Assembly (NCBI GenBank): GCA_030697795.1
Contig: JAUYOV010000006.1
Coordinates: 21,722 to 85,721 of the forward strand
DNA from: a bacterium
GTDB lineage: Bacteria > Patescibacteriota > Minisyncoccia > JACQLN01
Length of the DNA stretch: 64,000 bases
Direction: 5' to 3'
Notes under the pieces: model-generated
What the model was told of the DNA's origin: nothing
Databases searched by the model: none
What the model saw: only the letters and a program-made list of their open reading frames with translations
Part shown: positions 1-64,000 of the stretch, piece by piece
Layout: each line of letters opens with the position of its first letter
How positions within the stretch are numbered: position 1 is the stretch's first letter
Made by a program: the position numbers and the translations under genes

Positions 1-2
1 AA

Positions 3-236
3 CGGGTCGCAAACAAAAAAGACCTCGTGGAATTTTCTAGAAAATACAGGCTTGCCATCTGGTTCCCTACCATATTTGGGGTTGATACCGAAATATTAGA
101 AAGCCCATTTGGACCAATTACAAGGGTTTATGAAATAATCGGTCCAGGACAAGTTGAACAGACTGAGCAAAATTTAATTAGGGGACTTCCCCGAGGGTCA
201 TTGATACTTTTCATAGAGGACAAGCAGTTTGAATGA
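3..236 (+). CDS. hypothetical protein, 5'-partial (frame open to window start)
   Basis: Frame of ORF 27..236 has no stop back to position 3. Followed by a hairpin terminator. Confidence 0.35.
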   Translation, partial: RVANKKDLVEFSRKYRLAIWFPTIFGVDTEILESPFGPITRVYEIIGPGQVEQTEQNLIRGLPRGSLILFIEDKQFE

Positions 237-270
237 ATTAAACCTATCATGACGACACAAACCACGGTAG

Positions 271-301
271 CCGGCTGGCTAAAAAACCAGCCGGATTTTT
301 T
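271..301 (+). terminator. rho-independent terminator
   Basis: Stem ccggctgg / ccagccgg with an 8-nt loop, followed by attttttg. Confidence 0.6.
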
Positions 302-379
302 GTGCAATCTATCGAGGTTGAACCTCAATAGAGGGGTTTAAAAAATAAACAAGTCTATCAATTTAATCCACCTTATCTT

Positions 380-943
380 TTGATGATCTTACTTCTAACG
401 GGGTATAATTACTTTATGAGTTCTATCTTAAATTATTTAGTGGATTTATCTCGTAATATAAATTCTAAATTCGATCTATTTTTTTTAGGCGCGCAGAGAA
501 TGGATACTTATTTTATAATTGGTTTTTTGGTGGCTTCGTTTTTAATTTCCATACTTTTAAAAAGGCGCAAGATAATATTGCTGGCGGTAGCGGTGTATAT
601 GGTTACGGCTTTATATCAAGCCTTGCCGTTTGATTGGGCTTTGGCTTATGGCAATAATGTTTATATTTTCTTGGGCGCGGTTTTAACCATATTCTTTTTG
701 CTTTACGCTACCATTGCTAAAGGTATTTATGGGGGAGCGAGCAATGATCACGCTGGTAGGATAAAGATGACTTTGCTTTCGGTTATAACGCTTGGTTTTT
801 TGGTTTCTAGCGCGCTTAACTTTGTGACCGATGTAGATGTCTTAAGTAATATAGCTTTGGTAGATAAACTTTTTTCGGGCGATATTAGCCGAGGCATTTG
901 GGCAGGATTGCCTTTATTAGGATTCTTGCTTTTGAGAAAATAG
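380..943 (+). CDS. hypothetical integral membrane protein
   Basis: Several hydrophobic segments. No recognisable motif. Confidence 0.45.
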   Translation: MMILLLTGYNYFMSSILNYLVDLSRNINSKFDLFFLGAQRMDTYFIIGFLVASFLISILLKRRKIILLAVAVYMVTALYQALPFDWALAYGNNVYIFLGAVLTIFFLLYATIAKGIYGGASNDHAGRIKMTLLSVITLGFLVSSALNFVTDVDVLSNIALVDKLFSGDISRGIWAGLPLLGFLLLRK

Positions 944-1014
944 GTTAGTCACATCAAGGTCAGACCTTTGGTTTGATTTTTTGCCTTATTTTTTGCTATT
1001 ATGCCTTAAGTAAT

Positions 1015-1087
1015 CCGCCCGTAGCTCAGTTGGTAGAGCAGCTCCCTTTTAAGGAGATGGTCGTAGGTTCGACTCCTACCGGGCGGA
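1015..1087 (+). tRNA. tRNA-Lys (anticodon UUU)
   Basis: Cloverleaf read by hand: acceptor ccgcccg/cgggcgg, D-arm gctc..gagc, anticodon loop cuUUUaa, T-arm gtagg-ttcgact-cctac, discriminator a. No encoded CCA. Confidence 0.85.
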
Positions 1088-1228
1088 CAGATTAAGTATT
1101 TAGAAATTAGTAATTAGAAATTAGAAATTTAGTTGATATGTATCTTTTTTATTTCACATTAGCTATAATTTTGGGATTAGTTTGGGCGTATTTTTTTAAT
1201 CTTAAAAAAAGAAAAAAATAATAAAAAA

Positions 1229-2437
1229 ATGAATCGAAAATCTATCAGTTTATTTGTATTTGCCTTAGCGTTGGTGCTTACCGCTTTCTATGGCGGTTTT
1301 TTCTATGGTAAAAGCCAAGTGCCTGCTATTTATTCAATTGAAGGCGTTGGTAACAAGGCCTTAAACCAACCCGATGATATAGACTTTAGTTTGTTTTGGG
1401 ATGCGTGGAAAATTATTCAAGATAAATATGTAGATAGGTCCAGCTTAGATAAAAAGAAAATGGTTTATGGCGCTATAGACGGCATGGTCAAATCGCTTAA
1501 AGACCCGTACACTACTTTTTTTGAACCGGTGGAAGCTAAGCAGTTTAAAGACGATGTTTCGGGTTCGTTTGGTGGCATTGGCGCCGAGATTGGCATTAGA
1601 AAAGAAATTTTAACAGTTATTTCTCCGTTAGAAGATTCTCCAGCTCAAAAAGCTGGTTTAAGGGCGGGCGATAAAATTTTAAAAATTAACGATACTATTA
1701 CGGCCGATATGGGCATAAGCGAAGCGGTGAGTTTAATACGCGGGCCCAAAGGTACTGCGGTTAAATTAACCATAAGCAGAGCGGGTGCTGATGCTGTAAA
1801 AGAAATTAGCATTGTGCGCGACGACATTAAAATTCCTACTGCCAAATGGCAACTTAAAAACGACAAAATTGCCTACATTCAATTATTTAATTTTGGAGAA
1901 ACTGCGCCCTTTGAATTTAGAAAAACAGTGCTGGATGTTTTACGCAGCCCAGCCGATAGAATTGTTTTAGATTTAAGAAATAACCCCGGCGGTTATTTAG
2001 AAGTTTCTCAAGATATTGCTGGTTGGTTTATGGAATCAGATAGTGTTGTCGCCATAGAAGATTTTGGCAATGGCACACCATCCAAAAAATATCTAGCCAA
2101 TGGTAATTCTGTTTTAAAAAATATGCCGATAGTGGTTTTAATGAATGAAGGCTCGGCTTCGGCCTCCGAAATTTTAGCAGGAGCTTTACGCGATAATAAA
2201 AAAGTAAAATTAATAGGCGCTAAAAGTTTTGGTAAAGGTTCGGTGCAACAGTTAGAAAATATGCGCGAAGGCACCAGTTTAAAAGTTACTATTGCCAAGT
2301 GGTTAACGCCTTCGGGAAAATCTATTATGCAGGAGGGTTTAGAACCCGATGTTAAAATTGAATTTACCAAAGATGATATTGATAATTTAAAAGATCCGCA
2401 ATTGGATAAAGCCATAGAAATTATATTAACAAAATGA
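1229..2437 (+). CDS. ctpA: carboxyl-terminal processing protease (S41 family) with PDZ domain
   Basis: N-terminal TM, PDZ-like KAGLRAGDKILKIN, S41 motifs LDLRNNPGG and GSASASEILAGAL, and KSFGKGSVQ. Confidence 0.85.
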   Translation: MNRKSISLFVFALALVLTAFYGGFFYGKSQVPAIYSIEGVGNKALNQPDDIDFSLFWDAWKIIQDKYVDRSSLDKKKMVYGAIDGMVKSLKDPYTTFFEPVEAKQFKDDVSGSFGGIGAEIGIRKEILTVISPLEDSPAQKAGLRAGDKILKINDTITADMGISEAVSLIRGPKGTAVKLTISRAGADAVKEISIVRDDIKIPTAKWQLKNDKIAYIQLFNFGETAPFEFRKTVLDVLRSPADRIVLDLRNNPGGYLEVSQDIAGWFMESDSVVAIEDFGNGTPSKKYLANGNSVLKNMPIVVLMNEGSASASEILAGALRDNKKVKLIGAKSFGKGSVQQLENMREGTSLKVTIAKWLTPSGKSIMQEGLEPDVKIEFTKDDIDNLKDPQLDKAIEIILTK

Positions 2438-2564
2438 CAAATTTCTAATAACTAATTTCCAATCAAATCCCAAGGTCTAATTACAAATGATTAAAAATAT
2501 TTTGACATTAGACATTCAAGCATTTAATATTGATTAGTAATTAGATATTAGGCATTAGATATTT

Positions 2565-3011
2565 ATGAGAGTGGTTTTACTAAAAGACGTACCAAAACTT
2601 GGCAAAAAGTCTGATGTAAAAATGGTTTCGCCGGGGTATGCCAAAAACTTTTTGTTTCCGCGTGGTTTGGCTATGGTTTTGACTTCAGCTGTGGCTATGG
2701 ATTTAGATGTTCAAAGCGAGGCTAAAAAGAAACAAGCCGAGAGGGAGCTTGTTGAGATGGAAAGTATGGCTCAAAAGTTGGAAGGTTTAGAGATTGAAAT
2801 TCCAATGAAGGTTTCTAAAGAAGGCATTGGTTATGCTAGTTTATCGGCTCAAAAAATTGCTGAAACTTTAAGCGGTATTGGTTTTAAAATAACTAAAAGC
2901 CAAATCAAGATTAAAAATCCTATCAAAAAACTGGGCGATCATATGGTTATGGTATCTTTGCCTCACGGTTTAGAATCCGAAGTGAAGATTATAGTTGTAG
3001 AGGAGGAATAA
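2565..3011 (+). CDS. rplI: 50S ribosomal protein L9
   Basis: MRVVLLKDVPKLGKKSDVKMVSPGYAKNFLFPRGLA is the canonical L9 N-terminus. Length 148 aa. Confidence 0.9.
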   Translation: MRVVLLKDVPKLGKKSDVKMVSPGYAKNFLFPRGLAMVLTSAVAMDLDVQSEAKKKQAERELVEMESMAQKLEGLEIEIPMKVSKEGIGYASLSAQKIAETLSGIGFKITKSQIKIKNPIKKLGDHMVMVSLPHGLESEVKIIVVEEE

Positions 3012-3028
3012 GGATAAAAATTAAAAAA

Positions 3029-3055
3029 GGACCGCCCTTCCTGGAAGGGCGGTCC
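3029..3055. terminator. family B palindrome acting as bidirectional terminator between convergent rplI and rpmA
   Basis: ggaccgcccttcc-t-ggaagggcggtcc, flanked by aaaaaa and tttt. Confidence 0.7.
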
Positions 3056-3066
3056 TTTTGTCTTCG

Positions 3067-3339
3067 CTAAATCACACTAACGGTCTTTACTAATTTCTTA
3101 TGCCCAGTAAAATCCATTTTCACTTTAGTGCTAAATTTTACTATGCCATCTTTTCCAGCGTAGAGCGTGTCGTCGCCACCCTTTTTAACATTTTTACCAG
3201 CCCAAACCTTACTGCCTCTTTGTTTAACTATAAGATTACCAGCTTTGGCTATTTGGCCGTCGTGGAGTTTTATACCTAATCTTTTTGATCTAGAATCGCG
3301 ACCTAACGCGGTAGATCCAGTTGCCTTTGTATGTGCCAT
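3067..3339 (-). CDS. rpmA: 50S ribosomal protein L27
   Basis: [24 protein letters not shown]...[11 protein letters not shown]...[13 protein letters not shown] matches the L27 consensus. Confidence 0.9.
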
Positions 3340-3550
3340 ATTTTTCTAAATTTATTCTAAATTTAGCTAAAAATATGAGCATCCCTCCGAAGCTCTGAAA
3401 GAGCGAAGGGGGACAGCCATATTCATAACTATCTGATTCGCAAAATTTATGCAGGACACTGTCCAAAATCGTCCCAACATTCTAACAAACCTTTCCCTTT
3501 CTCGTCAACAGTCACAAAATTATGCTATAGCATAAAAAGCTGACTATTAT

Positions 3551-3602
3551 ATACCTTTAGTACACCGAGCATACGATCGTATGCTCGGTGTACTAAAGGT
3601 AT
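3551..3602. repeat. family A palindromic element, copy A1 (perfect 52-bp palindrome, core GAGCATACGATCGTATGCTC)
   Basis: atacctttagtacaccGAGCATACGATCGTATGCTCggtgtactaaaggtat. Intergenic. Confidence 0.85.
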
Positions 3603-3773
3603 ACCCCTCGACTTCCCTCAATTTGACTCGGGACAAGGTCGCTCAAGGTAATCCCTCGTCGCTCTGCCCCCTCGGGATATTTTTCGCCCTTATTTTTATA
3701 TTATATTGTTTGCGAAAAACAAAACCCGCAAGGTTTGACCTTGAACGGGTTACCCGGAATACTCCGGAAGTGC

Positions 3774-4058
3774 TTACGCTCTATATCGTTTACTTTCACG
3801 ATAGACATTGCCGAGGGCAGTCATAAATTCCGAGCTACGCAAATTCTCTGCCAGCGCGGCACGCTTCTTTGAAGGAACGTCGCCGAGAAACTCATCAACA
3901 TGGGCGAGGACGTCATGCCTGTCGACTGGTTCACCCCGGTTCGCACGGTCTGCAAACTCCATTAAAACATCCGCTGTGGTCAGAGGGCGACCCAGCCGCT
4001 CTTTGAGATCTACGAGCATCTGTCTAGCCATTGATTCATTACTCTTTTGGTCTGACAT
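3774..4058 (-). CDS. hypothetical protein; local GC about 55% versus about 36% background
   Basis: Strong SD (aaggaggtaacagt-ATG on minus strand). Compositionally foreign. No recognisable domain. Confidence 0.45.
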   Translation of the reverse strand: MSDQKSNESMARQMLVDLKERLGRPLTTADVLMEFADRANRGEPVDRHDVLAHVDEFLGDVPSKKRAALAENLRSSEFMTALGNVYRESKRYRA

Positions 4059-4152
4059 ACTGTTACCTCCTTATTTTGGGGAAAGAACTATATATTTAGT
4101 CTAGAACAAGATTTACAATAAGTAAAGAAAGGTCATATTTTGAATTCAATAA

Positions 4153-4178
4153 CCCTACTTCGCTAAAGCTACGCAGGG
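4153..4178. repeat. family C hairpin element, copy C1 (ccctac-ttcgctaaagctac-gcaggg)
   Basis: Intergenic, downstream of ychF. Same loop sequence as the copies at 15395 and 43866. Confidence 0.7.
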
Positions 4179-4196
4179 CAGGCATTTCCACCTTTT

Positions 4197-5282
4197 TTAG
4201 ACTCTGAATTCAATCACGTCGCCGTCTTTGACGATATATTCCTTACCTTCAATGCGCAATAGGCCTAGATCGCGGGCTTTGGACCATGAGCCGGCTTCTA
4301 GGAGTTTGTCCCAGCGTATTACCTCGGCTCGTATAAAACGCTCTTCAAAGTCGGAATGGATGGCCCTGCCTGCACGAGGGGCTTTGGAATCAATAGGTAT
4401 AGTCCAAGCGCGGGTTTCGTCTTCGCCTGTGGTGAAGTAGGTCATTAAGCCCAAAGTTTCGTAGCTTTTGCGTATAAGCTTTTTTAAGCCAGTTTCTTTA
4501 ATGCCCGCCATTTCTAGTATTTCTTTTTTGTCGGCGTCAGTCGCGTTTGACGCGATTTCCTCAATCCCGATAGCTATGGCTAAATAGGGAATATTTCCAA
4601 GGAGTTTTTTTAAAGCTTCATCTGGTTGCCAGTTTTCTTCAAGTTCCGTTTCCGAAATATTAAATACAACCAGCATTGGTTTGTATGTTAAAATGCCGAT
4701 TTCGTAGGCGATTTTAATTTCGTCAGAATCAAGCTGGTCGTGGAGCAATTTGTTTTCTTCCAACAAATTTTTTATTTTCTGCAAGACATCTCGGCGTTTA
4801 ACTTTAATTTTGTCGCTCCGCCAGCTGGCGGATTTGGCTTCGGATTCAGCTCTGGTTAATGCTTTAGAAACTATGTCTAAATCTTTTAAAATTAATTCTA
4901 AATTTATGATTTCAAAATCCCGCACAGGATCTGGTGTGTTTTCTACATGTATAATATTGTCGTTTTTAAAAACTCTAACTAGGTGCAAAATAGCATCTAC
5001 ATCGCGAATGTTATTTAAAAATTCATTGCCTAAACCTAAGCCCTGCGAAGCGCCTTTTACTAAACCAGCAATATCGGCAAATTCTATTATGGCCGGCACG
5101 GTTTTTTTGGAATGAGAAAATTCGCTTAGTTTTTGTAAGCGTTCGTCTGGTATTGCAACCACGCCGATATTAGGGTCAATAGTTGCAAAAGGATAGTTAG
5201 CTATCACTACTTCCTTTTGGGTTAAGGTTTTAAATAGAGTAGATTTTCCAACGTTGGGTAAACCAACAATACCGATCTTCAT
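4197..5282 (-). CDS. ychF: ribosome-binding ATPase YchF (Obg-like GTPase family)
   Basis: MKIGIVGLPNVGKSTLF G1 motif and C-terminal TGS-like YIVKDGDVIEFRV. Start taken at the MKIGIV Met (5282). The longer ORF to 5339 reads through a GC-rich 5'UTR repeat. Confidence 0.88.
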   Translation of the reverse strand: MKIGIVGLPNVGKSTLFKTLTQKEVVIANYPFATIDPNIGVVAIPDERLQKLSEFSHSKKTVPAIIEFADIAGLVKGASQGLGLGNEFLNNIRDVDAILHLVRVFKNDNIIHVENTPDPVRDFEIINLELILKDLDIVSKALTRAESEAKSASWRSDKIKVKRRDVLQKIKNLLEENKLLHDQLDSDEIKIAYEIGILTYKPMLVVFNISETELEENWQPDEALKKLLGNIPYLAIAIGIEEIASNATDADKKEILEMAGIKETGLKKLIRKSYETLGLMTYFTTGEDETRAWTIPIDSKAPRAGRAIHSDFEERFIRAEVIRWDKLLEAGSWSKARDLGLLRIEGKEYIVKDGDVIEFRV

Positions 5283-5369
5283 GCATGCGAATAGCGCTCG
5301 CTCGTGCTTCGCACTCGCGAAATGCGAATGCGCCCACACGAATCAAATGCTATAATTATTCAAGATAAC

Positions 5370-6791
5370 ATGACTAGCAATATATTTCACGAATACGATA
5401 TTCGAGGGCACTATCCAGCAGAAGTTAACGAAACTATTTTTTATAACTTAGGTAAAGCGTATTACGAAGCTTTTAAACCTAAAAAAATTGCTATTGGGCG
5501 CGATTCAAGATTATCGTCGGACACTTTATTTTTGTATTTAGCTTCGGCGTTACAAAATGGGAAAGTAAAAATTATAGATCTAGGCTGTGTGAGCACACCT
5601 TTTTGTTTGTGGTATTCGCAAAAATATAAAGTGGATGCCTTAATGATAACAGCTTCTCATAATCCTAAAGATGAAAACGGGCTTAAGCTTTTTTCGGCAA
5701 AAAATGGAATAGTAGATAAGCTTAATGGTTTGGGTAAATTAGAAACCAAGTTTAAAGGCATTGGTATAAGCGAAGCTAAAATAGAACACAAAATTGATTC
5801 AAAAAAACATTCGCCCATAGCCGAATATGTTGATTTTATAATTAAAAAATATACTCCTGCTTCGCCCACCCTTCGCACAAGGCTACGGAGTGGCACGGCA
5901 AGGCTTCGCAGGATAAGCAAAATCAAAATCGCGCTAGATCTTTCTAATGGTTCGGCCGGGCAGGAATTTATTTTGGCATTGGAAAAATTAAAAATAGATT
6001 TTGCCACTTTAAACGAAACCCCCAACGGAAAATTTCCCGCGCATAGTCCCAATCCACTTTTAGCCGAAAGCCAAAAAGGCATAAAAATATTGCTTAAGCA
6101 GAGTAAGTTTAGTTTTGGCGCAATTATAGATGGTGATGGCGACAGAATTTTGTTCTTAGATGAACTAGGCGAAGTAGTAGATTCAAGTTATATATTTTCT
6201 TTGTTTATAGAAAATTATCTGCCCTATAAAAAAGCTAAAGCGATTGTAAAAAATATTGCTATTGGGCGGATTGTAGACGAAATTGCCAAGAAAAAAGGCT
6301 TGCAATTAGGCGTGGTGCCGGTGGGCAGAACCAAAATGCAGACGGTTATGAAAAAAATTAAGGCGGAAATGGGTGCAGAAAAATCTGGGCATTATTTTTT
6401 TAAAGATTTATATTATGGCGATAATGCCGTCGCCGCAATACTGGCCATGGTTTTTATTTTAGCTAAAAAGAAAAAATCTTTGTCTAAACTTTTAGAGCCC
6501 TATAAAAATTATATAATTATTCCAGAAATAAACATTCCTTTTGAGGGCAGGGTGGATAAAATTTTAGGCGCCATAAAAGATAAATATAAAAACGAAAACA
6601 TAAGCGAGATTGACGGCTTAACCGTAGAGAATCCAATCCCCGCAAAATCGCAAGGCGATAGCGGGGCAAGCTGGCGGTTTAACCTGCGCCGATCTAACAC
6701 CGAAAGCGTCTGGCGATTGAATCTAGAAGGTAAAAATAGGGAAGAGGTTGATAAGTTGAAAGAGGAGGTAGAGAATATCTTAAAATCTTAA
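5370..6791 (+). CDS. alpha-D-phosphohexomutase (phosphomannomutase/phosphoglucomutase/GlmM-like)
   Basis: Active-site TASHNP, metal loop DGDGDR, C-terminal phosphate loop FNLRRSNTE. Start at MTSNIF. Contains an in-frame GC-rich insertion coding TPASPTLRTRLRSGTARLRRIS (about 5863-5930). Confidence 0.85.
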   Translation: MTSNIFHEYDIRGHYPAEVNETIFYNLGKAYYEAFKPKKIAIGRDSRLSSDTLFLYLASALQNGKVKIIDLGCVSTPFCLWYSQKYKVDALMITASHNPKDENGLKLFSAKNGIVDKLNGLGKLETKFKGIGISEAKIEHKIDSKKHSPIAEYVDFIIKKYTPASPTLRTRLRSGTARLRRISKIKIALDLSNGSAGQEFILALEKLKIDFATLNETPNGKFPAHSPNPLLAESQKGIKILLKQSKFSFGAIIDGDGDRILFLDELGEVVDSSYIFSLFIENYLPYKKAKAIVKNIAIGRIVDEIAKKKGLQLGVVPVGRTKMQTVMKKIKAEMGAEKSGHYFFKDLYYGDNAVAAILAMVFILAKKKKSLSKLLEPYKNYIIIPEINIPFEGRVDKILGAIKDKYKNENISEIDGLTVENPIPAKSQGDSGASWRFNLRRSNTESVWRLNLEGKNREEVDKLKEEVENILKS

Positions 6792-6871
6792 AAATAGCAC
6801 GAGTCAGCGATCGCTGACTCGTGCTAAATGTTCTCCCTTAATACTCCCTTAGTAGTAAATAATAGTAAAAT

Positions 6872-8773
6872 TTATACTTGAATCAATACTGGCAAAATCA
6901 TTGGCCGGCGGTGAGTTTTTTGGAATAAGAATTGGCCCAAGCGTTCTTTTATTTCTTCCTTTATAAGCGCATCGTTAAAGGGGTGTTCGCTGGCCGTAGC
7001 GCCTTCCACAACTTTTCTAATAATCATTCTAGCGTCTAACAACATTTGTTTGTTGTCGCGCAAATAAATAAATCCACGGGAAATAATATCTGGGCTACCA
7101 CGCACTCGGCCACTTTTTGAATCTACCACAGCTACCACCATAAACATGCCATCTTCGGCTAGCATTTGTCTGTCGCGAAGTACTACTGAACCGACATCAC
7201 CAACACCCAAACCGTCTACCATAACCATCTCGGCCGGCACCGATTTTTTATCTACAGAAATTTGATCGGCAGTTACTCTAACCACATTGCCATTTTCTAC
7301 TACAACTATGTTTTCTTCTGGCATACCAAAACGTAGCCCAAGATCTTTCATCGCAAATAACATTGAAAGTTGGCCGTGGACAGGCATTAAGAATTTTGGC
7401 CTAACCAATTCCAACATATACATTAAATCGTCCTGTTGGCCGTGTCCGCCGGCGTGAATATCTAGCATTTTGTAGTTGTAAACTTTTACGCCGTGCCTAA
7501 GTAAATTATCTTTTAAATGCTGAATAGTGCGTTCATTGCCGGGAATAATAGAGGAAGAAAATATAATAGTATCTCCCTTTTTAAGTTCCAGTTGTTTGTG
7601 GCGGTGGGTGGCTAAACGCATCAAAACGGCGTTTTCTTCGCCTTGGCCGCCGGTACCCAAAACAGTAATTTTGCTGTCTGGGTATTTATTGCTTTCGGAA
7701 GCAGAAATTAAAGTACCTTTTTTAGTTTTGATGTAGCCCAAAACTTTAGAAACTTCTACCGCAGCTTTCATGCTAAAGCCTTCCACCACCACTTTACGAT
7801 TATATTTTTCGGAAATAGCAATAATTTGTTGGACGCGGTTAATGGCCGATGCAAACATACCCACAATAATTCGGCCCGGCGCTTCTTTAATTAATTTTTC
7901 TAAGTTGTCTTGAATATCGGATTCAGAAATAGAATGGCCCGGTTCTTCGGCGCCCGTACTGTCGCTCATAACCAAAAGCAAACCATCGTCGCCAATCTTT
8001 TTTAAGCGATCGATCTCGGCGGGTTTATCTATAACAGGATTATGGTCAAATTTAAAATCCGAAGTGCACATTATATTGCCCACTGGAGTTTTAATAAGCA
8101 AAGCCATATCGTCGGGAATACTGTGGTTGATGTGGATAAATTCAACTTCAAACACGCCAATTTTTCTTTTATCACCGCTTCTTATTTCGTCTATCATTAA
8201 CTTGGGCAGTTGTTTAAATTCTTCGTGGCGTTTTATAACCAAACCCTTGGTTAACGGCGCGGCATAGATCATTGGATTCTCTAGGCGTTCTAGCATATAA
8301 GGCAAAGCGCCAATGTGATCAAAGTGGCCGTGTGTAAAAATAAGACCGCTTATTTTATCTGTTTTATCTTCCAAATATTTTATATTAGGAATTAAAAGAT
8401 CTATACCCGGCATATCTTCCTCGGGAAATCTTACGCCAGCATCAATCAGCAAAATATCGCGATCGTCTTTATCGTAATCACGCCATTCTATCACCGTCAT
8501 ATTTCGGCCAACTTCGCCTAAGCCTCCTAACGGGATAATTCTTAAACAGTTTTTCTGCGGAGTTTTTGCCTGTTGTTCTGCGTTTTCTTCGTTGTTTCTT
8601 GGCATGAAGTTTGCCCTTGGGGTTCTTGGCCCACGAAAACTGTCTCCATCTTGGCTTGAGGATGATCTGAAAAATAGTTTACCTGAATTTGATGGTCGGC
8701 CACTGTGCCTGTTACCTTGTCTATTATTTTGTCTGTTACCACTATGTGGTCTGTATGGTTGATTCATAGTCAA
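6872..8773 (-). CDS. rnj: ribonuclease J (metallo-beta-lactamase / beta-CASP)
   Basis: IIPLGGLGEVGRNM and HGHFDHIGALPY. About 75-aa Arg/Asn/Ser-rich disordered N-terminal extension. Confidence 0.85.
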   Translation of the reverse strand: MTMNQPYRPHSGNRQNNRQGNRHSGRPSNSGKLFFRSSSSQDGDSFRGPRTPRANFMPRNNEENAEQQAKTPQKNCLRIIPLGGLGEVGRNMTVIEWRDYDKDDRDILLIDAGVRFPEEDMPGIDLLIPNIKYLEDKTDKISGLIFTHGHFDHIGALPYMLERLENPMIYAAPLTKGLVIKRHEEFKQLPKLMIDEIRSGDKRKIGVFEVEFIHINHSIPDDMALLIKTPVGNIMCTSDFKFDHNPVIDKPAEIDRLKKIGDDGLLLVMSDSTGAEEPGHSISESDIQDNLEKLIKEAPGRIIVGMFASAINRVQQIIAISEKYNRKVVVEGFSMKAAVEVSKVLGYIKTKKGTLISASESNKYPDSKITVLGTGGQGEENAVLMRLATHRHKQLELKKGDTIIFSSSIIPGNERTIQHLKDNLLRHGVKVYNYKMLDIHAGGHGQQDDLMYMLELVRPKFLMPVHGQLSMLFAMKDLGLRFGMPEENIVVVENGNVVRVTADQISVDKKSVPAEMVMVDGLGVGDVGSVVLRDRQMLAEDGMFMVVAVVDSKSGRVRGSPDIISRGFIYLRDNKQMLLDARMIIRKVVEGATASEHPFNDALIKEEIKERLGQFLFQKTHRRPMILPVLIQV

Positions 8774-8876
8774 ATATTAAATTACTAATTTCTAATATCC
8801 AATTTCTAATAAAAACCTAAATGTCTAAATGATTTAATCTTAATTAGACTTTTAAGCATTAGATATTTTATTAGTG

Positions 8877-8960
8877 TGCCCTCGAGAGGATTTGAACCTC
8901 TATGAGCTTGCGCTCGCAGCGACCTGAACGCTGTGTGTCTGCCGATTTCACCACGAGGGC
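8877..8960 (-). tRNA. tRNA-Leu (anticodon CAG), class II with long variable arm
   Basis: Minus-strand reading: acceptor gccctcg/cgagggc, anticodon stem cagcg / loop uuCAGgu, long variable arm, T-arm gaggttcaaatcctc, discriminator a. Confidence 0.8.
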
Positions 8961-8969
8961 TCTCTTCTT

Positions 8970-10712
8970 TTATTTCTTTATTCTCTTAGTAGCGGTATGC
9001 CATTTATTTATATTTTCAAACCTTTGGGACGGAGTATTGATGGCTTCGGCATTAAGGCCTTTAATTTTTCCAGATACAGCATAAATATAATTTGGACTAT
9101 AAAGGAATATAGCTGGAATATCTTGCATTATTATTTTCTCAAAGGCCTCATAGTTTTTTATTCTTTTGGTTGGATTATTTTCTTGCCGGGCTGATTCTAA
9201 AAGGCCATCAACTTTTTTATTATTGTATAAAGCTAAATTTAAACCAGGATCTCTTCTTTGGGTAGAATGCCAGAAAGAGAATGGGTCGGGGTTTAAACTC
9301 AACACCTCTCCAAAAAGTATGGCTTGATATTGGCGAGGCCTAATATTTTGGGTTTGAATGCCGTTAACGGGCACAACATCTAAATCTACTTTAGCTCCTA
9401 TTTTTTCCCAGTTTTGCTTTAGAGCGCTGGCCACTTGAGTGTGTTCGGGCCAATCGGTTGTGGTTAAGGCAAATTCTAATTTTGTTATTTTTCCTTTTAT
9501 TTTTTTCTCTCTTAGGCCATCTGCGCCAACTTTCCAGCCAGATTTATCGAGCACGTTTTTAGCGGTCTCAATATCAAAGTCATACTTTGTGTTTGATTCA
9601 TTAATTTTTAAAAGCCCAAAAGGCAACGGGCCGTTTTGAATTTGAGCTTCTTCTTTTAAAATATCTTTTACTATATCTTCCTTGTCTGTAGCATAAGATA
9701 AAGCTTTTCTGACATCGGTTTCAGCTAAAACATCGGATCTAGTTTGGTTAAAGAATACACCGTAATATCTAGGAAGTTTTATGTCGTAAAAAATTAGATC
9801 TCTGGATTTTTTAAGTTCGGTTTTGTCTAAAACTGAACTCAAAGAAAAGCCATCAATTTCGCGGCGCTTAAAAGCGCTAACAAGGTCTTCTTGATTTTCG
9901 TAGAAACGGATTCTTAGCAGAGAGATATTTGCTTTTTCATAATAGCGCGGATTAGGAGAAAACTCCATAGACTTTATAATTCCCGAAGCATTTTTTGTTA
10001 TTTTTGTAACTTGATATTGGCCCAAGCCTACCGGTTTTAAATTGAGCTGGGTTAATAAAAAGTTTTGAGGCTGAACGTTTTCCCAAATATGGCGAGGGAG
10101 AATGCCCAAGGTAGCGTTTTCCAAAAAGGGTTCGTAGGCTACGGGTAATTTTATTATAAAGCTATGATCATCTATTTTTTCTATTCTGACACCTTGCCAG
10201 TTATTTCTAAGCGGGCTTTGAAACTTGGAATCCTTAATTAGGTTTATGGTAAAAACCACATCATCTGTTGTTAAGGATTTTTTATCTGGCCAGCTTAAGT
10301 TTTCCCTAAGCTTAAATTCATAAATTTTGCCGTTGTCTCTTATTTGATAACTTTCGGCGAGGTCCGGAATAATTTCTCCTTTTTCATTATGTTTAACTAA
10401 GCCCGAAAAAACTAAAGTGGTTAAATCGCGATCAACTTCGCTAGCCGAAGCCAAGGCGGGGTTAATATAGCGCGGTTCGCCAATAATGCCTTCGGCATAT
10501 GTACCGCCCTCGGAAGCAGCCGAGGTTCTTAAAAACCAATAATCATAAACGCCTAAAAATAGGGTAGAAGTAATAGCTAAGCCTAAAAACACTAAAACAG
10601 CGTTTATTTCTTTTTCGCTTAACTGCCTAAGCAAGTAACGCCAGTGTTTAACCGATAACGAACGCAAAAATTTTATACGTTCCCAAATTTTTTTAAATTT
10701 TTCTTTCAACAA
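8970..10712 (-). CDS. ABC-type peptide/nickel substrate-binding protein, family 5 (OppA/DppA-like), N-terminal TM anchor
   Basis: Length 580 aa. N-terminal hydrophobic anchor then a family-5 SBP-like sequence. No adjacent permease genes. Confidence 0.7.
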   Translation of the reverse strand: MLKEKFKKIWERIKFLRSLSVKHWRYLLRQLSEKEINAVLVFLGLAITSTLFLGVYDYWFLRTSAASEGGTYAEGIIGEPRYINPALASASEVDRDLTTLVFSGLVKHNEKGEIIPDLAESYQIRDNGKIYEFKLRENLSWPDKKSLTTDDVVFTINLIKDSKFQSPLRNNWQGVRIEKIDDHSFIIKLPVAYEPFLENATLGILPRHIWENVQPQNFLLTQLNLKPVGLGQYQVTKITKNASGIIKSMEFSPNPRYYEKANISLLRIRFYENQEDLVSAFKRREIDGFSLSSVLDKTELKKSRDLIFYDIKLPRYYGVFFNQTRSDVLAETDVRKALSYATDKEDIVKDILKEEAQIQNGPLPFGLLKINESNTKYDFDIETAKNVLDKSGWKVGADGLREKKIKGKITKLEFALTTTDWPEHTQVASALKQNWEKIGAKVDLDVVPVNGIQTQNIRPRQYQAILFGEVLSLNPDPFSFWHSTQRRDPGLNLALYNNKKVDGLLESARQENNPTKRIKNYEAFEKIIMQDIPAIFLYSPNYIYAVSGKIKGLNAEAINTPSQRFENINKWHTATKRIKK

Positions 10713-10760
10713 ATGATTAATTAGCTATATTAGCGTTAGATTCGCTATATTAGCGAGAAG

Positions 10761-10970
10761 TTATAAAACTATATTAGCTAGAGCCGTGCCAAAAAACAAA
10801 ATAGATAAGATAATTGTAGCTACGAAAAGATATTTTTCGGGGCCTCTTTTGGTGTGATGAAATTCTCCTTCACCTCCAAAAGCGCCAGATAAGCCCGAGC
10901 CTTGGCGCTGAAGCAAGACAGTAATTATTAATAAGACAGCTAAAACGATTTGTATTATATTTATTATCAT
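10761..10970 (-). CDS. secG: preprotein translocase subunit SecG
   Basis: 69 aa with two TM segments and a central Gly-rich loop (LLQRQGSGLSGAFGGEGE). Confidence 0.7.
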   Translation of the reverse strand: MIINIIQIVLAVLLIITVLLQRQGSGLSGAFGGEGEFHHTKRGPEKYLFVATIILSILFFGTALANIVL

Positions 10971-10979
10971 TTTTGCAAT

Positions 10980-11045
10980 CCCGTTAGAAACAGTCCGCCC
11001 CTAGGCCCTTTGGGCGCGCAGAGCGCGGGCGTGGTTTCTAACGGG
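10980..11045. repeat. family D element: 12-bp inverted repeat (cccgttagaaac / gtttctaacggg) enclosing a 42-bp GC-rich multi-hairpin core
   Basis: Seen directly. Immediately downstream of secG. Confidence 0.6.
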
Positions 11046-11161
11046 ACAATAAAAACCTACCCTTTTAGGGTTAAAAACAGAGTATTTGTTAAGTAAAAAG
11101 AGGTTTTTTTAGTACAGTTTAATGGTAGCAATTTGAGTTAGATAAGTCAATTTTAAAATAA

Positions 11162-11190
11162 AAGACCGGCAGTTGCGTTTGCAACTGCCG
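11162..11190 (-). terminator. rho-independent terminator of the 11200..11568 gene
   Basis: ccggcagttgc-gtt-tgcaactgccgg, followed by a T-run on the minus strand. Confidence 0.7.
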
Positions 11191-11199
11191 GGTGATTGG

Positions 11200-11568
11200 T
11201 CACGAGGTGCTCATGACCCTCACATTTGATGATCCAGAGCAGACAAGAATGAACCTAGATCTGGCTAACTCTTTGTCTGACCTGTACACCAGATCCAGAC
11301 CTTTTTTTGGGTTGCCCGGATCGCTTGCGAGGCAGAGGAAGAATTCGGTATGGCGAGACTTCCTCACATCGACAAACTCTCTGGAAGTTGCCACCTTGAC
11401 CTCTTTGCCTAGCGTGCCATCTTTCTTTTTTAGGCACGCTACGAGACCGCGTCTAGTGGAAAGCAGCAGATGCTCGGCTCCGTTCTTAAAATAGCCGGCA
11501 ACACTGTATCCTTCGGGCAATTCCACACTGCTTAGGTCTGGAACTTCTCTGGTCGTTTGCATTTCCAA
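11200..11568 (-). CDS. hypothetical protein, GC-rich (about 50%)
   Basis: ORF with a GGGAGA SD and a terminator downstream. Compositionally foreign. May be spurious in GC-rich DNA. Confidence 0.4.
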   Translation of the reverse strand: MEMQTTREVPDLSSVELPEGYSVAGYFKNGAEHLLLSTRRGLVACLKKKDGTLGKEVKVATSREFVDVRKSRHTEFFLCLASDPGNPKKGLDLVYRSDKELARSRFILVCSGSSNVRVMSTS

Positions 11569-11872
11569 TTCTCCCCAGATATTGGAAATAGGTTATTGCT
11601 TGCCCGCGTCAAACACGGGATGAAAAATCTTTATTTCTAGATGACCTTTAAGTATTCTCCTTTCTGCCGCATTTGAGTTTGGAGGTCATCGTCTCCCCCT
11701 TTAGATTTTAAGAGGGCTGACTAACGGGGGTAGTAGAGGGGAGGTCCACTAGTCCGTTCCGTCAGCGTAGTACATACGCTTAGGTTGTCAGCCCTCATTT
11801 TTCATGAGGATCGGTAAAACTTAAGGTACTAATATACTAATTAAAATCTTTTATTGTTAAGTTGTCAAGCCT

Positions 11873-13261
11873 TTATTTAGAAATAGCTTTTCTATGCAAT
11901 TTTCTATGATAGTTTATAGCAAATCGGTGAGCTTCATCGCGGATTGATTGAAAAAGATATTTTAAGCTTCTGCCAAATTTTTGAGCCAGTATCGGTTCTT
12001 TATTTTCGGGCAAATAGATTTCTTCTAATTTTTTAGCTAAAGATACAACTCTAATTTTGGTGGGGGACAATATTTCTAGCGCTGCATTTAGTTGTGTTCG
12101 GCCGCCATCCACGATTATCAACTGGGGCAGTGTCCAGTTATTGTTTAATCTGCGTTTAATAATTTCGGCTATCATAGCGGGATCGTTTATACCGTGCACG
12201 GTTTTTATTTTAAATTTTCTATATTCGTTTTTATTGGATTTGTATTCGCCGTTTTCTTGCAGTTCAAAAACAACCATAGAACCCACGGCTTCTGCGCCTT
12301 GAAAATTAGAGACGTCAAACGTCTCTAATCTTTTTGGGTTTTCTTTAAAGCCTAGTAACGTAAAATCGGATTTGTCGTCTTTAAATATAGAAGGCGAAGC
12401 AAATTCAAATTTTTCGGTTAATACTTTGGTATGTTTTAAAACAGAATCAAGGTTTGTTATTTGGTTTTTAATAGTTTTAGCTAATTCAAAGTTTTGGTTT
12501 TTTATTACTTGTTTTATTTCTTTTTTAAATTCTTTAAGTAAAACTTGGCTTCGGCCGGATAGCACCGATTTAATTGCCCGAATGTTTTTTTTATATTCAT
12601 TTAGCATGAGTCTGCGATCGCTGGCTCGTGCTAAGTTTGTTGATTTAAGGCAACAGAAAGTTAAGCACCGGCCCATATGTGCATTTAAACATTTGGTCTC
12701 ATGTTTTTGCTTGCAGGTGCAGTAGGGAAAAATATCGCGTAAAATATGCAAAGTTTTTCTAACAGCAGTGCCGTCGGTGAAAGGACCTAAACAGCTTTTA
12801 GTTTTTAGCTTATAGCTGTTAGGTTGATGCAGAGGAATAATTTTAGGGAATTCTTCTTTAGCTTGCCCTGAGCCCGTCGAATGGGTAATAGCAACGTATA
12901 AATAGTTTTTACTATCACGCATTAAGACATTAAACTTGGGTTTGTGTTTTTTAATAAGCTCGGATTCTTTTATTAAGGCTGCTATTTCCGAGTCAGTCCG
13001 CAATATTTCTATATCGGTAATTTCGGCAAGCATTTTAACTTTTGCTGGATTAAAAAACTTAACCCCTTTGTGCTTGTCCTCCGAAGCTTTAGCGAAGGAG
13101 GAAAAGTAGCTTTTGACTCTATTTTTTAAATTCCCCGATTTGCCAATATAAATAATCTCGCCGGCTTTATTCTTGAATAAATACACCCCCGGCGAAGCAG
13201 GTAATTTGGCTAGTTTTTTAGTGATTGACAGCATTTTCATTATCTGGTAATAATAAGACAA
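11873..13261 (-). CDS. uvrC: excinuclease ABC subunit C, short form without C-terminal (HhH)2 domain
   Basis: GIY-YIG module GVYLFKNKAGEIIYIGKSGNLKNRVKSYF and RNaseH-like endonuclease motif DEAHRFAINYHR. True start probably a few codons inside (MKMLSI). Confidence 0.8.
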   Translation of the reverse strand: MSYYYQIMKMLSITKKLAKLPASPGVYLFKNKAGEIIYIGKSGNLKNRVKSYFSSFAKASEDKHKGVKFFNPAKVKMLAEITDIEILRTDSEIAALIKESELIKKHKPKFNVLMRDSKNYLYVAITHSTGSGQAKEEFPKIIPLHQPNSYKLKTKSCLGPFTDGTAVRKTLHILRDIFPYCTCKQKHETKCLNAHMGRCLTFCCLKSTNLARASDRRLMLNEYKKNIRAIKSVLSGRSQVLLKEFKKEIKQVIKNQNFELAKTIKNQITNLDSVLKHTKVLTEKFEFASPSIFKDDKSDFTLLGFKENPKRLETFDVSNFQGAEAVGSMVVFELQENGEYKSNKNEYRKFKIKTVHGINDPAMIAEIIKRRLNNNWTLPQLIIVDGGRTQLNAALEILSPTKIRVVSLAKKLEEIYLPENKEPILAQKFGRSLKYLFQSIRDEAHRFAINYHRKLHRKAISK

Positions 13262-13302
13262 CGAATCAGTTACGGCAAGTTCTTAAACAAAGGAGGCTCA
13301 AG

Positions 13303-13515
13303 ATGGTACATTTAAGACTTACACATGCGTGTGAAAGTGGTGATCACGAGATGTGTTCAGGTGGTGAGGGATCTCCCGATACTTTTGGAGGTTGGAAATG
13401 CACCTGTCATTGTCATCACAAAAATGTTCCTTATGAAGAAACGATGAGTGCTAAGATAGCCGCACACCAATTTAGAGATGTTAAGCACTGGAATTTTAAT
13501 AGAAAACCTTCATAA
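13303..13515 (+). CDS. small Cys/His-rich protein (70 aa), putative metal-binding
   Basis: Strong SD aaaggagg plus 6 nt plus ATG. Sequence ...THACESGDHEMCSGG...GGWKCTCHCHHKN... . Flanked by two hairpin terminators. Confidence 0.5.
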   Translation: MVHLRLTHACESGDHEMCSGGEGSPDTFGGWKCTCHCHHKNVPYEETMSAKIAAHQFRDVKHWNFNRKPS

Positions 13516-13540
13516 AAAAAGCTCCACATTGGATACAAAA

Positions 13541-13605
13541 CTCCCGAAGGGTTACCCTTCGGGAGTTTTATATCCAGCACCTTTTTATTAGAAAAGGTGC
13601 TGGAT
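13541..13605. terminator. two tandem hairpins forming a bidirectional terminator
   Basis: ctcccgaagg-gtta-cccttcgggag + T-run; and atccagcacctttt-tattag-aaaaggtgctggat. Confidence 0.65.
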
Positions 13606-13854
13606 CTATTTTACCGCGAACATTTCTTCTAAACGATTTACTCGGCGTTCCAAACCTTTGATTTGTTCGCCCTGTTGTTTGAGAATTATTTTTTCTATAT
13701 TATCTATTCTTTCCCCAAGATGTTTCTCAACTTTATCGAGCTGTTCTTTGGTGGCCATCTTGTTTTCAATACTGGTTATCTTACTTTCAACACTATTAAA
13801 ACCACGAGCTACCATTCGGGCTAAATCTTCGATTGTAGTTTTTTTGGCTGGCAT
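13606..13854 (-). CDS. small coiled-coil protein (82 aa), paralogous to 51697..51954
   Basis: Shared pattern ...RIDNIEK.. / ..RLDRRFDDLEKKLD... with heptad-like spacing. Confidence 0.45.
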   Translation of the reverse strand: MPAKKTTIEDLARMVARGFNSVESKITSIENKMATKEQLDKVEKHLGERIDNIEKIILKQQGEQIKGLERRVNRLEEMFAVK

Positions 13855-13892
13855 AATACATCCATTATAGACTCAGTCATAAACAAGTCAAA

Positions 13893-13923
13893 CCCCGCCC
13901 TTGAGGTAGTCTCAAGGGCGGGG
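13893..13923. repeat. family B-related palindrome, copy B4 (ccccgcccttgag-gtagt-ctcaagggcgggg)
   Basis: Shares CCGCCCTT...AAGGGCGG arms with B1-B3. Lies in the divergent region upstream of uvrA. Confidence 0.6.
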
Positions 13924-13961
13924 TGGATTTTTGGCGGGTTTTGATGTAGAATGGGTGGTTT

Positions 13962-16916
13962 ATGTCTAGCCAAGATTACATCAAAATCCGCGGGGCGAGG
14001 GTGCATAATTTAAAAAATGTTAGTTTAGACATTCCCAAAAACAAGTTGGTGGTTATTACCGGCCTTTCGGGTTCGGGCAAGTCGTCGCTGGCGTTTGATA
14101 CGCTGTATGCTGAAGGGCAAAGAAGATATGTAGAAAGTTTGTCGGCTTATGCTCGGCAATTTTTAGGCATTATGGATAAGCCCGATGTGGATTCCATAGA
14201 TGGCTTGTCGCCGTCAATATCCATAGACCAAAAAAGCGTATCAAAAAATCCGCGCTCTACTGTTGGTACTATTACCGAAATTTATGATTACCTGCGTTTG
14301 TTGTTTGCTAGAGTCGGCAAACCTCATTGCCCCAAGTGTGATCGCGTAGTTTCGCGCCAAAGTCCAACGCAAATAACAGATAAAATTTTAAAATTTAAAA
14401 AAGGCACGGCTTTAGTAATTTTGGCGCCAATCATTCGCGATCAAAAAGGTGAACACAAAGCAGTTATTATGAAGTTATCAAATTCCGGCTATGCCAGAGT
14501 TAGAGTTAACGGTGAAATTTTAAAAGTTGAAGAAGCTTTAAAATTAAATTTAGAAAGATACAAGCGCCATTCAGTAGAAGCTGTGATAGACAGAGTGACC
14601 CTAGAAAGTGATCCCTCCTCCTTCGCCCCCACTTCGCCAAGGCTACGAGGGGCAAGCAGGGCTTCGGAGGACAAGGATCTTCGTGCTCGCATTGCGGAAT
14701 CCATAGAACAAGCTCTTAAATTAGGTGACGGTTTGATGATTGTCCAACACCTGGTGTTGGACAAGTATTCAAAAAAGGACCGCCCTTCCAGGAAGGGCGG
14801 TCCTTCCGAGGAGCTGTTTTCCGAAGCGATGTCGTGCGCTTATTGTGGTATAAATTTTCCAAATGTTGAACCAAGATCATTTTCTTTTAATAGCCCGCAC
14901 GGCGCTTGCCCGCATTGCACAGGTTTAGGTAATACCAAAGAAATTGATCCAGATTTAGTTTTTCCAAGCAAGCATATAACTTTGGCGGAAGGCGCCATTA
15001 AGCCGTGGGCTTCGGCTTCGCACCGCGTCGGCTACCAAGGTTGGTATTGGAGTATTGTGGAAGAAATTTCGCAAAAATACAGTTTTTCAGTTTCGGTGCC
15101 TGTAAAAGATTTACCGCAAAAATTTATAAACATTATTTTATATGGTGACAAAGATCGCGATGGCGATTTTGAGGGAGTTATTCCAAATTTATTGCGCCGT
15201 TACCGCGAAACCGAATCAGAATTTACCAGAGCCGAGATAGAACGCTATATGATAGATAAGGTTTGTCCGGTATGTAAGGGCGCACGTTTAAAGCCAGAAG
15301 TTTTAGCGGTTAAGTTTTTAGGAAAAAATATTAGCTATGTGGCAGATTTATCTATAAATGAATGCAAAAAGTTTTTTTCGGAGATTAAAGGTGGCCCTGC
15401 TTCGCTAAAGCTACGCAGGGTAAACTTAACCCAATCGGAGCTTCAAATAACTTTGCCAGTAGTTAAAGAAATTTTAAACAGATTAGATTTTTTGCTAAAT
15501 GTCGGGCTAGATTATTTAACACTTTCTCGTTCTTCGGCTACGCTTTCTGGTGGTGAAGCTCAACGTATTCGTTTAGCTACACAAATTGGTTCTGGTTTAA
15601 CAGGGGTTCTATATATACTAGACGAACCTTCTATTGGTTTGCATCAGCGCGATCAAAATAGGTTAATTAAAACGCTTAAACATTTACGCGACATCGGCAA
15701 CACTGTAGTGGTGGTGGAACATGATGAGCAGACTATCAATAATGCCGATTGGGTGATAGATGTAGGGCCGGGCGCGGGTAAACACGGCGGTAAAATAGTT
15801 TTTGAAGGAACGCCTCAACAGCTCAAAAAATCAGATAGCATTACAGGGCAGTATTTGTCTGGAAGGAAGAAAGTAGAAGGTGGAAAATTGAAAACGGAAA
15901 AGAAAAATTTATCTTCTACTTTCCATAATCTACCTTCTATTGTTATCAAAGGCGCACAGGAAAATAATCTCAAAAACATTACAGTCAAAATTCCCTTGGG
16001 ACAGTTTGTAGCAATCACGGGCGTTTCGGGTTCGGGTAAGTCTAGTTTGGTAAACGATATTTTGGCTAAATTTTTATTGCAAAAATTTTATAATGCTAAA
16101 GAATCTCCCGGAAAATTTACAGAAATAACTGGTTGGGAAAATTTAGATAAAGTTGTGGTGGTAGACCAAAGCCCGATAGGCCGAACACCGCGTTCTAACC
16201 CAGCCACATATACCGGAATGTTTAGTGTTATTCGCGATTTATTTGCCGCCACGCGCGAAGCAAAAGTTAGAGGTTTCGGGCCAGGCCGGTTTAGTTTTAA
16301 TGTAAAAGGCGGCAGATGCGAAGTGTGCGAAGGGCAGGGGGTAAGAAAAATTGAAATGCATTTTTTGCCCGATGTTTATGTGGAGTGCGAAGAATGCCAT
16401 GGCACGCGCTATAACAAAGAAGCGCTAGAGGTGGAATACAAAGGCAAAAATATTGCTCAAGTTTTAAAAATGCCGGTGGAAGACGCTTTTGAATTTTTTA
16501 AAAATATTCCCTCGTTAAAACAAAAAATTGGAACATTGCTGGAAGTCGGTTTAGGTTATATGGAATTAGGCCAGCCGGCTACCACATTGTCTGGCGGGGA
16601 GGCTCAAAGAATAAAACTTGCCACAGAATTATCGCGGCGCGATACGGGCAAAACTTTATATAGTTTGGATGAACCAACCACGGGTTTGCATTTTGAGGAT
16701 ATAAATAAACTGCTTAGGGTTTTGCATTTGCTGGTTGAAAAAGGCAATACGGTTTTAGTTATTGAACATAATTTGGATGTTATTAGAACGGCGCATCATA
16801 TTATAGACTTAGGTCCAGAAGGCGGTAATGGCGGAGGCAAAATTGTAGCGGTGGGCACTCCGCAGCAAATCAGCCAAACTAAAAATAGTTACACTGGACA
16901 GTTTCTGCGTAAGTGA
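13962..16916 (+). CDS. uvrA: excinuclease ABC subunit A
   Basis: Two ABC ATPase modules ([23 protein letters not shown]; [13 protein letters not shown]), Zn-finger Cys clusters, LSGGEAQR signatures. 984 aa because of three in-frame palindromic-element insertions. Confidence 0.95.
14777..14803. repeat. family B palindrome, copy B2, in-frame inside uvrA (encodes [12 protein letters not shown])
   Basis: aaaaaa-ggaccgcccttcc-a-ggaagggcggtcc. Same flank as terminator copy B1. Confidence 0.85.
15395..15420. repeat. family C hairpin, copy C2, in-frame inside uvrA (encodes [10 protein letters not shown])
   Basis: ccctgc-ttcgctaaagctac-gcaggg. Stem fully compensated relative to C1 and C3. Confidence 0.8.
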
Positions 16917-16918
16917 TC

Positions 16919-16953
16919 GGAAGGACCGCCCTTCCAGGAAGGGCGGTCCTTCC
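16919..16953. repeat. family B palindrome, copy B3, immediately after the uvrA stop (35-bp near-perfect palindrome)
   Basis: ggaaggaccgcccttcc-a-ggaagggcggtccttcc. Marks the left edge of a GC-rich island. Confidence 0.85.
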
Positions 16954-17047
16954 TGTACTCAATATTGACATTATTGGCAAATATTTGCTATGTTTTATGA
17001 GTTCTTTTTTAACTAATTTCCCAAAACCCTTTATAATGGGAGGAACT

Positions 17048-18106
17048 ATGAAACTCGGATTTTACAGCTTTGACGTAGCTCCAGGAAACAACATAGCTAT
17101 ACTGGCGGCCGAAGCCAGAAGAAGGGGGCATGAGGTAGTTGATCCCGAGAAACAAAAGCCGGTTAGTGATAGAGCCATGGTTGAACTCATGACTTGCGAT
17201 ATGGTTGTAACAGGGCTTTCGTCTTTTAAAACGGAAATGGAGCTCGATGTTGCGCGTTATTTGAAAAATGAGACCAAGTGGGTTGTGTTGGAAGACGTGC
17301 CAGAATCTTGTCTGCGGCCAAAGGCGCGTGATTTTGCCAACAGGGCAGATTTACTTTTGATGGCTCCTCATACCAAACCGGAAGATGCTGCACGTTTTGG
17401 TTTTAGGAGAAATATCTGCTTGGGTCCGCCTCCGCTCTGGGGCAAGGAATACAACGAACTGATAGCGGCTAAAGAAGCTAATGTCCGACAGAATATGGAG
17501 AAGGTTGTTATGGGTGGCAACCCCATACAGCTTCAGACTAGTGATGTCGTGGTCGGCTTGGTGGGTGGAAAAGATTCACCAATAAACGATCTAGTTCTTG
17601 GGATGCTCATTCAGGCGTTAGCTGGTCATCATAAAGCCGTTGTTGGTTTTAGCCAACATCCTGGTGAGAAGGCTACAAAACCAGAAGATGAAGAGCGTTT
17701 TACGCGCGCTTTTCAAGAGCGGGCTGAAATGTTGAGCCGAATTTGGCATCTTTCTAAAAACTGGAAAGGTGTTGAAGTTGGGGCTGTAGCAGATGTGATG
17801 ATTTACGCCGGTGGCACCAACGCCAGTATTTCGGGCGCCTATGCTAGGATTCCTGGTATCTATCTAGATCTTCCGGAAGTTCGGGCAAGAATGGTAACAC
17901 AAAGCGGTAAAGAAACATGGTTTGTGGCTGAACTTGGTGGAGCGCTTGTTGTGGACAACAAGGAAGATCTTGGCCCGATGATCAAAACTGCATTGAGCAA
18001 TGAAGGGAGACAGTATCTGCTTGATATGCAAGAGAAAAATTTTCCATTGCCTGAAGATTGGCATACGGAAAAGAAGATCATCGATTATTTGGAGTGTTTA
18101 GTTTAG
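17048..18106 (+). CDS. hypothetical protein (about 352 aa), GC about 48-50%, compositionally foreign
   Basis: Long ORF. Start chosen at MKLGFYSF with a GGAGG upstream. The ORF 16913.. N-terminal extension overlaps the palindrome and is unlikely. Confidence 0.5.
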   Translation: MKLGFYSFDVAPGNNIAILAAEARRRGHEVVDPEKQKPVSDRAMVELMTCDMVVTGLSSFKTEMELDVARYLKNETKWVVLEDVPESCLRPKARDFANRADLLLMAPHTKPEDAARFGFRRNICLGPPPLWGKEYNELIAAKEANVRQNMEKVVMGGNPIQLQTSDVVVGLVGGKDSPINDLVLGMLIQALAGHHKAVVGFSQHPGEKATKPEDEERFTRAFQERAEMLSRIWHLSKNWKGVEVGAVADVMIYAGGTNASISGAYARIPGIYLDLPEVRARMVTQSGKETWFVAELGGALVVDNKEDLGPMIKTALSNEGRQYLLDMQEKNFPLPEDWHTEKKIIDYLECLV

Positions 18107-18131
18107 GAAATTAGTGTATCCGCTCCGACCT

Positions 18132-18158
18132 CGTGTCGGAGCATTTTTAATTTTAGTT
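18132..18158 (+). terminator. rho-independent terminator (copy 1 of a duplicated terminator)
   Basis: gctccgac-ctcgtg-tcggagc + ttttt. A near-identical copy lies at 18817. Confidence 0.7.
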
Positions 18159-18318
18159 GTCCAAATGGCATAGTCAGCAATTTATGCGATCACATAAATT
18201 GCTGACCGGTGCTAATTATTGCAAGAAACTATACGACGCAAAATTTGGGTTGTCTTACTGGGGTTGACCCCGTTAGAGATCGCGCGGGCTCGTAGCGACC
18301 CCCCATCTCTAATTGGGG

Positions 18319-18346
18319 TTGACACCTTCTTGTATATACGTATAAT
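18319..18346 (+). promoter_or_regulatory. consensus sigma70-type promoter (TTGACA-16nt-TATAAT)
   Basis: Seen directly. Preceded by direct repeats ctggggttgac and an inverted repeat tagagat/atctcta. Confidence 0.55.
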
Positions 18347-18349
18347 GAA

Positions 18350-18846
18350 ATAGTTCACTAAAATAACACAGGTAGAGGTAATGGCGGGTCGCTTCAAGCG
18401 AACCTCACTAAAGGCGGGGCAGGGAACTCCCCTCCAGAGTACCAAACCCCGCTTGTAAGCCAAACAGGATTCCATATCGGGCTATGTCCGGTTTGGAATG
18501 TCCTCCCTCCCCACGATTCTCGTGAGTTGGGCGTGGTCCGATACCTGTTTAGCTGAAAGGCTGGATGCGACCGCTAGGCATCCAGCCCGAAATTAAAACT
18601 CTGCAAGGGCAGAGGATGTAGTTCTTTATAATTTTGTTTGGCCAGAAAGGTCTCTTGAAAACGAGTAGAGCTTTGCCTCTCGACCTCGTATTCTTCCCGG
18701 ATCTTTCTGGCCTTGTATAGTCGAGGAACTTTTACGGTTCATCTTCTCCTGTTCGTCTTTCTTCCTTTCAACGGATTGGGGTTGATTGCCGTGCAGAGGG
18801 AAGTTCCTCGCACTCCCGCTCCGACCTTGCGTCGGAGCGGTTTTTT
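18350..18846 (+). ncRNA. candidate structured non-coding RNA (about 500 nt), class unknown
   Basis: GC-rich (about 52%) segment with no convincing ORF, between a consensus promoter and a terminator. Multiple long-range complementary segments, e.g. ggccagaaag...ctttctggcc and ggctggatgc...gcatccagcc. Confidence 0.35.
18817..18846 (+). terminator. rho-independent terminator (copy 2)
   Basis: ccgctccgac-cttgc-gtcggagcgg + tttttt. Confidence 0.7.
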
Positions 18847-18911
18847 AATTCCCTACAGGAATCCCGCACAAAGTGCGGAGAGGAGATCATTTAATCTAGA
18901 TAGTTCAAATT

Positions 18912-18949
18912 ACGTGTCCTGAGCATACGATCGTATGCTCAGGACACGT
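18912..18949. repeat. family A palindromic element, copy A2
   Basis: acgtgtcctGAGCATACGATCGTATGCTCaggacacgt, a perfect 38-bp palindrome. Same core as A1 with different compensated arms. Confidence 0.85.
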
Positions 18950-19143
18950 TTCAGAATTTATATACATATTAAAAAATCACTAGAAAAATTTAGAAAACCA
19001 AAAGAGCTTGACCCTAGTTCTAACATTTGCTACATTATCAATCGTAATAGAAGAGTGATAAAATCATTTAGATAATAGAGCATAGAAGGTGGAAAGTAGC
19101 TTTAAATCTATCTTCTAAAATCTACTTTCTAAATTTCAAACAT

Positions 19144-19434
19144 ATGATAAAAATCAAACCACTATCAGATCGGGTCTTAATTGAACCCATGACCAAAGAA
19201 GAAAAAACTAAATCGGGAATTTATTTGCCTGATACGGTAGATAAAGAACGTCCCGAACAAGGCCGGGTTTTGGCGGTGGGTCCGGGCAAGGTTGATGATG
19301 GCGAAATTATAAAAATGTCTGTAAAAAAAGGCGATGTGGTTTTGTTTACCAAATATGGCCCTAACGAAATAAAGGTTGCTGGCAAGACTTATTTAATCGC
19401 ACGCGAAGATGATATACTCGCAATTTTGGAATAA
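19144..19434 (+). CDS. groES: co-chaperonin GroES
   Basis: MIKIKPLSDRVLIEP...GIYLPDT...GRVLAVGPG is the classic Cpn10 sequence. Confidence 0.9.
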   Translation: MIKIKPLSDRVLIEPMTKEEKTKSGIYLPDTVDKERPEQGRVLAVGPGKVDDGEIIKMSVKKGDVVLFTKYGPNEIKVAGKTYLIAREDDILAILE

Positions 19435-19484
19435 GTTCCAAAATTGCGAAATTTCTAATATCTAATTACTAATTTCTAAAAAAT

Positions 19485-21137
19485 ATGGCAAAGCAAATAT
19501 TATTTAACGAAAATGCTAGAACCGCCATGAGGCGGGGCATAGACAAGCTGGCCGAAGCTGTAAAAATGACGCTGGGTCCGCGTGGCCGCGCGGTGGTTAT
19601 AGAAAAAAGTTACGGCGCGCCTCAAGTAACTTTTGATGGCGTTACGGTAGCTAAAGAAATTGAACTTGCCGATAAATACGAAAACTTGGGCGCGGAGTTT
19701 GTAAAACAAGCCGCCGACAAAACCAATACCAACGTGGGTGATGGCACCACTACGGCGGTGGTTTTGGCTCAAGCTATGATCAAAGCCGGCGAAGAATCTA
19801 TCAGCAAGGGCGGGTTTAATGTTATTCAATTGGCCAACGAACTTAAAGAAGTTTCTAACGCAGTTATAAAAACTTTAGAAAGTCAGCGCGAACTCATTAA
19901 CGATAACAAAAAAATCCAAGAAGTAGCCACGCTTTCGGCCAAAGACACCAACATTGGCAAACTTATCGCCGAAGTGGTAAAAGAAGTTGGTAAAGACGGT
20001 GTAATTTCGGTGGAAGATGCCAACACCGTGGGCAGTTCTTACGAAGTGGTGGAAGGCATGCAGTTTGACCGAGGTTACATTTCGCATTATATGGTAACCA
20101 ACGCCGAAAAAATGGAAGCAGTTTATGAAAACCCTTTAATACTTATTACCGACAAAAAAATATCTGCCTTAACCGATTTTTTGCCGTTTCTAGAAAAATT
20201 AGCCAAAGCCGGCAAAAAGAATTTAGTGATTATTGCGGAAGACGTAGAAGGCGAGTCTTTGGCTACGTTAATAGTCAACAAAATTCGGGGCACGTTTAAT
20301 GCTCTCGCCATTAAAGCTCCGGGTTTTGGCGACAGACGCAAAGATATGCTAGAGGATTTAGCTATTTTAACCGGGGGCGAAGTTGTGACCGAAGAAAAAG
20401 GTTTGCGCTTGGACGCCATAGAAATAGATGTTTTGGGACAAGCCAAAAAAGTTATTTGTGCTAAGGAAAACACAACCATTATTGGCGGCGCGGGTAAAAA
20501 AATAGAAATAGAAAAAAGAATTAAGCAAATAAAATCGCAAATAGAAAAAAGCACTTCCAATTTTGACAAAGAAAAACTAGAAGAAAGATTAGGCAAGCTT
20601 GCTGGCGGAGTGGCTATTATAAAAGTGGGCGCGCCCACCGAATCGGCTCAAAAAGAATTAAAACAGCGGGTGGAAGATGCGGTGGCGGCCACCAAAGCGG
20701 CTATGGAAGAAGGTATTGTGCCTGGGGGTGGTATGGCCTTCTTTAATATAGTTTTTAAAAAGGATGTCAAAAATAAAAGTGAATTACCCGTAGCTTTAGC
20801 TGCGGCCAAAATAATGTTTAAAGCTTTAAGATCGCCGGTGGAGGCTATTATAGAAAACAGCGGTGAATCTATAGATGAAGTTATAGCGGAATTAATGCAA
20901 GCTAAGAAAGCACCGAATTCCAGTTGGCTTGGTTTTAACGCTTTAACCAATAAAATTGAAAACCTAAAAGATTATGGCATTGCGGATCCCTTAAAAGTTA
21001 CTAAAACGGCTTTTATAAATGCCGTATCAGTCGCTAGCAACTATTTAACCGTGGGCGCGGCTATAACCGAAATTCCAGAAAAAAATCCGCCAGCAGGCGG
21101 AGCCTCTATGCCGCATGGGGGAATGGAAGACTATTAA
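19485..21137 (+). CDS. groEL: chaperonin GroEL
   Basis: [35 protein letters not shown]... . 550 aa with a Gly/Met C-terminus. Confidence 0.95.
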
Positions 21138-21272
21138 ACAAACTCTAAGCACTAAATACTAAATTCTAAACAAATCTCAAATCTTAATTTTCCAAAAAGT
21201 TTAAAATTTGTGATTTAAATATTGTTTAGGATTTAGATATTAGAATTTAGAGTTTACTGATATAATAAACAC

Positions 21273-21842
21273 ATGACATTAACTACTTGGATTCTAATAG
21301 GTGTGGGCGGTGTAATAGTCCTTTGGATTATCTACGCCTTTAATCGTTTGGTTACTTTGCGTACGCGCATAGAGGAGGCTTTTTCCGATATTGAGGTTCA
21401 GTTAAAACGCAGGTATGATCTTATTCCTAATATAATAGAAGCTGTAAAAGGTTATATGGGGCATGAGCGTTCGGTATTTGAAAATGTAACGCAGGCTCGT
21501 TCGGCGGCTATGTCCGCGTCAAACGCGTCAGGGGCACATGAGAAAGCAGAGAAAGAGAACGCGCTGTCTAATACATTAAAAACTCTGTTTGCAGTTTCCG
21601 AAAACTATCCCGATCTTAAAGCCAATGCTAATTTTTTAGATTTACAACGCGAACTGGCCGACACCGAAAATAAAATCCAAGCCGCTCGCAGATTCTATAA
21701 TGGCAACGTACGCGATCTTAACATTAAAATTGATTCGTTTCCGTCCAATCTTATCGCCGGCTCGTTCGGTTTTAAAAAGAAAGAATTTTTTGACCTAGAC
21801 GATAATTCTCCTGCCCAAGAACCGGTAGCGGTGAAGTTTTAA
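21273..21842 (+). CDS. lemA: LemA family protein
   Basis: N-terminal TM plus RLVTLRTRIEEAFSDIEVQLKRRYDLIPN. Confidence 0.85.
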   Translation: MTLTTWILIGVGGVIVLWIIYAFNRLVTLRTRIEEAFSDIEVQLKRRYDLIPNIIEAVKGYMGHERSVFENVTQARSAAMSASNASGAHEKAEKENALSNTLKTLFAVSENYPDLKANANFLDLQRELADTENKIQAARRFYNGNVRDLNIKIDSFPSNLIAGSFGFKKKEFFDLDDNSPAQEPVAVKF

Positions 21843-21868
21843 GTTCTTGGTTTAAGTACTCTACGAAT

Positions 21869-21898
21869 TTGACAGAGCTTTATATAGTATGCTATCAT
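21869..21898 (+). promoter_or_regulatory. sigma70-like promoter for the diversified ORF (TTGACA-18nt-TATCAT)
   Basis: Seen directly. An AAGGAG SD lies 8 nt upstream of ATG 21982. Confidence 0.45.
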
Positions 21899-21981
21899 TA
21901 TAACAGCATAAATAATGCTGTTCTTTTCCATAAACCCGCGACAGGTCTTAGAGGACAAGTCGCAGAAAAGGAGAACAAGTC

Positions 21982-22575
21982 ATGGCTCATGACAGGTTCA
22001 CATTCAATAGCGCCGGCCAGACTCATGAACTGGAGATGGCGATGGATCGGGCTGGTGGGTACAATGCCGCGATAGTAAAGCGGATGTGCAAAGGTGATCG
22101 ACTCACGCACATTCGGGAATATCTTCTTGGCTTGGCCGAGATTACATATCCCGAGCACATCATCAACTGCAGTGCCGACCCGTTCGTGCCTGAAGGCTGG
22201 AGCGTGGAAGAGCATCAGAAGAGCGGTTCTTTCAAATGGAGTCCCGCCGAGGTGCAGTTCTACCTCTCCGAGCTTCAGAAGCAAGACAAGGTTATCAAGG
22301 GAGATGAGCTTCGCCATGAATTGGCAGGTAAGCCGGTTTACAACGCGAACGTTCTTGATTATCTGCTGGCTCACCCTCATTTGATTCCCGAAGCGTGGAA
22401 AAAAGATGAGCAGGGACGCACCCAATACATCTTTTTCTGGGGAACCATTTACCGCGGCCGGGGCGGCGGCCTCTATGTGCGTTGCCTTTGTTGGGGCGGC
22501 TGCGGGTGGGGCTGGGGCTGCGGCTGGCTGGGCGGCGGCTTCCGCGGCGGCGGCCCCGTGGCTCTGCGCGCATAG
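21982..22575 (+). CDS. putative DGR variable (target) protein; C-terminal Gly/Cys/Trp-rich variable region ending ...GFRGGGPVALRA
   Basis: GC about 58% ORF with own promoter and RBS. Its last about 40 codons equal the VR copy of a TR/VR repeat pair (see findings). Confidence 0.6.
   Translation: MAHDRFTFNSAGQTHELEMAMDRAGGYNAAIVKRMCKGDRLTHIREYLLGLAEITYPEHIINCSADPFVPEGWSVEEHQKSGSFKWSPAEVQFYLSELQKQDKVIKGDELRHELAGKPVYNANVLDYLLAHPHLIPEAWKKDEQGRTQYIFFWGTIYRGRGGGLYVRCLCWGGCGWGWGCGWLGGGFRGGGPVALRA
22451..22572 (+). repeat. variable repeat (VR), coding, 3' end of ORF 21982..22575
   Basis: 122 bp homologous to 22958..23079. Differs only where the other copy has A. GC-rich 3' end, then hairpin 22640-22672. 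Confidence 0.75.
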
Positions 22576-22957
22576 TACTTTGACCCTTGGAATCTTGGGC
22601 TTTTCTTTAGCCCTTGATCCCTTGGGTCTTTTTAATTTAACCCAGTCAGAAGTAAAACTTCTGACTGGGTTTTGTAAAAAATCTAAAATGAATTAAGATT
22701 AACTCGGATACTAGGCGAATCTGCCGGCGGTTACGGCTTCCGGCGGCCGAATTCCGAGGCAAGCTATGCCAGAGTGGGAACGGCCACGGCTTTTCCCAGC
22801 GTGCTAACTTGATCTCTAAAAAACAAAGATACTTGGTGTAGGGTGCTGGTGGATTAGTTTCGCTTTGGCGAACGAGATCCCAAATAAAATACAGCCTTGA
22901 GATCGGTTTGTTTTATAACCTTCTAGGGGCAGTGGTATGGATGGCATCCTATACGCA

Positions 22958-23079
22958 ACCGCGACCGGAACGGCAACCTCTATGTGCGTTACCTTTATTG
23001 GAACGACTACGAGTGGAACTGGAACTACAACTGGCTAGACAACGACTTCAACGACAACAACCCCGTGGCTCTGCGCGCA
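22958..23079 (+). repeat. template repeat (TR)-like copy, non-coding, AAC/GAC/TAC-rich
   Basis: The frame is closed by a stop at 22924 and has no start. Adenines here correspond to G (once C) in the VR. Followed by hairpin ctccccaa...ttaggggag plus a T-run. Confidence 0.75.
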
Positions 23080-23273
23080 ACTATTTTTATTTCTCCCCAA
23101 TTATTTAGGGGAGTTTTATTTTTTTAAATATGATTGTTCAAGATGGTAAAGAACAGTCACTAATTTATGCTATAGCATTTTTTGATGACTATCATAGAGA
23201 TAGAAACAGCGTGACATCCGATGTCATTCAGCGGTGTTTATTATTTTACCCTTTATGTATATACTTTCTTTGT

Positions 23274-24200
23274 ATGAATATATATAACCAAAAGGATGCA
23301 AATGTACGTAAAACGTGGCTTTTGATGGCCGTGTTTTTTGGTGTGGTAATTGGTATCGGCTGGGTGGTTAGTCAATATTACCAAGATCCAAGTATTCTCT
23401 ATATCGCAGTTATTTTTAGCATAGGTATGAATTTTATAAGCTACTGGTTTTCCGACAAAATTGTTTTGGCTTTACATAAAGCCAAAGCAGTGGAATTAAA
23501 ATCAAACCCAGAACTTTTTAGAATTTTAGAAAATTTAACTATTACAGCTGGTTTACCCCTACCCAGATTTTTTGTAATTAACGATCCCGCTCCCAACGCT
23601 TTTGCTACCGGTAGAAATGCCAAACACGCGGTGGTGGCGGTTACATCGGGTCTGTTAGAAAAATTAGACAGGTCCGAAATCGAAGGCGTGTTAGCGCACG
23701 AGCTTTCACATATCGGAAACAGAGATATGTTGGTCTCAACTGTAGCTGTTGTTTTGGTTGGTTTTGTTTCTATTATTTCTGATATGTTTATGAGATCCTT
23801 ATGGTTTAGAGGTGGCGATAATGATAATAGGGGAAGCAATGGAATAATTATTATTGTTGGAATTTTACTTTCTATATTAGCGCCAATTTTTGCTACGCTG
23901 ATTCATTTAGCAATTTCTCGTAAGCGCGAATTTTTAGCTGATGCTTCGGCTGTTTTGTTAACGCGCTATCCTGAAGGCTTGGTTTCGGCTTTAAAGAAAA
24001 TTTCTCAATACGATCATCAACCAATTCGTACAGCAACTAATGCCACCGCTCATTTGTTTTTTGAAAATCCATTTGGAGCCGACGCAGATGGCGATGGCAT
24101 TCCCGATCACAAACAAAAAGTGCCTTGGCTGGCTAAATTATTTTCTACTCACCCCCCAATAGAAGAGCGTATAAAAGCTTTGCAGGGGTTGACCCCGTAG
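23274..24200 (+). CDS. htpX: zinc metalloprotease HtpX (M48)
   Basis: HELSHIGNRD (HEXXH), N-terminal TMs, usual partner of lemA. The ORF's upstream extension (23130..) is likely not translated. Confidence 0.85.
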   Translation: MNIYNQKDANVRKTWLLMAVFFGVVIGIGWVVSQYYQDPSILYIAVIFSIGMNFISYWFSDKIVLALHKAKAVELKSNPELFRILENLTITAGLPLPRFFVINDPAPNAFATGRNAKHAVVAVTSGLLEKLDRSEIEGVLAHELSHIGNRDMLVSTVAVVLVGFVSIISDMFMRSLWFRGGDNDNRGSNGIIIIVGILLSILAPIFATLIHLAISRKREFLADASAVLLTRYPEGLVSALKKISQYDHQPIRTATNATAHLFFENPFGADADGDGIPDHKQKVPWLAKLFSTHPPIEERIKALQGLTP

Positions 24201-24372
24201 TAACTTGAGCTGAAGGTTTTTAATATCAAACCAAATTTGGTAGTGGATTACTTAATCAATGGTTTAGTGAGTATCTTTGTGTAAAGAGAATCTAAATTTA
24301 AAAACCTTGGTTTGATTACAGCTCAACTACTACGGGGTTGAAAGTTTAGAAATTTAGAGTTATATTTTTAAT

Positions 24373-24630
24373 ATGAAAAAACAAGCTATTGTTAAAACTA
24401 AGTATGGCGATCACCTGATTGTTTTGGAGCGAGATGGCAAAAATTATATGGTAACTGTGCCTGGTTTGCGGGAAATAATAACCCAAGGAGAAAATATTGC
24501 TCATGCTAAAGATATGGCCAAAGAGGCTATCGAATTAACGATAGAATGTTTGGTTGAAGAAAATATAAAGAATAATAAAAAAATTTCTTTTAAGAAACTG
24601 GCTAAGCAATTTGCAACGATTAATGCATGA
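24373..24630 (+). CDS. hicB: HicB-family antitoxin
   Basis: 85 aa with an ...VPGL..I.TQGENIAHAKDMAKEAIELTIE pattern. Overlaps hicA by 4 nt. Confidence 0.7.
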   Translation: MKKQAIVKTKYGDHLIVLERDGKNYMVTVPGLREIITQGENIAHAKDMAKEAIELTIECLVEENIKNNKKISFKKLAKQFATINA

Positions 24631-24857
24631 GTATAATCCCGATTCTTAGCTCGCGTCAGCTACTTTCCGTCCTGCTTAGAGCAGGGCTCAAAATTATTAG
24701 GCAAAATGGAAGCCATATTCGGCTTTATAATCCTGTAACAAAAAGAAGTACAACTTTGTCGATGCACGCAAGAGATTTATCCCGCAAGATAATTACTGGA
24801 ATAATAAAACAGACTGGTTTGTCTGTTAAAGAGTTTCTTGATATTTTGGGCAAGTAA
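24627..24857 (+). CDS. hicA: HicA-family mRNA interferase toxin
   Basis: 76 aa with the RQNGSHIRLYNP...T.L..H...L...I..GIIKQTGLS (YcfA-like) pattern. Confidence 0.7.
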   Translation: MSIIPILSSRQLLSVLLRAGLKIIRQNGSHIRLYNPVTKRSTTLSMHARDLSRKIITGIIKQTGLSVKEFLDILGK

Positions 24858-24932
24858 TAAAGGAGGAGTCGCATGTGGGTTTGGAATAAAAGTTTTTATT
24901 CCAAACGGGTTTCATCAAGTTGTTAATACGGC

Positions 24933-25017
24933 GGAGAGGTCGCATAGTGGTCTAGTGCGCTCGCTTGGAAAGCGAGTGTGGGGAAACCCACCGCGAGTTC
25001 GAATCTCGCCCTCTCCG
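24933..25017 (+). tRNA. tRNA-Ser (anticodon GGA), class II
   Basis: Acceptor ggagagg/cctctcc, anticodon stem ctcgc / loop uuGGAaa, long variable arm, T-arm gcgag-ttcgaat-ctcgc, discriminator g. Confidence 0.8.
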
Positions 25018-25057
25018 CCGTGTTTATAATTAAAAGAAACCCCGGAACTAGTGCACC

Positions 25058-25108
25058 GCCTTGGAAAGGCGGCATACCTTTACCGGTATCGTGGGTTCAA
25101 ATCCCACC
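25058..25108 (+). other. tRNA 3' fragment (anticodon arm with GGA, variable arm, T-arm, acceptor 3' strand, encoded CCA) lacking a 5' acceptor/D-arm
   Basis: ccgcc-ttGGAaa-ggcgg ... gtggg-ttcaaat-cccac-ctcctcc-g-cca. No complementary ggaggag upstream. Confidence 0.45.
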
Positions 25109-25149
25109 TCCTCCGCCAGTTAGGAAGTCCGGTGTTAAACATACCACTC

Positions 25150-25247
25150 TTACAAAAATTGAGAGTAATGTGGTTATAAAGCCAAGCGTGCAAACGGTCG
25201 CCAAGATTGCCAAAGCGTTAGATGTTCTAATGGAAGATTTGCTATAA
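25150..25247 (+). pseudogene. C-terminal fragment of an Xre-family HTH gene (..LTKIESNVVIKPSVQTVAKIAKALDVLMEDLL*)
   Basis: Recognition-helix and C-terminal HTH_3 pattern without helices 1-2 or a start codon. Abuts the tRNA fragment. Confidence 0.4.
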
Positions 25248-25292
25248 TAAAAAGGTCAATTATAAAAATTAAACTGAAAGGATGTAAAAAAT

Positions 25293-25478
25293 ATGAAAAC
25301 TCTAAAATGCGACCTATGCGAAGCAACAGCAGAAGGCGAAACATTTGAAGCGTGGATGAAGGCTCTCATGCCTCACTACATGAAAGCTCACGCTGACGTG
25401 ATGAATGACCCTAAAAAGACTAAGGAAGACCAGCAGAAGTGGATGGTTGAAAATAAAGCAAGGTTTGAAGCTACTTAG
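25293..25478 (+). CDS. DUF1059-family small metal-binding protein
   Basis: MKTLKCDLCEATAEGETFEAWMKALMPHYMKAH. Confidence 0.6.
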   Translation: MKTLKCDLCEATAEGETFEAWMKALMPHYMKAHADVMNDPKKTKEDQQKWMVENKARFEAT

Positions 25479-25517
25479 AATAAGGTCGAACAAATTAACA
25501 AACTAACTTAAAAAACT

Positions 25518-25739
25518 ATGAAAAAATTTACTTGTAGAGAAATGGGCGGTCCGTGCGATACAGAGTTTGCAGGAGAAACCATGCACGATGTCGGCGGAAT
25601 GGGCGGCAAGCATATTATGAGCACGACTGACGAAGCTCATAAACCGCTACGCGAGCAAATGGCTAAATCCACAAAAGAAGAACAAGATAAGTGGTTTGTG
25701 TGGTTCAAGGGTTTGTGGGACAAGAAAGCCGAGGTCTAG
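25518..25739 (+). CDS. DUF1059-family small protein (tandem paralog)
   Basis: MKKFTCREMGGPCDTEFAGETMHDV... . Same architecture as the preceding gene. Confidence 0.55.
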   Translation: MKKFTCREMGGPCDTEFAGETMHDVGGMGGKHIMSTTDEAHKPLREQMAKSTKEEQDKWFVWFKGLWDKKAEV

Positions 25740-25769
25740 TTTTTAGAATGTAATCAAAAATAAAAACTT

Positions 25770-26213
25770 ATGATAGAAATAAATACGTTACAGATCAATG
25801 TTATTGCTGTACTGGTGGCAACAGTTGTGACTTTCATTCTCGGATTTTTTTGGTACGCTAAACTTTTTGCGAAACCGTGGATGAGAGAAATGGGCTATGA
25901 CCCCAACATGAGACCTGATGGAAAAACAATGGTAAAAGGCATGGCACTCATGGTTATTGGAAATTTCCTTTTCGCGTGGGTTCTTGCGTTCTACTTTGCA
26001 GGCTGGCGGCTTCTTCCGGGTGGGCCTGCCGAATTTGGGACACTAGCCTTTGCACTTAATTCTGGCCTCTCTGTGTGGATTGGGTTTTTTCTCTCCGTTC
26101 ATTTGAGTAAAGTTGCTTGGGAAAAACATTCATGGAAGTTATTCTTCATTAACAGTGGATATCATTTGGTTGCGACAGGAGTTGTTGCCCTTATTCTTGC
26201 GTATTGGATATAA
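25770..26213 (+). CDS. hypothetical membrane protein (4 TM)
   Basis: Hydrophobic segments. Hairpin downstream. Confidence 0.45.
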   Translation: MIEINTLQINVIAVLVATVVTFILGFFWYAKLFAKPWMREMGYDPNMRPDGKTMVKGMALMVIGNFLFAWVLAFYFAGWRLLPGGPAEFGTLAFALNSGLSVWIGFFLSVHLSKVAWEKHSWKLFFINSGYHLVATGVVALILAYWI

Positions 26214-26309
26214 AAGTAATGTCACTCCGAAGGTTGAACCTTCACTAGTTTGAGTTAAGGCTTAACGGGCGTGGTTGGTATGATTTTTAATCAGTGATAA
26301 AATAGTGGT

Positions 26310-26693
26310 ATGGAAAATTCTAAAAAAATTAAATGGGTTTTGCGTATTGCCGCCGCCGGAGAATTTGCTGGTCATGGCGTTTTTGCTTTGCAAGGCAAAA
26401 AAGCGTGGGTAGAATGGTTTTCTATTTTTGGAGTTTCTGATACAAGCCTCGCAACTCAACTTTTGTTTTTTATTGGTTTATTAGATATTACACTCGCCAT
26501 CCTTATTTTAATAAAGCCTATTCCCATCGCGCTTTTATGGATGACATTCTGGGGATTTTGGACGGCGTTGATGCGCCCAATAGCTGGCGAGCCAATTTGG
26601 GATTTTGTGGAGCGTTGGGCCAATTGGGGCGTGCCATTGGCTTTGCTTCTTTTAATTGGCTGGCCCAAAAAATTTCGGGAATGGTTTAGGTAG
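26310..26693 (+). CDS. hypothetical membrane protein
   Basis: Hydrophobic, Trp-rich. Confidence 0.4.
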   Translation: MENSKKIKWVLRIAAAGEFAGHGVFALQGKKAWVEWFSIFGVSDTSLATQLLFFIGLLDITLAILILIKPIPIALLWMTFWGFWTALMRPIAGEPIWDFVERWANWGVPLALLLLIGWPKKFREWFR

Positions 26694-26770
26694 CTTTATG
26701 TTAAGCTACTTGCATTTTTTAGGGATTCAGGTACTATTGGTAAAAGCTTAATCAATAAAAATAAAAATAT

Positions 26771-27019
26771 ATGGCAAACAGTGCATTTATGAAACCAATG
26801 AATATCAGTTCCGAGTTAGCTGAAGTCGTTGGTAAGGGGCCTATGCCTCGTTCGGAAGTTGTTAAAAAACTCTGGGTCTATATTAAAAAGAACGGTCTTC
26901 AAGATACTGTTAACAAGCGCAATATAAACGCCGATGCCAACCTTAAGAAAGTTTTCGGCGGTAAGGGTACGGTTAGTATGTTTGAAATGACCAAGCTTGT
27001 TTCCAAACATCTTTCCTAA
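26771..27019 (+). CDS. SWIB/MDM2 domain protein
   Basis: ELAEVVGKGPMPRSEVVKKLWVYIKKNGLQD...KRNINADANLKKVFGGK...SMFEMTKLVSKHL is the SWIB-domain pattern. Confidence 0.7.
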   Translation: MANSAFMKPMNISSELAEVVGKGPMPRSEVVKKLWVYIKKNGLQDTVNKRNINADANLKKVFGGKGTVSMFEMTKLVSKHLS

Positions 27020-27137
27020 AATATCTTTGTGTAAAAGCAAGAACATCCTAATTTATTTAGGGTGTTTTTGAATTAGCCCTTAAAGAGTTGGTCAGCTCAA
27101 TTTGGTTGACCTACTGATACACTTTTGATACACTGAA

Positions 27138-27362
27138 TTGATGCCTACTGCAAAAACTAGAATCAATATAAGTTTGCCAGACGAAGTCAAAGAAGCACTT
27201 CAAAAGCTGGCTAAGCGTGACCGAGTGCCCGAAGCTACCAAAGCCGCTCGGTTGCTCGAGGTTGCTTTGGAAGTAGAGGAAGATTTATTTTGGAATGAAA
27301 TTGCCGAAAAACGGGATAAAAAACAGGCTAAATTTATTTCTCACGCTAACGCTTGGAAGTAA
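27138..27362 (+). CDS. ribbon-helix-helix antitoxin (CopG/RelB-like)
   Basis: 74 aa, RINISLPDEVKEALQKLAKRDRV. Overlaps the downstream toxin gene. Confidence 0.6.
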   Translation: MMPTAKTRINISLPDEVKEALQKLAKRDRVPEATKAARLLEVALEVEEDLFWNEIAEKRDKKQAKFISHANAWK

Positions 27363-27640
27363 TGTTTAAAATATTTTATCATTATTTGGTAACGCAAGAT
27401 GATATTCCAAAACTATCGACTGTATGGAAAAAGAATATTCGGCGCGCTATTGAAACAAAATTAATAACAAATCCGGAGGTTTATGGCAAACCACTCCGCC
27501 GATCGCTCAAAAATTACCGCAAACTCCGCGTGGGGGATTATAGGGTTATTTTTAGAATTGATGGCAGTAGTGTCAAAATATTTGTTATTCAACATAGATC
27601 CATCGTTTATTCTGTTATTGAAAAACGTATTGGAGTCTGA
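27353..27640 (+). CDS. RelE/ParE-family toxin
   Basis: ...GKPLRRSLKNYRKLRVGDYRVIFRIDGSSVKIFVIQHRSIVY. Confidence 0.75.
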   Translation: MEVMFKIFYHYLVTQDDIPKLSTVWKKNIRRAIETKLITNPEVYGKPLRRSLKNYRKLRVGDYRVIFRIDGSSVKIFVIQHRSIVYSVIEKRIGV

Positions 27641-27839
27641 TATTGTCTTTCGTATATAATATAAATCCCGCACCTTTTCAGAGTAAAACATTTATACGTT
27701 TAAAAGGTGCGGGATAAATAACATGTAGATGTGATCATCGCGCATTTTGGCAACGGTGGATAATTTTACGTGTGTTTGCTGTTGCAGAAAATATATTGTG
27801 TTATAATTAAAACAATTTACTAGTTCTAATTTTTTTAAC

Positions 27840-29006
27840 GTGAATAATATTTTACCAATTTTAACAGGTATCGCCATGATTGGCGGTTCGGTTTTGGCTT
27901 TGGAAGGCGTAAATAAAATCGCTGGCGGCGAATTTTATTTGGCCAGTGTCAGCCATTTAGCCCAAGAATCTGCGCAAACAGCCGCGGCTGTGGTTGAGTC
28001 GCAACCATCAACCGCAGAACAGTATATGCCACCATCAGCTCCAACCCCTCCGCCCGCGCCAGCTGAATCAACGGTTACTACATCTAGTTCAGGAGTTCAA
28101 ACATCATCTGTATCTTCACCAACTCAAAATCAAATGGAGGGTCAGAATAATAATGGTGATAATAATAGAGAAAACAAGGAGAATTTTCAAGAGTTTATTG
28201 ACCCAAAACAAATACAAGATGGTTTAAGGAATATGAATCAGTTTAGAAATGAACTGCGCCGTACCATCCGTGATGTTAGAAGGCAAGCCAGCGAAACAGA
28301 TATGGTAGAACTTACGAGCGTTTTGGCCGAAGTAGATAAATTATACGCCACCGCAGCTAATTCATCCGATTTAAATGATGCCAATGATGCTGTGCGAGAA
28401 TTTTATGATAATCAATTTTGGGATAAAATAAATAGCGTTAGAGCGCGCTTACAAATTCCTAAAGAAATAAAACAAATAAGCCAGTCTATTAAGCGTTTGG
28501 ATAAGATACTTCTGACTAAAAATATTCAAAATATCGGCTTAGATATAGCTAAAGCCCAAGGGACGCTAGCCGAAATGAAACAAGCCGCCGATAAAGTTCA
28601 AAGTTTATATAATAGTGGTGAGTATCAAGATGCCCAAGAAGAAATGAGGCTTTTCCACGAGGGTGGTCACCCCGGCGAGATTGAAGGTGTTATCTTTAGG
28701 ATTCGTGACATCAAAAATATGGCCAAGCGGGTTAAAGACGCTACCGTTAGGGCCGAAATAGATGGAGTTTTGCAGGAAGTTATAGACACTTTTAACGCCG
28801 GTGAATACCGCGACGCCCGCGAAACTTTGGATGAATATGCCGACGACCTCCAGCGCCTAATTAGCCAACTTGTCCAAAGCCAGTCGCGCCGAGGTTACAG
28901 CCGCACCAACTCGATTTCCCGAGTCAAAAATTTGGAAGAATTGGTTGTAAAAAAACTTCAAGAGAGCGGTCAAGCTACTGGCACAGTTAATCCTTTTGCG
29001 AGGTAA
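27840..29006 (+). CDS. secreted hypothetical protein (signal peptide, Ser/Thr/Pro-rich linker, alpha-helical C-terminal region)
   Basis: N-terminal hydrophobic leader. No known domain. Hairpin terminator at 29009-29045. Confidence 0.45.
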   Translation: MNNILPILTGIAMIGGSVLALEGVNKIAGGEFYLASVSHLAQESAQTAAAVVESQPSTAEQYMPPSAPTPPPAPAESTVTTSSSGVQTSSVSSPTQNQMEGQNNNGDNNRENKENFQEFIDPKQIQDGLRNMNQFRNELRRTIRDVRRQASETDMVELTSVLAEVDKLYATAANSSDLNDANDAVREFYDNQFWDKINSVRARLQIPKEIKQISQSIKRLDKILLTKNIQNIGLDIAKAQGTLAEMKQAADKVQSLYNSGEYQDAQEEMRLFHEGGHPGEIEGVIFRIRDIKNMAKRVKDATVRAEIDGVLQEVIDTFNAGEYRDARETLDEYADDLQRLISQLVQSQSRRGYSRTNSISRVKNLEELVVKKLQESGQATGTVNPFAR

Positions 29007-29094
29007 AAATTATAAGGTCTGACTTCCTAGGGGGTCAGGCCTTTTTGTAAAAATTAAAAAATATAATAATAAAAAATAAATAAATTAGGCCAAT

Positions 29095-32000
29095 ATGAAA
29101 AAATCAATAATCGTTTCATTATTAATAAGTTTGACGTTGGTGCTTTCGGCCCAAGCTCAAACATCTTCTTCTCCAACTTCGATAGAAGATCTGCAAAAAC
29201 AGATCCAGCTCTTGTTGAGTCAGATGAGTTCGCTCCAAAAAGAGATTACAACTTTAAAATCATCCACGTCAAACGTGGCAGTGCCCGTTGCGCCAACAAC
29301 TTCTTCCATAGCGCCACCGCCCAATATTTCTTTACCCTTTGTGCGACCCACTTCACCATTCACTTCGCCGGAGATAGACGAATCGGAAGTGACTGGAACT
29401 GAAACCGAATTTATCCCTCCGCCAATATTAACCCGTTCGCTTTTGCGCGGTTCGCGAGGCGAAGATGTAAGGCAACTGCAGGAATTTTTAGCGCAGGATC
29501 CTACCATTTATCCTGAAGGGTTTACATCGGGCTATTACGGTATCGGCACCGAGGCCGCGGTAAAAAGATGGCAAGCTAAAAACGGCGTGCCGGCCGTGGG
29601 CATAGTCGGGCGCCAAACTATTGCTAAATTTAAAACATTTGTGGCGACTTATTCTCCTCTTCGACCGACAGTGCCCGTTGGACCTCTCCCTTTCCCTAGT
29701 TATTGTCCGGTTTATGCCTATATGCCGACTTGCAAAGAAGATCAATCGCCTAAAGATGCTAATGGTTGCCAAGTCTGCCAGCAAAAATTAATCACTGATC
29801 CAATAAAACCGGTAATCTGCCCGGCCTTGGCTACGGTTGATTCCTGTCCAGCCGGCGAGGAACGGATTGTTACATATAAATCAACGCAATGTGGCGTTTA
29901 TTATGCCTGCAAACCGCGCGAAATCAGCCGAGCCGACAACACTATCGCCACTTTAAAAAAGATTTCATCTATACAAACCGACAACAGATTTACTGTTAAC
30001 TTATACGATCCTGAAGGCGTTCAAAAATTTGCGATCTATAATTCTAAAGGCGCTGAAATTCATTTGGGTTACCCAGCCTGCAAAAAAGAATGGTCTTCGC
30101 CCGTGATCAGCGCCGATAGTGCGGAATTTCCGCTTAAATTGTTGCTAGCTGATTGCGCCAGTTCGCAGTATAGTACTATCTTAAGCACCTCCGTGGTGAC
30201 TAAACCGATTGTGGAAGGGCTGACTTTCCCCTATACCTTTGCCAACGGCAAAGTGGTTAGTTCTTCCAATGAAGCCAGATCTTATTGCTACGCCAATGGT
30301 CCGAGTAGTGGCCAAAGTGTGGCCGCCGAATGCGAAACAAAATTTGGTGTAATTTACACCTCTGTAACTCCTGTTACTTCGGACCGGGCTGTTTATTTGT
30401 CTGACGCTTTTTCGAGTTGTATGTCTAGATCTGGTTTCTTGGCTGATGCCAAGCAAATTAAAACTTGGGCTCAATCTTCCGAGCCTATTCCTTGGTCAGT
30501 TTTAACCAGCGCATCCCAAAATACGGTACAGGCTTGTGAAAGAGAATACTATGGCCAAAGCACAGTGGAAACCGGCTCGGCTATGTGCACCGATGGTAAA
30601 GATAACGACGGCGACGGCTTTATTGATGCGGCCGATTCCAGTTGCGGTAGCACTTATATTGTTACACCGCCGACTGGTCAAAAAGAACAGATTTGGAATT
30701 CTCTAGGCTTAAAATCTTGGATCAAATCCGATGCCGATTCAGCTAGAATCACGCAGTTAAAATCGGTTTGTGCCAGCGTGCCGAATAGTTCTAATATCTG
30801 GACGTCTAACGCCGGTAATTATTCCAGCGCCGACTTTGGCATGCCCGACACCTCTAAATGCCAAAGGGCATCTAGTTGCACAGCCGGCCAATATTTTGAT
30901 GGCGCGGCTTGTGTTACTACTGCTAGCACTAGTACCGGCTTAGTGGAAAATAGTTATGGACTTTGCAGTGACAGTATAGACAATGATCGTGATGGTTTGA
31001 TTGATTCGGCTGACTCAAGTTGCGCTGGATTTACATCTTCCACATCTACTTACGCTTGTTCCGACGGCCGCGATAACGATAGTGATGGTTTGATTGATTA
31101 TCCCAGCGACACTGGTTGCTATGCCAAGGAAGATACTTCGGAAGATGTTCCCACTACAACCACTAGCTGTTCCCAGTACGGTTCCGGCTGGCACACTATG
31201 GGTTCCGACGGCAACTGCTTTGACACCTACATGACAAACTACCGCACTGCTAATGGCACATTATATTCTTGCACCGCCACGCCAACCACAGGCTGTTCCG
31301 GAACAACTACAACTACCACCGGTAGCACTTGCGATAGCAGTTTAACCGCGCTCTTGGGCACTGGCTGCCACTTTATGTACAATGATTCTTCTGGAAAACA
31401 AGTCTTCTGCGATAACTCAATGACCAAATCAGCTAAACAAGGTGACACCGCCACTACTGCCGGCTGTTCATCATACACAACAACTACAACGAGTAACTGG
31501 CCAACCGATCAAACCAGCTGTTCCAGCCAAGGCTATAATTGGTGCACAACCACAGGTAGCAGTAGTGGCTGGTGCCAATCAAGTGTTTGCCCTTCTTCCA
31601 GTTCCACTAGCTCCGCTACCTGTACTTCTGGGCAATATTGGAATGGCACAGCTTGTGTGACGAATACTACAACCACCACTTCTACCGGTTCTTGTTCCCA
31701 ATATGGAGATGGCTGGCACACTATGGGTTCCGACGGCAACTGCTTTGACACTTACATGACAAACTACCGCACTGCTAATGGCACATTATATTCTTGCACC
31801 GCCACGCCGACCTCCGGATGCAGTAGCACAAGTACTTCCAGCACGGCCAGTTCTTGTCCTAATAGTCGGCTAACCGAACTTCTGGGTTCTGGTTGCCACT
31901 TTATGTACAGCACCCCAACCGGCAACATTTACTGTGATGGTCCTATGACTAAATCTGCTAGAGAGGGAGATGCCACAACCACATCCAGTTGCCAAGCGCC

Positions 32001-32301
32001 CACAACAACCACTACTACTTCTTCTACTTCATCAACCACTTCCTGCGCTGGTACACCAGTGTCCTGTACTAATGAAACCCAATGTTGGGGCGCCAGCTAT
32101 TATTGGTATGACGGCAGTTGCCATAGTTCGCCCCAATCCACCAGTACGACAATTTCCACTTCATCCACATCTTGCCCCAGCGGACAATACTGGAGTGGTT
32201 CGGCTTGTGTGAATTCAACACCGTCAGCTTCGGCTTACAATCAAATGAGAGATCAGTTAAAATCTATGGAAATTATTTTACGGGGCTTATTGGGAAGATA
32301 A
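29095..32301 (+). CDS. large secreted Cys-rich surface protein with peptidoglycan-binding (PG_binding_1-like) domain and internal repeats
   Basis: Signal peptide, coiled coil, SRGEDVRQLQEFLAQD...GYYG..TEAAVKRWQ, two about 90-aa repeats (SCSQYG.GWHTMGSDGNCFDTYMTNYRTANGTLYSCTATPT), C-terminal tail QMRDQLKSMEIILRGLLGR. Confidence 0.6.
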   Translation: MKKSIIVSLLISLTLVLSAQAQTSSSPTSIEDLQKQIQLLLSQMSSLQKEITTLKSSTSNVAVPVAPTTSSIAPPPNISLPFVRPTSPFTSPEIDESEVTGTETEFIPPPILTRSLLRGSRGEDVRQLQEFLAQDPTIYPEGFTSGYYGIGTEAAVKRWQAKNGVPAVGIVGRQTIAKFKTFVATYSPLRPTVPVGPLPFPSYCPVYAYMPTCKEDQSPKDANGCQVCQQKLITDPIKPVICPALATVDSCPAGEERIVTYKSTQCGVYYACKPREISRADNTIATLKKISSIQTDNRFTVNLYDPEGVQKFAIYNSKGAEIHLGYPACKKEWSSPVISADSAEFPLKLLLADCASSQYSTILSTSVVTKPIVEGLTFPYTFANGKVVSSSNEARSYCYANGPSSGQSVAAECETKFGVIYTSVTPVTSDRAVYLSDAFSSCMSRSGFLADAKQIKTWAQSSEPIPWSVLTSASQNTVQACEREYYGQSTVETGSAMCTDGKDNDGDGFIDAADSSCGSTYIVTPPTGQKEQIWNSLGLKSWIKSDADSARITQLKSVCASVPNSSNIWTSNAGNYSSADFGMPDTSKCQRASSCTAGQYFDGAACVTTASTSTGLVENSYGLCSDSIDNDRDGLIDSADSSCAGFTSSTSTYACSDGRDNDSDGLIDYPSDTGCYAKEDTSEDVPTTTTSCSQYGSGWHTMGSDGNCFDTYMTNYRTANGTLYSCTATPTTGCSGTTTTTTGSTCDSSLTALLGTGCHFMYNDSSGKQVFCDNSMTKSAKQGDTATTAGCSSYTTTTTSNWPTDQTSCSSQGYNWCTTTGSSSGWCQSSVCPSSSSTSSATCTSGQYWNGTACVTNTTTTTSTGSCSQYGDGWHTMGSDGNCFDTYMTNYRTANGTLYSCTATPTSGCSSTSTSSTASSCPNSRLTELLGSGCHFMYSTPTGNIYCDGPMTKSAREGDATTTSSCQAPTTTTTTSSTSSTTSCAGTPVSCTNETQCWGASYYWYDGSCHSSPQSTSTTISTSSTSCPSGQYWSGSACVNSTPSASAYNQMRDQLKSMEIILRGLLGR

Positions 32302-32318
32302 TCTAGATATTAAAGTAG

Positions 32319-34523
32319 ATGTCGTTCAAAAAAGTTTTTCTTAAAGTGTCTAAAGTATCTATTGTCCTTACCTTAGTGACGCTAGGCGGTTTTGCTTGTG
32401 CCGATATCGCTCTTGCGCAGAAAGTTGATCAAACTGCGCTCATAATCCAACTCCAAAAACAGATCCAACAACTCTTGAATCAAATCCAAACTCTCCAAAA
32501 AGAAGTTACAGAATTAAAAACTGAAACTGGAGTCGAGACAATTCCACTAGTGACTGCACCAGTAGGCGAGTCAGACGAAACAATTGAGTTACCCGAACTG
32601 ACTCGATCATTATCACTAGGCTCTCGAGGCGATGACGTTAAAAAACTTCAAGAATTTTTGGCGCGCGACAAAGAAATCTATCCCGAAGGCTTAGCCACAG
32701 GATTCTACGGGCCTAAAACTGTAGAGGCAATTAAACGCTGGCAAAGAAAAAACAATGTTGAGGTAGTAGGAAACGTAGGGCCAAAAACCATTGCTAAGTT
32801 TAGAGAACTAGGGCAGGGAGTAGTCCAAGGTTTGATTCAACAAGGCACGCCCTTGGGTATGATTCCGCCTGGTTTATTAACTGCACCTGGGATACAAAGA
32901 CAAATGGCCACCTCGACAAGCTCGGGACAAGCCACCTCCACTATTCCGATTATGCCTTATGCAACTATGACTCCGCCGACTTTGCCACAGGCAACTACCA
33001 CACCTGCTGTACCAGCGGTACCGGCTGTGCCGGCTATACCCGGTATTACCAGTGCAGTTCCGGCAACCCCAGCCACTCCGGCTCAGCCCGCTTCTACATC
33101 AACCAGTGCCAGTAACGAACTAAAAGTTATTTATCCTAATGGTGGTGAGACTTGGTATAAAGGCAACTCCTACACAATCACTTGGCAGAATCCGTTGGCC
33201 GCCAGGTTCACCGGCCAAGAAAAATATTACTGGAATATACTCTTAAAACGAGGTAACAATTCTTGGCAAGCCAATGATACCCCTGTGCCAGTAACCCAAT
33301 CTTCGTATGTTTGGTCTAAGTGGACTGGCTGGGCTGAACCAATTCCTAATGCCAGCGACTTTAAGGTGGGTGTTTCTTTGGTTGATACCTGTGCCGCACA
33401 AGTTGGCGGCATCTGCCCTTCGGCTAATATTTCTATAATTCCTGCCGGCGGCATTGATTACAGCGATAACTATTTTACAGCTACGTCAACACCGCCAACA
33501 ACCACGATTACTGATAGGACAGCGCCAACTATTTCTTCGGTCGTGGCAACCAGCATCACTTCCACCTCGGCAATTATTACCTGGATTACCGATGAACCGT
33601 CCGATTCGCAGATAGAATATGGTTTGAATAACCTTTTTGGAAATTTATCGGCGCTTGATACATCACTAACAACCAATCATTCCGTAACTTTAACTGGTCT
33701 AAACTCAAATACTACTTACTACTATCGGGTTAAATCTAAAGATATAGACGGATATTTTGCCTCAATGACTAATTATACTTTTATTACCCTTGCGGCCAGC
33801 GGTAGCTCATCCACTGCAACATGCTCGAATTTAACACTTGGATTCTCAAATAATAAAACCACATACGTGCTCGGTGAGAATGGTTATGTGACATACAGTT
33901 GCCCTTCAACTGTTTATGTGTGCATGAGAATAATCAACCCCGCTGGAGTTATAACAAACATCGGCTGTCACACTGCAACGTCCGGTATCGACGGTTTTGG
34001 TGGTCTTTCCTCGGTGGGAAACTACACCGCTCGCGCATGCTATGGTGCTACAGGTACTACAGATTGTCCAACAATCGCTGCATCTCTATCATTTACGGTC
34101 ATTGCGTCTGCCTCCAACGCCGACACCACACCGCCGGTGATTTCTTCAGTAAGCACAATGGATCCGGCCGCTAACAGTGCCACTATTGTTTGGTTTACCA
34201 ATGAAGCATCGGATTCGCAGGTGGAATACGGTTTGACAACTTCTTATGGAAATTCAACAACAGTCACTACCACTCTGAAAACTGAACACTCTATAGGTTT
34301 AACAGGTTTAACTCCAGCCAGTACCTACCATTACCGAGTTAAATCCAAAGACGGAGCTGGAAATCTTACAACAAGCAACGACTATACTTTTATTACCCTC
34401 ACAACTGCGGCCGCACCAACGCCATCAACCGCATCCACCACGCCTTCGGCCTCGGTCTACAGTCAAATGAGCGATCAGCTAAAATCTATGGAAATTATTT
34501 TGCGAGGTTTGTTGGGTAGATAG
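32319..34523 (+). CDS. large secreted surface protein with PG-binding domain and two fibronectin-III-like modules; paralogous end modules to the upstream gene
   Basis: Same leader/coiled-coil/PG-binding module, two FN3-like units (...SDSQIEYGL...YYYRVKSKD), identical C-terminal tail ..QMSDQLKSMEIILRGLLGR. Confidence 0.6.
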   Translation: MSFKKVFLKVSKVSIVLTLVTLGGFACADIALAQKVDQTALIIQLQKQIQQLLNQIQTLQKEVTELKTETGVETIPLVTAPVGESDETIELPELTRSLSLGSRGDDVKKLQEFLARDKEIYPEGLATGFYGPKTVEAIKRWQRKNNVEVVGNVGPKTIAKFRELGQGVVQGLIQQGTPLGMIPPGLLTAPGIQRQMATSTSSGQATSTIPIMPYATMTPPTLPQATTTPAVPAVPAVPAIPGITSAVPATPATPAQPASTSTSASNELKVIYPNGGETWYKGNSYTITWQNPLAARFTGQEKYYWNILLKRGNNSWQANDTPVPVTQSSYVWSKWTGWAEPIPNASDFKVGVSLVDTCAAQVGGICPSANISIIPAGGIDYSDNYFTATSTPPTTTITDRTAPTISSVVATSITSTSAIITWITDEPSDSQIEYGLNNLFGNLSALDTSLTTNHSVTLTGLNSNTTYYYRVKSKDIDGYFASMTNYTFITLAASGSSSTATCSNLTLGFSNNKTTYVLGENGYVTYSCPSTVYVCMRIINPAGVITNIGCHTATSGIDGFGGLSSVGNYTARACYGATGTTDCPTIAASLSFTVIASASNADTTPPVISSVSTMDPAANSATIVWFTNEASDSQVEYGLTTSYGNSTTVTTTLKTEHSIGLTGLTPASTYHYRVKSKDGAGNLTTSNDYTFITLTTAAAPTPSTASTTPSASVYSQMSDQLKSMEIILRGLLGR

Positions 34524-34606
34524 TCAATGGAGATTAGAACTCAGGCGCACGACCTTTGGGTACGGTGCCTTTTTCTTTTGGGTTAAATTATTGCTACGAT
34601 TAAAGC

Positions 34607-35320
34607 ATGGCTAAGATTGTGGTGGTGATTCCAACTTACAATGAGAAAGATAGTATAGCTAGGCTAGTGAAGCAGATTTTTGGCTTGGGCCTGCCAGATT
34701 TAAAAATGCTAGTGGTGGATGATAATTCACCCGATGGCACGGGCGAGTTGGTCGAAGAACTCAAGCTTAAATATCCCATAAGCATTATTCACCGATCCAA
34801 AAAAAGGGGCTTGGGCACGGCTTATGCTGTAGCTTTTAAATTTATTTTGGGTCAAAAAGAAAAGCCCGATTATATTGTTCAAATGGATGCCGATTTATCG
34901 CATAACCCTAAAAATATTTTAGATTTTCTAAACAAGATAGGGGAGTACAATGTGATTTTAGGTTCCAGATACATCAAGGGTGGTGGAATCGAAAATTGGG
35001 ACTTACTACGCCAATTAGTTAGTCGGTTTGGCAATATATATGCCAGGTTGGTTTTGGGGTTACCTTATAAAGATTTAACAGGTGGTTTTAAGTGTTGGCA
35101 GAGGGAAGTGTTAGAAAAAATTAATTTAGATTCTTTAAGTTCTACTGGCTATAATTTTCAAATAGAAACAACATATAAAGCCCATAAGTTGGGTTACAAA
35201 ATCTGCGAAGTGCCTATAGTTTTTATCGAAAGGAAAACAGGTACATCTAAGTTTAATTTAAACATAATCTGGGAAAGTTTTATAAAAGTTTTATGGCTAA
35301 GATTAAAAACTTTTTTATAG
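34607..35320 (+). CDS. GT2 glycosyltransferase, polyprenol-phosphate mannose synthase-like
   Basis: IVVIPTYNEKDSI...LVVDDNSPDGT...QMDADLSHNP. Confidence 0.8.
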   Translation: MAKIVVVIPTYNEKDSIARLVKQIFGLGLPDLKMLVVDDNSPDGTGELVEELKLKYPISIIHRSKKRGLGTAYAVAFKFILGQKEKPDYIVQMDADLSHNPKNILDFLNKIGEYNVILGSRYIKGGGIENWDLLRQLVSRFGNIYARLVLGLPYKDLTGGFKCWQREVLEKINLDSLSSTGYNFQIETTYKAHKLGYKICEVPIVFIERKTGTSKFNLNIIWESFIKVLWLRLKTFL

Positions 35321-35742
35321 AAAAAATAAAACCCCATAGTGATCAGGTTTTTTTAATTACAGTTATAGTTTTAGTTGGTGTGATCAGTTTCGGCTTAGGC
35401 CGTTTGAGCGCTAAATATAAAACAGCCGAGCTAAATATAAAAAGCACTATTGTTAATACTGCCGATTTAAATAAAATTGTTACAGATGATTCTGTCAAAA
35501 ACAAAACAACTGTTAAAAAAGAGAGTGCCCCATCTGCGGTAGAGGAGAGTGAGCCCAATGTTGCGGCTATAATATTACCGGCTCAAAAGATTGTAGGGAA
35601 CAGGGATAGCAAAATTTATCACTACGAAAATTGCGCGGGAGCGTTAAGGATGAAAGCAGAAAATAAAATTTACTTCGCATCTATAGTAGAGGCTAAATCG
35701 TCTGGGTTTAGACCTGCTGGGAACTGTCAAGGGCTAGAGTAG
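35293..35742 (+). CDS. membrane-anchored protein with C-terminal Ada-like Zn-binding domain
   Basis: N-terminal TM. C-terminal ..KIYHYENCAGALRMKAENKIYFASIVEAKSSGFRPAGNC resembles the Ada metal-binding fold. Confidence 0.4.
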   Translation: MAKIKNFFIEKIKPHSDQVFLITVIVLVGVISFGLGRLSAKYKTAELNIKSTIVNTADLNKIVTDDSVKNKTTVKKESAPSAVEESEPNVAAIILPAQKIVGNRDSKIYHYENCAGALRMKAENKIYFASIVEAKSSGFRPAGNCQGLE

Positions 35743-35776
35743 GGTGTGGATAAGTAAGTGTCGCACAATGTAGCTT

Positions 35777-35832
35777 ATACGACATAGTCCATTAAGAAGA
35801 CAAGGCAAGAATGGGACTATGTCGTATAAGCT
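35777..35832. terminator. long hairpin (about 20-bp stem) between convergent genes
   Basis: agcttatacgacatagtcc ... ggactatgtcgtataagct. A second AT-rich hairpin follows at 35836-35890. Confidence 0.55.
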
Positions 35833-35919
35833 GGAAAATATTTTGCAACATTACTTTTTAAGTAACATCGCAAAATATTTTCTTATTAAATTAAGCTGTC
35901 CGTAACTCACCTGCTACAG

Positions 35920-37227
35920 TTATAGATAATCCAACGGGTTTAAAGTTTTCCCATAGTTATAACTTATACGTAACTCCCCCGTCTTGGGATCTTTATAAGT
36001 GAAAAACTCCGTGAACACAGAAAAGTGTAAATGGGGTCCAGTAACATTACCGCTAGCGCCTTCATAACCTAAAATATCCCCAACAGAAACTTCATCACCC
36101 ACAGATTGGCTAGAGATTTTAGACATATGAGAATATAAAGTTACCAAGCCTCCGGGGTGTTGAATTGCAATCCAATTGCCCCAATAGCCATTGCAAGAAG
36201 GCTTAATATAGTTTTGGCAGGATTCTAATCCTTTAGCAACAATTTTGCCTCCGGCTGCAGCTTTTATGGGGCTGGCTAAGCCAGCAGTTATATCTATGCC
36301 GTTATGTCCTTGACCGCCATAAGCACCCCGCCTAGCATATCTGGTTAAGCCATAACTTTGAGTAATTTTGGCGTTATCTTCGGGCCAAGCAAATATTTTT
36401 GTGCCGGCTCTAGGTATTGTTTCGGCTTGAAAATAACTGACAAAGTTTTTTTCAACTAAAATTTGTTCTTCTATTTTTGCTAAACGCGATAACAAATCAG
36501 CTTGCTGTTGTTCTACTTGGTTTAACAATTGTTGATATATCTGCTCTTGGCCTTTGGTTACCTTAAGCACTGTATCCTTTCTAGTTTTTTGTTCTTGTTG
36601 GGCAGATTTCTGAACAGATAATTGGGTATTTTTATTTTCCAGTTCTTTTTTATTTTCTTTTAAATTTACTTCTTTATTTTCTAGATTATTTTTTAACCGT
36701 CTGGTATCTTTAAGAACATCGTTCATTTTCTTTTGCAAAGAATCTAAATGTTCTGTTTGTTTTACAGCCTCGGTTAGGGTTTTATATTTTAAGGCTCTTT
36801 CTAACAAGCTCTCTTCATCAAACTTGCGAAGCTCTCTTAAGATGCTAGCTAAGACTTCTTGTTTTTCACCGATGCTAAGTTGGGTTTTTTCTATATCTGT
36901 TTGAGTTTCTTTAATATCAAGGCGAGTAATATGAATTTGGTTTTCGGTCTTTTTAATATCCAAATTAAGTTTGCTAATTTGGGTGGTTATAGTGGCTATT
37001 TCGTTTTTTAAAGAAACTACCTCTCCCCTTTTAGAATCCAAGTTTTTTTGGTATTCGGTAATTTTGGCCTCTAGTTCGTCAATATTATTTTGTAAATTAT
37101 CTCTCTCACTTTTCAAGTTATCTAATTGGTCAGCTTCGGCTAAATTAGGCACGGAAATTAATACCAAACAAAAAAAAGCCAAGAAATACTTCAAAATATA
37201 TGTTTTTCTAAACCTCATATTAGCCAT
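35920..37227 (-). CDS. M23 family metallopeptidase with N-terminal coiled coil (EnvC/LytM-like)
   Basis: Signal peptide, long coiled coil, C-terminal M23 motifs (HNGIDI..., GGKIVAKG, HLHFSV). Start uncertain (MANMRFRK). Confidence 0.8.
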   Translation of the reverse strand: MANMRFRKTYILKYFLAFFCLVLISVPNLAEADQLDNLKSERDNLQNNIDELEAKITEYQKNLDSKRGEVVSLKNEIATITTQISKLNLDIKKTENQIHITRLDIKETQTDIEKTQLSIGEKQEVLASILRELRKFDEESLLERALKYKTLTEAVKQTEHLDSLQKKMNDVLKDTRRLKNNLENKEVNLKENKKELENKNTQLSVQKSAQQEQKTRKDTVLKVTKGQEQIYQQLLNQVEQQQADLLSRLAKIEEQILVEKNFVSYFQAETIPRAGTKIFAWPEDNAKITQSYGLTRYARRGAYGGQGHNGIDITAGLASPIKAAAGGKIVAKGLESCQNYIKPSCNGYWGNWIAIQHPGGLVTLYSHMSKISSQSVGDEVSVGDILGYEGASGNVTGPHLHFSVFTEFFTYKDPKTGELRISYNYGKTLNPLDYL

Positions 37228-37616
37228 TTTAACATAAATGATTCCCTCCCGCAGTTTCTGCGGGACTTCTTGGAAATAAAAAAAGTGCGTGTTTTTGTTG
37301 ACCACGCACTTGCTGTTTTTATAGGGTTAAGTATTCTTACCATCCTTTTTCTTCTAAGTTTTGAAGAATTTTGTTTTCAGATACACAGTATAGCAACATC
37401 GAACATATGCTGTATATGAAAAGTCCGTTCATTATTATTTTTTCGCTGATTTCTACAGCAAGGCAAAACATTGATGCAACTATTCCCATAGCCAGTATTA
37501 GGTATGAAATGCAAAGCCTAACTATGAATTTTCTTCCAAATTCAATGGTTATCATATTTACCCCTTTCTATTAAGGAACTTAATTGTGCACGTCTGACAT
37601 ATAATTGCAAATTTTA

Positions 37617-38909
37617 CTATATTTTGTCAATAGCTAGTTTTATTCTTCTTACAGACTCTTTTTTACCCAGTACATCTAAAATTTCAAAAGGGCTTGGAGA
37701 TTTGGCGAGTCCGGAGAGCGCTACTCTTAAAGGCCACAATAGGTCGCCTCGGCCGATGTCGTTGGCTTTAGGCATAAGTTCGGTGGTGGTGGTGTCTATA
37801 TCGAACGAATTTTCGGGCATATTTTCTAATATAGCTAAAACTGTCTCTAAATTTTCTTTAGTTTTTTCTTTTGGCGATTCTTTCCAGTTTAATAAGTCTG
37901 TTTCATAAACTGGTAAAGCAAATATAAAACCTGCCAGTTCTTTTATTTCGGAAAATATATTCAATCTATCTCTAAATAAGTGAGCTACTTTTATAAGCTG
38001 GGCCTCGTTTGGGTCATACATATCTAAATACGGTGCTATAAATTTAGCAATTTCCGCCGGCACCATATTTTTTATATAGTGATTATTTATAGAATCTAGT
38101 TTTTTATTATCAAAAACAGCACCTGATATTTGGACTCTAGAAATATCGAATTCTTTTATTAAATCGTCTAAGTTAAATATCTCTCTATTGTCTTTGGGAT
38201 GCCAGCCAATTAAAGCTAAAAAGTTAAGCATTGCCTCTGGCAAATAGCCTAGCTTAGTAAACTCGTTTACAGAAACAGCGCCGTGACGTTTGGAAAGCTT
38301 AGAACGATCAGTCGCCAATATTAAAGGTAGGTGGGCATACCTAGGCCTTTTAAACTCAAGCGCTTCAATTAGCTCAACTTGTTTATGGGTATTTGATGTG
38401 TGGTCTTGTCCCCTAATAACATCGGTAATATCCATTTCATGGTCGTCAACAACAACAGCAAAATTATAAGCAGGATTGCCATCGGATTTTATAAGCACTA
38501 TATTTTCTGGATCGCTGGATTTAAAGCCTATTGATGCTCTTAGAACTTCGTCTTTAAATATAATTTCTTTATATGCGGGTATCGTAAAAATTATAGCCAC
38601 ACCCTTTTCGCTTTCTACTTTTTGAGCTTTACCAGAGTTCACTAATTTATCTGCGTATTTTTTATATATTTCGATGCGTTCACTCTGCCTAACAATTCCC
38701 CCGTCCCAATTTAAACCCAGCCACTCTAGGCCGTTTGTAATATCTACTTCGTATTCGGGCTTGGATCTTGCTATGTCTGTATCTTCTATGCGCAATAAAA
38801 ATTCACCATGATTTTGTTTGGCGAATAAATAATTAAAAAGCGCGGTACGAGCCGTACCAACGTGCATATAGCCGGTGGGGCTGGGAGCAATACGGGTTTT
38901 CACTTTCAT
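37617..38909 (-). CDS. gltX: glutamate--tRNA ligase
   Basis: RIAPSPTGYMHVGTARTALFNYLFA (HIGH-class) and KLSKRHG (KMSKS). Confidence 0.9.
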   Translation of the reverse strand: MKVKTRIAPSPTGYMHVGTARTALFNYLFAKQNHGEFLLRIEDTDIARSKPEYEVDITNGLEWLGLNWDGGIVRQSERIEIYKKYADKLVNSGKAQKVESEKGVAIIFTIPAYKEIIFKDEVLRASIGFKSSDPENIVLIKSDGNPAYNFAVVVDDHEMDITDVIRGQDHTSNTHKQVELIEALEFKRPRYAHLPLILATDRSKLSKRHGAVSVNEFTKLGYLPEAMLNFLALIGWHPKDNREIFNLDDLIKEFDISRVQISGAVFDNKKLDSINNHYIKNMVPAEIAKFIAPYLDMYDPNEAQLIKVAHLFRDRLNIFSEIKELAGFIFALPVYETDLLNWKESPKEKTKENLETVLAILENMPENSFDIDTTTTELMPKANDIGRGDLLWPLRVALSGLAKSPSPFEILDVLGKKESVRRIKLAIDKI

Positions 38910-38993
38910 AAATTTCTAATGTCTAATATCTAATTTCTAATCAAACTATTAATATCTAATGACTAAGTTTAGAAATTAGTAATTAGAAATTGG

Positions 38994-40106
38994 TCATTTG
39001 GCCAAATCCAAAAGGATTTGTGCCAGCTGGCTGGCTGCATCTATTTTAGCAAATTTTTTGGCATTTTCACTCATTGAATCTAACTCCGAACTGTTATTTA
39101 ATATTTTTTCAATTACTTCCTTTAGCTTGTCCAGTTCATTTTCTTTTAAAACAACAGCAGCCCCAGTTTTGGCATAAGAAGACGCATTGACCGGTTGATC
39201 TCCGTTTTTTCTTTCTAAGGGAATTAAAATGCTTGGTTTACCAAAAGCCGCCAGTTCAAAAATTGTTCCAGCACCGGCTCGACCAATGGCAATGTCGCAT
39301 AATGTATAAGCAGAAGCCAACTCTTTTTCGTTTAAAAATGGTACGATCTTTAAATTATTGTCCAACACCAGGTGTTGGACAGATTGATAATTAGCCGCGC
39401 CCACGCTCCAAATCATATTAAAATTTTCTAATAGATCAGGCAGTATTTTAAAAATAGCTTTATTTATTCTCTGTGCGCCTTGCGATCCCCCGCTAATAAA
39501 TATCGTACACCGAGCATACGATCGTAAGCTCGGTGTACTTTCCTTTGGTGGAAAATCAAGAATTTTTTCGGCTTCTTCTTTGGTTAAATCCAGATACTTT
39601 AATCTGACCGGATTACCTACTACCTGAATATTTTTGCCCGCGAAAAAATTCTTAGTTTCTTCAAAAGATACGACAATATTATTGGTTACATAAGAAAGGA
39701 ATTTATTAGCAAGCCCCGGTATTGCGTCGGACTCATGTATGATTATTTTCTTAAATAAAATTTCGGCAGCTAATACAGGTAAAACACTACCATAACTGCC
39801 CTTGCCCAAAACCACATCTGGATTTATCGAAACTACTATTATTAAAGATTGAAAAAATGCAAAAGGAATTTTAATAATTTCCCAAATATGTTTAAACGAA
39901 AAATATCGCCTTATTTTACCGGCGGCGATTATGGTTTTAACAATTACGCTTTCTTCTCGCAAGGCGTTTAGCGAAAATTCTTCTGGACCAACAAAATATA
40001 TTTTTGCCTCTGGCGCTAGTTTTTTGATGGCTCTAGCTACGGCTACCAAGGGTAAAACATGCCCACCAGTTCCCCCACCACAGAGCATTATCTTAGGGTT
40101 TTTCAT
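38994..40106 (-). CDS. murG: undecaprenyldiphospho-muramoylpentapeptide beta-N-acetylglucosaminyltransferase MurG
   Basis: MLCGGGTGGHVLPLVAVA, the ..ISGGSQGA.. G-loop. Carries an in-frame family A palindrome. Confidence 0.85.
   Translation of the reverse strand: MKNPKIMLCGGGTGGHVLPLVAVARAIKKLAPEAKIYFVGPEEFSLNALREESVIVKTIIAAGKIRRYFSFKHIWEIIKIPFAFFQSLIIVVSINPDVVLGKGSYGSVLPVLAAEILFKKIIIHESDAIPGLANKFLSYVTNNIVVSFEETKNFFAGKNIQVVGNPVRLKYLDLTKEEAEKILDFPPKESTPSLRSYARCTIFISGGSQGAQRINKAIFKILPDLLENFNMIWSVGAANYQSVQHLVLDNNLKIVPFLNEKELASAYTLCDIAIGRAGAGTIFELAAFGKPSILIPLERKNGDQPVNASSYAKTGAAVVLKENELDKLKEVIEKILNNSSELDSMSENAKKFAKIDAASQLAQILLDLAK
39505..39538. repeat. family A palindromic element, copy A3, in-frame inside murG (encodes STPSLRSYARCT just before the GGS G-loop)
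   Basis: gtacaccGAGCATACGATCGTAaGCTCggtgtac, one mismatch. Arms identical to A1. Confidence 0.85.
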
Positions 40107-40142
40107 ATACTTACTTTAGCAGTATTTTTTTAAATAAAAAAG

Positions 40143-40167
40143 CAGGCAACCGATTGCCGGTTGCCTG
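40143..40167 (-). terminator. rho-independent terminator
   Basis: caggcaaccg-attgc-cggttgcctg with an A-run upstream on plus (a T-run on minus). Confidence 0.6.
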
Positions 40168-40174
40168 ATAGATT

Positions 40175-40885
40175 CTAAGTTCTTGCATAACTCCTTGTTG
40201 CTAGCACTTTGGCTTTATCTCTTGGCGAAAACATTCCAAATAGGGCATAAGCCAATTGATCAAGGATTATTTTCCCTATCGGAGTTAGTTCAAATCCTGG
40301 ATCAGCGAAGTCTATTTTTTTTACAGTTTCTAGAAGTATAGTCTCAACTTCATTTCTCCGGCATGTGACTTGCCACTTATCATTTACTTCCCACCTTACA
40401 TATGCTTTTACAACTTCTGAAATAGTAGCTTCATATCCTTCTTCAGCCATTCTTATCGCAGCTTTTGCTGGACCAGATTGGCAAATAATTGCAGACAGTA
40501 TAGCGTAAGAAAAAGCTTGGCGAAACTCATGCTTTGATTGCCAGCCTGCGTCTATCAAAGCATTTGCCCTGAACAATCCAAGCACAGAACCTGCAAAAGA
40601 TTGAGCTGTGCCCAAGCCATTTCTAAAAATTTCGTCACTGAGCATTTCAACCCAGCTATAACCCCAAGTCGGTCTTAATGAAAGAGCAGTCACAATTTTG
40701 GCAGTTGCTTCTGGATTCAGATTTCCTAAACAGAATTGCAGTACTATATATTGTTGATCGCGAGCTTGCTCTTTGTTTTGGCTCAACGGATCATATGCGA
40801 TCAGTTGTTCAAATACAGCCATTAGGTCTTGGCGTGTATCATTTCCAAACAAGATTACCCCTAGTTTCTTTGTAATAGCATCCAT
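40175..40885 (-). CDS. hypothetical protein inserted within the dcw cluster (GC about 43-46%)
   Basis: No recognisable motif. Adjacent to palindrome A4. Confidence 0.45.
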   Translation of the reverse strand: MDAITKKLGVILFGNDTRQDLMAVFEQLIAYDPLSQNKEQARDQQYIVLQFCLGNLNPEATAKIVTALSLRPTWGYSWVEMLSDEIFRNGLGTAQSFAGSVLGLFRANALIDAGWQSKHEFRQAFSYAILSAIICQSGPAKAAIRMAEEGYEATISEVVKAYVRWEVNDKWQVTCRRNEVETILLETVKKIDFADPGFELTPIGKIILDQLAYALFGMFSPRDKAKVLATRSYART

Positions 40886-41007
40886 AACACCCTCCTCTCG
40901 AAGGTTTATTCCCTCTCGGGAATATGTGTCTCCTCTCGGAGACGGTTTATGTAAAGGAACTTATAGCGAAATACTAACCGATAATCATTAATTTCGTCAA
41001 GCACAAA

Positions 41008-41043
41008 CATACCGCGAGCATACGATCGTATGCTCGCGGTATG
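41008..41043. repeat. family A palindromic element, copy A4
   Basis: cataccgcGAGCATACGATCGTATGCTCgcggtatg, a perfect 36-bp palindrome. Confidence 0.85.
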
Positions 41044-41152
41044 CAGACAAAATAGATATAAATTTCTTTAATAATGCAATGGTCACTAAAAAATGCTATA
41101 GCATAAATTGTTGACCGTAGATATTTTGCCAGTTCCTTACTTTGAGTTACTA

Positions 41153-42244
41153 TTATTTATTTTTAGCCACATTAGCCACCATACCCACGGCGGCGAGTTC
41201 TATCATTAAAGCGGTGCCGCCATAGCTTATAAAAGGCAAAGGGATGCCTGTAAAAGGTATCATACCTAAAATGCCAAGTGTGTTAATAAAAGCTTGTGTG
41301 CCTAGCCAAGCTACTACGCCTATAACCAAATAGCGTGAAAATAGATCTCTAGCCAGAGAGGCTATTTTGAGCCCGCTCAAAATCCAAATTAAAAAAGTTA
41401 GTAAAACCAATACAGCACCAATAAAACCAAGCTCTTCCGAGACCACGGCAAAAACCGAATCGCCTATGGTTTCTGGCAAGTAGTTATATTTTTGAATACC
41501 TTTGCCTAAGCCTAAGCCCACGAATTCTCCAGAACCTATGGCTATTAAGGCTTGTTTTAATTGATAACCCGAACCGGCGGTGTCTTTATTTGGGTTAAGA
41601 AATGAAGTGAATCTTTCTCTACGATAGGGTTCTATAGCAATTAAAGAAAAAAGTAAAATAATTCCAGTTAAAAAAACTAAACCCATAGTTTTTAAATCAG
41701 CTCCGGCCATAAAATACATTATAAAAGCCGTAGCGCAGATTATTATAAACGTGCCCATATCTGGTTCCAAAATTATTAACCCCCCGATAATTCCTGTCCA
41801 CAACAGAAAAGGAAAAATCATAATGGGTTTTTTAATTTTATCTTTTTTTGATTCTAGCCAGTGAGCTAAATATATAACTAAAGCCAGTTTGGCAAATTCA
41901 GAAGGTTGAAAGGAAAAACCAAACACACTTAGCCAGCGTTGAGCGCCTAAGGCGCCCAAGCCTATTTTAGGTACAAAAACTAAACCCAACAAAATTATAG
42001 CAAAAATCAGCAGGGGCAAGCCCAGTTTTTTTAGTAGGGCTATGTCGATTCTATAAAAAATAAAAAAAGCCAAAAGCCCTAGGCCTAGGCCATATATTAT
42101 TTGGTGTTTAAAATAGTAAAAACTTTCGCCGTGATTGGATTGAGATAGCGGTATAGAGGCATTGGTCATTACGGCTATACCCAGCAAAACCAAAACAGCA
42201 GTAGCCATTATAAACATTGTGGCCGCTTTACTATGGTTTTTCAT
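41153..42244 (-). CDS. ftsW: SEDS-family peptidoglycan glycosyltransferase FtsW/RodA
   Basis: 10 TM with conserved C-terminal ...GIPLPFISYGGTA.... Confidence 0.85.
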   Translation of the reverse strand: MKNHSKAATMFIMATAVLVLLGIAVMTNASIPLSQSNHGESFYYFKHQIIYGLGLGLLAFFIFYRIDIALLKKLGLPLLIFAIILLGLVFVPKIGLGALGAQRWLSVFGFSFQPSEFAKLALVIYLAHWLESKKDKIKKPIMIFPFLLWTGIIGGLIILEPDMGTFIIICATAFIMYFMAGADLKTMGLVFLTGIILLFSLIAIEPYRRERFTSFLNPNKDTAGSGYQLKQALIAIGSGEFVGLGLGKGIQKYNYLPETIGDSVFAVVSEELGFIGAVLVLLTFLIWILSGLKIASLARDLFSRYLVIGVVAWLGTQAFINTLGILGMIPFTGIPLPFISYGGTALMIELAAVGMVANVAKNK

Positions 42245-43836
42245 TTTTTAAAACCTCTTTTTAGGACTTGGCCCGCTAGAGTTCCGGAAAAACCAGATTC
42301 ACCTACTGCAATTTTTCCGTTTACCAAAACGTTTTTAATCCCCGAAGGATATTTTAAAGGATTTTCAAATGTCGAGTTATCTTTAATGTTTACTGGGTCA
42401 AAAATAACTATATCGGCAAAAAAATTTTTGGCTATAACTCCCCTATTTTTTAGACCCAACCATTCGGCTGGCTTAGCCGACATTTTATATACGGCTTCTT
42501 CTAGGCTTAAAACTTTTCTTTCTTTGACGTAACGCTCCAAAATTTTAGCAGTGGTGCCAAAAGAACGTGGATGTGGTACGGCGTTTCTTGGTTTAACTTC
42601 GTTATTGTAACCCGAACCGTCCGAAGCAATGATGCTGGCGGGGTGTTTTAACAAAATTTCAAAAACAGTTTCATCTATATCGTTCCAAAATACAGTAACT
42701 TGATCACGAGCGGCCAACAATAAATTTAATATAGCTTCGGCGCCAGAAATGTTTTGATCGCGCGCGACTTGAGCCAGGCTTTTACCCACAAAAAGCTGGC
42801 CCAGAGCACTCGTCGCTATGGTTATTTTTTCGTAAGGATAGTTTTTGTTTTCAATATCACGGACTATTTTTTCGTGTGTGCCGCTATTTTTTATTTTTTT
42901 AATAAGTTCATTTTTACCGCCAACGATAGCCCATTCTGGAAGCAAGAGATAAAGAATAATGGCTGAAGCTGTATAGGGGTAAACATCAAAACTTAAATTT
43001 GCGCCACTTTTTGAAGCTACATCAAACATTCGCAATAGTTTTTCGGCGGCAGCTATGTTTTTCTCGCCCAACATTTTTAAATGGCTAATCTTGGTTTTAA
43101 CTGGTGCATGGTGTAAAAAACCCAAAACCTCGTTTAAGGAGGCATAAACTTCAGCGCCCTCGTTTCTTAAATGAAAAGATGCTACTCCGTTAGAAAATTT
43201 AGTTGTGTTAAGGAGCTTAATAATTTCTTCTTCGCTGGCTAGCCTTTCGTGACTATAAGCCAACCCAACAGAAAACCCATATGAACCCTCGGCTAAAGAT
43301 CTTTTTAAAAGGGTATTAACCTGCATTTCTTCTTTAGGTGTTAAAGGCCTAACTGAATCGCCTACAAAATCTCTGCGCAAGGTGGCGTGTCCGGTAAGTG
43401 TGGCTACGTTAAGGCTAATTTTTCTTTTGGAAAGTGTATCTAAAAACTCGGCCATGCTAGACCAATTTATATTTGTCCCAGAGGTGCTGGCCCATTTTTG
43501 AACCGACACTAAAGAACCCTTAAGCAAAGGCGCTAGAGATGAGCCACACTGACCCATCAGGATTGTAGTTATACCCTGACGGACCATACTTTCTAAGACA
43601 TTGTCGTTTAAAATACTGCCGTAACTATCGGAATGGTTTTGAACATCAACAAATCCGGGAGACACCACCATACCTGAAGCGTTTATTTCTGTCTGGGCTT
43701 TAGCTTTAGCCAGATTTCCAATTTCAAAAATTTTATCGCCCACAATACCAACGTCGGCTTTAAAAGCAGGGCGTTTGCCCGTACCATCAACCACAGAACC
43801 ATTTTTTATGAGAATATCAAAAGCCATTTGAAACAA
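42241..43836 (-). CDS. D-aminoacylase-family amidohydrolase (N-acyl-D-amino-acid deacylase-like)
   Basis: IKNGSVVDGTG...DVGI.GDKI..IG...INASGMVVSPGFVDVQNHSD and C-terminal ...HPRSFGTTAKIL...LSLEEAVYKMSAKPAEWLGL. 4-nt overlap with ftsW. Confidence 0.75.
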   Translation of the reverse strand: MFQMAFDILIKNGSVVDGTGKRPAFKADVGIVGDKIFEIGNLAKAKAQTEINASGMVVSPGFVDVQNHSDSYGSILNDNVLESMVRQGITTILMGQCGSSLAPLLKGSLVSVQKWASTSGTNINWSSMAEFLDTLSKRKISLNVATLTGHATLRRDFVGDSVRPLTPKEEMQVNTLLKRSLAEGSYGFSVGLAYSHERLASEEEIIKLLNTTKFSNGVASFHLRNEGAEVYASLNEVLGFLHHAPVKTKISHLKMLGEKNIAAAEKLLRMFDVASKSGANLSFDVYPYTASAIILYLLLPEWAIVGGKNELIKKIKNSGTHEKIVRDIENKNYPYEKITIATSALGQLFVGKSLAQVARDQNISGAEAILNLLLAARDQVTVFWNDIDETVFEILLKHPASIIASDGSGYNNEVKPRNAVPHPRSFGTTAKILERYVKERKVLSLEEAVYKMSAKPAEWLGLKNRGVIAKNFFADIVIFDPVNIKDNSTFENPLKYPSGIKNVLVNGKIAVGESGFSGTLAGQVLKRGFKK

Positions 43837-43865
43837 GCTCGAAATTCAAATATCTAAATCCTAAA

Positions 43866-43891
43866 CCCTACTTCGCTAAAGCTTCGTAGGG
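43866..43891. repeat. family C hairpin, copy C3 (ccctac-ttcgctaaagcttc-gtaggg)
   Basis: Intergenic between mraY and the aminoacylase. Confidence 0.7.
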
Positions 43892-43990
43892 CACAGCAAT
43901 ATCATGCATTTGAATTTGCTTGCCCGCCGTAGTTTTAACAGAGGCGGGTTTCGGATTTCGAATTTCGTGCTTCGAATTTATTTTAGCATA

Positions 43991-45037
43991 CTACTTACCT
44001 ATCAGTTGTATGATAATACCAAGGGCGGCCATAACAGCTGAAATTATCCAAAATCTTTCCGTAACTTTGGTTTCGGGCCAGCCTTTGGCTTGAAAGTGAT
44101 GATGAATTGGGGCCGAAAGAAAAACTTTTTTACCTTTACGGAATTTTTTACTTATAACTTGAATAATAACCGAAGCCGATTCCACCATAGGCACAAAAGC
44201 TATAAGAGGCAAAACTAAAGTCGCATTGGTTAGTAAGGCAATAACTGCCAAAGTTACGCCCAGCGGCATAGCGCCGGTATCGCCCATAAAAAATCTGGCT
44301 GGGTGGATATTAAACCATAAGAAAGAAAGCAGGGCGCCCACCACCACTGCACAAAAAACACTAAGTTCGTATTTGCCTTCAAAAAAAGCTATTAAGCCAT
44401 AGCTGGCAAAGGCCGTTAGCATCAAGCCTCCAGCCAAGCCGTCTAGGCCATCGGATTCATTAACCGAAAAAGATGTAGCCACGATAATAAAAACAGCAAA
44501 AGGTATGTACCAACTTCCTATATCAAAGTTCCCTAAAAATGGAACCTTAACCGTTGTCCAATCTAATTTGAAATAAAACCATAACGCCCCTATTACAGCT
44601 ACTACTGTGTAAAGAACTAAACGATGCCGCATTTTTAACCCACCACCCTTTGGACCTATTTTAAAAACCCCAAGCAGGTCGTCGCCTAAACCTATAATGG
44701 CCGAAAAAATCATAATGCCTATCGGTAAAAGCGTTTGAGGCCGAGATAAAAAACTAAGGCTAGAAGCCAAGCTGTTGGGCATAAATTCTTTTAATAAGGC
44801 TAGCCCCGCGGTAAGAATTAATATTGTTAACCAAATAATAACCCCGCCCATAGTGGGCGTACCTTCTTTATCTTTATGCATAGCAGCAAAAACTGGCGCG
44901 CCTTCGGTGCGTATTTGCTTGCCTAAGCGGTATTTATATAAAATATTTGTCCACCATGGAGTTAAAACCATAGCCACAGCAAAAGCTCCAAAGGCTAAAG
45001 CTAAAATTCTGGCGACTTGAAATGAAACATCTAGCAT
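43991..45037 (-). CDS. mraY: phospho-N-acetylmuramoyl-pentapeptide transferase MraY
   Basis: Polytopic. DDxxG-like ..GLGDDLLGV.., NESDGLDGLAGG. Confidence 0.9.
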   Translation of the reverse strand: MLDVSFQVARILALAFGAFAVAMVLTPWWTNILYKYRLGKQIRTEGAPVFAAMHKDKEGTPTMGGVIIWLTILILTAGLALLKEFMPNSLASSLSFLSRPQTLLPIGIMIFSAIIGLGDDLLGVFKIGPKGGGLKMRHRLVLYTVVAVIGALWFYFKLDWTTVKVPFLGNFDIGSWYIPFAVFIIVATSFSVNESDGLDGLAGGLMLTAFASYGLIAFFEGKYELSVFCAVVVGALLSFLWFNIHPARFFMGDTGAMPLGVTLAVIALLTNATLVLPLIAFVPMVESASVIIQVISKKFRKGKKVFLSAPIHHHFQAKGWPETKVTERFWIISAVMAALGIIIQLIGK

Positions 45038-45039
45038 AG

Positions 45040-46038
45040 TTAGGTTTGCGTATTAATAGCTGGCCAAGACCAAGCTGTTTCTACCCAGTTTATTAATTTT
45101 CTTATTTGATTAAACTTGTCGTTAGAACCCAGCACTAAATATATAGTTTCGGTATTATTTAAACTCGTGGTCAGTAAAACCATATTGCCTAGGGCTCTAT
45201 TGGTAAAACCGGTTTTTCCACCTATAACGTTGGTGTATTCGCTTAGAAAAGGATTAGTTGATTTAAAATTATGAATAGCTACTTCGTTTAAAGATTGAGT
45301 GTTATAACTTGGCATTTTTAAAATATCCCAAACTAAAGTATATTTAGGATTTTCCCTTAGGTATTTTATAAATTTTGAAAAATCGCTAGCTGTACTAAAA
45401 GAATTTATATCTTCTAGGCCGGTGGGGTCTGTAAAATTAGAGTGTAGTAAGCCTAAGTCGTTAAATTTTAGGTTCATCATTCTTACAAATTCTCTAACGG
45501 GCGTGGCTTTGGCTTCGGGGTTGGTTTGCAGTTTTGAACCAACATGTTCGGCTAAAGCATAAGCCGCATCATTGGAAGATTCTAAAAGAGCAGCAGCTAG
45601 TAAATCTTTCATGGTAAGAATCTCCCCTTCTTTTAAATTACCGCTGTTACCCTCATTTTTAATGGCTCTAGCCGAAATAGACATTGTTTCTTGCGGGCTA
45701 GCATAATCTAAAACCAGGGCCACAGTCACAAGTTTGGTGAGTGAAGCTATAGGGCGAGGTTCATCTATATTTTTGGAATAATAATAAAAATCTTCTTTAA
45801 AATCCCAAGCTAACACAGCCACTGCCTCTGTTTCTATTTCCGGAATTTCAATATTTTTTTGAGGCAGAATTTTTACTTTTACCAGCGGGGTAGATTTTTT
45901 CTTGATATTTGAATTTAAAGCGGGAGTGTTAAAATAAGCGCTGGCCGCCATATATTTAGGCGTGCCAACTTGGTAAGACAAAAGCAACGTAGGAATAATA
46001 ACGAACGCACCAATTAAGATATATAAAATTTGTCGCAT
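45040..46038 (-). CDS. serine-type D-Ala-D-Ala carboxypeptidase (PBP5/6-like, S11)
   Basis: SxxK (ASLTKLVT), SxN (ESSNDAA), KTG (GGKTGFT). Confidence 0.8.
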   Translation of the reverse strand: MRQILYILIGAFVIIPTLLLSYQVGTPKYMAASAYFNTPALNSNIKKKSTPLVKVKILPQKNIEIPEIETEAVAVLAWDFKEDFYYYSKNIDEPRPIASLTKLVTVALVLDYASPQETMSISARAIKNEGNSGNLKEGEILTMKDLLAAALLESSNDAAYALAEHVGSKLQTNPEAKATPVREFVRMMNLKFNDLGLLHSNFTDPTGLEDINSFSTASDFSKFIKYLRENPKYTLVWDILKMPSYNTQSLNEVAIHNFKSTNPFLSEYTNVIGGKTGFTNRALGNMVLLTTSLNNTETIYLVLGSNDKFNQIRKLINWVETAWSWPAINTQT

Positions 46039-46583
46039 TAGTTTTGAAGTAGCTTTTCTGTTTTAAGTGTTTCAGCCTTTAATTCGTTATATTTTGGCAG
46101 TTCGTGTTCTTGGGCTAAACCTAATTTTTTTAAAGCGCCCAAAGATATTTGGTAAGTTTGGGGTTTTGCTGAATCGTTTTTATCTACTAAGCCTCTTAAT
46201 GTTAAATTACGCAAAGCATAAGCCGAATTTACACCCCTTAACACTTCTACCTCGCTTTTAGAAACTGGGCCTCTATAAGCCACCACAGCTAAAACTTCTA
46301 AACTGGCGGGTGTTAATTCTTCTTGTATCTCGCTTTTCACAAGCTTTTCTATATATTCTGATGCTTCTTTTCCCGAAACCAATTGCCATTTATCCTCTTT
46401 GTTTATAAGTTTGATGCCCCTGTTTTCTAGGTTAGTTTTTAAATTTTCTAAAGCTAAAACTACATTGTTACTAGAGGCCGAAGTTACTTCAGCTAATTTT
46501 TTTACGCTTATACTTTCGCCATAAGCAAAAAGAAGGCTTTCTAAAACTTGCTCTAAATTAATCAAATTTACTGGTTTAGCCAT
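46038..46583 (-). CDS. scpB: segregation and condensation protein B
   Basis: LESLLFAYGESISVKKLAEV... with two winged-helix repeats. Confidence 0.8.
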   Translation of the reverse strand: MAKPVNLINLEQVLESLLFAYGESISVKKLAEVTSASSNNVVLALENLKTNLENRGIKLINKEDKWQLVSGKEASEYIEKLVKSEIQEELTPASLEVLAVVAYRGPVSKSEVEVLRGVNSAYALRNLTLRGLVDKNDSAKPQTYQISLGALKKLGLAQEHELPKYNELKAETLKTEKLLQN

Positions 46584-47269
46584 CGCAATTTTATATCTTC
46601 AAAATTAGAATTTTGTTGGGCGGTAATTTTTAAACTCTTTAACAATTCTAACACACAAAGAAATGTTATTAACTTAACTTCTGGGTTAGCGGTATCGGCA
46701 ATTTGAGAAAAATTTAGTTCTAGTTTTTCTTTAATATCTTTTTCTAGATCCGCTGTTTTTTCTGCCAAGGAAACTTTTTCTATAAGCTGGGCTTGAGGAA
46801 TTCTTTGGGGCAAAGTAATTGTGCTTATTAAGCTTGTTAAAGAATCAGACAAAGCTTCACCTGTTAATTTTTTAGGAAAATAAAAAACAGGTTCCATTTT
46901 AGCCAAATAAGCTCGGTTATAATATCTACTGCCTTTTATATCCAACTTATGAATCTCTTTAGCTAGTTCTTTAAGTTTTTGATATTCGGCCAGTTGGTCT
47001 TTTAAACTTTGAATATCTTTTTCTTCTTCTGCGGTCAGCTTCAAAAAAGGCAAAAGTGCGCGCGATTTTATTAAAGCCAAACGGCCGGCAATATTTAAAA
47101 AATTGGCCATATCGGCCATAGCCAAGTTAGTAGAGCTTTTTAAATAATCTAAAAATTGACCAGCGACTTCGGCTAAAGATATTTCGGTTATTTCTAATTT
47201 TTTAGATTCTATAAGTTGATGTAATAAATCTAGCGGGCCTTCAAATTTTGCTAGTTTTAGTTGATACAT
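46568..47269 (-). CDS. scpA: segregation and condensation protein A
   Basis: FEGPLDLLHQLIESKKLEITEISLAEVAGQFLDYL. Confidence 0.8.
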   Translation of the reverse strand: MYQLKLAKFEGPLDLLHQLIESKKLEITEISLAEVAGQFLDYLKSSTNLAMADMANFLNIAGRLALIKSRALLPFLKLTAEEEKDIQSLKDQLAEYQKLKELAKEIHKLDIKGSRYYNRAYLAKMEPVFYFPKKLTGEALSDSLTSLISTITLPQRIPQAQLIEKVSLAEKTADLEKDIKEKLELNFSQIADTANPEVKLITFLCVLELLKSLKITAQQNSNFEDIKLRWLNQ

Positions 47270-47290
47270 ATTTTTTACAGTTTCATATGA

Positions 47291-49504
47291 CTAAAATAGA
47301 TTTCTCAACCAACGGAAAAGTCTTTTTGGCAGCTCTTTTATTTTTTGTACACTTTCTGATGGTTTTAGATTATTCTGTTTTGAATTTATTTTTTGATTTT
47401 TGTCGGCAGGTTCAATAACTATTGATTCCTTTTGTATTTGATTAGTTTTAGGTTGCTCTGTGGTTTTTTGTATATTTTGATTTGTTGTAGGTACGGCAAG
47501 ATTGCCCTTAGTATCTGTATCGGGAATGAATAATTTTAAAGAGCCAAGTTTTTTAAGATCTATATCTTCCAAAATAGAAACCCTTGAATAACTATTATTG
47601 CTCGTACCGCTATAGGTAATACCTGAATTACCCAACCAAGAATTGATTGTATTTATAGACAATATATACCCAAGCGCGTTTAACTCACCCTTAACTACGG
47701 CAGAGGGTATGCCTATAAATGTTCCGTCTTTAAGATATGCTCCTCCGCCAGAATTTCCGTATTCCAATATAGCAGTCGTTTTTATATAACTTCCATCTGT
47801 GCCGCTAAAATCTCCGCTTGTGTATGTAACTTTTGTGCCAAATTTCGCAGGGAAGCCATATGTAGTAACCTTAGTACCCAAGCGAAGATTACTACTACTT
47901 TTTGTTATATCAACACTTGTCAGATTTTTATTTTGAGGGTTTCTAATTTTTAGAATGGCAATATCTTGATTGGGTGAGATTTTTGTAATATCGGCTATAT
48001 GTCTGTCTCCAAAATATGGCTCATCATTAAAGTCATTTATAAATCCAACCAAGCAACCTAATGTCCCAGCTATAACATGCTTGTTAGTTAAAATAGTCCC
48101 ATTAGAATCAATAATCGTACCTGAACCTTGACTAGCTCTCTTCGCATCAACAGGACACAAAAGTTTAACAGTAGATTTTATTATAGCATCTTGATTTGAA
48201 ATTTCATCAGAACTATTTTGTGGTATTTGTTGTGTAGGTCTATTTGGTGCTTCGCAATATTGGTCAGTTGTTGGCGGTGCTGTTTCTACGCTTGAGCAAT
48301 CAAAAGTTTTTCTACAGCTTCTATTTTGTATTCCTGAAAGTGAGCAAGAATTCCAATCATCACAAGTCCATGTATCGGCATCGCAAGTTGGTTGTATAGG
48401 GATTATGGGCTTTGGTGGAGGCGTACAACTTTGGTTTAAAATAGGATTACCTCCAGTACAGCCGTTTGGCGATGCGGAAGTAATCGGTCGCGTTTGTTGT
48501 CCATTTACCGAGCATGTACTCCATGCAGAATATGTCCACGAGATACAGGGTGGGGGCGTATAAGTACATACTTGTGCGACTGACGGAGACGGAGTATCAA
48601 CATCTGAGCAATCAAAAGTCTTCGTGCAACTGCGTGATTGTTTGCCCTCTAGTGAGCAAGTGTTCCAATCACCACATGACCAAATGTCTGTAGTACAAGG
48701 CGGTGGAGTACTGGCGACATCAACAGAGAAGGAATTACTTATATAGTCCTTACCATCGGGCCCATCTACAGCACTAGAACATTCATCGTCAAGACATTTA
48801 ACTTTTACATAAAAAGATGTTTTGCCATATGGTCTTTTCAAATCGTCGAGATTAACTAAAACCCTTATCACATCATGCTCTCTAAGCACTATTTTATGGC
48901 TAGTGCCATTCGTTTCATAAACTCGAGCGTTGCTTACCGAAACATCTGGGTTGCCTGGCATGCCAAAATTTTCTCCGTGGATCCATACCTCAGTTCCTTG
49001 CGATGTAACTATCTTTCGCGTTACGCTGGTTATTTTAGGAGGACCCCATGGAATGATTTTAAGAGGAAAAGCATTACTTCTAACTGGCGATGTTTCTGAT
49101 GAATGAGATCTCTCTATCACGAGATAAAAATTTCTCGGGTCTTCAAAGTTACTAGGGTAGACGAGAATTTTTGTATCTGTCCAAGTGCCTGTAGTTTGTC
49201 CGCGATTATTGGGGCCGAAAACCCTTGACGAACCCTGACTGGTTCCAAAATATTCACCAATAATCTCGACTGGGGCTGTTTGAATATAGTTAATCGCACT
49301 CGGAGATATTGAGGTTATTTTTGGTAGTGGTCGTTTGCAGGCCTGACTAATAACTGGATCGCCCCCAGTACAAGTCTCTGGACCTAACGACGATACCGTT
49401 CTCGTCTGTTTTGCATCAACAGAGCAAACACTCCAGTCGGAATATATAAAAGGAGTACACTCGGTTTGTGCTTTGGTAACTTGAGCTAAAACAAAACCCG
49501 CCAC
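47291..49504 (-). CDS. secreted trypsin-like serine protease with four N-terminal Cys-rich repeats
   Basis: Repeats C..W.C..W..CS..G.Q.R.C (x4). Protease core GSGTIID..GTILTNKHVI ... GNSGGGAY. Confidence 0.6.
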   Translation of the reverse strand: MAGFVLAQVTKAQTECTPFIYSDWSVCSVDAKQTRTVSSLGPETCTGGDPVISQACKRPLPKITSISPSAINYIQTAPVEIIGEYFGTSQGSSRVFGPNNRGQTTGTWTDTKILVYPSNFEDPRNFYLVIERSHSSETSPVRSNAFPLKIIPWGPPKITSVTRKIVTSQGTEVWIHGENFGMPGNPDVSVSNARVYETNGTSHKIVLREHDVIRVLVNLDDLKRPYGKTSFYVKVKCLDDECSSAVDGPDGKDYISNSFSVDVASTPPPCTTDIWSCGDWNTCSLEGKQSRSCTKTFDCSDVDTPSPSVAQVCTYTPPPCISWTYSAWSTCSVNGQQTRPITSASPNGCTGGNPILNQSCTPPPKPIIPIQPTCDADTWTCDDWNSCSLSGIQNRSCRKTFDCSSVETAPPTTDQYCEAPNRPTQQIPQNSSDEISNQDAIIKSTVKLLCPVDAKRASQGSGTIIDSNGTILTNKHVIAGTLGCLVGFINDFNDEPYFGDRHIADITKISPNQDIAILKIRNPQNKNLTSVDITKSSSNLRLGTKVTTYGFPAKFGTKVTYTSGDFSGTDGSYIKTTAILEYGNSGGGAYLKDGTFIGIPSAVVKGELNALGYILSINTINSWLGNSGITYSGTSNNSYSRVSILEDIDLKKLGSLKLFIPDTDTKGNLAVPTTNQNIQKTTEQPKTNQIQKESIVIEPADKNQKINSKQNNLKPSESVQKIKELPKRLFRWLRNLF

Positions 49505-49559
49505 AATAGTTAGTAGCAGAACAGCTATTCTTGAATACTTTTTAAAAATTTTAATATTT

Positions 49560-49683
49560 TTATTTTATTAAATCACCAACATTAACTTCAAGGGCTTTCG
49601 CCACTTTCTTTAAGGTTTCAAGTGTCGGATTTTGATTTTTTCTTGTCTCAATTTTAAAAGTAATTTTATTTAGCGAACGAATC
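49560..49683 (-). pseudogene. Xre-family HTH C-terminal fragment (..KITFKIETRKNQNPTLETLKKVAKALEVNVGDLIK*), no start codon
   Basis: In frame behind the stop of ORF 49686..50006. A degenerate second copy lies at about 50017-50085. Confidence 0.35.
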
Positions 49684-49685
49684 CA

Positions 49686-50006
49686 TTATTTCGTGTTAAA
49701 ATGTAAAGTTATTTCATTTACTTTAACCCATTCTACGATGTATGATTTTTTGAGTGGACTTAGAAAATTTACTTTCAATTTTTTCTCATCAGAAAAATTT
49801 ACTATAGCACACCAAATGGGACCCCCAAATATATAATTTCTTCTGTTCTTTGTTTTTGTAGTTACAGTAATTATTAAGTTTTCTGGTGTAGTATATTCAT
49901 GTATATATTCACCGTCATGCTCTGGCATTTTTATCAAATCTCTTTTAAGTAATTGAACCTGTTCATTTTTTCTCAAAACCTCAAAGGGCTTCTTTTTGTT
50001 TTCCAT
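49686..50006 (-). CDS. hypothetical protein (106 aa) flanked by about 70-bp imperfect direct repeats
   Basis: ORF only. Confidence 0.4.
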   Translation of the reverse strand: MENKKKPFEVLRKNEQVQLLKRDLIKMPEHDGEYIHEYTTPENLIITVTTKTKNRRNYIFGGPIWCAIVNFSDEKKLKVNFLSPLKKSYIVEWVKVNEITLHFNTK

Positions 50007-50130
50007 TTTTTTACTTTATTAAATCATCAATACTCATCTCAATGGTTTTTGCAACCTTCTAAATTTTTGAAGTTTTATATGATACATCTATTAAAAAGCT
50101 CTAAACCCTAAAAACTAAACTCTAAAATAA

Positions 50131-51567
50131 TTACTTTTTCTCGATTACTTTGATTCCCAATTCCTTTAACTGCTTTTCCGAAATTTCCGCAGGTGCATCC
50201 ATCATTAAATCCCGGCCGTCGCCTGTTTTTGGAAACGAAAACACTTCACGAATGTTTGGCTCACCCGTAAGCAAAGTAACCAATCTATCTAACCCCCAAG
50301 CAATACCGCCATGAGGCGGTGTACCGTAACCTAGAGCTGTAAGCATATGCCCAAAGTTAGAAGAAATTTTTTCTTCTGAAAAACCCATAATTTCAAAAAC
50401 TTTCTTTAGCAGTTCTGGTTTATGGTTACGAATACTGCCACCGCCGATTTCGAAACCATTTAAAGCTATATCGTATTGCGTGGTTAAAATTTTATCTATA
50501 TTTTCTTTATTCATTAGCCATTCTATATGTTCATCTTTTGGTTTAGAAAACGGATTATGTGTAAACGTCCACTTCTTCGCTCCTTCGGAGCTTCGAAGTG
50601 CAGGCACTTTCTTATCCTCTTTAATTTCTTCAAAAAAAGGAAAGTCAACCACCCAACAAAAAGCTAACAGATCTTTATCATTTTTATTTTTTCTTAAGTC
50701 CGGTCGGTCGGTGCCATATTTTTCCATAGCTTCGGCGTAACTGACTCTGGGGAAAGGAGTTTCTTGTATTTTTTTATTTGGAAAGAGTTCTTTTATCAAG
50801 TTAGTCAGTAAAGATTCATTTAGGGCCATAACATCTTCTCTTTCCACAAAAGACATTTCTAAATCCAGCTGGGTAAATTCTGGTTGTCTGTCTCCCCTAG
50901 TGTCTTCGTCTCTGAAACATCTGGCAATTTGAAAATACCTTTCGAACCCCGCCACCATTAAAAGTTGTTTATATTGTTGCGGACTTTGAGGTAAGGCATA
51001 AAACTTGCCGTTTTGTAAGCGCGAAGGTACCACATAATCGCGGGCGCCTTCGGGAGTCGATTTAGTTAAAATAGGAGTTTCTATTTCTACAAATTCTTTT
51101 TTAGCAAGCCAGTTTCTAATAAATTGAATTATCTGGAAACGCGTGCAAATATTTTTTTGAAGCCTATCTCGGCGCAAATCTAGATAACGATATTTCATTC
51201 GTGTGTCCTCCCCTATTTCTAAACCGTCTGTATCCAAAGCAAAAGGCGGAGTTAGGCTCTCATTTAAAATTTTAAGCGCAGTAACTTGAAGTTCTACCTC
51301 GCCTGTAGGAATTTCCGAATTTATCATACCCTTGGGGCGTTCGGAAACTTGGCCTTCCAATTGCACCACAAAGCCCGTACGCAGGCTATCACCCAGTTTA
51401 TGTAGTTCAGTATTATTTGGCAAAAAGACGCATTGTAAGACGCCAGTTCTATCTTTAACGTCTATAAAGATAAGCTTGCCGTGGTCGCGCCTGCCCCAAA
51501 TCCAGCCGTAAACACTAACACTTTGCCCCTTGTTTTCAGGGGTTTTAGATATCAAAATCCGTTGCAT
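50131..51567 (-). CDS. aspS: aspartate--tRNA ligase (short, 478 aa)
   Basis: Class II motifs FRDEDTRGDRQPEFTQLD, GGSIRNH, GLDRLVTLL. Carries an in-frame GC-rich hairpin insertion coding PALRSSEGAK (50570-50600). Confidence 0.9.
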   Translation of the reverse strand: MQRILISKTPENKGQSVSVYGWIWGRRDHGKLIFIDVKDRTGVLQCVFLPNNTELHKLGDSLRTGFVVQLEGQVSERPKGMINSEIPTGEVELQVTALKILNESLTPPFALDTDGLEIGEDTRMKYRYLDLRRDRLQKNICTRFQIIQFIRNWLAKKEFVEIETPILTKSTPEGARDYVVPSRLQNGKFYALPQSPQQYKQLLMVAGFERYFQIARCFRDEDTRGDRQPEFTQLDLEMSFVEREDVMALNESLLTNLIKELFPNKKIQETPFPRVSYAEAMEKYGTDRPDLRKNKNDKDLLAFCWVVDFPFFEEIKEDKKVPALRSSEGAKKWTFTHNPFSKPKDEHIEWLMNKENIDKILTTQYDIALNGFEIGGGSIRNHKPELLKKVFEIMGFSEEKISSNFGHMLTALGYGTPPHGGIAWGLDRLVTLLTGEPNIREVFSFPKTGDGRDLMMDAPAEISEKQLKELGIKVIEKK

Positions 51568-51617
51568 ATAGCATTTATTCTAGCTTTTTTGTATTGAATT
51601 ATCAAACACGAGGTTCT

Positions 51618-51655
51618 GTAGTTGGCTCAACAATACCCACAGGGAAAAACCTGTG
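51618..51655 (+). terminator. hairpin with T-run
   Basis: atacccacagg-gaaaaa-cctgtgggtat + ttttttt. Confidence 0.5.
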
Positions 51656-51696
51656 GGTATTTTTTTGATAGAATTTGAGGTTGAGTTGGTGATTTT

Positions 51697-51954
51697 TTAG
51701 AACTTGAGATTCAAAGCCTGTTCTAGCTTAACAAATTTTCTTTCATGTTCCTCAATAATTTTTCTCACATCTAGTTTCTTTTCCAAATCATCAAACCGCC
51801 GATCAAGGCGTTTATCTTGGTTTTCAAATGCAACAGCGACTATTCTAGCCAGCTTTTCAGTCTGCTCATCGGTATAGCTTTTGAGTTCTTTAGTGAGTTC
51901 TTTAGTTTGAACGCCCAATAATTGTTGGATGTCTTTTTTAGTTAAGTTAACCAT
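51697..51954 (-). CDS. small coiled-coil protein (85 aa), paralog of 13606..13854
   Basis: See the paralog. Confidence 0.45.
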   Translation of the reverse strand: MVNLTKKDIQQLLGVQTKELTKELKSYTDEQTEKLARIVAVAFENQDKRLDRRFDDLEKKLDVRKIIEEHERKFVKLEQALNLKF

Positions 51955-52024
51955 AGATTCATTTTACTGCCATGTATAAATAAAAGTCAAAGTTTATTTA
52001 ACTGGTTAGTTTGTCTTTGTCGGC

Positions 52025-53653
52025 TCAATCGGTTTTTTGGTTTATATTATTCTTTCTGGCGTATTCTTCGGTTGGAATTGTGATGCTAAATGTACTGCCT
52101 TTGTCTTTACCTTCTGATTCGCCTTTTATAATACCTTTATGAGCTTCGGTCATAAGTTTAGCCACATACAAACCCAAACCTGTGCCTTCGGTATACATCA
52201 ATCGCCCGCCTTCGCCTCGCTCAAATTTTCTAAACAACCTGCTTTTACCTTCGGGAGTCATACCTACGCCTGTATCTTGCACTTTATAAACCAAATAATT
52301 ATTTTCTAAACGCAGGCTAACATTTACGTTGCCTTTGGCCGTATATTTTATAGAATTATCTATAAAATTAATAACCACTTGGCGAATTTTATCGGCATCA
52401 GCCCAAGCCCTGGGCAGGCCGTGCGGTTTTATCCAAGCGAGTTTTAAACCTTTATTTTCGGCCATAGCTTTTAGATCAAAAACTGTATCGTCTATCATTT
52501 GGGCTATATCCACCGGTCCAAACGTATAAATTATTCGGCCATCCTCTATGCGGTTTAGGTTTAAAAGATCATTCACCAAAACTATTAAACGCTCGGCCGA
52601 TTGAAAAACTTTTTCCAAAGTTGCGCTTTGAATTTCTTGAAGTTTGCCGTAACTGCCTTCTATCATCATAGAGATATAGCCTTTAATGGCAGTAAGCGGA
52701 GTGCGCAGTTGGTGCGAAACTATAGAAAGAAACTCTGATTTAGCTTCGTCCACTCTTTTAAGTTCATCGTTAGCTATCGATAACTGTATACTCATTTTTT
52801 CTAATTTTTCTCTTTGTTCCACTTCTTTAATAACGCTCCTTATTAGTAAAACTCCAGCAAAAGCAGTTAGTATAAATATACCGCCATTTATTACAAAATC
52901 TTGCAGTGTAGACGAGGTTGTCGTTCTAATAAGCAGAAAAACCCATATAGAAAAAGTTAATAATTCTGTGGCTACAACTTTAGAATTAAAAAGGTTATGT
53001 TTAAGCATGGCATAGCCAAAAAAAACTGGAAAAGCTGCAACTAGGAAGTTGCCGTAGGGTGGTACGGGAATGTTGTACCATAAAAAAAAGTTTGTTAGTC
53101 CCCCTCCAAAACCAAATATTGATCCTAAAATCACATAAAATGCCCGTCCTTTAATTTCTAAGGATGATTTTTTATATGTTTTTATTAATAGTGTTAAGGC
53201 ATAGCTAACCAATAAGCCGTACACAGAAGCAAGGTAAAAATGATATAAAATGCCTGGTTCCGGCCAAAATGGAAAAGATAACTTTGGTACTATGTTTTTT
53301 ATAAATAAATCCGGAAATATTAAAGAAAGTATTATTATAAGAAAGGTTAAGCCATAGACTAACTTTAGGATACGTTTTTCTGTTTCTTTTTTAAGAATTA
53401 AAATGATCCAGTGGAAATAAAATGCCGGAATTAAAGTAGAACCAATGGAAAATACTTTTATCCAGAAAGAGGCTGTTTCGTAACTGGTACTCAATAACCA
53501 CTGCCAATAGCCCAACGACCAGATAACCATGCCTGTCATCAATAAAAAAAATACGCGATTGATTTTATCGCGCCAGTTTTTATAAATAATAAACAAAGCA
53601 AAGCTTAAAGAAGCAATGCCATTTATCAATCCAGAAATAGCAAAAATTTCCAT
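52025..53653 (-). CDS. sensor histidine kinase (polytopic N-terminal sensor, HisKA + HATPase_c); no cognate response regulator adjacent
   Basis: H-box SHQLRTPLTAIKGY, N-box/G-boxes (..DTGVGM.., GTGLGL). Confidence 0.8.
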   Translation of the reverse strand: MEIFAISGLINGIASLSFALFIIYKNWRDKINRVFFLLMTGMVIWSLGYWQWLLSTSYETASFWIKVFSIGSTLIPAFYFHWIILILKKETEKRILKLVYGLTFLIIILSLIFPDLFIKNIVPKLSFPFWPEPGILYHFYLASVYGLLVSYALTLLIKTYKKSSLEIKGRAFYVILGSIFGFGGGLTNFFLWYNIPVPPYGNFLVAAFPVFFGYAMLKHNLFNSKVVATELLTFSIWVFLLIRTTTSSTLQDFVINGGIFILTAFAGVLLIRSVIKEVEQREKLEKMSIQLSIANDELKRVDEAKSEFLSIVSHQLRTPLTAIKGYISMMIEGSYGKLQEIQSATLEKVFQSAERLIVLVNDLLNLNRIEDGRIIYTFGPVDIAQMIDDTVFDLKAMAENKGLKLAWIKPHGLPRAWADADKIRQVVINFIDNSIKYTAKGNVNVSLRLENNYLVYKVQDTGVGMTPEGKSRLFRKFERGEGGRLMYTEGTGLGLYVAKLMTEAHKGIIKGESEGKDKGSTFSITIPTEEYARKNNINQKTD

Positions 53654-54571
53654 TTATTTTTTAGCTATTAAAACCGCGTGAATTTTTAACGGTTCGCAAA
53701 TGACCTTGGTATTTTTGGGTTCAAAGCCAGCCGCCAAAGCCATATCAATTAGATCTTGAGGCGTTCTATATATCATTGGCCAACCTACCACGCGCGAAAT
53801 AAATTTCTGTTCCCGATTGTGAATTATATTAGCTGTTACAAAAATCCCGCCTGTCCGTAAGTATTCGTATATAAACGACAACAAAACTATTGTCTTTGTT
53901 TGATTAAAATAATCTAGAAGCCCAACCATTTCAATAATATCAGGGTTTTCACCATTGCGGTAATGCTTATAAAAATTACCAGCAGTATCTATTATCCATG
54001 ATAAATCGTACTTTTGTAATAAATCCCCTGCTAGACTTTTGCTATAGTCGGCAGCGGCTGGATTTTTATCTAAAAACTTAACTGAAATAGGCCTAGCGGG
54101 TAAATTTAGTGCTTGTAAAACTTCTATTACCGCTCTAGCCGAACCAGAAGCTATGCTAAGAATATTTATTGGTCTATTATCGTTGATTTTATTTACAGCA
54201 TCTATGGCTAGGCTTATTTCTTTTTTTGTTAATTTTAACCTGTTTCTTACAGCTAGGGAGTTATTAAGTACGCCAAACCAAACCAGGTGCGCAATTTTTT
54301 GGAATAATCCGTTGGAGGCGTTAGTTCGCCCGTGATTGTAAAGCACTTCTAATGCTCGGTGTGTCGTAGCGTGTTCTATAACTTCTTCGGCTGATTTATG
54401 CGATTTTTTTATATAGGTCTGAAAACTTTTAGGTAGCAAATTAAGTACTGATGTTATTACAAAACTCAAAGCTTTTCTGGCAGGACCACTGATCTCATAA
54501 CCGTTACTCTTATCGTTATCTACAAAAATCTTAACTCCCCGATATTCTCCTATCTGTAAAAGATTATTCAT
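53654..54571 (-). CDS. class I SAM-dependent methyltransferase-like protein
   Basis: ILSIASGSARAVIE (Gly-rich motif I-like) and Rossmann-like alternation. Confidence 0.5.
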   Translation of the reverse strand: MNNLLQIGEYRGVKIFVDNDKSNGYEISGPARKALSFVITSVLNLLPKSFQTYIKKSHKSAEEVIEHATTHRALEVLYNHGRTNASNGLFQKIAHLVWFGVLNNSLAVRNRLKLTKKEISLAIDAVNKINDNRPINILSIASGSARAVIEVLQALNLPARPISVKFLDKNPAAADYSKSLAGDLLQKYDLSWIIDTAGNFYKHYRNGENPDIIEMVGLLDYFNQTKTIVLLSFIYEYLRTGGIFVTANIIHNREQKFISRVVGWPMIYRTPQDLIDMALAAGFEPKNTKVICEPLKIHAVLIAKK

Positions 54572-54663
54572 TTTTATTGTTTATTATAACAAAAACACCC
54601 GTCTTTTACACGGACGTTAAAGCGAGAATGGATTTTACCATTCACCTATTTTCTTTTGAGGTT

Positions 54664-55218
54664 TTAAAATTGATACACGAAAATTTTCTTAACTAAACGG
54701 TTGTTTTCTCCTAAATTTACCATCCGAACAGGTTGCCTATTTTTAAGTGGAAAACTGCAGGAAATAACCCTGGTGCCAGATGCTAATTCTTTTTCTAGTT
54801 TGGATTCTAGTTGATCAAGGATTTTCGGATACAAATACATATAAATACACGTGGCTGTTGTTAGGTTTTCTTTAAAAATATTACCTCTACGGATTTTTAT
54901 ATTCAGGTTCTTATTTATAATCAAATTTATTTTCGCTAAAGTTATGGCAATCAGCGATTTATCTAGGCCAATGTATTTGGCTTCCGGTTCATTGCGAAAG
55001 CAGGCCATAAGCACTCGGCCGTCGCCACAGCCCAAATCATAAACTACATCATTGCTTTTTATGGCCATGGTTTTAACCACAGCTTCTAAAGCCTTTCGGG
55101 GCAGAGGTACATAAGGTGCTTTTATGTCCTTTATAAAGCTATACGAATATATAATATATAAAATAAAAATTAAAGAAACCGCTACCAAAGTTAATCCCAT
55201 AAAGACGATATCAAACAT
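54664..55218 (-). CDS. membrane-anchored class I SAM-dependent methyltransferase
   Basis: N-terminal TM. VYDLGCGDGRVLMA. Confidence 0.6.
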   Translation of the reverse strand: MFDIVFMGLTLVAVSLIFILYIIYSYSFIKDIKAPYVPLPRKALEAVVKTMAIKSNDVVYDLGCGDGRVLMACFRNEPEAKYIGLDKSLIAITLAKINLIINKNLNIKIRRGNIFKENLTTATCIYMYLYPKILDQLESKLEKELASGTRVISCSFPLKNRQPVRMVNLGENNRLVKKIFVYQF

Positions 55219-55230
55219 AAGTATAGTTTC

Positions 55231-55776
55231 TTATTTTCTATAAACCCAAAAGATCTCTTTTTGGCCAATAAGGTCAAAATTAAACATCGGGAAGCCGGCG
55301 CTAGCAATTATAGCGCCGGTTTTTAATTCTTTTTTAAATTTATCGCCCAATAAGGCGTTTACATAGTTTAACTGAAACAAATAAACAAGGTCGTATTGGC
55401 TTAAATCTGTTTTCCAAAAATCCCCTCTTATAATATGCGCATTTTTTAAGCCGGCACGTTTTATTTTGTATCGACTATACCAAACAAGTAGCGGATTAAA
55501 TTCTATGCCGTAGCTTTCAAAACCCTGTTTGGCAAATTCTATAACTACTCGCCCATCGCCCGAACCTATGTCTACGATCTTTTTAGCATTTTCTTTTTTG
55601 GCAATTTCAAATAAATCTTCTAAAACATTTTTTCTATTTTTTCTATAAGACGGCATAAACGGCGCGCCCGTAAAAAGAAGGGGCAAGCCCAAAAGCAAAA
55701 AAGCTAAACCCAGCCCAGTTAAAATTATAATTTCTAGAATAACTAAAAATGTCATTGTTGTTTTTCCTTCTTGCAC
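55231..55776 (-). CDS. membrane-anchored class I SAM-dependent methyltransferase (tandem paralog)
   Basis: N-terminal TM. IVDIGSGDGRVVIEFAKQG. Confidence 0.6.
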   Translation of the reverse strand: MQEGKTTMTFLVILEIIILTGLGLAFLLLGLPLLFTGAPFMPSYRKNRKNVLEDLFEIAKKENAKKIVDIGSGDGRVVIEFAKQGFESYGIEFNPLLVWYSRYKIKRAGLKNAHIIRGDFWKTDLSQYDLVYLFQLNYVNALLGDKFKKELKTGAIIASAGFPMFNFDLIGQKEIFWVYRK

Positions 55777-55778
55777 AC

Positions 55779-55818
55779 ATCATACATTGAGCATACGATC
55801 GTATACTCAATGTATGAT
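55779..55818. repeat. family A palindromic element, copy A5
   Basis: atcatacattGAGCATACGATCGTATaCTCaatgtatgat, one mismatch. Arms again different but self-complementary. Confidence 0.8.
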
Positions 55819-55825
55819 TGTTAAA

Positions 55826-56416
55826 TTAGTTTAGGTTATAAATTTTTTCGGCTAAAAGCTGTGAGACAGTTTCTACTTCTTGGCTTGGAGTGATTTTATT
55901 TAGCTTAAATGCTCGGCCCACTATAATTTGTGTTCCTTGGTCTAATTTTATATAAACAGGCAGTATGGTAAGTTCGGGTATTTCCAAAGCCAGCACCGCC
56001 GCGCCCCTTTTGGGGCGCGGGAGTGAACCAGAGTTATGTCTTTCACCTGTAGGAAAAATTAAAAACACTCCCTTGCTTTGTAATACTTGCCGAGGCTTTC
56101 GCAACGAAACAGCTAGCCCTTGGCCATAATACGAAGGAAAAGTTTGCGTCAAAATAAAGAAAGGCCTTAAAAATATATTTTTGTAGTAACGATCATCTAC
56201 CATAAAAGTTATGGGCAGATAATGCGAGAAAAAAGGAAATAGTGTGCCAATAATTAAAGGATCAAAAAAACCTTGATGATTAGAAATAATCATAAGCGGC
56301 CGTGGCAAATTTTTTAAGTTTTCTTGTCCCATAATTTTAAACGAACCAAAAAACCGGCTACAAATAAAAGTAACCAGCCAAACTATTCTTTGGGCAACAG
56401 CGTAAACAATTATCAT
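55826..56416 (-). CDS. plsC: 1-acyl-sn-glycerol-3-phosphate acyltransferase-like
   Basis: HxxxxD (NHQGFFD) and FPTGER motifs. Confidence 0.75.
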   Translation of the reverse strand: MIIVYAVAQRIVWLVTFICSRFFGSFKIMGQENLKNLPRPLMIISNHQGFFDPLIIGTLFPFFSHYLPITFMVDDRYYKNIFLRPFFILTQTFPSYYGQGLAVSLRKPRQVLQSKGVFLIFPTGERHNSGSLPRPKRGAAVLALEIPELTILPVYIKLDQGTQIIVGRAFKLNKITPSQEVETVSQLLAEKIYNLN

Positions 56417-56432
56417 AACTTTTCGGCACTAG

Positions 56433-56885
56433 CTATTTAGACTTTAAATGATCTATAAAAAGAGTTCCATTTAAGTGATCCACCTCGTGAAGTATTAAGC
56501 GCGCCAATAGGCCTTTAACGCGAATTTTAAATTTTTCGCCTTTTTCATCTATAGCTTTTACAGTAACTTTGTCGGCTCGGGGCAGTTCGTGCCATTCGCC
56601 GGGCAAACTTAAACAGCCTTCCTCTTCGGAAACCAATTTTTTAGAAATTTGAGTGATTTTTGGATTAATAAAAACTGTATGCCCATCTTTGGCTATTTCC
56701 TCGGCGGCTATAAATAAACAAATATTTTTGCCAATTTGCGATGCAGCTAAACCCACGCCATTTTCAGCTTTTAACAAAACTTCTTTCATTTCTTTAATTA
56801 GCTTTAAAATTTCCGGCGTGATTTCTTTAACTGGTTCGGACTTTGAGCGCAATATTTTATTTTTTTGACCTGTAATTATTTCCAT
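56433..56885 (-). CDS. def: peptide deformylase
   Basis: GVGLAASQIG, EGCLSLPG, HEVDHLNG. Confidence 0.9.
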   Translation of the reverse strand: MEIITGQKNKILRSKSEPVKEITPEILKLIKEMKEVLLKAENGVGLAASQIGKNICLFIAAEEIAKDGHTVFINPKITQISKKLVSEEEGCLSLPGEWHELPRADKVTVKAIDEKGEKFKIRVKGLLARLILHEVDHLNGTLFIDHLKSK

Positions 56886-56886
56886 A

Positions 56887-57174
56887 TTATTTTGGAAAGT
56901 CTTTTATTATTTTTCCTATTGGTTTTTTAACTAAGCCTTTTAAAGCTCCAAAAAAGTATTTTCCACGCGCTTCCAAAGGTAAGTTTATTTTTTCTATAAC
57001 TCTTTTAGCCAGACCCCTTAAATCGCTTTCGTGGTAAAGTTTGGCGATCCCTAAATAGGCTGCGAATTTTTTAGGTTCGCGCATCAAGCGGGAAAGATCT
57101 TCGGCTAACAGATGCTCTTTTGAATGAAGCTTTTTGTTAACCTTATTGTTTCTTATTATATCGCCAATGCGCAT
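56887..57174 (-). CDS. hypothetical protein
   Basis: ORF adjacent to def. 1-nt spacing. Confidence 0.35.
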   Translation of the reverse strand: MRIGDIIRNNKVNKKLHSKEHLLAEDLSRLMREPKKFAAYLGIAKLYHESDLRGLAKRVIEKINLPLEARGKYFFGALKGLVKKPIGKIIKDFPK

Positions 57175-57240
57175 ATTTTGCTTGTTTTTATAGTAGCAAT
57201 TTACTGGCTATTTGCAAAACAATTAAGTATAATTTGAGCC

Positions 57241-58206
57241 ATGAAGGTAGCATTTGCTGGCACCAGTGAGTTTGCCGTCCCTATATTAAAAACCATAACA
57301 TCTCAAACAAATTGGGATGTGGCTTTGGTTATTTCCGAACCCGCCAAAGCTTCCGGCAGAAAAAATCAGTTAATAGCTTCCCCTATCTCTAAACTTGCCC
57401 AAGAGTTAAATCTAAATTTGTTAACTCCAGTTTCTATTAAGGATATTAAAGAAGATATTTTGAAGTCAAATCTCGATATTTTAGTCGTGGTTTCTTATGG
57501 CCAGATTTTGCCAAAAGATATTATATGTTTACCTAAATACAAAACTGTAAATATTCATCCATCGCTTTTGCCGCGCTTGCGCGGGGCTTCGCCCATTCAA
57601 ACAGCTTTAGCCCAAGGTTTAACCGAAACTGGTGTGTCGCTAATGCTAATAGACGGAAAAGTAGATCACGGCCCAATAATTTCGCAAGAGGTTTTTTTAA
57701 TTGATCAATCCGAAAATTACTTAACCCTAGAATTTAAATTAGCCCAAATAGGCGCGTCAATGTTTGTGCGCGATTTACCTAAGTATGTTTCGGGTGAACT
57801 CCAACCACAACCTCAAGACGATTCTCAAGCAACTTTTACTAAGATGCTTAAGAAAGAAGATGGTTTGGTTGATTGGTCTAAATCAGCCGATGATATTTAC
57901 AATCAATGGCGCGCCTACCTAAACTGGCCGGGTGTTTATACTTTTTTTAAAGATAAGTCTGGCCGTACTATCCGTCTTAAGCTGATTGAAGTCGAACTTC
58001 AATCAGCAGATCAATCAATATATGCGACATCGGATGTCGCATATAGAGTGGGTAAGGTTTTTACAGATGAATCTAAAAATCTTTATATTGCTTGTCGCAA
58101 AGACGCAATAAAACTAATTAGAGTTCAGGTAGAAAACTCTAAAGTTTTAACTGCAAGCGAATTCTTAAACGGTCACGGCTATGTAGTGAGTCAAAAATTA
58201 GAATAA
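57241..58206 (+). CDS. fmt: methionyl-tRNA formyltransferase
   Basis: NIHPSLLPRLRGASPIQ. N-terminal formyltransferase domain plus C-terminal domain. Divergent from def. Confidence 0.9.
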   Translation: MKVAFAGTSEFAVPILKTITSQTNWDVALVISEPAKASGRKNQLIASPISKLAQELNLNLLTPVSIKDIKEDILKSNLDILVVVSYGQILPKDIICLPKYKTVNIHPSLLPRLRGASPIQTALAQGLTETGVSLMLIDGKVDHGPIISQEVFLIDQSENYLTLEFKLAQIGASMFVRDLPKYVSGELQPQPQDDSQATFTKMLKKEDGLVDWSKSADDIYNQWRAYLNWPGVYTFFKDKSGRTIRLKLIEVELQSADQSIYATSDVAYRVGKVFTDESKNLYIACRKDAIKLIRVQVENSKVLTASEFLNGHGYVVSQKLE

Positions 58207-58208
58207 TT

Positions 58209-58649
58209 TTATCCAAATACCCAATTTAAAAGTTTGTTTTCAATCTTGTTCATTAAGTTTGTATCAGTAATTTTGCCTATTAGTTTATTCTGGGACAGGA
58301 CATTTCCGTCAATTCTTGTGGCCTGACAAATAACAGCTCTCATTGGTACTCTATAAGTAATGTCGCTATGCAAAAAAGTATAATCACTAATTTTAATTAT
58401 TTCATTAAATCTGTCTTCAATCATCCCCGATTTAGATAATGGTATTGCAAAAGCCATACTTTTAAACCACGACACTTGATCCAGCCATAATATTGCCGGT
58501 CTTGGTTTTGCTATAATGTTTGTGACTATATTTTTATTACCACAAAACTGGCATGGGTAATCTAAAATAGAAAAGGGTCTATTGCATTTTGAGCAACTGA
58601 TTATTTCTGGAAATTTGGTAACAAAAATAATATCCCATTTATTGAACAT
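58209..58649 (-). CDS. MazF/PemK-fold toxin with inserted CxxC...CxxC zinc ribbon
   Basis: KWDIIFVTKFP / KPRPAILWL / AFAIPLSKS / ..ICQATRIDGNVLSQNKLIGKITDTNLMNKIENKLLNWV align to MazF beta-strands and the C-terminal helix. CSKC..17..CQFCG lies in the S1-S2 loop. Confidence 0.55.
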   Translation of the reverse strand: MFNKWDIIFVTKFPEIISCSKCNRPFSILDYPCQFCGNKNIVTNIIAKPRPAILWLDQVSWFKSMAFAIPLSKSGMIEDRFNEIIKISDYTFLHSDITYRVPMRAVICQATRIDGNVLSQNKLIGKITDTNLMNKIENKLLNWVFG

Positions 58650-58654
58650 AATAT

Positions 58655-59191
58655 CTAAAACGGTAGATCAGATAACACAGCTTTTTCTTCTTCTGAATTT
58701 GAATCAGTTCCTTTCGCTATGTCCAGCAGAGAATCCATTTTTGAGTTTTTTACGATTGGCAAATTATAAATAATATCCAAAAGATTCTGTAAACTCAAAT
58801 TTCCAAAAGAATCGGCCACTTCATCAATAACTAATAGTTTTTCCGGTCCAAGAGATTTAAGTAGCTTTTCCTTAATTGGAATATGCTTTTTTAAATGATA
58901 TCTTGTATATTTTTTAACGCTATTGGATAGAAGTGGAAATTCCTTCGCTTCAATGTAGTTTAAACTAATCAGCTGGTTAGTATATTTATCTAACTCTACG
59001 GAATATGGACCATGTTTATATCTCTTATATTCTATCGAAGTTATTTTAGTTTTTAATTTTTTCATGGCTAACAAATCTGCTAAAAACAAAAGTTTTTGTA
59101 GATGAGTTTTTCCTAATATTCCGTCAAGTCTAGAAATAAAATAAAAAACGACCCCAAGAGTATTTTTATCTAATGTTTGCCCAGTTTTCAT
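58655..59191 (-). CDS. Panacea (DUF4065)-domain putative antitoxin
   Basis: ..KTHLQKLLFLADLL.. is the signature helix of DUF4065/SocA-like proteins. Sits 5 nt upstream of the toxin gene. Confidence 0.6.
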   Translation of the reverse strand: MKTGQTLDKNTLGVVFYFISRLDGILGKTHLQKLLFLADLLAMKKLKTKITSIEYKRYKHGPYSVELDKYTNQLISLNYIEAKEFPLLSNSVKKYTRYHLKKHIPIKEKLLKSLGPEKLLVIDEVADSFGNLSLQNLLDIIYNLPIVKNSKMDSLLDIAKGTDSNSEEEKAVLSDLPF

Positions 59192-59263
59192 AGATTTGAA
59201 CCTTTATCTTATTTAATTATAGCTCTTATGTAACAAGAAACAAAATTGTCGTTACATGAGTTT

Positions 59264-61957
59264 TTAATTAACCCCCTTTACAATTTTAATCTCCTCTTCC
59301 GTTAAGCCGTAAAGTTTATAGACTTCCACATCAATTTTTTTATCAGTTTTTTCTATTTCGGATTTAATTTTATTGTATTCGTTGGAGTTTTTTTCAACTT
59401 CGTGTAATTCCTTGTTAAGCAAGAGAATATTGTCCACCAAAATAATGATCTGTTTTTGCTGGTCAGTTGTTGCTTTATAAATTGGGAATCGAGCAAGTTC
59501 ATTAACTTTAAATTGTGGAAAAATCTTTCTTTGAAATTTATCAAAGGTTTTGGCAAACCACTGAGAAATAAGTTTTGAATTTAAAATCGCAAGGATATAT
59601 TTAAGATTGAATTCTTTTAATGGAGAAAAAATAACCATGCTATTTATATCGTTCAAGTATTCATCATCAATGAATACTGCATTGACACAATATGGAAGTG
59701 GCGATGGTATTTGCCTCACCAAAATTCTTTGGCCACTAAAAGGTACTGATTTCCTTGGTTCTGCTAGCCAATTTCCATAACTTAAATACTCTCCTGACCA
59801 ATCCAATAAATATCGCTTTACATCAACACCCTGAAGATATGGCCTAAAAGTATCGTTTTCTTTTTTACCAGAGTGAAATCTTCTTTCTTTTTTAATTTTC
59901 TCATCCTGAATGGGATTACCCTTACCAATTTGATAAGCTTTCAAACCTGTAGAAACCTCTGCAATTTCGCCGAGAAGAACTGTATTTTTAAGTTCAAGTG
60001 AGTCTTGTTTATTTTTTGTCTGAGAAATATTTATAACAAATTCATTTTGGTAAAAATCTTCAAGTTTGTGTTTAGATAAAATTGGGTTTTCACCAACTAA
60101 AATATCACCAACTTCAATATCTGTTGAGTCTGCTTTTCTAAAAAGCAAAAGACATGTATCCACACTAGCTTTGTTAAATATACTCTCAACCGTATTTATG
60201 ATTCTTAAGTCTGCAGTATTTTTTAGCAAAAACTCTCTAAGTTTGGAAAATGAATTTATAGTTAGCCAATTATTAGGAATAATATAACCAAAATCACCAT
60301 TTTTCTTAAGCAAGTTAAAACCTAATTCAATAAACAATGAGAAAGTATTTATTTGATATTGTTGTAATTTATAATTAGCGTAATAATATTCTTTTTCATT
60401 CTCATCAAAATTTCCACCTCGCGCAAAAATATAAGGCGGATTTCCTATAATCACATCGAACCCACCTTGTTTAAATACTTCTGGAAATTTTTCTCGCCAA
60501 TTAAAAGGCTTTTTGTCTTTAAAATTACTGCCGAAATATTTTTTAAGTTCTTCGTCTGTGCCCGAAATTAAAGAATTGCCATTTTTAATATTGCTTAAAG
60601 ATGGAAGTTTTTCTTTATCTTTTAAAACGCTTATCAATAAATTTAATCTGGCTATATCTACGGCTTTTTCGTCTAAATCTACGCCATAAATATTTTGAAT
60701 CAATATTTGTAAGCGAGTGCGCGTGTTATCTGGCGCGTTAAAATCTTTGTATTTCTCGGCAATAAGTTCTACTGCCTTAACCAAAAATGAACCCGAACCG
60801 CAAGCAGGGTCTAGTACTTTAATTTTTTGTAAATCGTAAATACTTTGGCACTTTTCTAAAACAGGTCCAAGAGCGTTTTTAACTATGTAATCAACTATAA
60901 AATCAGGCGTATAATAAATGCCCTGTTCTTTGCGTTTTTTGGCATCTTTAGCAACAGAAACTCCTTTTTTAGATTCTTCCAAGCGGTAACTTAAATAGTT
61001 TTCGTATACACCACCCAAAATATCTGCTGGAATAAATTTAAAATCATACTCGTAATAACCGTGTTTGCCATATAAAATATCTATTACTTCTTCGGTAGCT
61101 TCGTCATGTTCTTCCCATTTTTCAAAAGGATGTTCAGAAAATAGGTTAGAGTTATAAAATTCATTCAACTCTCTAAACTTAGAAACCATTCCTTGGTATA
61201 GGTCTTCTCTTTTTTCGTTAGATTTCCAACCACGAACCAATTCCTTTAAAATTGGTGGCTCTAAACCCCTGTCTTCGGCAACTCTTAAAAAAACCAGCCT
61301 GTCTAAAAGTTTTTGAACACCTTCATCAATTAAGTCAGTGGATAGATTATCATTATGTATTTTAAAACTTTTCGTAAGCAAAAGCCTGCATTCTTGAATA
61401 TCTTTATATAGCTTATCCCCCACAGAAACCTTCTGGAGCCGTTTGGAATACTTATCAGCATATTTATCTAGCCCTTTATCTAAAAAAGATTGTTTTGATA
61501 ATAATTGTAATCGATCAAAATCTTCCAAATAATTTTTGTAATCAATTTGAAAAATCAATCGATCGGCCAACGCGCCTTCTATCAGTTGTGAACTGAATAC
61601 TTTTATACTTTCAAAATCTGTAAGAACAGCATAATCAACTCCTTTGTTCCAAGAATATCTCATGGCCTGCCAAGCATATTCTTCTCTGTTTAAATCTGCC
61701 CTAAGAGGTTTGGCTTCAACATAAAGAACTGGGCGACTGTTTAAATGAAAACCATAATCAACTCGCCCGCCAGATATTTGGCTTTCTTCAGCAGAAACTT
61801 CATTTCTATTGGTAATATCCCAACCTAAAGCCTCAAAGAGTGGCGCGATAAAACTATGCTTAGTGTCTTGTTCTGTATAAGCTTGAACTCTGCCAGAACT
61901 AACCGCTTCTTCGTATTTTTTAATTAACGCTTCTATTTTTATTTTTGCTTCATCCAT
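59264..61957 (-). CDS. type IIG/IIL restriction-modification enzyme (MmeI-like: PD-ExK nuclease + gamma-class N6-adenine MTase + TRD)
   Basis: N-terminal D..(V)EAK nuclease motif (VDYGF....LYVEAKPL), MTase motif I VLDPACGSGSFL, motif IV IGNPPYIF. 897 aa. Confidence 0.7.
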   Translation of the reverse strand: MDEAKIKIEALIKKYEEAVSSGRVQAYTEQDTKHSFIAPLFEALGWDITNRNEVSAEESQISGGRVDYGFHLNSRPVLYVEAKPLRADLNREEYAWQAMRYSWNKGVDYAVLTDFESIKVFSSQLIEGALADRLIFQIDYKNYLEDFDRLQLLSKQSFLDKGLDKYADKYSKRLQKVSVGDKLYKDIQECRLLLTKSFKIHNDNLSTDLIDEGVQKLLDRLVFLRVAEDRGLEPPILKELVRGWKSNEKREDLYQGMVSKFRELNEFYNSNLFSEHPFEKWEEHDEATEEVIDILYGKHGYYEYDFKFIPADILGGVYENYLSYRLEESKKGVSVAKDAKKRKEQGIYYTPDFIVDYIVKNALGPVLEKCQSIYDLQKIKVLDPACGSGSFLVKAVELIAEKYKDFNAPDNTRTRLQILIQNIYGVDLDEKAVDIARLNLLISVLKDKEKLPSLSNIKNGNSLISGTDEELKKYFGSNFKDKKPFNWREKFPEVFKQGGFDVIIGNPPYIFARGGNFDENEKEYYYANYKLQQYQINTFSLFIELGFNLLKKNGDFGYIIPNNWLTINSFSKLREFLLKNTADLRIINTVESIFNKASVDTCLLLFRKADSTDIEVGDILVGENPILSKHKLEDFYQNEFVINISQTKNKQDSLELKNTVLLGEIAEVSTGLKAYQIGKGNPIQDEKIKKERRFHSGKKENDTFRPYLQGVDVKRYLLDWSGEYLSYGNWLAEPRKSVPFSGQRILVRQIPSPLPYCVNAVFIDDEYLNDINSMVIFSPLKEFNLKYILAILNSKLISQWFAKTFDKFQRKIFPQFKVNELARFPIYKATTDQQKQIIILVDNILLLNKELHEVEKNSNEYNKIKSEIEKTDKKIDVEVYKLYGLTEEEIKIVKGVN

Positions 61958-61971
61958 AAACTTACTTCTTG

Positions 61972-62766
61972 TTAATGATGTTTTCTAAAAATAGAAGTGA
62001 GGACAAAGGTTAAAAAGAAGATGCTGGCGCTGACTAAAATTATGGTAGGCCCCGGCGGAGAATTCAGAGTTGTAGTTGTAACTAAACCTAGCAAAACCGA
62101 GAGAAGACCAAAAATCATGCTCCATGCAGTCATAGTGCGGATTTGAAAGCTAAAGAGCTTAGCCGTAGCGGCGGGAATTATTATTAAAGCACTTATTAAT
62201 AAAGTTCCCACTAATTTAATACCCATAGCTACGCCCAGTGACAGCAATAATACGAAAAACATTTCGTATTTTTTTACATTTATTTTATCTACTTTGGCTA
62301 AATCCGGCGCGAAAGAAACAAAAGCAAAGTTTCTAAATTTAAGAAGCAAACTAACAATTATAACTATGGCCAGTATGGCCGACAACAAAACATCGCCCCG
62401 TGTTAGGTTTTCTATATTGCCTAAAAATGTTTCTAAAAGTTCTTCCGAAGGTATTAAAAGCGAACCTAGCGCTAAAGAAGTTGTAAAGAAGACTCCTATA
62501 ATTGCGTCTAAACCCAAATTCGCCTTGCCTTTTAAGAAAGAAATAACTAAACCGGCCAGCAAGGCAAAAGCCAGTATGCCCAAAAGCGCATTTATTTTAA
62601 ACGTAATAGAGAGGGCAATACCCAAAAGAATAATATGTGCCACCGCATCCGAAAGCAAAGCTTCTCGGCGCAGTATTACAAAAACGCCTAGCAAAGGCAA
62701 AGAAAGCCCTAACGATAAACTTATTAGTACGGGATAGATGTTATTTAAGATTTCAAGCCAATTCAT
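61972..62766 (-). CDS. ABC-3 family metal (Zn/Mn) transporter permease
   Basis: 8 TM ZnuB/MntB-like. Confidence 0.75.
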   Translation of the reverse strand: MNWLEILNNIYPVLISLSLGLSLPLLGVFVILRREALLSDAVAHIILLGIALSITFKINALLGILAFALLAGLVISFLKGKANLGLDAIIGVFFTTSLALGSLLIPSEELLETFLGNIENLTRGDVLLSAILAIVIIVSLLLKFRNFAFVSFAPDLAKVDKINVKKYEMFFVLLLSLGVAMGIKLVGTLLISALIIIPAATAKLFSFQIRTMTAWSMIFGLLSVLLGLVTTTTLNSPPGPTIILVSASIFFLTFVLTSIFRKHH

Positions 62767-62785
62767 TAGGCTAAATTTTTAATTT

Positions 62786-63547
62786 CTAATTACTAATTTC
62801 TAAACTCGGATGATCGTGTTCCAAACCATGCGCGTGTTTATGAACCGAAGCGTGATGGCCAAAAATTTCCTGCAAGGTCTCGGGTGTTAAAGTTTCTTGA
62901 GGCGTACCTTGGCAAACCAAGTCTTTATTTAAACAAATAACTTTAGTGGCAAATCTATAAACGATGGAAAGTTCATGCGAAACCATAACCATAGTCATAT
63001 TCAATTTTTTATATAAATCGTAAAGCAGGTTATAAACAGTTTCTTCGGTGCTAATGTCTATGCCAGCGGCTGGTTCATCAAAGAAAATAAGTTTAGGATT
63101 TTCTAGTAAACTTCGGGCTATAAGCATTCTTTGCATTTCGCCTTGAGAAAGATCGCCTAGCCTTTCGTTTATTAAGTGGCCAATTTTAACATCGTCTAGT
63201 CTTTGTTTAATCTCGTTTTCTTTCTTTTTGTTGGGCAACCAAAAATTTAGATCATTGCCTGTTTCAAACAAGAAAAATTCTTTAACGGTTAAAGGAAAAC
63301 CTTTTTCAAAAGATATTTTTTGAGGCACATAACTGGTTTCGGGTTTTTTATGCCAAGTAATGTCGCCCGTATAATTTGAATCTAAACCCAAAATACTGCG
63401 CACCAACATGGTTTTACCGGCGCCATTGGGGCCAATAATAGCTAAAATATCACCCTCAACAATATCAAAGGTGACATTTTTTAGAATTTGCTTTTTACCA
63501 AAACCAAAACCTAAGTTTTTTACGCTTATTATTTTTTCGGCCATCAA
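62786..63547 (-). CDS. metal ABC transporter ATP-binding protein with His-rich C-terminal tail
   Basis: Walker A GPNGAGKT, signature LSQGEMQR, Walker B IFFDEP. C-terminal HHASVHKHAHGLEHDHP. Confidence 0.8.
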   Translation of the reverse strand: MMAEKIISVKNLGFGFGKKQILKNVTFDIVEGDILAIIGPNGAGKTMLVRSILGLDSNYTGDITWHKKPETSYVPQKISFEKGFPLTVKEFFLFETGNDLNFWLPNKKKENEIKQRLDDVKIGHLINERLGDLSQGEMQRMLIARSLLENPKLIFFDEPAAGIDISTEETVYNLLYDLYKKLNMTMVMVSHELSIVYRFATKVICLNKDLVCQGTPQETLTPETLQEIFGHHASVHKHAHGLEHDHPSLEISN

Positions 63548-63558
63548 CTAAAATTTTT

Positions 63559-64000
63559 TTAGTTAGTAAACTTGAGCGTATCGGCCACCAAATTATGGAA
63601 AGATCTTTGTTCTGTATTTAAGCCATCGGATTCCATAAAATCTGTTTGTAATTGTACTACAGATTTGTCTTTTAATACATATGTAATCAGGGTAGTTGCT
63701 TTTTCGGCTGGCAAATATTCTTCGCGCCTAATGGCAGCGTTGCCATCTAGGGTTATTTTTTCTTCTTTAATTAAATAAAAACTATCATCTTCGGCATTAG
63801 CTGTGTCTATATCTTTTAAAAGAGATTCAACATCTGTATATTTTTCGTTTGATCTGGCCATCACTTTTAATATCGTTTTTTGATCTGGGCTGGCTACATA
63901 TAAATTTTCTTCGCCCACAAAGCCTCCGCCATAAGTTACGCGCCAGCTATAGGGATATTTAATTTGGAAGAGATTATTTGTTTTTGTTTGGTATAAGTAC
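63559..64000 (-). CDS. hypothetical protein, 5'-partial (frame open to window end)
   Basis: No stop in frame through position 64000. First gene of the metal ABC operon by position. Confidence 0.35.
   Translation of the reverse strand, partial: YLYQTKTNNLFQIKYPYSWRVTYGGGFVGEENLYVASPDQKTILKVMARSNEKYTDVESLLKDIDTANAEDDSFYLIKEEKITLDGNAAIRREEYLPAEKATTLITYVLKDKSVVQLQTDFMESDGLNTEQRSFHNLVADTLKFTN

Follow-up and report, generated by a model that had tools for sequence, protein, structure and literature searches.

Organization of the interval between uvrA and groES

In the window (the whole 64-kb stretch of DNA that was analysed), the interval between uvrA and groES carries a single open reading frame (ORF), about 0.7 kb free of ORFs that follows it, and several palindromic or inverted-repeat elements in the spacers (Table 1). 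No further ORF of at least 100 aa lies inside the interval, whose neighbours are uvrA and groES. An initial annotation had described the span 16919–18949 as a GC-rich island bracketed by two palindromes. The palindromes, both perfect and belonging to multi-copy families, the ORF and the ORF-poor stretch were all confirmed.

Table 1. Features of the interval between uvrA and groES, in window coordinates
Feature	Position	Strand	Description
Family B palindrome	16919..16953	.	Perfect, 35 nt, GGAAGGACCGCCCTTCCAGGAAGGGCGGTCCTTCC; directly after the uvrA stop codon; 3-copy family (D9)
ORF promoter and leader	16965..17047	+	TTGACA-18-TATGTT (site 16965-16994); transcript start region AGTTCTTT; Shine-Dalgarno GGGAGGA at 17038-17044
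ORF	17048..18106	+	352 aa; predicted GT-B fold; uncharacterised family; very divergent, exchanged alleles in the slot
ORF intrinsic terminator	18120..18148	+	CCGCTCCGACC-TCGTG-TCGGAGC plus T-run; near-identical to the RNA terminator
Third-family palindrome	18169..18213	.	Centre of TATGC-ATAGCATA type; family D5, copies at 3507, 18169, 23152 and 41078
MITE-like inverted-repeat element	18264..18323	.	Arms CCCCGTTAGAGAT and ATCTCTAATTGGGG; flanking TTGAC direct repeat
RNA promoter	18319..18346	+	TTGACA-16 nt-TATAAT; 12/12 consensus positions
Putative non-coding RNA gene	about 18353..18847	+	About 495 nt, 50.9% GC; start placed from the promoter; 456-474 nt in relatives
RNA intrinsic terminator	18816..18846	+	CCGCTCCGACC-TTGCG-TCGGAGCGG plus TTTTTT
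Family A palindrome	18912..18949	.	Perfect, 38 nt, ACGTGTCCTGAGCATACGATCGTATGCTCAGGACACGT, core GAGCATACGATCGTATGCTC; family D3, 5 copies; upstream of the groES promoter
groES promoter and CIRCE-like operator	19008..19061	+	TTGACC-17-TACATT; inverted repeat TTATCAATC-N9-GAGTGATAA at 19035-19061

All relatives keep the promoter ahead of the ORF together with its GTTCTT leader and GGAGG box, and this box is missing from most other genes of the window, where Shine–Dalgarno sequences are rare. Database searches of the kind proposed in the initial annotation returned no Pfam or NCBIfam family at E ≤ 10 and no PDB sequence relative for the ORF protein, and it was structure prediction that gave an answer: the predicted model comprises two Rossmann-like α/β domains with an inter-domain cleft, and is assigned with high confidence to the GT-B fold (glycosyltransferase/UDP-sugar 2-epimerase superfamily). 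The enzyme would be transferase- or epimerase-like; sugar transfer to a surface glycan or protein is its probable activity. Compared with GT-B nucleotide-sugar enzymes (GT4-type BshA and PimA, MurG, UDP-GlcNAc 2-epimerases and NeuC), sequence identity is just 9–16%, and the invariant motifs of the ORF family, EDVP, GPPP, HPGE and WFV, differ from the signatures of the BshA/PimA, MurG and epimerase/NeuC families.

The near-identity of the terminators that close the ORF and the ORF-free segment had been noticed before, and the pattern GCTCCGACC-N5-TCGGAGC plus T-run indeed has only these two matches in the 64-kb window, versus 0.02 expected; the first hairpin lies at 18120–18148, not at 18132–18158 as originally placed. 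The same hairpin type is found 3′ of the ORF in three relatives (L004, L006 and L237). Concerted evolution of the two terminators was considered and rejected, their likeness within a genome being no higher than that between genomes, with one relative (L156) breaking the pattern; the likeness is probably ancestral.

None of the three palindromes is shared with the relatives. The copy after uvrA is absent from that site, where L006 has a different, CGATCG-centred palindrome; the one at 18169–18213, overlooked in the initial annotation, is absent from the aligned spacers; and the one before the groES promoter is absent at that position in all relatives. In these alignments all three are window-specific insertions into spacers, and relatives carry other palindromes at the same spacers. 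Further copies of family B lie at 3023–3057 and, in frame inside the uvrA coding sequence, at 14771–14805. Families D3 (5 copies), D5 (4) and D9 (3) are dispersed, mostly intergenic and variably present. Like REP/BIME-like and MITE-like repeats, the palindromes are short (35–45 nt) and perfect or near-perfect, and fall into several families with 3–5 copies each per 64 kb. Most copies lie in spacers or at the ends of genes, and close relatives differ in having or lacking them at orthologous positions. They differ in that their sequences are unrelated to enterobacterial REPs and one copy sits in frame inside uvrA. These elements would be unrelated to the conserved locus, as REP/MITE-like and presumably mobile repeats that landed in the spacers of this genome.

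The MITE-like element at 18264–18323 overlaps the promoter of the ORF-free segment, the right-hand copy of its flanking TTGAC repeat being the −35 box. Compensatory arm changes are found in L004 (GGC/GCC) and L006 (GAC/GTC), L010 has a longer version, and L002 has a single TTGAC without the element. At the other end, the CIRCE-like repeat is nearly invariant in the alignment of all relatives; together with the groES promoter, it forms the right-hand limit of the variable interval and is part of groESL, not of the RNA.

Conserved gene order and exchanged alleles

The relatives form a narrow lineage of Patescibacteria, Parcubacteria-type groundwater bacteria. At least eight of their contigs show the order uvrA, ORF homologue, a gap of 0.7–0.9 kb and groES–groEL, with neither of the palindromes that bracket the span in the window. 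The fuller order, uvrC, uvrA, ORF homologue, gap and groES–groEL–LemA–M48, is seen in L001/L002, L004/L005, L006/L007, L010, L156, L237 and L238; in L012 the uvrA–groES order is kept and the gap is shorter. The arrangement recurs in at least five lineages. An empty site, with uvrA directly followed by groES, as the initial annotation had suggested looking for, was not seen: in every long relative that was examined, an ORF homologue and an RNA occupy this place. The only border feature that relatives share is the terminator pair.

The content of this conserved slot is highly divergent. Flanks are 80–95% identical in DNA, versus 45–70% in the ORF, and GroEL proteins are 82–96% identical, versus 45–78% for the ORF proteins, which also group differently, with a tree that is incongruent with those of GroEL and LemA. 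Relatives L004 and L156 have ORFs with 67% amino-acid identity, yet their DNA is 96–100% identical from the RNA promoter onward, and this sharp step in identity marks a recombination breakpoint at the RNA promoter. The modules of the RNA group the lineages in different ways, making it a recombinant mosaic. The discordant ORF tree and the breakpoint between L004 and L156 therefore point to allele exchange within a conserved slot, and the ORF alleles would be swapped among relatives by homologous recombination. Of the horizontally acquired, palindrome-delivered cargo that had been proposed, the part that survives is this horizontal exchange, supported by the divergent interval, the raised GC and GC at third codon positions (GC3) and the discordant tree; insertion as an island is not supported, relatives having the same gene order without the palindromes.

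The composition of the interval follows its genes. GC content had been put at 48–52% between the palindromes; it is indeed raised over the window mean of 39%, but the span averages 46.6% and the rise consists of two separate units, the ORF (46.4%) and the RNA (50.9%), with AT-rich promoter and spacer segments (26–37% GC) between and around them. Across the 64 kb, the GC of the RNA is reached by just 1.1% of 498-nt segments and that of the ORF by 6.1% of 1059-nt segments. The ORF exceeds its neighbours uvrA and groEL by 5–10 points in GC and 6–19 points in GC3 in every lineage, and thus deviates in both composition and phylogeny, as genes of islands do. Stable RNA genes within AT-rich genomes are raised in GC, the basis of screens for GC-rich intergenic regions (PMC8723152, PMC11109978), and the raised GC of the RNA gene fits that pattern. 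For annotation practice, GC-rich “islands” of AT-rich genomes are worth checking for RNA genes before horizontal transfer is invoked.

A putative structured RNA gene in the ORF-free segment

The ORF-free segment has signals of its own. The TTGACAC and GTATAAT elements of its promoter are invariant in five long-form relatives, and among relatives 5 of the 11 stem pairs of its terminator have changed in a compensatory way; both marks of a free-standing gene are thereby conserved. The RNA aligns end to end, whereas the spacers on either side of it are unalignable, and nhmmer recovers it in relatives with E-values of 1e-110 to 1e-134. Identity between lineages is 60–77%, below that of the flanking coding DNA, and the constraint on primary sequence is modest. 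No protein-coding signal was found: no ORF of at least 20 aa is common to the relatives (the sense strand of the L004 copy contains none), mismatches are spread evenly over the codon phases (p = 0.48–0.94), and many indels, of 1, 2, 4 or 5 nt, are not multiples of three.

The predicted fold has a 5′ domain with a long-range helix (AAACAGG/CCUGUUU), a long hairpin bearing a C-rich CCUCCCC segment and a GGCUGGAUGC/GCAUCCAGCC hairpin; a middle part with a 13-bp hairpin (GGCCAGAAAGGUC/GAUCUUUCUGGCC); and a 3′ domain closed by GAGGAACUUUU/GGGAAGUUCCUC. Its minimum free energy has a z-score of −6.3, with the reverse strand folding about equally well (z = −6.55), and it is the pattern of substitutions that distinguishes the structure. 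The RNAalifold consensus of five lineages contains 119 pairs, 30 of them with double-sided compensatory changes. Consensus cells are paired in 92.1% of cases, versus 37.6–48.3% after sliding the partners, and the 30 covarying pairs compare with 4–9 in slid and 12.2 ± 2.6 in shuffled controls, the observed values being reached by none of 500 shuffles; the compensatory changes are thus beyond the controls, on a base of only five to six independent lineages, which limits statistical power. The core helices recur in an alignment of eight sequences; the consensus fold of that alignment departs from the five-sequence one in the helix that closes the 5′ domain and in several small helices. A covariance model of the 5′ core recovers all long-form copies at 95–135 bits and nothing else in the window. 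We infer that the ORF-free segment, counted as part of the cargo in the initial annotation, is a separate structured non-coding RNA gene in no described family, which would be transcribed and act in trans.

No family of Rfam 15 (4227 models, lax filters) matched the window copy, the L004 copy or the L012 short form at E ≤ 10, these scans returning short chance matches to miRNA and snoRNA models, far below threshold; at gathering thresholds, Rfam recognises two tRNAs only in the window. ARAGORN found three tRNAs and no tmRNA there, and the RNA has no conserved short ORF that could serve as a tag frame. With the Rfam, ARAGORN and ORF checks negative, identities as tmRNA, RNase P RNA, 6S RNA, SRP RNA or a peptide-coding RNA found no support, nor did a CsrB-like identity, the GGA motifs expected in loops not being conserved in L002 or L004 on inspection.

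The family appears to be confined to few genomes. Blastn gave no match to the RNA in phages and plasmids; a scan of the genome collection with the loose pattern CGAAATTAA-N(10-40)-GTTCTTT gave no true copy, as judged by nhmmer, among the 120 matches listed; and 80 of 80 matches to CGTGCAGAGGNAAGT in IMG/VR were due to chance. A metagenome scan with a 20-base two-block pattern gave 2 true loci out of 18, L138 (of the L006 type) and L145 (close to L002). The family is rare and may be a lineage-specific dispensable element. The lineage of L012 and L153 has a shorter RNA, of about 250 nt, at the same site, which the covariance model does not recognise. Short and long RNAs are linked only by locus, by the promoter with its AGTTC start and by one hairpin (nhmmer E = 0.008); homology of the two is not claimed, the 5′-core covariance model R1 giving no correct-strand match.

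Weighing alternative explanations

Taken as a whole, the flagged 2 kb are likely to be a native, syntenic, hypervariable slot between uvrA and groESL, holding a GT-B-type gene and a novel structured non-coding RNA gene as two independent transcription units. The original reading, a horizontally acquired island of an ORF and non-coding filler delivered or delimited by family A and B palindromes, drew on the GC content above the window mean, the palindromes at both ends, the terminator pair flanking the ORF-free part as a direct repeat, and the raised GC3 and incongruent tree of the ORF. It is highly improbable against the same ORF, RNA and gene order in relatives that lack those palindromes. 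The borders lack an integrase, a transposase and a tRNA (the nearest tRNAs, identified by ARAGORN, are 6–8 kb distant, at 8876 and 24933), the palindromes do not delimit the rise in GC, and the palindrome families are scattered in spacers across the window, one copy even inside uvrA. The ORF-free part, moreover, is apparently a constrained RNA gene. That it should instead be a decayed coding gene, or an element working at the level of DNA (a binding-site cluster, for example), with no function as RNA and its structure a by-product of GC, might be suspected from the modest identity between lineages and from the equally good folding of the reverse strand. We regard this as extremely improbable in view of the frame-breaking indels, the flat codon-phase mismatches and the lack of a common ORF, of the 30 double-sided compensatory pairs, far above both the slid and the shuffled controls, and of a conserved promoter and terminator oriented for the + strand.

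The conserved segment could also act in cis, either as part of the GT-B mRNA (a long 3′ UTR or a product of its processing) or as an upstream leader or regulatory region of groESL. In every genome it is found between the ORF and groES and shares their strand; the hairpins that flank it resemble each other, which would allow read-through to form alternative pairings; and the ORF leader (AGUUCUUU) is similar both to the 5′ end of the RNA (AGUUC) and to a block inside it (AGUUCUUUAU). A cis-acting role is nevertheless quite unlikely. Each unit carries signals of its own: the ORF a terminator ending in a T-run, the RNA a perfect, conserved promoter together with a terminator, and groES, 160–300 nt farther along, a conserved promoter of its own and a CIRCE-like operator. 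The spacers on either side show no constraint. In the L004/L156 pair, furthermore, the RNA has been inherited with groES while the ORF was swapped, and the RNA is therefore not tied to a particular ORF allele. If the segment is a gene for a trans-acting RNA, it might be a highly divergent housekeeping RNA (RNase P RNA, tmRNA, 6S/Ms1-like or SRP RNA) missed by standard models in Patescibacteria. Housekeeping RNAs typically share its size, its strong promoter, its high GC and its conserved structure; none of them was found elsewhere in the 64-kb window, as is expected for so short a stretch. This is very unlikely, given that nothing rose above chance among the 4227 Rfam models at E ≤ 10 and that ARAGORN found no tmRNA; a recombining mosaic, replaced by a ~250-nt RNA in a sister lineage, is also unexpected for a housekeeping RNA. 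Nor does the RNA contain what we take to be the strands of RNase P helix P4 (GAGGAAAGUCC/ACAGAAnCCGGCUUA in proper 5′/3′ positions), a tRNA-like end or what would presumably be the 6S shape, a rod with a central bubble.

Possible roles of the RNA and comparison with known systems

Patescibacteria are largely uncultured symbionts whose tiny genomes, about 1 Mb in size, have little DNA to spare. A 0.5-kb RNA gene that such genomes keep under a consensus promoter, at the same place from lineage to lineage, therefore probably does something important for these symbionts. It is predicted to fold into a conserved multi-helix architecture. The most likely mechanism, proposed tentatively and itself rather doubtful, is that of a trans-acting regulatory or scaffold RNA whose conserved, largely single-stranded pyrimidine-rich segments would pair with purine-rich sequences of Shine–Dalgarno type or be bound by protein. 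The segments are CCUCCCC (one or two copies) and UCCUUUC. CCUCCCC has a predicted unpaired probability of 0.46–0.99; UCCUUUC is predicted to be paired in the L004/L006 type, reads ACCUCCUUUCU in some lineages and recalls the 3′ end of 16S rRNA. Any C-rich segment pairs with any Shine–Dalgarno sequence, and RNAduplex placed each RNA with its own ORF leader within about 1–2.5 standard deviations of shuffled leaders; a specific anti-Shine–Dalgarno pairing of RNA and leader was accordingly rejected, own leaders being no better than shuffled ones.

RNAIII of S. aureus (about 0.5 kb) and RsaE/RoxS-type RNAs use C-rich loops to mask ribosome-binding sites. The RNA described here is comparable in size to RNAIII and likewise has several pyrimidine-rich segments predicted to be partly unpaired, and it adjoins a Shine–Dalgarno-led gene in a genome where such leaders are rare, which fits the comparison. 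The likeness is one of function only: unlike these RNAs, it has no homology to them, no encoded peptide and no specific conserved target pairing that was found.

The ORF and RNA units share the variable slot, similar terminators, an AGUUC transcript start and a leader-like block, and both are recombinant mosaics. The AGTTC start was rejected as a specific link between the two, a promoter followed by GTTC being present also at 40957–41000 and a GTTCTT...GGAGG leader before two other small genes; this arrangement is a more general feature of the genome. A bolder reading, which we consider unlikely, would have the RNA represent a new class of large, modular structured RNA, functionally coupled to the adjoining GT-B enzyme as one diversity cassette in episymbiotic Patescibacteria. 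In that case the RNA might, for example, regulate or guide the transferase or itself serve as its substrate, and the swappable modules of the RNA might vary together with the type of surface glycan or with pressure from phages or hosts.

The ORF beside the RNA behaves like a surface-variation locus, and if the two were linked they would form a new kind of variable cassette. O-antigen and capsule loci hold variable content in a conserved chromosomal slot between conserved flanking genes. The slot described here shares with such hypervariable glycan or surface loci the conserved flanks, divergent content, atypical GC, discordant gene tree and breakpoint at the edge; it differs in containing a single glycosyltransferase-like gene in place of a pathway, and in adding a structured RNA with shuffled modules.

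Even if unlinked to the ORF, the RNA is a clean, testable new family, suited to structure probing and to metatranscriptome searches in groundwater. Few bacterial RNAs longer than ~300 nt have conserved complex folds, and most of those solved are ribozymes or cores of unusual ribonucleoprotein assemblies. The RNA described here, about 0.5 kb long, resembles the large orphan RNAs (OLE, ROOL, GOLLD, the raiA motif and HEARO) and the candidates of screens for GC-rich intergenic regions (PMC8723152, PMC11109978) in its length, its many helices and its conserved junction nucleotides, in occupying a GC-rich, ORF-free intergenic stretch of an AT-rich genome, and in having a promoter and terminator of its own. 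OLE, ROOL, GOLLD, raiA and HEARO are all in Rfam, and none matches this RNA at E ≤ 10. Unlike these orphan classes, the RNA has so far been found in one narrow lineage of Patescibacteria, in a hypervariable slot and as a recombinant mosaic of module variants. To our knowledge, no mosaic of recombining modules has been described for the OLE, ROOL, GOLLD, raiA or HEARO classes, and RNA domains that occur as alternative variants, reshuffled among close relatives, are unusual for an RNA gene.

A probable RNA gene beside the GT-B gene

The interval between uvrA and groES contains two independent transcription-unit signatures, that of the GT-B gene, an ORF whose product has a predicted GT-B fold, and that of an ORF-free stretch downstream, which is very probably a structured non-coding RNA gene (456–474 nt long in relatives). 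A strong intrinsic terminator is found ~470 nt past the RNA promoter on the same strand, and folding of segment 18350–18850 gave a z-score of −6.3 against shuffled sequence. The unit can be aligned over its full length with the corresponding gaps of relatives; the flanking spacers are unalignable. The promoter hexamers, the terminator and several blocks (AAACAGGA, CCUCCCC, CGAAAUUAA, GUUCUUUAU, GAUCUU, UCCUUUC and CGUGCAGAGGRAAGU) are invariant in this alignment. The RNAalifold consensus of five lineages, 60–77% identical, comprises 119 pairs, 30 of them with compensatory double changes. Standard pairs occupy 92.1% of the sequence-by-pair cells versus 38–48% after a shift of the 3′ partners by 1–3 columns, and the 30 covarying pairs compare with 4–9 in shifted and 12.2 ± 2.6 in shuffled alignments, none of 500 shuffles reaching 30. 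The main helices were recovered again in an eight-sequence alignment. The RNA copies share no ORF of 20 aa or more, substitutions in the unit are not codon-periodic, and the frame is broken by many indels. The segment regarded in the initial annotation as an ORF-poor part of acquired cargo thus has the conserved promoter, terminator and fold of an RNA gene, and we infer expression of the RNA and action in trans.

A covariance model of the 5′ core scored all copies of this ~0.5-kb long form at 95–135 bits and found no second copy in the window. In the sister lineage of contigs L012 and L153/L154, a shorter structured RNA of ~250 nt lies at the same position, with the same promoter type, an AGUUC start and one similar hairpin; it is not recognised by the model, and a single family with the long form is therefore not claimed.

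At gathering thresholds, the 4227 families of Rfam 15 returned only two tRNAs in the window, and with lax filters and E ≤ 10 only short chance miRNA and snoRNA matches were obtained, in scans of the relatives as a set, of the copies in the window and on contig L004, and of the L012 short form. ARAGORN found no tmRNA in the window, blastn found no match of the RNA in phage and plasmid collections, and the pattern matches in IMG/VR were all due to chance. The family seems to be rare: only two true copies were retrieved from 241 million metagenome records with a specific two-block pattern. No description of such an RNA was found in the full-text literature; a large survey of GC-rich intergenic regions covered 50 genomes, these bacteria not among them.

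Coordinates of features in the window and of distant ORF homologues on their own contigs
Feature	Position	Strand	Remarks
AT-rich repeat	1099–1130, 2429–2564, 8762–8810, 19446–19480, 21136–21256, 38907–38999, 62770–62804		TTTCTAATTACTAATTTCTAAA and complement
Recurring leader/promoter	4056–4107, 40957–41000	−
Recurring leader/promoter	13279–13305, 17001–17050	+
Family A and D5 palindromes, side by side	3497–3603, 41000–41122
Family B palindrome within uvrA	14771–14805		in frame, encodes ~14 residues
Family B (D9) palindrome	16919–16953		perfect, 35 nt, directly 3′ of uvrA stop; 3 copies in window
ORF (GT-B gene)	17048–18106		352 aa
Terminator of ORF	18120–18148
Third palindrome, other family	18169–18213		inside flagged region; repeat-family search of window
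Hairpin upstream of RNA promoter	18264–18323
RNA promoter	18319–18346	+	TTGACA-16-TATAAT; 12/12 consensus positions
Probable RNA gene	18353–18847		~495 nt
Terminator of RNA	18816–18846
Family A (D3) palindrome	18912–18949		perfect, 38 nt, before groES; 5 copies in window
Inverted repeat in groES promoter	19035–19061		TTATCAATC-N9-GAGTGATAA
GC-richest part of window	21870–23100		53–58% GC
197-aa ORF	21982–22575		Gly/Trp/Cys-rich tail; no Pfam match
122-nt direct repeat	22451–22572 / 22958–23079
ORF homologue, L155	1894–2627		followed by ribosomal protein bL25
ORF homologue, L013	contig 1–6092		preceded by NeuC-like, 2-hydroxyacid dehydrogenase and two NeuB genes
ORF homologue, L014			upstream of EF-G

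Synteny, base composition and palindromes

The window belongs to a genome of the Patescibacteria (candidate phyla radiation). A word-index search of 5.8 billion proteins yielded only 20 homologues of the ORF, whose coordinates had been correctly given; most carry no label, and those that do are labelled 'bacterium', 'Patescibacteria group' or 'Parcubacteria group'. For comparison we used the contigs that encode these homologues and close GroES proteins; contigs L002, L006, L145 and L156 originate from groundwater of the Hainich transect. In five or more distinct lineages the ORF homologue sits at the same place, in the common order uvrC (opposite strand), uvrA, ORF homologue, gap, groES, groEL, LemA and M48 peptidase, the gene-free gap being 0.7–0.9 kb in relatives and ~470 bp in L012. 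Distant homologues on contigs L155, L013 and L014 occupy other contexts with no RNA after them, so that RNA and ORF occur together only in the uvrA–groES lineage. The NeuB/NeuC surroundings of one distant homologue hint at CMP-nonulosonic acids among the candidate substrates of the GT-B protein.

The initial annotation had described a GC-rich island bracketed by two palindromes and interpreted it as horizontally acquired cargo, an interpretation that is only partly supported. The rise in GC is real (46.6% in the flagged span versus 38.8% in the window), but instead of a single block there are two GC-rich units, the ORF (46.4%) and the ORF-free unit (50.9%), with promoter and spacer segments of 26–37% between and around them. 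Both palindromes exist as described, yet they delimit no cargo, because the same gene order is found in relatives without the window's three palindromes. None of the three was found at the corresponding places when the uvrA–groES spacers were aligned, and other palindromes are present in the same spacers of some relatives. Their absence from relatives suggests that they are REP/MITE-like repeats, probably inserted recently and independently, and borders of nothing.

The RNA gene lies between one family A copy and one copy of the third family, D5, which are ~700 bp apart; among the repeat families of the window, there is no evidence for such a pairing beyond a common preference for spacers. The uvrA segment around the internal family B copy falls to 51–55% identity to relatives, and this copy is apparently a palindromic repeat that an essential repair protein tolerates in a variable linker. 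A MITE-like hairpin immediately precedes the RNA promoter. Its inverted-repeat arms differ between genomes by compensatory changes, and it is bordered by a direct repeat, TTGAC, the right-hand copy of which doubles as the −35 box of the RNA promoter. The hairpin is missing in contig L002 and longer in L010.

The GC-richest part of the window separates LemA from the M48 peptidase, which directly adjoin in L004 and L006, and it is a better candidate than the flagged region for a genuine window-specific insertion.

Leaders and promoters

Most sampled genes of the window have no Shine-Dalgarno box; the ORF, unlike them, has one (GGGAGGA), and its relatives retain one. A recurring leader type (promoter, (A)GTTCTT transcript start, (CC)AAAA, GGAGG, ATG) is found ahead of the GT-B gene and of two small hypothetical genes of ~94 aa (4057–3775, minus strand) and ~70 aa (from 13303), and the pattern TTGAC-N-TAnnnT-N-GTTC occurs 3 times versus 0.44 expected. 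Many short spacers are filled by an AT-rich repeat family, which often immediately precedes a start codon, as at groEL. The inverted repeat of the groES promoter is near-invariant in L002, L004, L006, L010 and L012, and we take it to resemble, with symmetric changes, the CIRCE operator of HrcA (TTAGCACTC-N9-GAGTGCTAA).

Exchange within the uvrA–groES slot

The genomes are closely related: GroEL proteins are 82–96% identical and uvrA and groEL DNA 80–95%; the ORF proteins are 45–78% identical, and their grouping differs from that of GroEL. Between L004 and L156, identity is 96% for the RNA, 99% for GroES and 67% for the ORF, and DNA identity jumps from 55–80% to 96–100% just ahead of the RNA promoter. 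The RNA itself is a mosaic: L010 clusters with L004/L156 in the 5′ half (86–95%) and with the window and L002 in the 3′ domain (74% versus 54–58% to the L004/L006 type), and the lineages group in yet a third way at the apex of the middle hairpin. Taken together, the divergent ORF alleles, the identity step and the mosaic RNA indicate that alleles and modules of this interval recombine among relatives.

In every lineage (the window, L002, L004, L006, L010 and L012), the ORF exceeds its neighbours uvrA and groEL by 5–10 points in GC and by 6–19 points in GC3.

Discussion

The main finding of this work is a ~0.5-kb structured RNA gene beside a fast-exchanging gene for a predicted GT-B enzyme in a lineage of Patescibacteria. 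As for a horizontal origin of the region, the part of the initial interpretation that holds is horizontal exchange, which takes place inside a conserved but hypervariable slot and is not bounded by the palindromes. A single old transfer does not explain a GC3 offset that persists despite change-saturated alleles. Exchange does not account for the GC of the RNA segment; such GC is typical of stable RNA genes in AT-rich genomes, the property on which screens of GC-rich intergenic regions rest (PMC8723152, PMC11109978). The near-alike terminator hairpins of ORF and RNA (GCTCCGACC-N5-TCGGAGC plus T-run; 2 versus 0.02 expected in 64 kb) exist as initially annotated, the first lying ~12 nt from where it had been placed. 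Their likeness is common to most lineages, with no sign across them of ongoing conversion between the two, and it may be a relic of an old duplication or insertion by which the RNA gene came to lie beside the ORF.

A regulatory or scaffold role of the RNA is the mechanism that we prefer, while considering it rather improbable in itself. Conserved pyrimidine-rich segments (CCUCCCC, UCCUUUC/ACCUCCUUUCU), which partition-function folds leave partly unpaired, would bind a protein or base-pair with purine-rich ribosome-binding sites. Shine-Dalgarno leaders are scarce here, and the adjoining GT-B gene has one. A pairing test of the RNA against the ORF leader gave no support for a specific pairing, and the RNA may equally be a ribozyme or a ribonucleoprotein core, among other roles. 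Self-assembly is common among large ornate RNAs. This ~0.5-kb RNA gene is a previously undescribed one of the large orphan bacterial RNA kind.

Follow-up and report, generated by a model that had tools for sequence, protein, structure and literature searches.

To our knowledge, bacterial non-coding RNAs (ncRNAs) that exceed 400 nt and adopt complex conserved folds fall into no more than about a dozen classes, none of which has been defined in the candidate phyla radiation (CPR). The large classes that are understood proved to be ribozymes or else unusual machines made of ribonucleoprotein or of RNA alone. CPR genomes are about 1 Mb in size and are thought to have lost most regulatory complexity. 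Among the RNAs that are still orphans, the raiA motif RNA (RF03072) is a structured ncRNA of Firmicutes and Actinobacteria, which has its own promoter and terminator and whose function is unknown.

We analyzed a 64,000-nt stretch of DNA, referred to below as the window, in which a first-pass annotation had postulated a large structured ncRNA, of unknown class and equipped with a promoter and terminator of its own. The overall proposal was supported, transcription itself being inferred. Positions 18352-18846 of the plus strand, which extend from the inferred start of transcription to the U-run of the terminator, very probably encode a stable structured ncRNA of about 495 nt that is transcribed independently and belongs to an undescribed family. 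The ends of the transcript are inferred only from promoter and terminator consensus because no expression data were available. Literature searches on ncRNAs of the CPR and Parcubacteria revealed no prior description of this RNA.

The Parcubacterial RNA resembles the raiA motif RNA in several respects. Both are highly structured, as predicted here for the Parcubacterial RNA, contain many conserved unpaired nucleotides, have their own promoter and terminator, and are of unknown function. Both also typically precede a stress-related gene at close range without serving as its leader. However, the two RNAs do not match in sequence or structure, the Parcubacterial RNA is approximately twice as long with a different helix layout, it adjoins groES rather than raiA, and it is found in a different phylum. 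The RNAs designated OLE, ROOL, and GOLLD provide a second point of comparison, since they share with the Parcubacterial RNA a size of more than 400 nt, a multi-helix organization, conserved junction nucleotides, the absence of coding capacity, a narrow phylogenetic range, and discovery by comparative genomics ahead of any function. In contrast to these RNAs, the Parcubacterial RNA is not accompanied by a gene for an OapA-type protein (the neighboring gene encodes a GT-B sugar enzyme), has no prophage or tRNA-cluster context, did not match any entry in the phage, plasmid, or viral-contig collections that were searched, and also occurs as a truncated form of 250 nt. Covariance models for OLE, GOLLD, HEARO, ROOL, and raiA did not match the window region or the homologues (Rfam 15 cmscan).

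The search with cmscan that the first-pass annotation had recommended was run against Rfam 15 (4227 families). At the gathering score, only two tRNAs were detected in the whole window, neither of them in the RNA. Lowering the stringency to E ≤ 10 for positions 18050-19150 returned only noise from miRNA models, originating from a palindrome downstream of the RNA, and no match was obtained within the RNA for eight homologous loci at E ≤ 5. Thus, no family was assigned either in the window or in the eight homologous loci. ARAGORN detected three tRNAs and no tmRNA in the window. The reported absence of RNase P, tmRNA, signal recognition particle (SRP) RNA, and riboswitch cores was borne out by the lack of Rfam matches and, for tmRNA, by the negative ARAGORN result. 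The RNA family is therefore new, without detectable relative, and known from one narrow clade of uncultured Patescibacteria resembling Parcubacteria and Minisyncoccia; newness is claimed here for the family alone.

Relatives were located via the product of the gene upstream of the RNA, the corresponding contigs were retrieved, and the RNA was found in the intergenic gap by nhmmer. A scan of genome contigs provided one related locus. A pattern scan of metagenome contigs provided two true homologues, five chance eukaryote-like matches being dropped. The distribution of the family is probably underestimated because the pattern used for the latter scan spanned the 3' domain only. The long form of the RNA was present in five lineages (the window, L001/L025, L006, L008/L032, and L009/L014), which are the only independent ones, and the collection additionally comprised two near-duplicates and two short forms. 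Pairwise identity of the RNA between the five long-form lineages was 60-75%. In every sufficiently long contig, the gene order was uvrA, the GT-B enzyme gene, a gap of 0.7-0.9 kb, groES, groEL, and lemA, and the RNA locus, which was single-copy in the window and in the homologous loci, was always located between the GT-B sugar enzyme gene and groES. This position was unchanged between lineages in which the neighboring protein displayed 46-63% identity. One relative, L031, had no space for the RNA at the syntenic position. The GroEL neighbors form a tight clade (about 25 clusters at ≥79% identity), with the public labels Patescibacteria group, Parcubacteria group, Minisyncoccia, and Sungbacteria, and the next GroEL relatives, at about 69%, belong to Wolfebacteria and Jorgensenbacteria. 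Because of this placement, the 'Saccharibacteria' label of L001 is probably loose. The public labels of the homologous contigs are consistent with the CPR host suggested by the first-pass annotation.

The σ70 promoter that had been recognized upstream of the RNA, TTGACA-16-TATAAT at 18319-18346 (plus strand), matches the consensus at 12 of 12 positions. No other full-consensus promoter exists in the 64-kb window, in which 0.07 would be expected. A counterpart, TTGAC(A)-17-(TG)TATAAT, was found in every homologous locus, with a spacer of 17 nt versus 16 nt in the window, and the -10 box was separated from a conserved GUUC by exactly 6 nt in the homologous loci. The promoter was kept in five to six long-form lineages and was present in a modified version in the two short-form loci. 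The strong terminator that had also been reported spans 18816-18846 (plus strand) and consists of a 10-bp stem (18816-18840) containing 8 G-C pairs, followed by TTTTTT. The stem corresponds to helix 11 of the pair count, with five covarying pairs, and the RNA ends in a terminator in every long-form lineage.

The G+C content of positions 18352-18848 was 50.7% versus 38.8% for the window, in agreement with the enrichment noted previously. The minimum free energy of the plus strand was -202.5 kcal/mol, versus -155.3 ± 6.3 kcal/mol for dinucleotide shuffles (z = -7.46), and the z-score of the minus strand was -6.03. As stated in the first-pass annotation, the region contained no credible open reading frame: the frames were short and none of them was maintained among the homologues. 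Neither the strand nor the position of the longest stop-free frames was constant among the homologues, and frameshifts distinguished two copies of the RNA with 99% identity. A protein-coding reading was rejected on the basis of these observations. With its own promoter, its own intrinsic terminator, a conserved structure, and no conserved reading frame, the RNA displays the features expected of an independent ncRNA unit, albeit one whose transcription is deduced rather than observed.

The consensus fold obtained with RNAalifold for seven long forms comprised 101 base pairs, 29 of which showed compensatory changes. The cleaned structure retained 92 pairs, with 94.3% of the cells paired. Changes on both sides of the pair were found for 29 of the 92 pairs, versus 15.5 ± 2.2 in column shuffles (none of the 500 shuffles reached 29) and 2 to 6 in slid controls, in which the partners were moved by 1 to 3 columns. 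The covariation score was 0.348, versus 0.217 for the shuffles and 0.056-0.102 for the slid controls. Four to five covarying pairs were counted in each of P5, P7, P8, and the terminator. The three long-range complementarities listed in the first-pass annotation, GGCCAGAAAGGTC/GATCTTTCTGGCC (18640-52 and 18700-12), GGCTGGATGC/GCATCCAGCC (18559-68 and 18578-87), and GCGGGG/CCCCGC (18414-19 and 18447-52), were all found and belong to helices backed by compensatory substitutions. G-U cells outnumbered A-C cells (66 versus 4), indicating that the plus strand is the folding strand. The limitation of this analysis is that the covariation statistics are descriptive, without an R-scape test, because just five independent lineages were available.

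Folding each sequence block by block led to the same architecture across all lineages and added helices P1, P6, and P9. The latter helices rest on the per-sequence folds rather than on pair counts because the plain MAFFT alignment placed them out of register (P6 was misplaced). Together, these comparisons showed that about ten predicted helices (P1 to P9 plus the terminator) have been kept intact through compensatory substitutions, with the support for P1, P6, and P9 coming from the per-sequence folds. Outside the helices, 80 of the 232 ungapped unpaired columns were invariant. Judged from the alignment, such invariant unpaired positions would be more typical of RNAs that adopt a tertiary fold or bind a partner than of simple base-pairing small RNAs (sRNAs). 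A search for pseudoknots and tertiary pairings among the conserved regions provided invariant candidates only, such as UCCUUU with AGAGGG, which are untestable because their sequence does not vary.

The long form is described here in window coordinates, all features being on the plus strand. The RNA starts with a conserved, predicted single-stranded 5' leader, AGUUCACUAAAAU (18352-18364), which is common to the long and short forms. A 5' hairpin (18371-18409) is present in the lineage of the window only (a gap in the alignment) and corresponds to an incomplete, inverted copy of positions 18288-18306 in the upstream element. The P1 hairpin (18412-18454) carries a conserved C-rich loop, (A)CUCCCCUCC, on a stem that reads GCGGGG/CCCCGC, GCGAGAC/GUCUCGC, or GGUUUCUGG/CCAGAAACC depending on the lineage. 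The following domain (18458-18554; helices 2 to 4 of the pair count) comprises P2 (18458-68 with 18544-54), P3 (18475-89 with 18529-43), and P4 (18512-16 with 18520-24), and contains the invariant C-rich junction CCUCCCUCCCC (18502-18512). Positions 18555-18587 hold the junction J2/5 (GAAAGG; GCUGAAAGG) and then P5, GGCUGGAUGC/GCAUCCAGCC (18559-87; helix 5), with pairing in 96% of the cells and compensatory changes in 5 of its 11 pairs. The next segment (18588-18629) consists of J5/6 (CGAAAUUAA), the P6 hairpin, and J6/7 (AGUUCUUUAU), both junctions being invariant. P6 (18599-18604 with 18609-18614), as deduced from per-sequence folds, shows compensatory variation between CUCUGC/GCAGAG and CUUCUAC/GUAGAAG. 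The long P7 hairpin (18640-18712) has a covarying middle stem (helices 6 and 7) and a pyrimidine-rich internal loop of the UCCUCC type. Finally, the 3' domain (18719-18814) is composed of P8 (18719-38 with 18788-814; helix 8), in which 100% of the cells are paired with four covarying pairs, and of P9 (18746-56 with 18771-81), which is closed by a 14-nt loop, CUUUCUUCCUUUCA (18757-70). The domain also includes the invariant sequence CGUGCAGAGGGAAGU (18790-18804).

Two more distant genomes (L019 and L029/L030) contained an RNA of about 250 nt at the same position, preceded by a similar promoter. This short form retains the 5' leader (AGUUCUCUAAA), a P2-type closing stem, the J2/5-P5 junction (GCUGAAAGG), and P7, the latter being the module that is best conserved between long and short forms. 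P1, P6, and the entire 3' domain are missing. Thus, the two forms have a core in common, to which the long form adds P1, P6, and the 3' domain, indicating that the RNA is modular. The alignment, the helix map, and the invariant nucleotides are sufficient for building a covariance model, surveying the Patescibacteria, searching for the transcript, and synthesizing the RNA for structural work.

A size of 250-500 nt, a very strong promoter, a single copy, and conservation throughout the clade are also the properties expected of a highly divergent housekeeping RNA (RNase P, tmRNA, SRP, or 6S RNA) missed by the Rfam models, and none of these four RNAs was detected elsewhere in the 64-kb window. We nevertheless regard this explanation as very unlikely. 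RNase P RNA contains a long-range helix, P4, formed by the regions CR-I (GGAAAGUCC) and CR-V (ACAGAA..GGCUUA), and its ends are joined by P1. tmRNA combines a tRNA-like domain (acceptor stem, T-arm, and CCA) with a reading frame for a tag peptide. SRP RNA, the partner of which is Ffh, is characterized by its domain IV hairpin, in which a GNRA loop is combined with symmetric and asymmetric loops that are conserved. 6S RNA is a rod of about 180-200 nt in which a large central bubble lies between the closing stem and the terminal stem. All supported helices of the Parcubacterial RNA are local, with neither a P4-type or other conserved long-range pairing nor a helix closing the 5' and 3' ends, which argues against RNase P RNA, and ARAGORN revealed no tRNA-like domain or tag reading frame. 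The serial arrangement of local hairpins also differs from the rod and central bubble of 6S RNA. 6S RNA and Ms1 are abundant RNA-polymerase-binding RNAs, which the Parcubacterial RNA resembles as a single-copy, strongly promoted, and presumably stable ncRNA retained across a clade, but it has no bubble mimicking an open promoter and no match to the 6S model. More generally, none of these families was matched at E ≤ 10 for the window locus or at E ≤ 5 for the eight homologous loci, and the 3' third of the molecule is dispensable since it is missing from the short forms. For SRP RNA, both ffh and ffs were reported to be missing from Parcubacteria (Nelson and Stegen, 2015; PMC4508563), although the presence of ffh in the host genome was not checked.

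The position of the RNA directly upstream of groES, in the same direction, in all recovered loci including those of the short forms, and the nature of the downstream cluster, which is related to proteostasis (groES, groEL, lemA, and htpX), raised the possibility that it is a cis-acting leader of groES-groEL, such as a riboswitch, an RNA thermometer, or an attenuator, with a regulated terminator. This adjacency is little informative because all neighboring genes are syntenic in the clade. Moreover, the terminator is strong (10 bp, 8 G-C pairs, U6) and conserved with covariation, it is followed by a poorly conserved spacer of about 290 nt, and no alternative anti-terminator pairing was found among the conserved helices. 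Beyond the terminator, groES has its own promoter, TTGACC-17-TACATT, which overlaps a CIRCE-like operator, TTATCAATC-N9-GAGTGATAA (19008-19061, plus strand), and is not part of the RNA. The same arrangement was detected in L001, L019, and L029, and a separate groES promoter and CIRCE-like operator lie beyond the terminator in all loci. The RNA is thus a separate transcription unit, and it lacks what a cis-regulatory leader would require with respect to the terminator, the dependence of groES on the upstream promoter, and the alternative pairing. A role as groES-groEL leader accordingly has little to recommend it. It is scarcely credible that the region is instead non-functional (a decayed pseudogene or the relic of a repeat or mobile element) or an unrecognized gene for a small protein. 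Local duplication is hinted at by two observations. The terminator of the upstream GT-B enzyme gene (18120-18148, plus strand) is paralogous to that of the RNA (25 of 29 nt), which places direct repeats on both sides of the RNA gene, the same likeness existing between the two flanking terminators of L009-type loci; and the 5' hairpin specific to the window repeats the upstream element in inverted form. These hints are set against the preservation of about ten helices through compensatory substitutions, the conservation of the promoter, the absence of any conserved reading frame, the single copy per locus, the lack of matches among phages, plasmids, and viral contigs, and a syntenic position that remained fixed while the identity of the neighboring protein fell to 46-63%. 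The first-pass annotation had named assignment to a known Rfam family, and the lack of conserved homologues or decay into a pseudogene, as outcomes that would refute its proposal. Neither outcome occurred, no family having been assigned and homologues being conserved in five lineages.

The retention of a strongly promoted RNA of 250-500 nt at a fixed locus, next to a gene whose product has diverged to about 46-63% identity, points to a function that minimal cells cannot lose. The upstream gene was considered as a source of a protein partner. Its product had no match in Pfam or NCBIfam, and the AlphaFold model (pLDDT of 93.9) displayed a GT-B fold, the best PDB matches being glycosyltransferases and UDP-sugar 2-epimerases. 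This candidate was rejected in view of its sugar-enzyme fold and of the occurrence of a distant homologue of the gene next to NeuB genes in the absence of the RNA.

The unpaired regions offered another lead. The long forms contained 11 to 17 CCUCC-type 5-mers (7 in L009) versus 2.5 to 4.4 expected, a 3- to 4-fold enrichment, and the observed counts were reached in at most 8 of 500 shuffles (21 of 500 for L009). These words are located at three to four conserved sites predicted to be unpaired, the C/U-rich patches corresponding to the P1 loop, the P3/P4 junction, the P7 internal loop, and the P9 loop. The complementary GGAGG-type words were not enriched, indicating that the CCUCC-type words are not merely one strand of internal helices. 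RNAIII and RsaE/RoxS of Staphylococcus aureus use C-rich loops to pair with G-rich ribosome-binding sites. The Parcubacterial RNA has the trait of such regulators, namely several conserved unpaired C-rich motifs, and similarly appears as a multi-hairpin RNA of about 0.5 kb in which these motifs are predicted to be exposed and are unmatched in cis by G-rich words. It differs from them by the lack of homology and of an identified target, by its host, which is nearly devoid of Shine-Dalgarno sequences, and by far more conserved junction nucleotides than are usual in base-pairing sRNAs.

Based on these features, our leading model, which remains a tentative inference, is that the RNA is a folded scaffold acting in trans. 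Its three or four conserved C/U-rich patches of the CCUCC type would be single-stranded and exposed, and would pair with G-rich RNA segments or else bind or titrate a protein, no target having been identified. Several observations do not fit with the pairing model. Complements of the two longest C/U-rich motifs were not present at above-chance numbers of sites in the 64-kb window. Shine-Dalgarno sequences precede only about 4 of 39 genes, and few G-rich ribosome-binding sites are available because the genome hardly uses them. The short forms showed no enrichment in C-rich motifs. Finally, the P9 tract reads ACCUCCUUUCUA in three lineages, like the 3' tail of 16S rRNA, and in these lineages, as in L008 and L009, it pairs in cis with an inserted GGAAAGGUGG. 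This pairing counts against an exposed tract, but it also shows the kind of partner sequence that the tract can bind.

By analogy with the orphan 'ornate' RNAs, the molecule might alternatively serve an unknown ribonucleoprotein as its RNA subunit or scaffold, or form an RNA-only assembly. This second reading is equally tentative, the two being of nearly equal likelihood. A broader and more doubtful proposal is that this large and modular RNA represents a new 'ornate' class confined to the CPR or Parcubacteria, in which protein-poor, reduced genomes would have retained a sophisticated biochemical or ribonucleoprotein function as RNA. Such an RNA could, for example, be a multivalent mimic of the 16S rRNA 3' tail that would bind G-rich RNA in a lineage nearly without Shine-Dalgarno initiation, an idea that rests on the occurrence of ACCUCCUUUCUA in three lineages and on the four CCUCC-type patches, or it could be an RNA-only or ribonucleoprotein assembly comparable to OLE, ROOL, and GOLLD.

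The region preceding the promoter contains additional repeats. The direct repeat reported there, ACTGGGGTTGA (18257) and ATTGGGGTTGA (18312), is present but not exact, 10 of its 11 positions being identical. The reported inverted repeat, tagagat/atctcta, is included in longer arms of 13 nt (18268-18280 and 18305-18317). These repeats form an upstream element (18253-18318, plus strand) that combines a direct repeat of the GGGGTTGAC (-35) box with an inverted repeat of 12-13 bp, CCCCGTTAGAGA...TCTCTAA(C/TT)GGGG. The conservation of this element extends to three lineages (the window, L008, and L009), and it is a possible operator or UP-like element. A third copy of the direct repeat was detected at position 18775.

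A 40-nt hairpin located at the 5' end of the structured RNA is present only in the copy of the window. Part of it (18381-18399) repeats, in inverted orientation, a stretch (18288-18306) of the element located upstream from the promoter, with 84% complementarity over 19 nt. The promoter, together with the initial 28 nt of the RNA, is thus flanked by inverted repeats. This arrangement raises the possibility that the RNA gene has an invertible promoter, although the other lineages provide no support for it. In L014, a homologous locus encoding the long form of the RNA, a run of N in the 2600-2700 region places the loop of hairpin P1 immediately after the upstream GGGCTTGA copy. This junction probably arose because the assembly collapsed the duplicated -35 repeat, rather than from a true deletion of the promoter.

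The RNA gene is also bracketed by direct repeats, since the terminator of the upstream gene (18120-18148) and that of the RNA (18816-18844) are near-identical (25 of 29 nt). The two terminators likewise resemble each other in L008 and in L009-type loci. These observations suggest duplication or gene conversion, and the origin of the repeats remains unexplained. A short distance 3' of the RNA terminator, a perfect 38-bp palindrome (18912-18949) is one of five copies of the motif (C/T)GAGCATACGATCGTATGCTC(G/A) dispersed over the 64-kb window (the others at 3566-3587, 39511-39532, 41015-41036, and 55788-55809), versus none expected. The palindrome is absent from the equivalent position of L001, another long-form locus. 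The dispersed motif may represent a REP-like element, serve as an operator, or terminate transcription in both directions.

Further downstream, a CIRCE-like inverted repeat, TTATCAATC-N9-GAGTGATAA (19035-19061), overlaps the groES promoter. The repeat is kept across the clade (L001, about 1535-1561; short-form loci L019, about 3747-3773, and L029, about 2722-2748) and is probably a divergent HrcA operator.

The "hypothetical" gene (16913-18106) upstream from the RNA encodes P0001 (352 aa), and its true start is probably the ATG of MKLGFYSF…. P0001 is confidently predicted to adopt a GT-B fold, as found in glycosyltransferases and UDP-sugar 2-epimerases, and no model in Pfam or NCBIfam covers its family. 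A second GC-rich spike (peak at 22400-22600, 65%) is protein-coding sequence and not an RNA: it specifies the C-terminal tail, rich in Gly, Trp, and Cys (…GGCGWGWGCGWLGGGFRGGG…), of a hypothetical protein of 197 aa, the gene of which (21982-22575) lies between lemA and htpX. Neither the protein nor the spike matched any entry in Pfam, NCBIfam, or Rfam.

In the 5' region of htpX (23100-23130), ca. 17 nt upstream from the start codon, lies AGGGGAGUU, the exact complement of the AACUCCCCU carried by the P1 loop of the RNA (18425-18433). By itself, a match of 9 nt is no more than expected by chance, and it was assessed in the window only, the other loci ending before htpX.

Inspection of the start regions of 39 long open reading frames from the whole window revealed an upstream Shine-Dalgarno-like motif in only about four of them. 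The starts of groES and groEL are preceded by AT-rich tracts of the UUUCUAAA type. The lineage therefore appears to be poor in Shine-Dalgarno motifs.

Follow-up and report, generated by a model that had tools for sequence, protein, structure and literature searches.

A target-plus-template cassette of a Patescibacteria diversity-generating retroelement, probably rewritten by a reverse transcriptase encoded elsewhere

The diversity-generating retroelements (DGRs) of the candidate phyla radiation (CPR) are dominated by architecture B3, in which the template repeat (TR) is followed by avd (shown in parentheses in the published scheme, TR-(avd)-RT) and the reverse transcriptase (RT) gene, and which makes up 90% of the CPR DGR set of Wu et al. 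2018 (PMC5758913). The layout of the complete relatives of the locus described here corresponds to B3 and to DGR clade 2 of Roux et al. 2021 (PMC8144416). Both surveys (PMC5758913, PMC8144416) searched outward from the RT gene, and cassettes that hold a TR and its variable repeat (VR) without an RT are therefore unlisted, or invisible, in them. CPR targets are reported in these surveys to have no recognisable domain, and the target gene studied here is of the same kind. The locus occupies positions 21869-23126 of a 64-kb stretch of DNA from an ultra-small bacterium (Patescibacteria), hereafter the window, and all features described below lie on its forward strand. The target family, the TR design, the leader RNA and the 3′ tail are common to the window and to CPR B3/clade 2 DGRs (L001, L004, L013 and others). 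Unlike the B3 elements, the window carries neither Avd nor RT at the locus and in the surrounding 64 kb, and its cassette lies between lemA and htpX.

The core of the locus is a 122-nt ungapped direct repeat with 75% identity between its copies, located at 22451-22572 and 22958-23079 as the first-pass annotation of this DNA had reported. The upstream copy is the VR, which forms the last 122 nt of the target coding sequence and encodes ...RGRGGGLYVRCLCWGGCGWGWGCGWLGGGFRGGGPVALRA, and the downstream, noncoding copy is the TR. All 31 mismatches fall on adenines of the noncoding copy, 30 of them being A>G and one A>C (at 23050), while the 88 non-adenine positions are identical in the two copies (88/88). 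The adenine restriction noticed in the first reading (about 30 differences, about 29 of them A>G and one A>C) is thereby upheld, and the chance of 31 random mismatches all landing on the 34 adenines among 122 positions is 7e-26. Three of the 34 TR adenines are unchanged in the VR (22958, 22982 and 23079, two of which are the end bases of the repeat), rather than the single shared adenine counted earlier.

The design of the TR was read in the frame of ORF 21982-22575. It was found to hold 10 AAC, 5 GAC and 3 TAC codons, as had been remarked upon without numbers, and its adenines are distributed over codon positions 1, 2 and 3 as 10, 22 and 2, with 32/34 at positions 1 or 2; the TGG codons of the repeat are never affected. 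The window TR aligns codon for codon with the TRs of complete homologous DGRs. The possibility raised at the outset, that the second copy is simply a decayed paralog with substitutions outside adenines, is contradicted by this match and by the lack of any mismatch at the 88 non-adenine positions. A scan of the window for the pattern with N at every A returned only the two known copies and nothing in 100 shuffles, and no third repeat copy or second cassette was found in the 64-kb window. Recomputation of base composition gave a GC content of 49.8% for the 1.29-kb unit (57% for the coding sequence and 79.5% for the VR) and 38.8% for the window, in place of the 58% and 36% quoted before. The pair is almost certainly a genuine DGR target and template.

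The target gene (21982..22575) encodes a 197-residue protein that is identical to the NCBI MAG protein Q8Q95_02805, encoded on a 97-kb contig. Searches of Pfam, NCBIfam, PHROGs and PADLOC returned no match that would assign a domain or function, and Foldseek found no match in the PDB. The protein is nevertheless a member of a family with 1,262 database relatives of ~ 195 amino acids, the named sources of which are Patescibacteria-type MAGs. In the family alignment the C-terminal 40 residues display a fixed Trp/Leu/Arg scaffold, and the residues that alternate at the positions in between are G, D, S, Y, C, R, H and N, the set to which AAC codons can give rise. In the GTDB species representatives 321 loci were located, of which 80 were fetched, and ~ 28 of these 80 contain the complete set of target, TR, Avd and RT. 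The gene order in many complete homologous DGRs is target, TR, Avd on the reverse strand, and RT; on the longer contigs of L001 and L004, for example, a TR comes next after the homolog, and then bAvd in the opposite orientation and an RVT_1 gene.

Alignment of 42 loci from the target stop codon to past the TR revealed a fixed order of elements: ~ 60 nt rich in CTTNG, a species-specific hairpin terminator, a promoter-like box, a leader of ~ 250 nt, the TR, and a tail with a hairpin. The target gene itself is preceded in the window by a promoter at 21869..21898 (TTGACA, an 18-nt spacing and TG-n-TATCAT) that matches the consensus at 11/12 positions and has an extended −10 element, and the position of which is kept in L067. 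Directly behind the VR lies a conserved array of CTTNG pentamers (22576..22635) that is nearly identical in L067. Over the 42 loci the motif occurs 3.5 times per 60 nt after the VR, compared with 0.43 in shuffles and 0.45 after the TR, a distribution suggesting that the array marks the VR, and not the TR, as the recipient site. Next to the array is a perfect 15-bp hairpin, AACCCAGTCAGAAGT / ACTTCTGACTGGGTT with the loop AAA, followed by a T-rich run (22640..22681). The hairpin at 22640-22672 had been taken for a DGR trait, and its perfect stem is indeed present; its sequence, in contrast to the conserved flanks, is wholly different among the relatives and a T-rich run stands behind it, and it is therefore read as the ordinary terminator of the target gene. 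The conserved element behind the VR is the CTTNG array.

The remainder of the cassette has the features of a gene for the template RNA. A promoter-like region at 22661..22699, in which a −10 box conserved in the family (GnTAnAAT) aligns with ATTAAGAT at 22692-22699, is the putative template-RNA promoter. It is followed by a structured leader of ~ 250 nt with eight helices (22706..22957), defined by RNAalifold and covariation. RNAalifold, run on 36 loci, placed 53 pairs in the leader, 40 of them with compensatory double changes; 96.9% of the pair cells are paired, compared with 39-49% after a shift of the partners by 1-3 columns, and this value was reached in 0/500 shuffles. The window copy forms 50/53 pairs, and the leader is a real structured RNA. 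No Rfam model matched it at gathering thresholds, and at E values up to 5 only chance microRNA/sRNA models appeared; neither the leader RNA nor the CTTNG array is described in Rfam or in the literature examined. Behind the TR, the template RNA ends in a 3′ tail (23080..23126, ACTnTnTTnATTTCTC) with a hairpin, CTCCCC (23093-23098) / GGGGAG (23108-23113), and a T-run. The tail sequence is conserved across loci, and in complete elements the Avd gene lies directly behind it on the opposite strand, the stop codon of this convergent gene falling immediately after the tail hairpin. The hairpin acts as the terminator of the template RNA, and by analogy the tail may correspond to the spacer RNA from which cDNA synthesis is primed in the Bordetella phage. 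Two complete genes are thus present in the window, that of the target, with a strong promoter, and that of the template RNA.

The statement of the first-pass annotation that no RT or avd is encoded anywhere in the 64 kb was borne out by three approaches. Pfam searches of the ORFs not recognised by eye detected no RT or Avd, a YxDD scan in all six frames of the 64 kb gave no RT, and tblastn with RT and Avd sequences from complete homologous loci (including two family Avd proteins) returned nothing. The window thus contains neither a DGR-clade RT linked to the TR nor an Avd gene, and a database search for Avd gave no match traceable to the source MAG or its sequencing run. The related proposal, that the pair is a DGR VR and TR whose RT lies outside the window and which is either served in trans or orphaned, is supported by the occurrence of its homologs in complete cassettes, by the TR alignment and by the retention of the conserved cis and RNA elements.

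The cassette is flanked on the left by lemA (21273..21842; Pfam LemA, 8.7e-59) and on the right by a gene for an htpX-like M48 peptidase (23277..24200; Peptidase_M48, 3.4e-34), both of which are outside the element. The likely true start of the latter is MNIYNQKD at 23277, although the ORF as listed begins at 23130, and the htpX region follows directly behind the TR terminator. The two genes are adjacent in two related genomes, with gaps of 100 nt (L011) and 470 nt (L084), in agreement with the earlier remark that lemA and htpX are normally neighbors. No flanking repeats or mobility genes were seen around the module. A phage origin was considered and rejected, as the leader pattern is absent from IMG/VR and the target family is nearly absent from viral contigs; only four viral contigs carry a relative of the target C-terminal domain, and none of them has an RT or Avd of the window's clade nearby.

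Cassettes without RT are not confined to the window. Both RT and Avd are also missing from L002 (identical with L009), L042, L063 and L067, all of them TR-bearing loci for which > 5 kb of downstream sequence is available. The window and L067 are ~ 93-97% identical over the stretch that begins at the stop codon and ends at the TR terminator, while their target proteins are only 48% identical and their flanks are unrelated. A metagenome scan with the 5′ stem-loop of the leader gave 15 loci, including the closest relatives of the window over the whole module (L096, L100, and L099, which is identical to L067). Each of these consists of a target, leader and TR and has neither Avd nor RT, in the case of L100 across 3 kb of sequence downstream. 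The same stem-loop was considered as a marker of an RT-less subtype and rejected: its 31-mer is likewise found in L092, L094, L097 and L103, which are complete DGRs with other targets, and it is therefore a general element of these DGRs. L067 and L096/L100 share the same junction to a downstream alaS gene, indicating that the RT-less layout is older than their divergence. These sister cassettes lie upstream of alaS and that of the window between lemA and htpX, which means that the 1.27-kb module has come to lie at different sites in different genomes.

The VRs of two near-identical sister cassettes could be compared in L096 and L100, which were obtained from separate wells and share 97% identity. 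The two loci agree fully (100%) in the body of the target gene (> 1.2 kb) and in the 677 nt that run from the post-VR element to the end of the TR, and yet the VRs differ at 20 sites, 18/20 of which are TR adenines. Divergence of this kind, between identical flanks, implies retrohoming in the RT-less configuration and hence an RT acting in trans; the sister cassettes thus show that the RT-less variant is still rewritten, and the RT for such cassettes is probably supplied in trans. L096 and L100 also differ in a second patch (L096 1642-1772), which was examined as a candidate second VR and discarded; its substitutions are mixed and fall within the 3′ end of a gene resembling mnmA, and it represents a recombination patch.

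One interpretation of these data, which is favored here with reasonable though far from full confidence, is that 21869-23126 is the target-plus-template half of a Patescibacteria DGR, made up of two small transcription units and rewritten by an RT encoded elsewhere. The first unit would be the 197-residue target gene, ending in the 122-nt VR, and the second a noncoding RNA gene composed of promoter, ~ 250-nt structured leader, 122-nt TR and 3′ hairpin. By analogy with BPP-1, an Avd-RT complex encoded elsewhere in the genome would bind the leader-TR RNA; the TR would then be copied into cDNA with misincorporation opposite adenines, and the cDNA would replace the VR, the CTTNG array behind the VR marking the recipient copy. 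The present VR would be the product of a recent event of this type, in which nearly every TR adenine was read as G (C in the cDNA). That an RT acts in trans in the source genome itself seems rather likely.

It could be instead that the cassette is a recently orphaned relic, in which case the genome would have lost its DGR RT, the cassette would be frozen, and the all-G VR would be the last product made before the loss. The lack of RT and Avd in the 64 kb fits such a history, as does the single VR haplotype of the window, the Logan contig being unbranched through the VR. Decay does occur in the window's clade, and its stages can be seen in relatives. Non-A mismatches are accumulating in L042 and L063, the TR has been lost and the leader kept in the closest protein homolog (P0002, 74% identical, at loci L104/L105), and bare targets stand alone at L007, L008, L108 and L109. 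Against this, L002 and L067 are RT-less and have 0 non-A TR/VR mismatches, and the divergence of the sisters L096 and L100 at TR-adenine sites is younger than the RT-less layout. For the window, the 0/88 non-A mismatches indicate that the last homing event was recent relative to neutral drift; together with the intact leader they argue for recent use of the cassette, and in a 39%-GC genome the combination of 0/88 with 50/53 leader pairs means that any loss of the RT must have been very recent. An orphaned relic is judged the less probable account, and is the main rival.

Under the reading of the locus as a half-DGR rewritten from elsewhere, the composition of the VR calls for separate treatment. 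In 41 TR/VR pairs of the family a TR adenine becomes G in 34%, C in 9% and T in 13% of cases and is kept as A in 45%, so that 55% of adenines are changed and 61% of the substitutions are A>G. The share of adenines changed per pair ranges over 32-75% and is statistically homogeneous (p = 0.09). In the window, 31/34 adenines are changed, 30/31 of them to G (97%), and the joint probability of this saturation under the pooled spectrum of the 41 pairs is ~ 7e-11. The variable positions of the window are 70% Gly, the next highest value in 88 family VRs being 48% and the median 26%. The window saturation is, statistically, an extreme outlier. It is also a real haplotype: an independent Logan contig assembled with k = 31 (L006, run SRR13727529) matches window positions 21656-22741 over 1,086 nt with 0 mismatches and no branch, and an origin of the all-G VR as a consensus or assembly artefact was dismissed on this ground.

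The bias towards A>G is itself ordinary for DGRs, since C misincorporation predominates (59%) in the Bordetella phage DGR reconstituted in E. coli (PMC12875486), and the 'unusual A>G chemistry' suggested on first reading does not hold as a property of the lineage, as normal A>N spectra are seen in the relatives, the closest RT-less cassettes among them. The part of that suggestion that stands is the saturation of the window itself, which lies outside the family and which the standard mechanism does not predict. The G share differs among elements (chi-square p = 8e-5; L019, for instance, has 18 G, 0 C and 1 T), indicating that the enzyme or the state of the cell modulates the spectrum. The best guess for the cause, offered with low confidence, is an excess of dCTP insertion peculiar to the event or to the enzyme, as could arise when dTTP is short.

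A more radical explanation of the same numbers is a different chemistry, either deamination of adenosine to inosine in the template RNA followed by faithful reverse transcription, or an RT that deterministically writes C opposite A; the gene would then be recoded and not diversified. The near-uniform A>G outcome, the Gly content unmatched among the 88 family VRs and the variation of the G share among elements, including the counts of L019, all point in this direction. The nearest cassettes, in contrast, have ordinary mixed spectra (G/C/T of 11/4/5 in L096, 6/4/11 in L100 and 11/3/3 in L067), no deaminase is linked to the cassette, and one A>C change is present in the VR. We know of no such hyper-editing of bacterial RNA, and this explanation is considered very improbable. 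Least credible of all, and close to untenable, is the view that no DGR is involved, the second copy being a decayed duplicate with G>A hypermutation or the all-G VR an assembly consensus: two copies alone cannot, in principle, give the direction of change, but the A-rich copy corresponds, position for position, to the TRs of complete DGRs and carries its adenines almost only at positions 1 and 2 of AAC, GAC and TAC codons with TGG codons unaffected, so that this homology and the codon phase rule out the reversed direction, while the VR is reproduced exactly in the k = 31 assembly and a per-column consensus of the family spectrum would favor A over G.

Returning to the half-DGR served by an RT elsewhere, a bolder extension can be formulated. 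Patescibacteria would carry free-standing 'satellite' DGR cassettes that persist, move between sites and are rewritten by RT-Avd encoded elsewhere through recognition of the leader RNA and the CTTNG array, and in the present case the enzyme or cell state would write C opposite essentially every TR adenine, a saturating and near-deterministic mode of A>G recoding undescribed for DGRs. This combined proposal is speculative and, taken as a whole, doubtful. What the data do establish is that RT-less cassettes of target and template recur (the window, L002, L067, L096 and L100, L042 and L063) and that rewriting at adenine sites continues in at least one such pair. Should RT-Avd act in trans on separate template RNAs, a 1.3-kb module of RNA gene and target could be what evolves and is transferred as a unit in DGRs. 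The covarying leader of ~ 250 nt and the CTTNG array would then become concrete candidates for recognition elements, open to testing, in a class of DGRs that lacks an experimental model. The saturated VR indicates that a natural retrohoming product can lie far beyond the usual ~ 55% of adenines changed, a result relevant to the way in which nucleotide pools or enzyme variants shape the spectrum of mutations and to engineered mutagenesis with DGRs.

The cassette can finally be set against the systems described to date. With the DGR of Bordetella phage BPP-1 (mtd, avd, TR, brt) it shares the adenine-specific flow of information from TR to VR and the position of the VR at the 3′ end of the target, with a GC-rich repeat end free of adenines. 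A template RNA that needs flanking RNA segments (bioRxiv 10.1101/2023.10.23.563531) and the predominance of C misincorporation in vivo (PMC12875486) are further points of likeness. BPP-1 differs in gene order and in Avd orientation. The window, for its part, has a large conserved RNA domain upstream of the TR, a CTTNG array after the VR where BPP-1 has a short hairpin, and no linked RT, and its A>G conversion is near-complete compared with the ~ 30-50% misincorporation of BPP-1. Remote-target DGRs, such as those of Treponema and the many-target systems of multicellular bacteria (PMC10907252), likewise place a target away from the RT and diversify it in trans. These systems share a TR located beside the RT, whereas the target in the window carries its own leader, TR and 3′ hairpin. 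A limited search of the literature found no description of a target with its own template-RNA gene but no RT. The parts of the cassette are those of a known Patescibacteria DGR lineage, and its architecture is a variant of that lineage with its own template-RNA gene and without Avd and RT.

The diversity-generating retroelement (DGR) cassette of the window carries an array of CTTNG pentamers directly 3' of the stop codon of its target gene (22576-22635), and this array was also found in the equivalent 60 nt after the variable repeat (VR) in a comparison of 42 loci. Across these loci the pentamer was enriched 8-fold after the VR relative to shuffled sequences, while in the same comparison no array was present 3' of the template repeat (TR). 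The CTTNG array is a candidate marker of the recipient site.

Cassettes with missing or broken parts were also observed elsewhere. At L104/L105, the loci of the closest target homologue (P0002), the leader RNA that lies 5' of the TR is kept and carries a 33-nt insertion, and the TR breaks off after about 14 nt (region about 864-1300); this looks like a cassette in decay. The RT of L097 was matched as two fragments only, at residues 18-120 and 293-349 of the query, a pattern that points to an internal deletion. L045 carries Avd, and RT was not detectable in the 5.6 kb downstream. A further cassette is present at L093 (contig OBEQ010660369.1): it has a leader and a terminator, its TR is a different one, and neither Avd nor RT lies within 1.2 kb downstream of it; a lemA homologue is present elsewhere in this locus. 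Most Avd homologues of the DGR clade to which the window cassette belongs (protein hits P0121-P0240) lie on contigs shorter than 3 kb. Assemblies are apparently fragmented by the DGR core loci, and the RT locus may for this reason often be missed by genome bins.

In the RT-less sister cassette locus L096, a patch at 1642-1772, where an mnmA-like gene has its 3' end, differs from L100 by about 39 densely packed substitutions of mixed type, the two strains being otherwise nearly identical. The region looks like a recombination patch rather than DGR-type variation.

The window itself contains, at 21140-21255, an imperfect 52-nt inverted repeat with 73% complementarity, located in the AT-rich groEL-lemA spacer. 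Just 3' of htpX, a HicA toxin is paired with a HicB-like antitoxin (24373-24857), and a tRNA-Ser follows (24933-25019); L002 and L003 likewise have a HicAB-type pair a few kb 3' of the RT-less cassette. Two adjacent large secreted proteins of 1,068 and 734 aa (29095-34523) are, on comparison of their translations, nearly identical at the C-terminal end (...QLKSMEIILRGLLGR); they also resemble each other in their N-terminal regions, and would appear to be tandem paralogues. A fused restriction-modification gene of the Eco57I/MmeI type (897 aa, within 58655-61957) adjoins an antitoxin-like gene that encodes a SocA/Panacea domain, as well as a small uncharacterised ORF.

The leader itself (22706-22957) matched no Rfam family. 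It is a structured RNA of ~250 nt conserved across Patescibacteria DGRs, and in an alignment of 36 loci (A3) 40 of its 53 predicted pairs covary. Its 5' stem-loop, CTGCCGGCGGTTACGGCTTCCGGCGGCCGAA, is common to DGRs with unrelated targets.

Follow-up and report, generated by a model that had tools for sequence, protein, structure and literature searches.

The D-aminoacylase-fold protein encoded between mraY and ftsW in the 64-kb stretch of DNA analysed here (the window), which we call AMID (528/531 aa), is a conserved, CPR-typical extra gene of the dcw cluster, with its usual place between mraY and murD and often coupled translationally to murD. In the lineage of the window, the cluster has lost murD cleanly, and AMID is not its replacement. 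The explanation that we favour as a whole, with slightly more confidence than doubt, is that of an extra dcw gene preceding murD, with murD lost here, and with the window AMID as an amidohydrolase that would feed or police the MurD step. A search of open-access text found no paper describing a D-aminoacylase-like gene in a CPR cell-wall cluster, and the membership of AMID in the dcw cluster is apparently undescribed so far.

On the minus strand of the window, the genes follow the order scpA-scpB-S11 carboxypeptidase-mraY-AMID-ftsW-[236-aa protein]-murG-gltX-M23 (Table 1), and the open reading frames and family assignments agree with the order given in the first-pass annotation. The 4-nt overlap that it had reported between the stop of AMID and the start of ftsW is an ATGA and is, as judged from the sequence, a translational coupling; the same −4 overlap is present in loci L005, L011, L084 and L087. 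The length of 531 aa attributed to AMID holds for the reading frame opened by the TTG at 43836, but the ATG at 43827 (MAFDIL..., 528 aa) is the likelier start. The spacer between mraY and AMID carries one copy of a repeated palindromic element (repeat family D8), and an Rfam scan of 35–52 kb of the window gave no match. Upstream of mraY, the S11 carboxypeptidase is a conserved neighbour in CPR clusters, and gltX and the M23 peptidase close the syntenic block downstream and are conserved there, with the GltX/M23 synteny also found in L003, L005, L087 and L089. The 236-aa protein is lineage-specific, with a homologue in L001 only among the loci compared. Its gene is bracketed by hairpins at 41007-41044 and 40143-40167, and its GC content of 0.37-0.41, against 0.31-0.43 in the neighbouring genes, does not bear out the description 'GC-rich' that it had been given.

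Table 1. Coordinates of the genes and elements of the cluster in the window, with the evidence for each assignment.
Feature	Coordinates	Strand	Evidence or description
scpA	46568-47269	-	Pfam (scpB and scpA: PF04079 and PF02616)
scpB	46038-46583	-	Pfam (scpB and scpA: PF04079 and PF02616)
S11 D-Ala-D-Ala carboxypeptidase	45040..46038	-	PF00768 at 2.3e-35
mraY	43991..45037	-	TIGR00445, 213.4 bits (cutoff 192)
mraY-AMID spacer, 154 nt	43837..43990	-	Long imperfect hairpin, MFE -55.4 kcal/mol, z -5.6
AMID, D-aminoacylase-fold amidohydrolase-superfamily protein	42241..43836	-	Pfam Amidohydro_3 at 6e-20, Amidohydro_1
ATGA overlap, AMID stop codon/ftsW start codon	42241..42244	-	Read from sequence
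ftsW, SEDS-family	41153..42244	-	TIGR02614, 364.5 bits (cutoff 337.5)
236-aa protein between ftsW and murG	40175..40885	-	No Pfam or NCBIfam match
murG	38994..40106	-	TIGR01133, 250.2 bits (marginally below cutoff 250.25); GT28 domains PF03033, PF04101
gltX	37617-38909	-	Synteny
M23 peptidase	35920-37305	-	Pfam

Gene order was compared in 80 loci with a gene downstream of AMID, comprising 74 of the 80 GTDB species-representative genomes scanned, five database loci and the window. murD directly followed AMID in 60 of these loci and stood at the second position in five, ftsW directly followed AMID in ten, and mraY directly preceded it in 26; the usual CPR order is S11-mraY-AMID-murD-ftsW-murG-gltX. 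The neighbouring murD genes scored 390-419 bits on TIGR01087 (cutoff 212). The gap between AMID and murD had a median of 11 nt and was 25 nt or less in 34 of 57 loci, with an overlap in nine. The pair is flanked by murI (TIGR00067, 220 bits) in eight loci, and is separated by a PgeF/YfiH-like gene (PF02578) in L041, L043 and L052 and by an NlpC/P60 gene in L072, both of which encode other peptidoglycan-peptide hydrolases. The connection of a D-aminoacylase-like gene with cell-wall synthesis, proposed in the first-pass annotation, is thus strongly conserved, as the genes next to AMID are dcw genes or murD across the CPR. It is not lineage-specific, as had been suggested, since at least 542 AMID matches, from many CPR groups, were confirmed in those parts of species-representative genomes that were scanned.

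Among the loci from the 80 genomes, 13 have record titles with the names of non-CPR taxa (Bdellovibrionales, Micavibrio, Zixiibacteriota). All 13 of these AMIDs nest among CPR-labelled AMIDs, and the GAPDH-AMID-murD order of the Moraniibacteriota loci is shared by most of the Bdellovibrionales-labelled ones. We treat these non-CPR labels as doubtful.

The proposed homology of AMID with D-aminoacylases was confirmed by a residue-level alignment to PDB 1m7j (E 1.6e-68). The AF2 model (pLDDT 90, pTM 0.91) contains an N/C-terminal beta-sandwich, a (beta/alpha)8 barrel and an inserted alpha/beta lid, and its best Foldseek matches were 1m7j (TM-score 0.92), 9kb1, 9g5m and 3gip, with TM-scores of 0.89-0.93 normalised to the target. 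The curated models passed by AMID are the general Pfam Amidohydro_3 and Amidohydro_1 only, and its best NCBIfam match, NF006560, stays at 165.7 bits below the cutoff of 340. No Mur ligase or ATP-binding domain was detected with Pfam. The sequence has no N-terminal hydrophobic segment, which makes AMID a cytoplasmic protein.

At the positions 67/69/96/220/250/366 of 1m7j, the window AMID has the pattern Q-H-C-H-H-D. The beta-site ligands and the general base (Cys96, His220, His250 and Asp366 in 1m7j; Cys94, His219, His249 and Asp403 in the window AMID) are all kept, within the motifs GQCG, FHLR, SHLK and SDG. Of the binuclear metal site anticipated earlier, the beta site with its Asp is therefore present, but the alpha-site HxH (His67, His69) reads QNH, with Gln in place of His67. 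Tolerance of this replacement fits the title of PDB entry 1v4y, 'one-metal activation and second-metal attenuation', in which the alpha metal is attenuating and not activating. The alpha-carboxylate residues Tyr283 (PYP motif) and Arg421 (HPR) and the acyl-site Tyr191 are kept as well, with the roles of the D-aminoacylase residues (c-site, acyl site) taken from section 3.5 of PMC12149444. With its single essential metal site (Cys, His, His) intact, and with the catalytic Asp and the residues that bind the carboxylate kept too, the window AMID is probably an active hydrolase. The lid after the PYP motif is ~30 aa longer in the AMID family than in its PDB relatives and could not be aligned to 1m7j or 3gip with either the single sequence or the family profile. 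Profile alignments to the PDB chains stop at the PYP motif and restart ~50 profile positions later, and the equivalent of Arg295 of Bb3285 falls in this break. The side-chain specificity residue is located in the lid (Leu298 in 1m7j, Arg295 in Bb3285), and because the lid cannot be aligned, the predicted specificity of AMID for D-Glu is drawn wholly from the gene neighbourhood.

An hmmsearch with the MurD profile of all six-frame open reading frames in the window that were 40 aa or longer returned nothing at E ≤ 10, and Pfam scans of its other large open reading frames found no Mur ligase or murI, in line with the first-pass annotation, in which murD, murC, murE and murF were absent from the window. 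That these 64 kb have no murD says little, because murC, murE and murF are absent there too and must lie elsewhere. The position of AMID in place of murD, as it had been described, applies to the window locus but not to its evolution, since relatives carry mraY-AMID-murD-ftsW. Variants of the block have both genes (L014, L053), AMID only (the window, L003, L005, L087, L088) or murD only (L089-91), and the AMID tree shows loss of the murD beside AMID in about five separate positions. The mraY-AMID-ftsW-murG order of the window is kept down to AMID identities of 51% (L088) and 48% (L007), and is thus conserved in relatives and not the incidental insertion that had been raised as the alternative. 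With murD out of the cluster, AMID abuts ftsW, is coupled to it and only appears to replace murD. A true replacement, in which AMID took over the attachment of D-Glu in a genome without murD, is extremely improbable. It would agree with the murD-only cluster, which surfaced during the murD search and has murD exactly at the position of AMID in the window, with the lack of any Mur ligase in 64 kb, and with a search for the murD of the AMID-only genomes, in which the murD of L008 (the closest murD-bearing relative of the L005/L011 AMIDs, 57% identity) gave no match assignable to them. However, AMID has neither of the domains expected of a ligase, amide synthesis in water is beyond what a metallo-amidohydrolase can drive, both genes are side by side in most relatives, the other Mur ligase genes are equally missing from the window, and some AMID-only loci have degenerate active sites (L007 QHAHRN, L073 LHCHHS). 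The existence of the murD-only version also implies that AMID is not universally required at this cluster position. We regard it as quite improbable, too, that AMID is an incidental passenger, i.e., an ordinary catabolic D-aminoacylase carried in the operon without a role in the wall. The database name is indeed D-aminoacylase, and compact CPR operons mix unrelated genes, with gltX, aspS and GAPDH in the same blocks. Against this, the adjacency of AMID and murD holds in three genomic settings (dcw block, glycolysis block and murI block) at AMID identities down to ~37% and survives the joint departure of both genes from the dcw block, start/stop overlaps with murD or ftsW occur, and a catabolic enzyme would not remain conserved once its catalytic residues are lost.

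Such losses are widespread in the family. Of 198 members, 80 (~40%) have no catalytic Asp, which ~11 changes on the AMID tree account for, and in 29 the beta-site ligands are incomplete. At position 67, the family has N79, Q56, H45, T10, L6 and S2, with the first His of HxH replaced by Asn, Gln, Thr or Leu in ~77%. Divergence relative to the adjacent murD was no faster in AMIDs that have lost the Asp (ratio 0.99) or the metal site (0.73). K111, W112, W122, R151, R152, H193, E223, K251, Y285, Y293, P297, W299 and H419 are invariant in every AMID group, and Y191 and R421 essentially so across the family. The differences between active and inactive groups are almost confined to the catalytic positions, and no substitute catalytic residue specific to the Asp-lost groups emerged from their comparison. 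Because copies without the Asp or the ligands are conserved as strongly as murD, hydrolysis is not the indispensable activity of the family, and it may not be the main role in the window either. The D-amino-acid processing assumed in the first-pass annotation is therefore not a secure role for the family as a whole.

These same observations favour a binding-only pseudoenzyme, the window included, that would serve MurD/MraY as a partner, scaffold or sensor, with hydrolysis being vestigial. A precedent is given by the CRMP/dihydropyrimidinase-like proteins of the amidohydrolase superfamily, which have lost their catalytic residues and are conserved as binding or scaffold proteins. CRMPs are among the weaker Foldseek matches of AMID (TM-score ~0.6), but they are eukaryotic, belong to another subfamily and have an unrelated biology. 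For the window, we consider a pseudoenzyme rather unlikely, as Cys/His/His and Asp are intact in its AMID and throughout its whole clade, which suggests selection for catalysis there. In addition, no AMID-murD fusion is present among the 240 homologues listed, and variants with Asn in place of Asp could retain residual or rewired activity. A different precedent is the MurD2/MurL system of Xanthomonas and others, in which the Glu at the C-terminus of UDP-MurNAc-L-Ala-Glu is the target of an accessory protein encoded beside a murD-type ligase (PMC8788868). By analogy, AMID would epimerise or modify this terminal Glu, and its site is predicted to recognise an amino acid that is N-acylated and has its carboxylate free. 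We judge this improbable considering the residues of the neighbouring murD. The L-Glu determinants of MurD2, Glu197 and Arg358, correspond to positions 182 and 348 of E. coli, where 46 of the 60 AMID-adjacent murD, and 118 of 119 database relatives, have the canonical D-Glu-type Asp/Lys. A further eight of the 60 have Glu/Lys, i.e., a MurD2-like Glu at position 182, and the three with apparent Glu/Arg are open reading frames of 815-860 aa, probably with inteins, in which the alignment is unreliable. The glutamate racemase gene murI is a neighbour in several loci, MurL is an ATP-dependent epimerase of a family different from that of AMID and unannotated, and the D-aminoacylase subfamily is not known to include an epimerase.

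We conclude that AMID is best read as an accessory factor of the D-Glu step in peptidoglycan precursor synthesis. The window AMID would most likely be a mononuclear zinc amidohydrolase, freeing a C-terminal D-amino acid from an N-acyl or N-peptidyl group. This amino acid would most plausibly be D-Glu, because the fixed partners of AMID are murD and sometimes murI. AMID could supply D-Glu by releasing it from L-Ala-D-Glu or N-acyl-D-Glu, thereby feeding the MurD step, or it could edit, hydrolysing mis-made UDP-MurNAc-L-Ala-D-Xaa and thereby policing that step. In genomes with murI beside AMID, a role purely in D-Glu supply would be redundant. A wider proposal, which we advance tentatively and with more doubt than confidence, is that the family constitutes an unrecognised CPR-wide accessory factor that binds the C-terminal D-Glu of the MurD pool, editing or recycling position-2 intermediates where it is catalytic and partnering MurD as a substrate trap where it is not. 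Recognition would be directed at the free alpha-carboxylate and the acylated amine of the substrate or product pool of MurD, and the catalytically dead AMIDs (~40% of species) could function, for example, in precursor hand-off or sensing.

Known systems illustrate parts of this proposal. AMID shares its three-part fold with the D-aminoacylase of Alcaligenes faecalis DA1 (PDB 1M7J; EC 3.5.1.81) and the Klebsiella D-acylase (9G5M), at TM-scores of 0.89-0.92 and ~29% identity, together with the Cys/His/His beta site, the Asp general base, the PYP Tyr/Arg carboxylate site, the acyl-site Tyr, HxRxE and SHxK. Unlike these enzymes, AMID has Gln for the first His of HxH, the longer lid, a dcw location and the additional family-invariant residues K111, W112, W122, R152, H193, Y293 and W299, and many members are without the Asp or the ligands. 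The N-acyl-D-glutamate deacylase Bb3285 of Bordetella bronchiseptica (PDB 3GIP/3GIQ; EC 3.5.1.82) belongs with AMID to one subfamily, shares its fold (E 1.1e-60, TM-score 0.92) and acts on N-acyl-D-Glu, the chemical class expected of a partner of MurD/MurI. Its specificity for D-Glu is attributed to the lid Arg295, which pairs with the side-chain carboxylate, in PMC12149444. In AMID, however, the lid is remodelled, and the text consulted on Bb3285 reports no link of that enzyme to cell-wall genes. A working model for editing at position 2 by AMID is PgeF/YfiH, a cytoplasmic hydrolase stripping a wrongly ligated residue from UDP-MurNAc-peptides, which edits position 1, i.e., the errors of MurC; an editing enzyme for the MurD step is not described in the same study (PMC12280929). 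The folds are unrelated, as PgeF/YfiH has the Cu-oxidase_4 fold (PF02578) whereas AMID matches amidohydrolase families only. The GlcNAc1A deacetylase PpOngB (PDB 9KB1), with the fold of AMID (E 1.1e-57, TM-score 0.93), illustrates the move of the D-aminoacylase fold to a sugar-acid substrate via changes in the catalytic cavity (PMC12017989). This fold can thus be retargeted, but PpOngB serves chitin catabolism in Proteobacteria, without a dcw context.

Few bacterial pathways are charted as well as peptidoglycan precursor synthesis, and few gene orders are as conserved as dcw. If a tightly coupled extra gene accompanies the D-Glu step throughout a whole bacterial radiation, this pathway would gain a component. 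It might provide a second step of proofreading or salvage, beside PgeF at position 1, or could instead be an enzyme turned binding partner. The database label 'D-aminoacylase' appears misleading, as in many species AMID is predicted to be incapable of acting as a hydrolase of the canonical type. Either outcome bears on how the ultra-small, host-dependent cells of the CPR acquire or control D-glutamate.

The amidohydrolase of the window (AMID) lies in a minus-strand block (35.9-51.6 kb; see table) of the cell-wall and division (dcw) type, and its stop codon overlaps the ftsW start in an ATGA at 42241-42244. The gene order, this overlap and the lack of Mur ligases in the window, as given in the first-pass annotation, proved correct in ORF calls, profile search and Pfam. 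A profile from 60 CPR MurD sequences found no murD among the six-frame ORFs of the window at E≤10, and Pfam scans of its remaining large ORFs detected neither a Mur ligase nor a glutamate racemase. An ATG nine bases past the listed TTG gives the N-terminus MAFDILIKNG..., which agrees with those of all homologues, and a length of 528 aa is therefore most likely.

Features of the window, with AMID denoting the D-aminoacylase-fold amidohydrolase
Feature	Position	Strand	Remarks
aspS	50131-51567	-	first in transcription order of the block
small ORF and 737-aa trypsin-like/TIG protein	between aspS and scpA	-	
scpA	46568-47269	-	
scpB	46038-46583	-	
S11 D-Ala-D-Ala carboxypeptidase	45040-46038	-	
mraY	43991-45037	-	TIGR00445, 213 bits
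mraY-AMID spacer	43837-43990	-	154 nt
AMID	42241-43836	-	amidohydrolase
ftsW	41153-42244	-	TIGR02614, 364 bits
236-aa protein	40175-40885	-	without family match
murG	38994-40106	-	TIGR01133, 250.2 bits, marginally below the cutoff of 250.25; both GT28 Pfam domains
gltX	37617-38909	-	
M23 peptidase	35920-37305	-	
large paralogues	29095-32301; 32319-34523		1068 and 734 aa
family-5 solute-binding protein	8970-10712		oligopeptide/murein-peptide type
other copies of the CCCTACTTCGCTAAAGCTTCGTAGGG repeat	4133-4180; 15375-15422		
GAGCATACGATCGTATGCTC palindromes	3551; 18905; 39496; 41000; 55773		~44 nt each; copy 39496-39539 within the murG reading frame; copy 41007-41044 (17-bp stem) between ftsW and the 236-aa ORF
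TTTAGAAATTAGTAATTAGAAATT-type repeats	1099-1130; 2432-2564; 8779-8820; 19442-19483; 21139-21256; 38910-38999; 62773-62814		AT-rich

The 236-aa ORF, previously described as GC-rich, was not notably so in a GC comparison. It has no Pfam or NCBIfam match, is found only in the closest relative (locus L001) and not in L003, L005, L087 or L088, and has a strong hairpin on its upstream side and a terminator-like one (40143-40167) on its downstream side; this limited occurrence and the bracketing hairpins suggest that it was inserted recently. The mraY-AMID spacer, which has no Rfam match, forms a hairpin that is long and imperfect (-55.4 kcal/mol, z -5.6); the inner stem, CCCTACTTCGCTAAAGCTTCGTAGGG, is a member of a repeat family. 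A near-perfect palindrome family with the core GAGCATACGATCGTATGCTC is also present, and AT-rich repeats of the TTTAGAAATTAGTAATTAGAAATT type fill many intergenic gaps on both strands. The two neighbouring large paralogues each carry a PG_binding_1 domain and internal repeats, and have an 86-nt stretch in common at their 3' ends (83% identity). The family-5 solute-binding protein stands alone, with no adjoining permease genes noticed; its only relevance would be as a possible means of taking up wall peptides.

Among solved structures, AMID matched 1m7j (E 1.6e-68), the N-acyl-D-glutamate deacylase 3gip (E 1.1e-60) and the sugar-acid deacetylase PpOngB (E 1.1e-57). Its AlphaFold2 model (85 homologues; pLDDT 90, pTM 0.91) gave TM-scores of 0.89-0.93 to D-aminoacylase-type structures, compared to ~0.6 for other amidohydrolases. 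In 1m7j numbering, the residues of the tightly bound beta metal site (Cys96, His220 and His250) and the general base Asp366 are all present, as are the carboxylate-site Tyr (PYP motif) and Arg (HPR) and the acyl-site Tyr, whose roles are known from the enzymes of Klebsiella, Alcaligenes and Bordetella (PMC12149444). At the alpha site His69 is present and His67 is replaced by Gln; the title of PDB entry 1v4y, 'one-metal activation and second-metal attenuation', agrees with the view that this site is dispensable. With the metal site, the Asp and the carboxylate- and acyl-site residues kept, the window AMID has the residues required of a mononuclear D-aminoacylase. It shows neither a signal peptide nor a membrane segment. 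AMID falls below all curated NCBIfam thresholds (best 165.7 bits vs 340), and the lid segment after the PYP motif is ~30 residues longer than in 1m7j and Bb3285. The lid holds the side-chain specificity residue in those enzymes (Leu298 and Arg295, respectively), and the AMID lid is not alignable even by the family profile. The lid and active-site rim of AMID carry invariant residues of the family's own (K111, W112, W122, R152, H193, Y293, L296, P297, W299, G304).

All named homologues among the closest 120 listed in the database (42-90% identity) belong to Patescibacteria/CPR, and when a single genome was scanned for each GTDB species, at least 600 stretches matched, of which at least 542 were confirmed as relatives, so that the link is CPR-wide and not lineage-specific as the first-pass annotation had proposed. 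We called ORFs in the best 80 genome loci, six database loci and the window, and labelled neighbours by phmmer seeds, Pfam and NCBIfam. Among the 80 loci with a gene downstream of AMID (74/80 genome loci, 5/6 database loci and the window), murD lies directly 3' in 60 and after one intervening gene in 5, while ftsW follows directly in 10 and something else in 5. By TIGR01087 these murD neighbours are true equivalogs (390-419 bits vs a cutoff of 212), separated from AMID by a median of 11 nt (≤25 nt in 34/57 loci, overlapping in 9). Three settings recur: the dcw block of the window plus murD, (scpA-scpB)-S11-mraY-AMID-murD-ftsW-murG-gltX-M23 (e.g., L014, L053, L025, L058, L062); a glycolysis block in Moranbacteria-like genomes, GAPDH-(350-aa protein of no assigned family)-AMID-murD, with murA and mreB nearby; and murI-AMID-murD or AMID-murD-murI (murI, the glutamate racemase gene, TIGR00067, 220 bits). 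These counts and settings make murD the constant companion of AMID, with mraY and murI next.

The genes between AMID and murD in four loci encode peptidoglycan-peptide hydrolases, namely a PgeF/YfiH-like protein (PF02578; L041 9674-10426, L043 9626-10363, L052 8136-8876) and an NlpC/P60+BON protein (L072 9711-10610). A ~350-aa family directly upstream of AMID (L048 6928-7980; equivalents in L026, L032, L035, L042, L045, L047, L050, L055, L067, L071) has no Pfam or NCBIfam match and is specific to the clade of AMIDs without the metal site (NHSYHN); it might represent an additional partner. Over-long murD ORFs adjoin AMID in L009 (9580-12024), L031 (6680-9193) and L068 (9673-12252), with 815-860 aa vs ~460, and L006 has a LAGLIDADG endonuclease ORF (15494-16129) ~2.5 kb 3' of murD; inteins or homing endonucleases within or close to CPR murD are the probable explanation. 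Thirteen records (L012, L013, L026, L028, L030, L042, L045, L047, L050, L056, L067, L083, L065) are labelled Bdellovibrionales, Micavibrio or Zixiibacteriota. Their AMIDs all nest among CPR-labelled ones, most Bdellovibrionales-labelled loci have the GAPDH-AMID-murD order of Moraniibacteriota loci, and the labels are probably wrong.

Gene order is conserved across related CPR genomes, as the murD-less order mraY-AMID-ftsW-murG-gltX-M23 is common to L001, L087, L003, L088 and L007 (AMID identity 88%, 66%, 65%, 51% and 48%, respectively), and the identical 4-nt AMID/ftsW overlap occurs in the window, L087, L005, L011 and L084. In an approximate neighbour-joining tree of 198 AMIDs, loci with ftsW directly after AMID appear at about five separate places (L073; L084; L034; the window clade; L005/L011), nested among loci with murD in between. 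This nesting suggests that murD was cleanly removed several times, rather than that AMID entered an empty murD slot. Portnoybacteria have the mirror image of the window, a block without AMID (S11-mraY-murD-ftsW-murG-gltX-M23; L089-L091, e.g., GCA_022709865.1 JAKLIA010000002.1), and AMID is thus not obligatory at the mraY-ftsW position. A search from the nearest murD-bearing relative gave no murD match on an AMID-only contig. Since murC, murE and murF are also absent from the window, yet required for the substrate of mraY, murG and ftsW, relocation of murD elsewhere in AMID-only genomes is the sensible default assumption.

Six canonical active-site positions (67/69/96/220/250/366) were scored in 198 distinct members. 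The fully canonical HHCHHD occurs in 39, the QHCHHD of the window in 46, NHCHHD in 17, NHCHHN (Asp lost) in 38, and NHSYHN (Cys to Ser, His to Tyr, Asp to Asn), in which the known metal site cannot form, in 16. The general-base Asp is Asn in 73/198 and Ala, Gly or Ser in 7/198, with ~11 changes of Asp state and 6 beta-site losses by parsimony on the tree. Divergence relative to the adjoining murD is 0.99 in Asp-lost and 0.73 in metal-site-lost AMIDs vs 0.91-0.97 in Asp-keeping groups; being no faster than in the essential gene alongside, it shows that the genes of the lost groups are not in decay. All four groups have invariant carboxylate-site, acyl-site and family-specific residues, and the inactive-looking groups differ from the rest only at catalytic positions and in five conservative changes, with no new acid or base among the group-separating positions. 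What universal selection maintains is therefore the apparatus that binds an N-acylated D-amino acid, rather than the machinery for hydrolysis. Either AMID serves as a binding protein in many CPR lineages, or its catalysis proceeds by a route hidden from sequence.

These analyses establish the fold and ligands of AMID, its location in the cytoplasm, its operon structure and its conserved partnership with murD, mraY and murI, and the residues retained in the window AMID suggest a zinc-dependent hydrolase that would cleave off an acyl or peptidyl group and so release a C-terminal D-amino acid. Because the partners are murD, mraY and murI, D-Glu is the most plausible released residue. A salvage role would fit, in which L-Ala-D-Glu or other N-acyl-D-Glu of scavenged wall fragments is cut to supply D-Glu for MurD; L-Xaa-D-Xaa dipeptidase activity was reportedly found in the subfamily of AMID by Cummings et al. 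in 2009. Bb3285 is specific for N-acyl-D-Glu (PMC12149444). An editing role, hydrolysing UDP-MurNAc-L-Ala carrying a wrong D-residue, would also fit, by analogy with PgeF, which strips off Ser or Gly that MurC has added in error (PMC12280929).

A third reading, in which AMID is a non-catalytic partner binding D-Glu-terminated precursors, deserves real weight in view of the loss of catalytic residues across the family. A system of the MurD2/MurL type (PMC8788868) is unlikely, as the neighbouring murD has Asp/Lys at the two Glu-stereospecificity positions in 46/60 loci and 118/119 database relatives, and murI adjoins in several genomes. That AMID replaces MurD is chemically implausible and contradicted by the majority arrangement, in which both occur together.

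Database names for the family are 'D-aminoacylase' or 'amidohydrolase family protein', and no link of AMID to the dcw cluster, murD or CPR cell-wall synthesis was found in the open-access literature. Overall, the association noticed in the first-pass annotation is real, while its reading as a lineage-specific occupant of the murD slot is partly wrong. AMID is a CPR-wide dcw accessory gene that has D-aminoacylase as its scaffold and is linked to the D-Glu step, with catalysis apparently optional, a corrected picture more interesting than the original reading.
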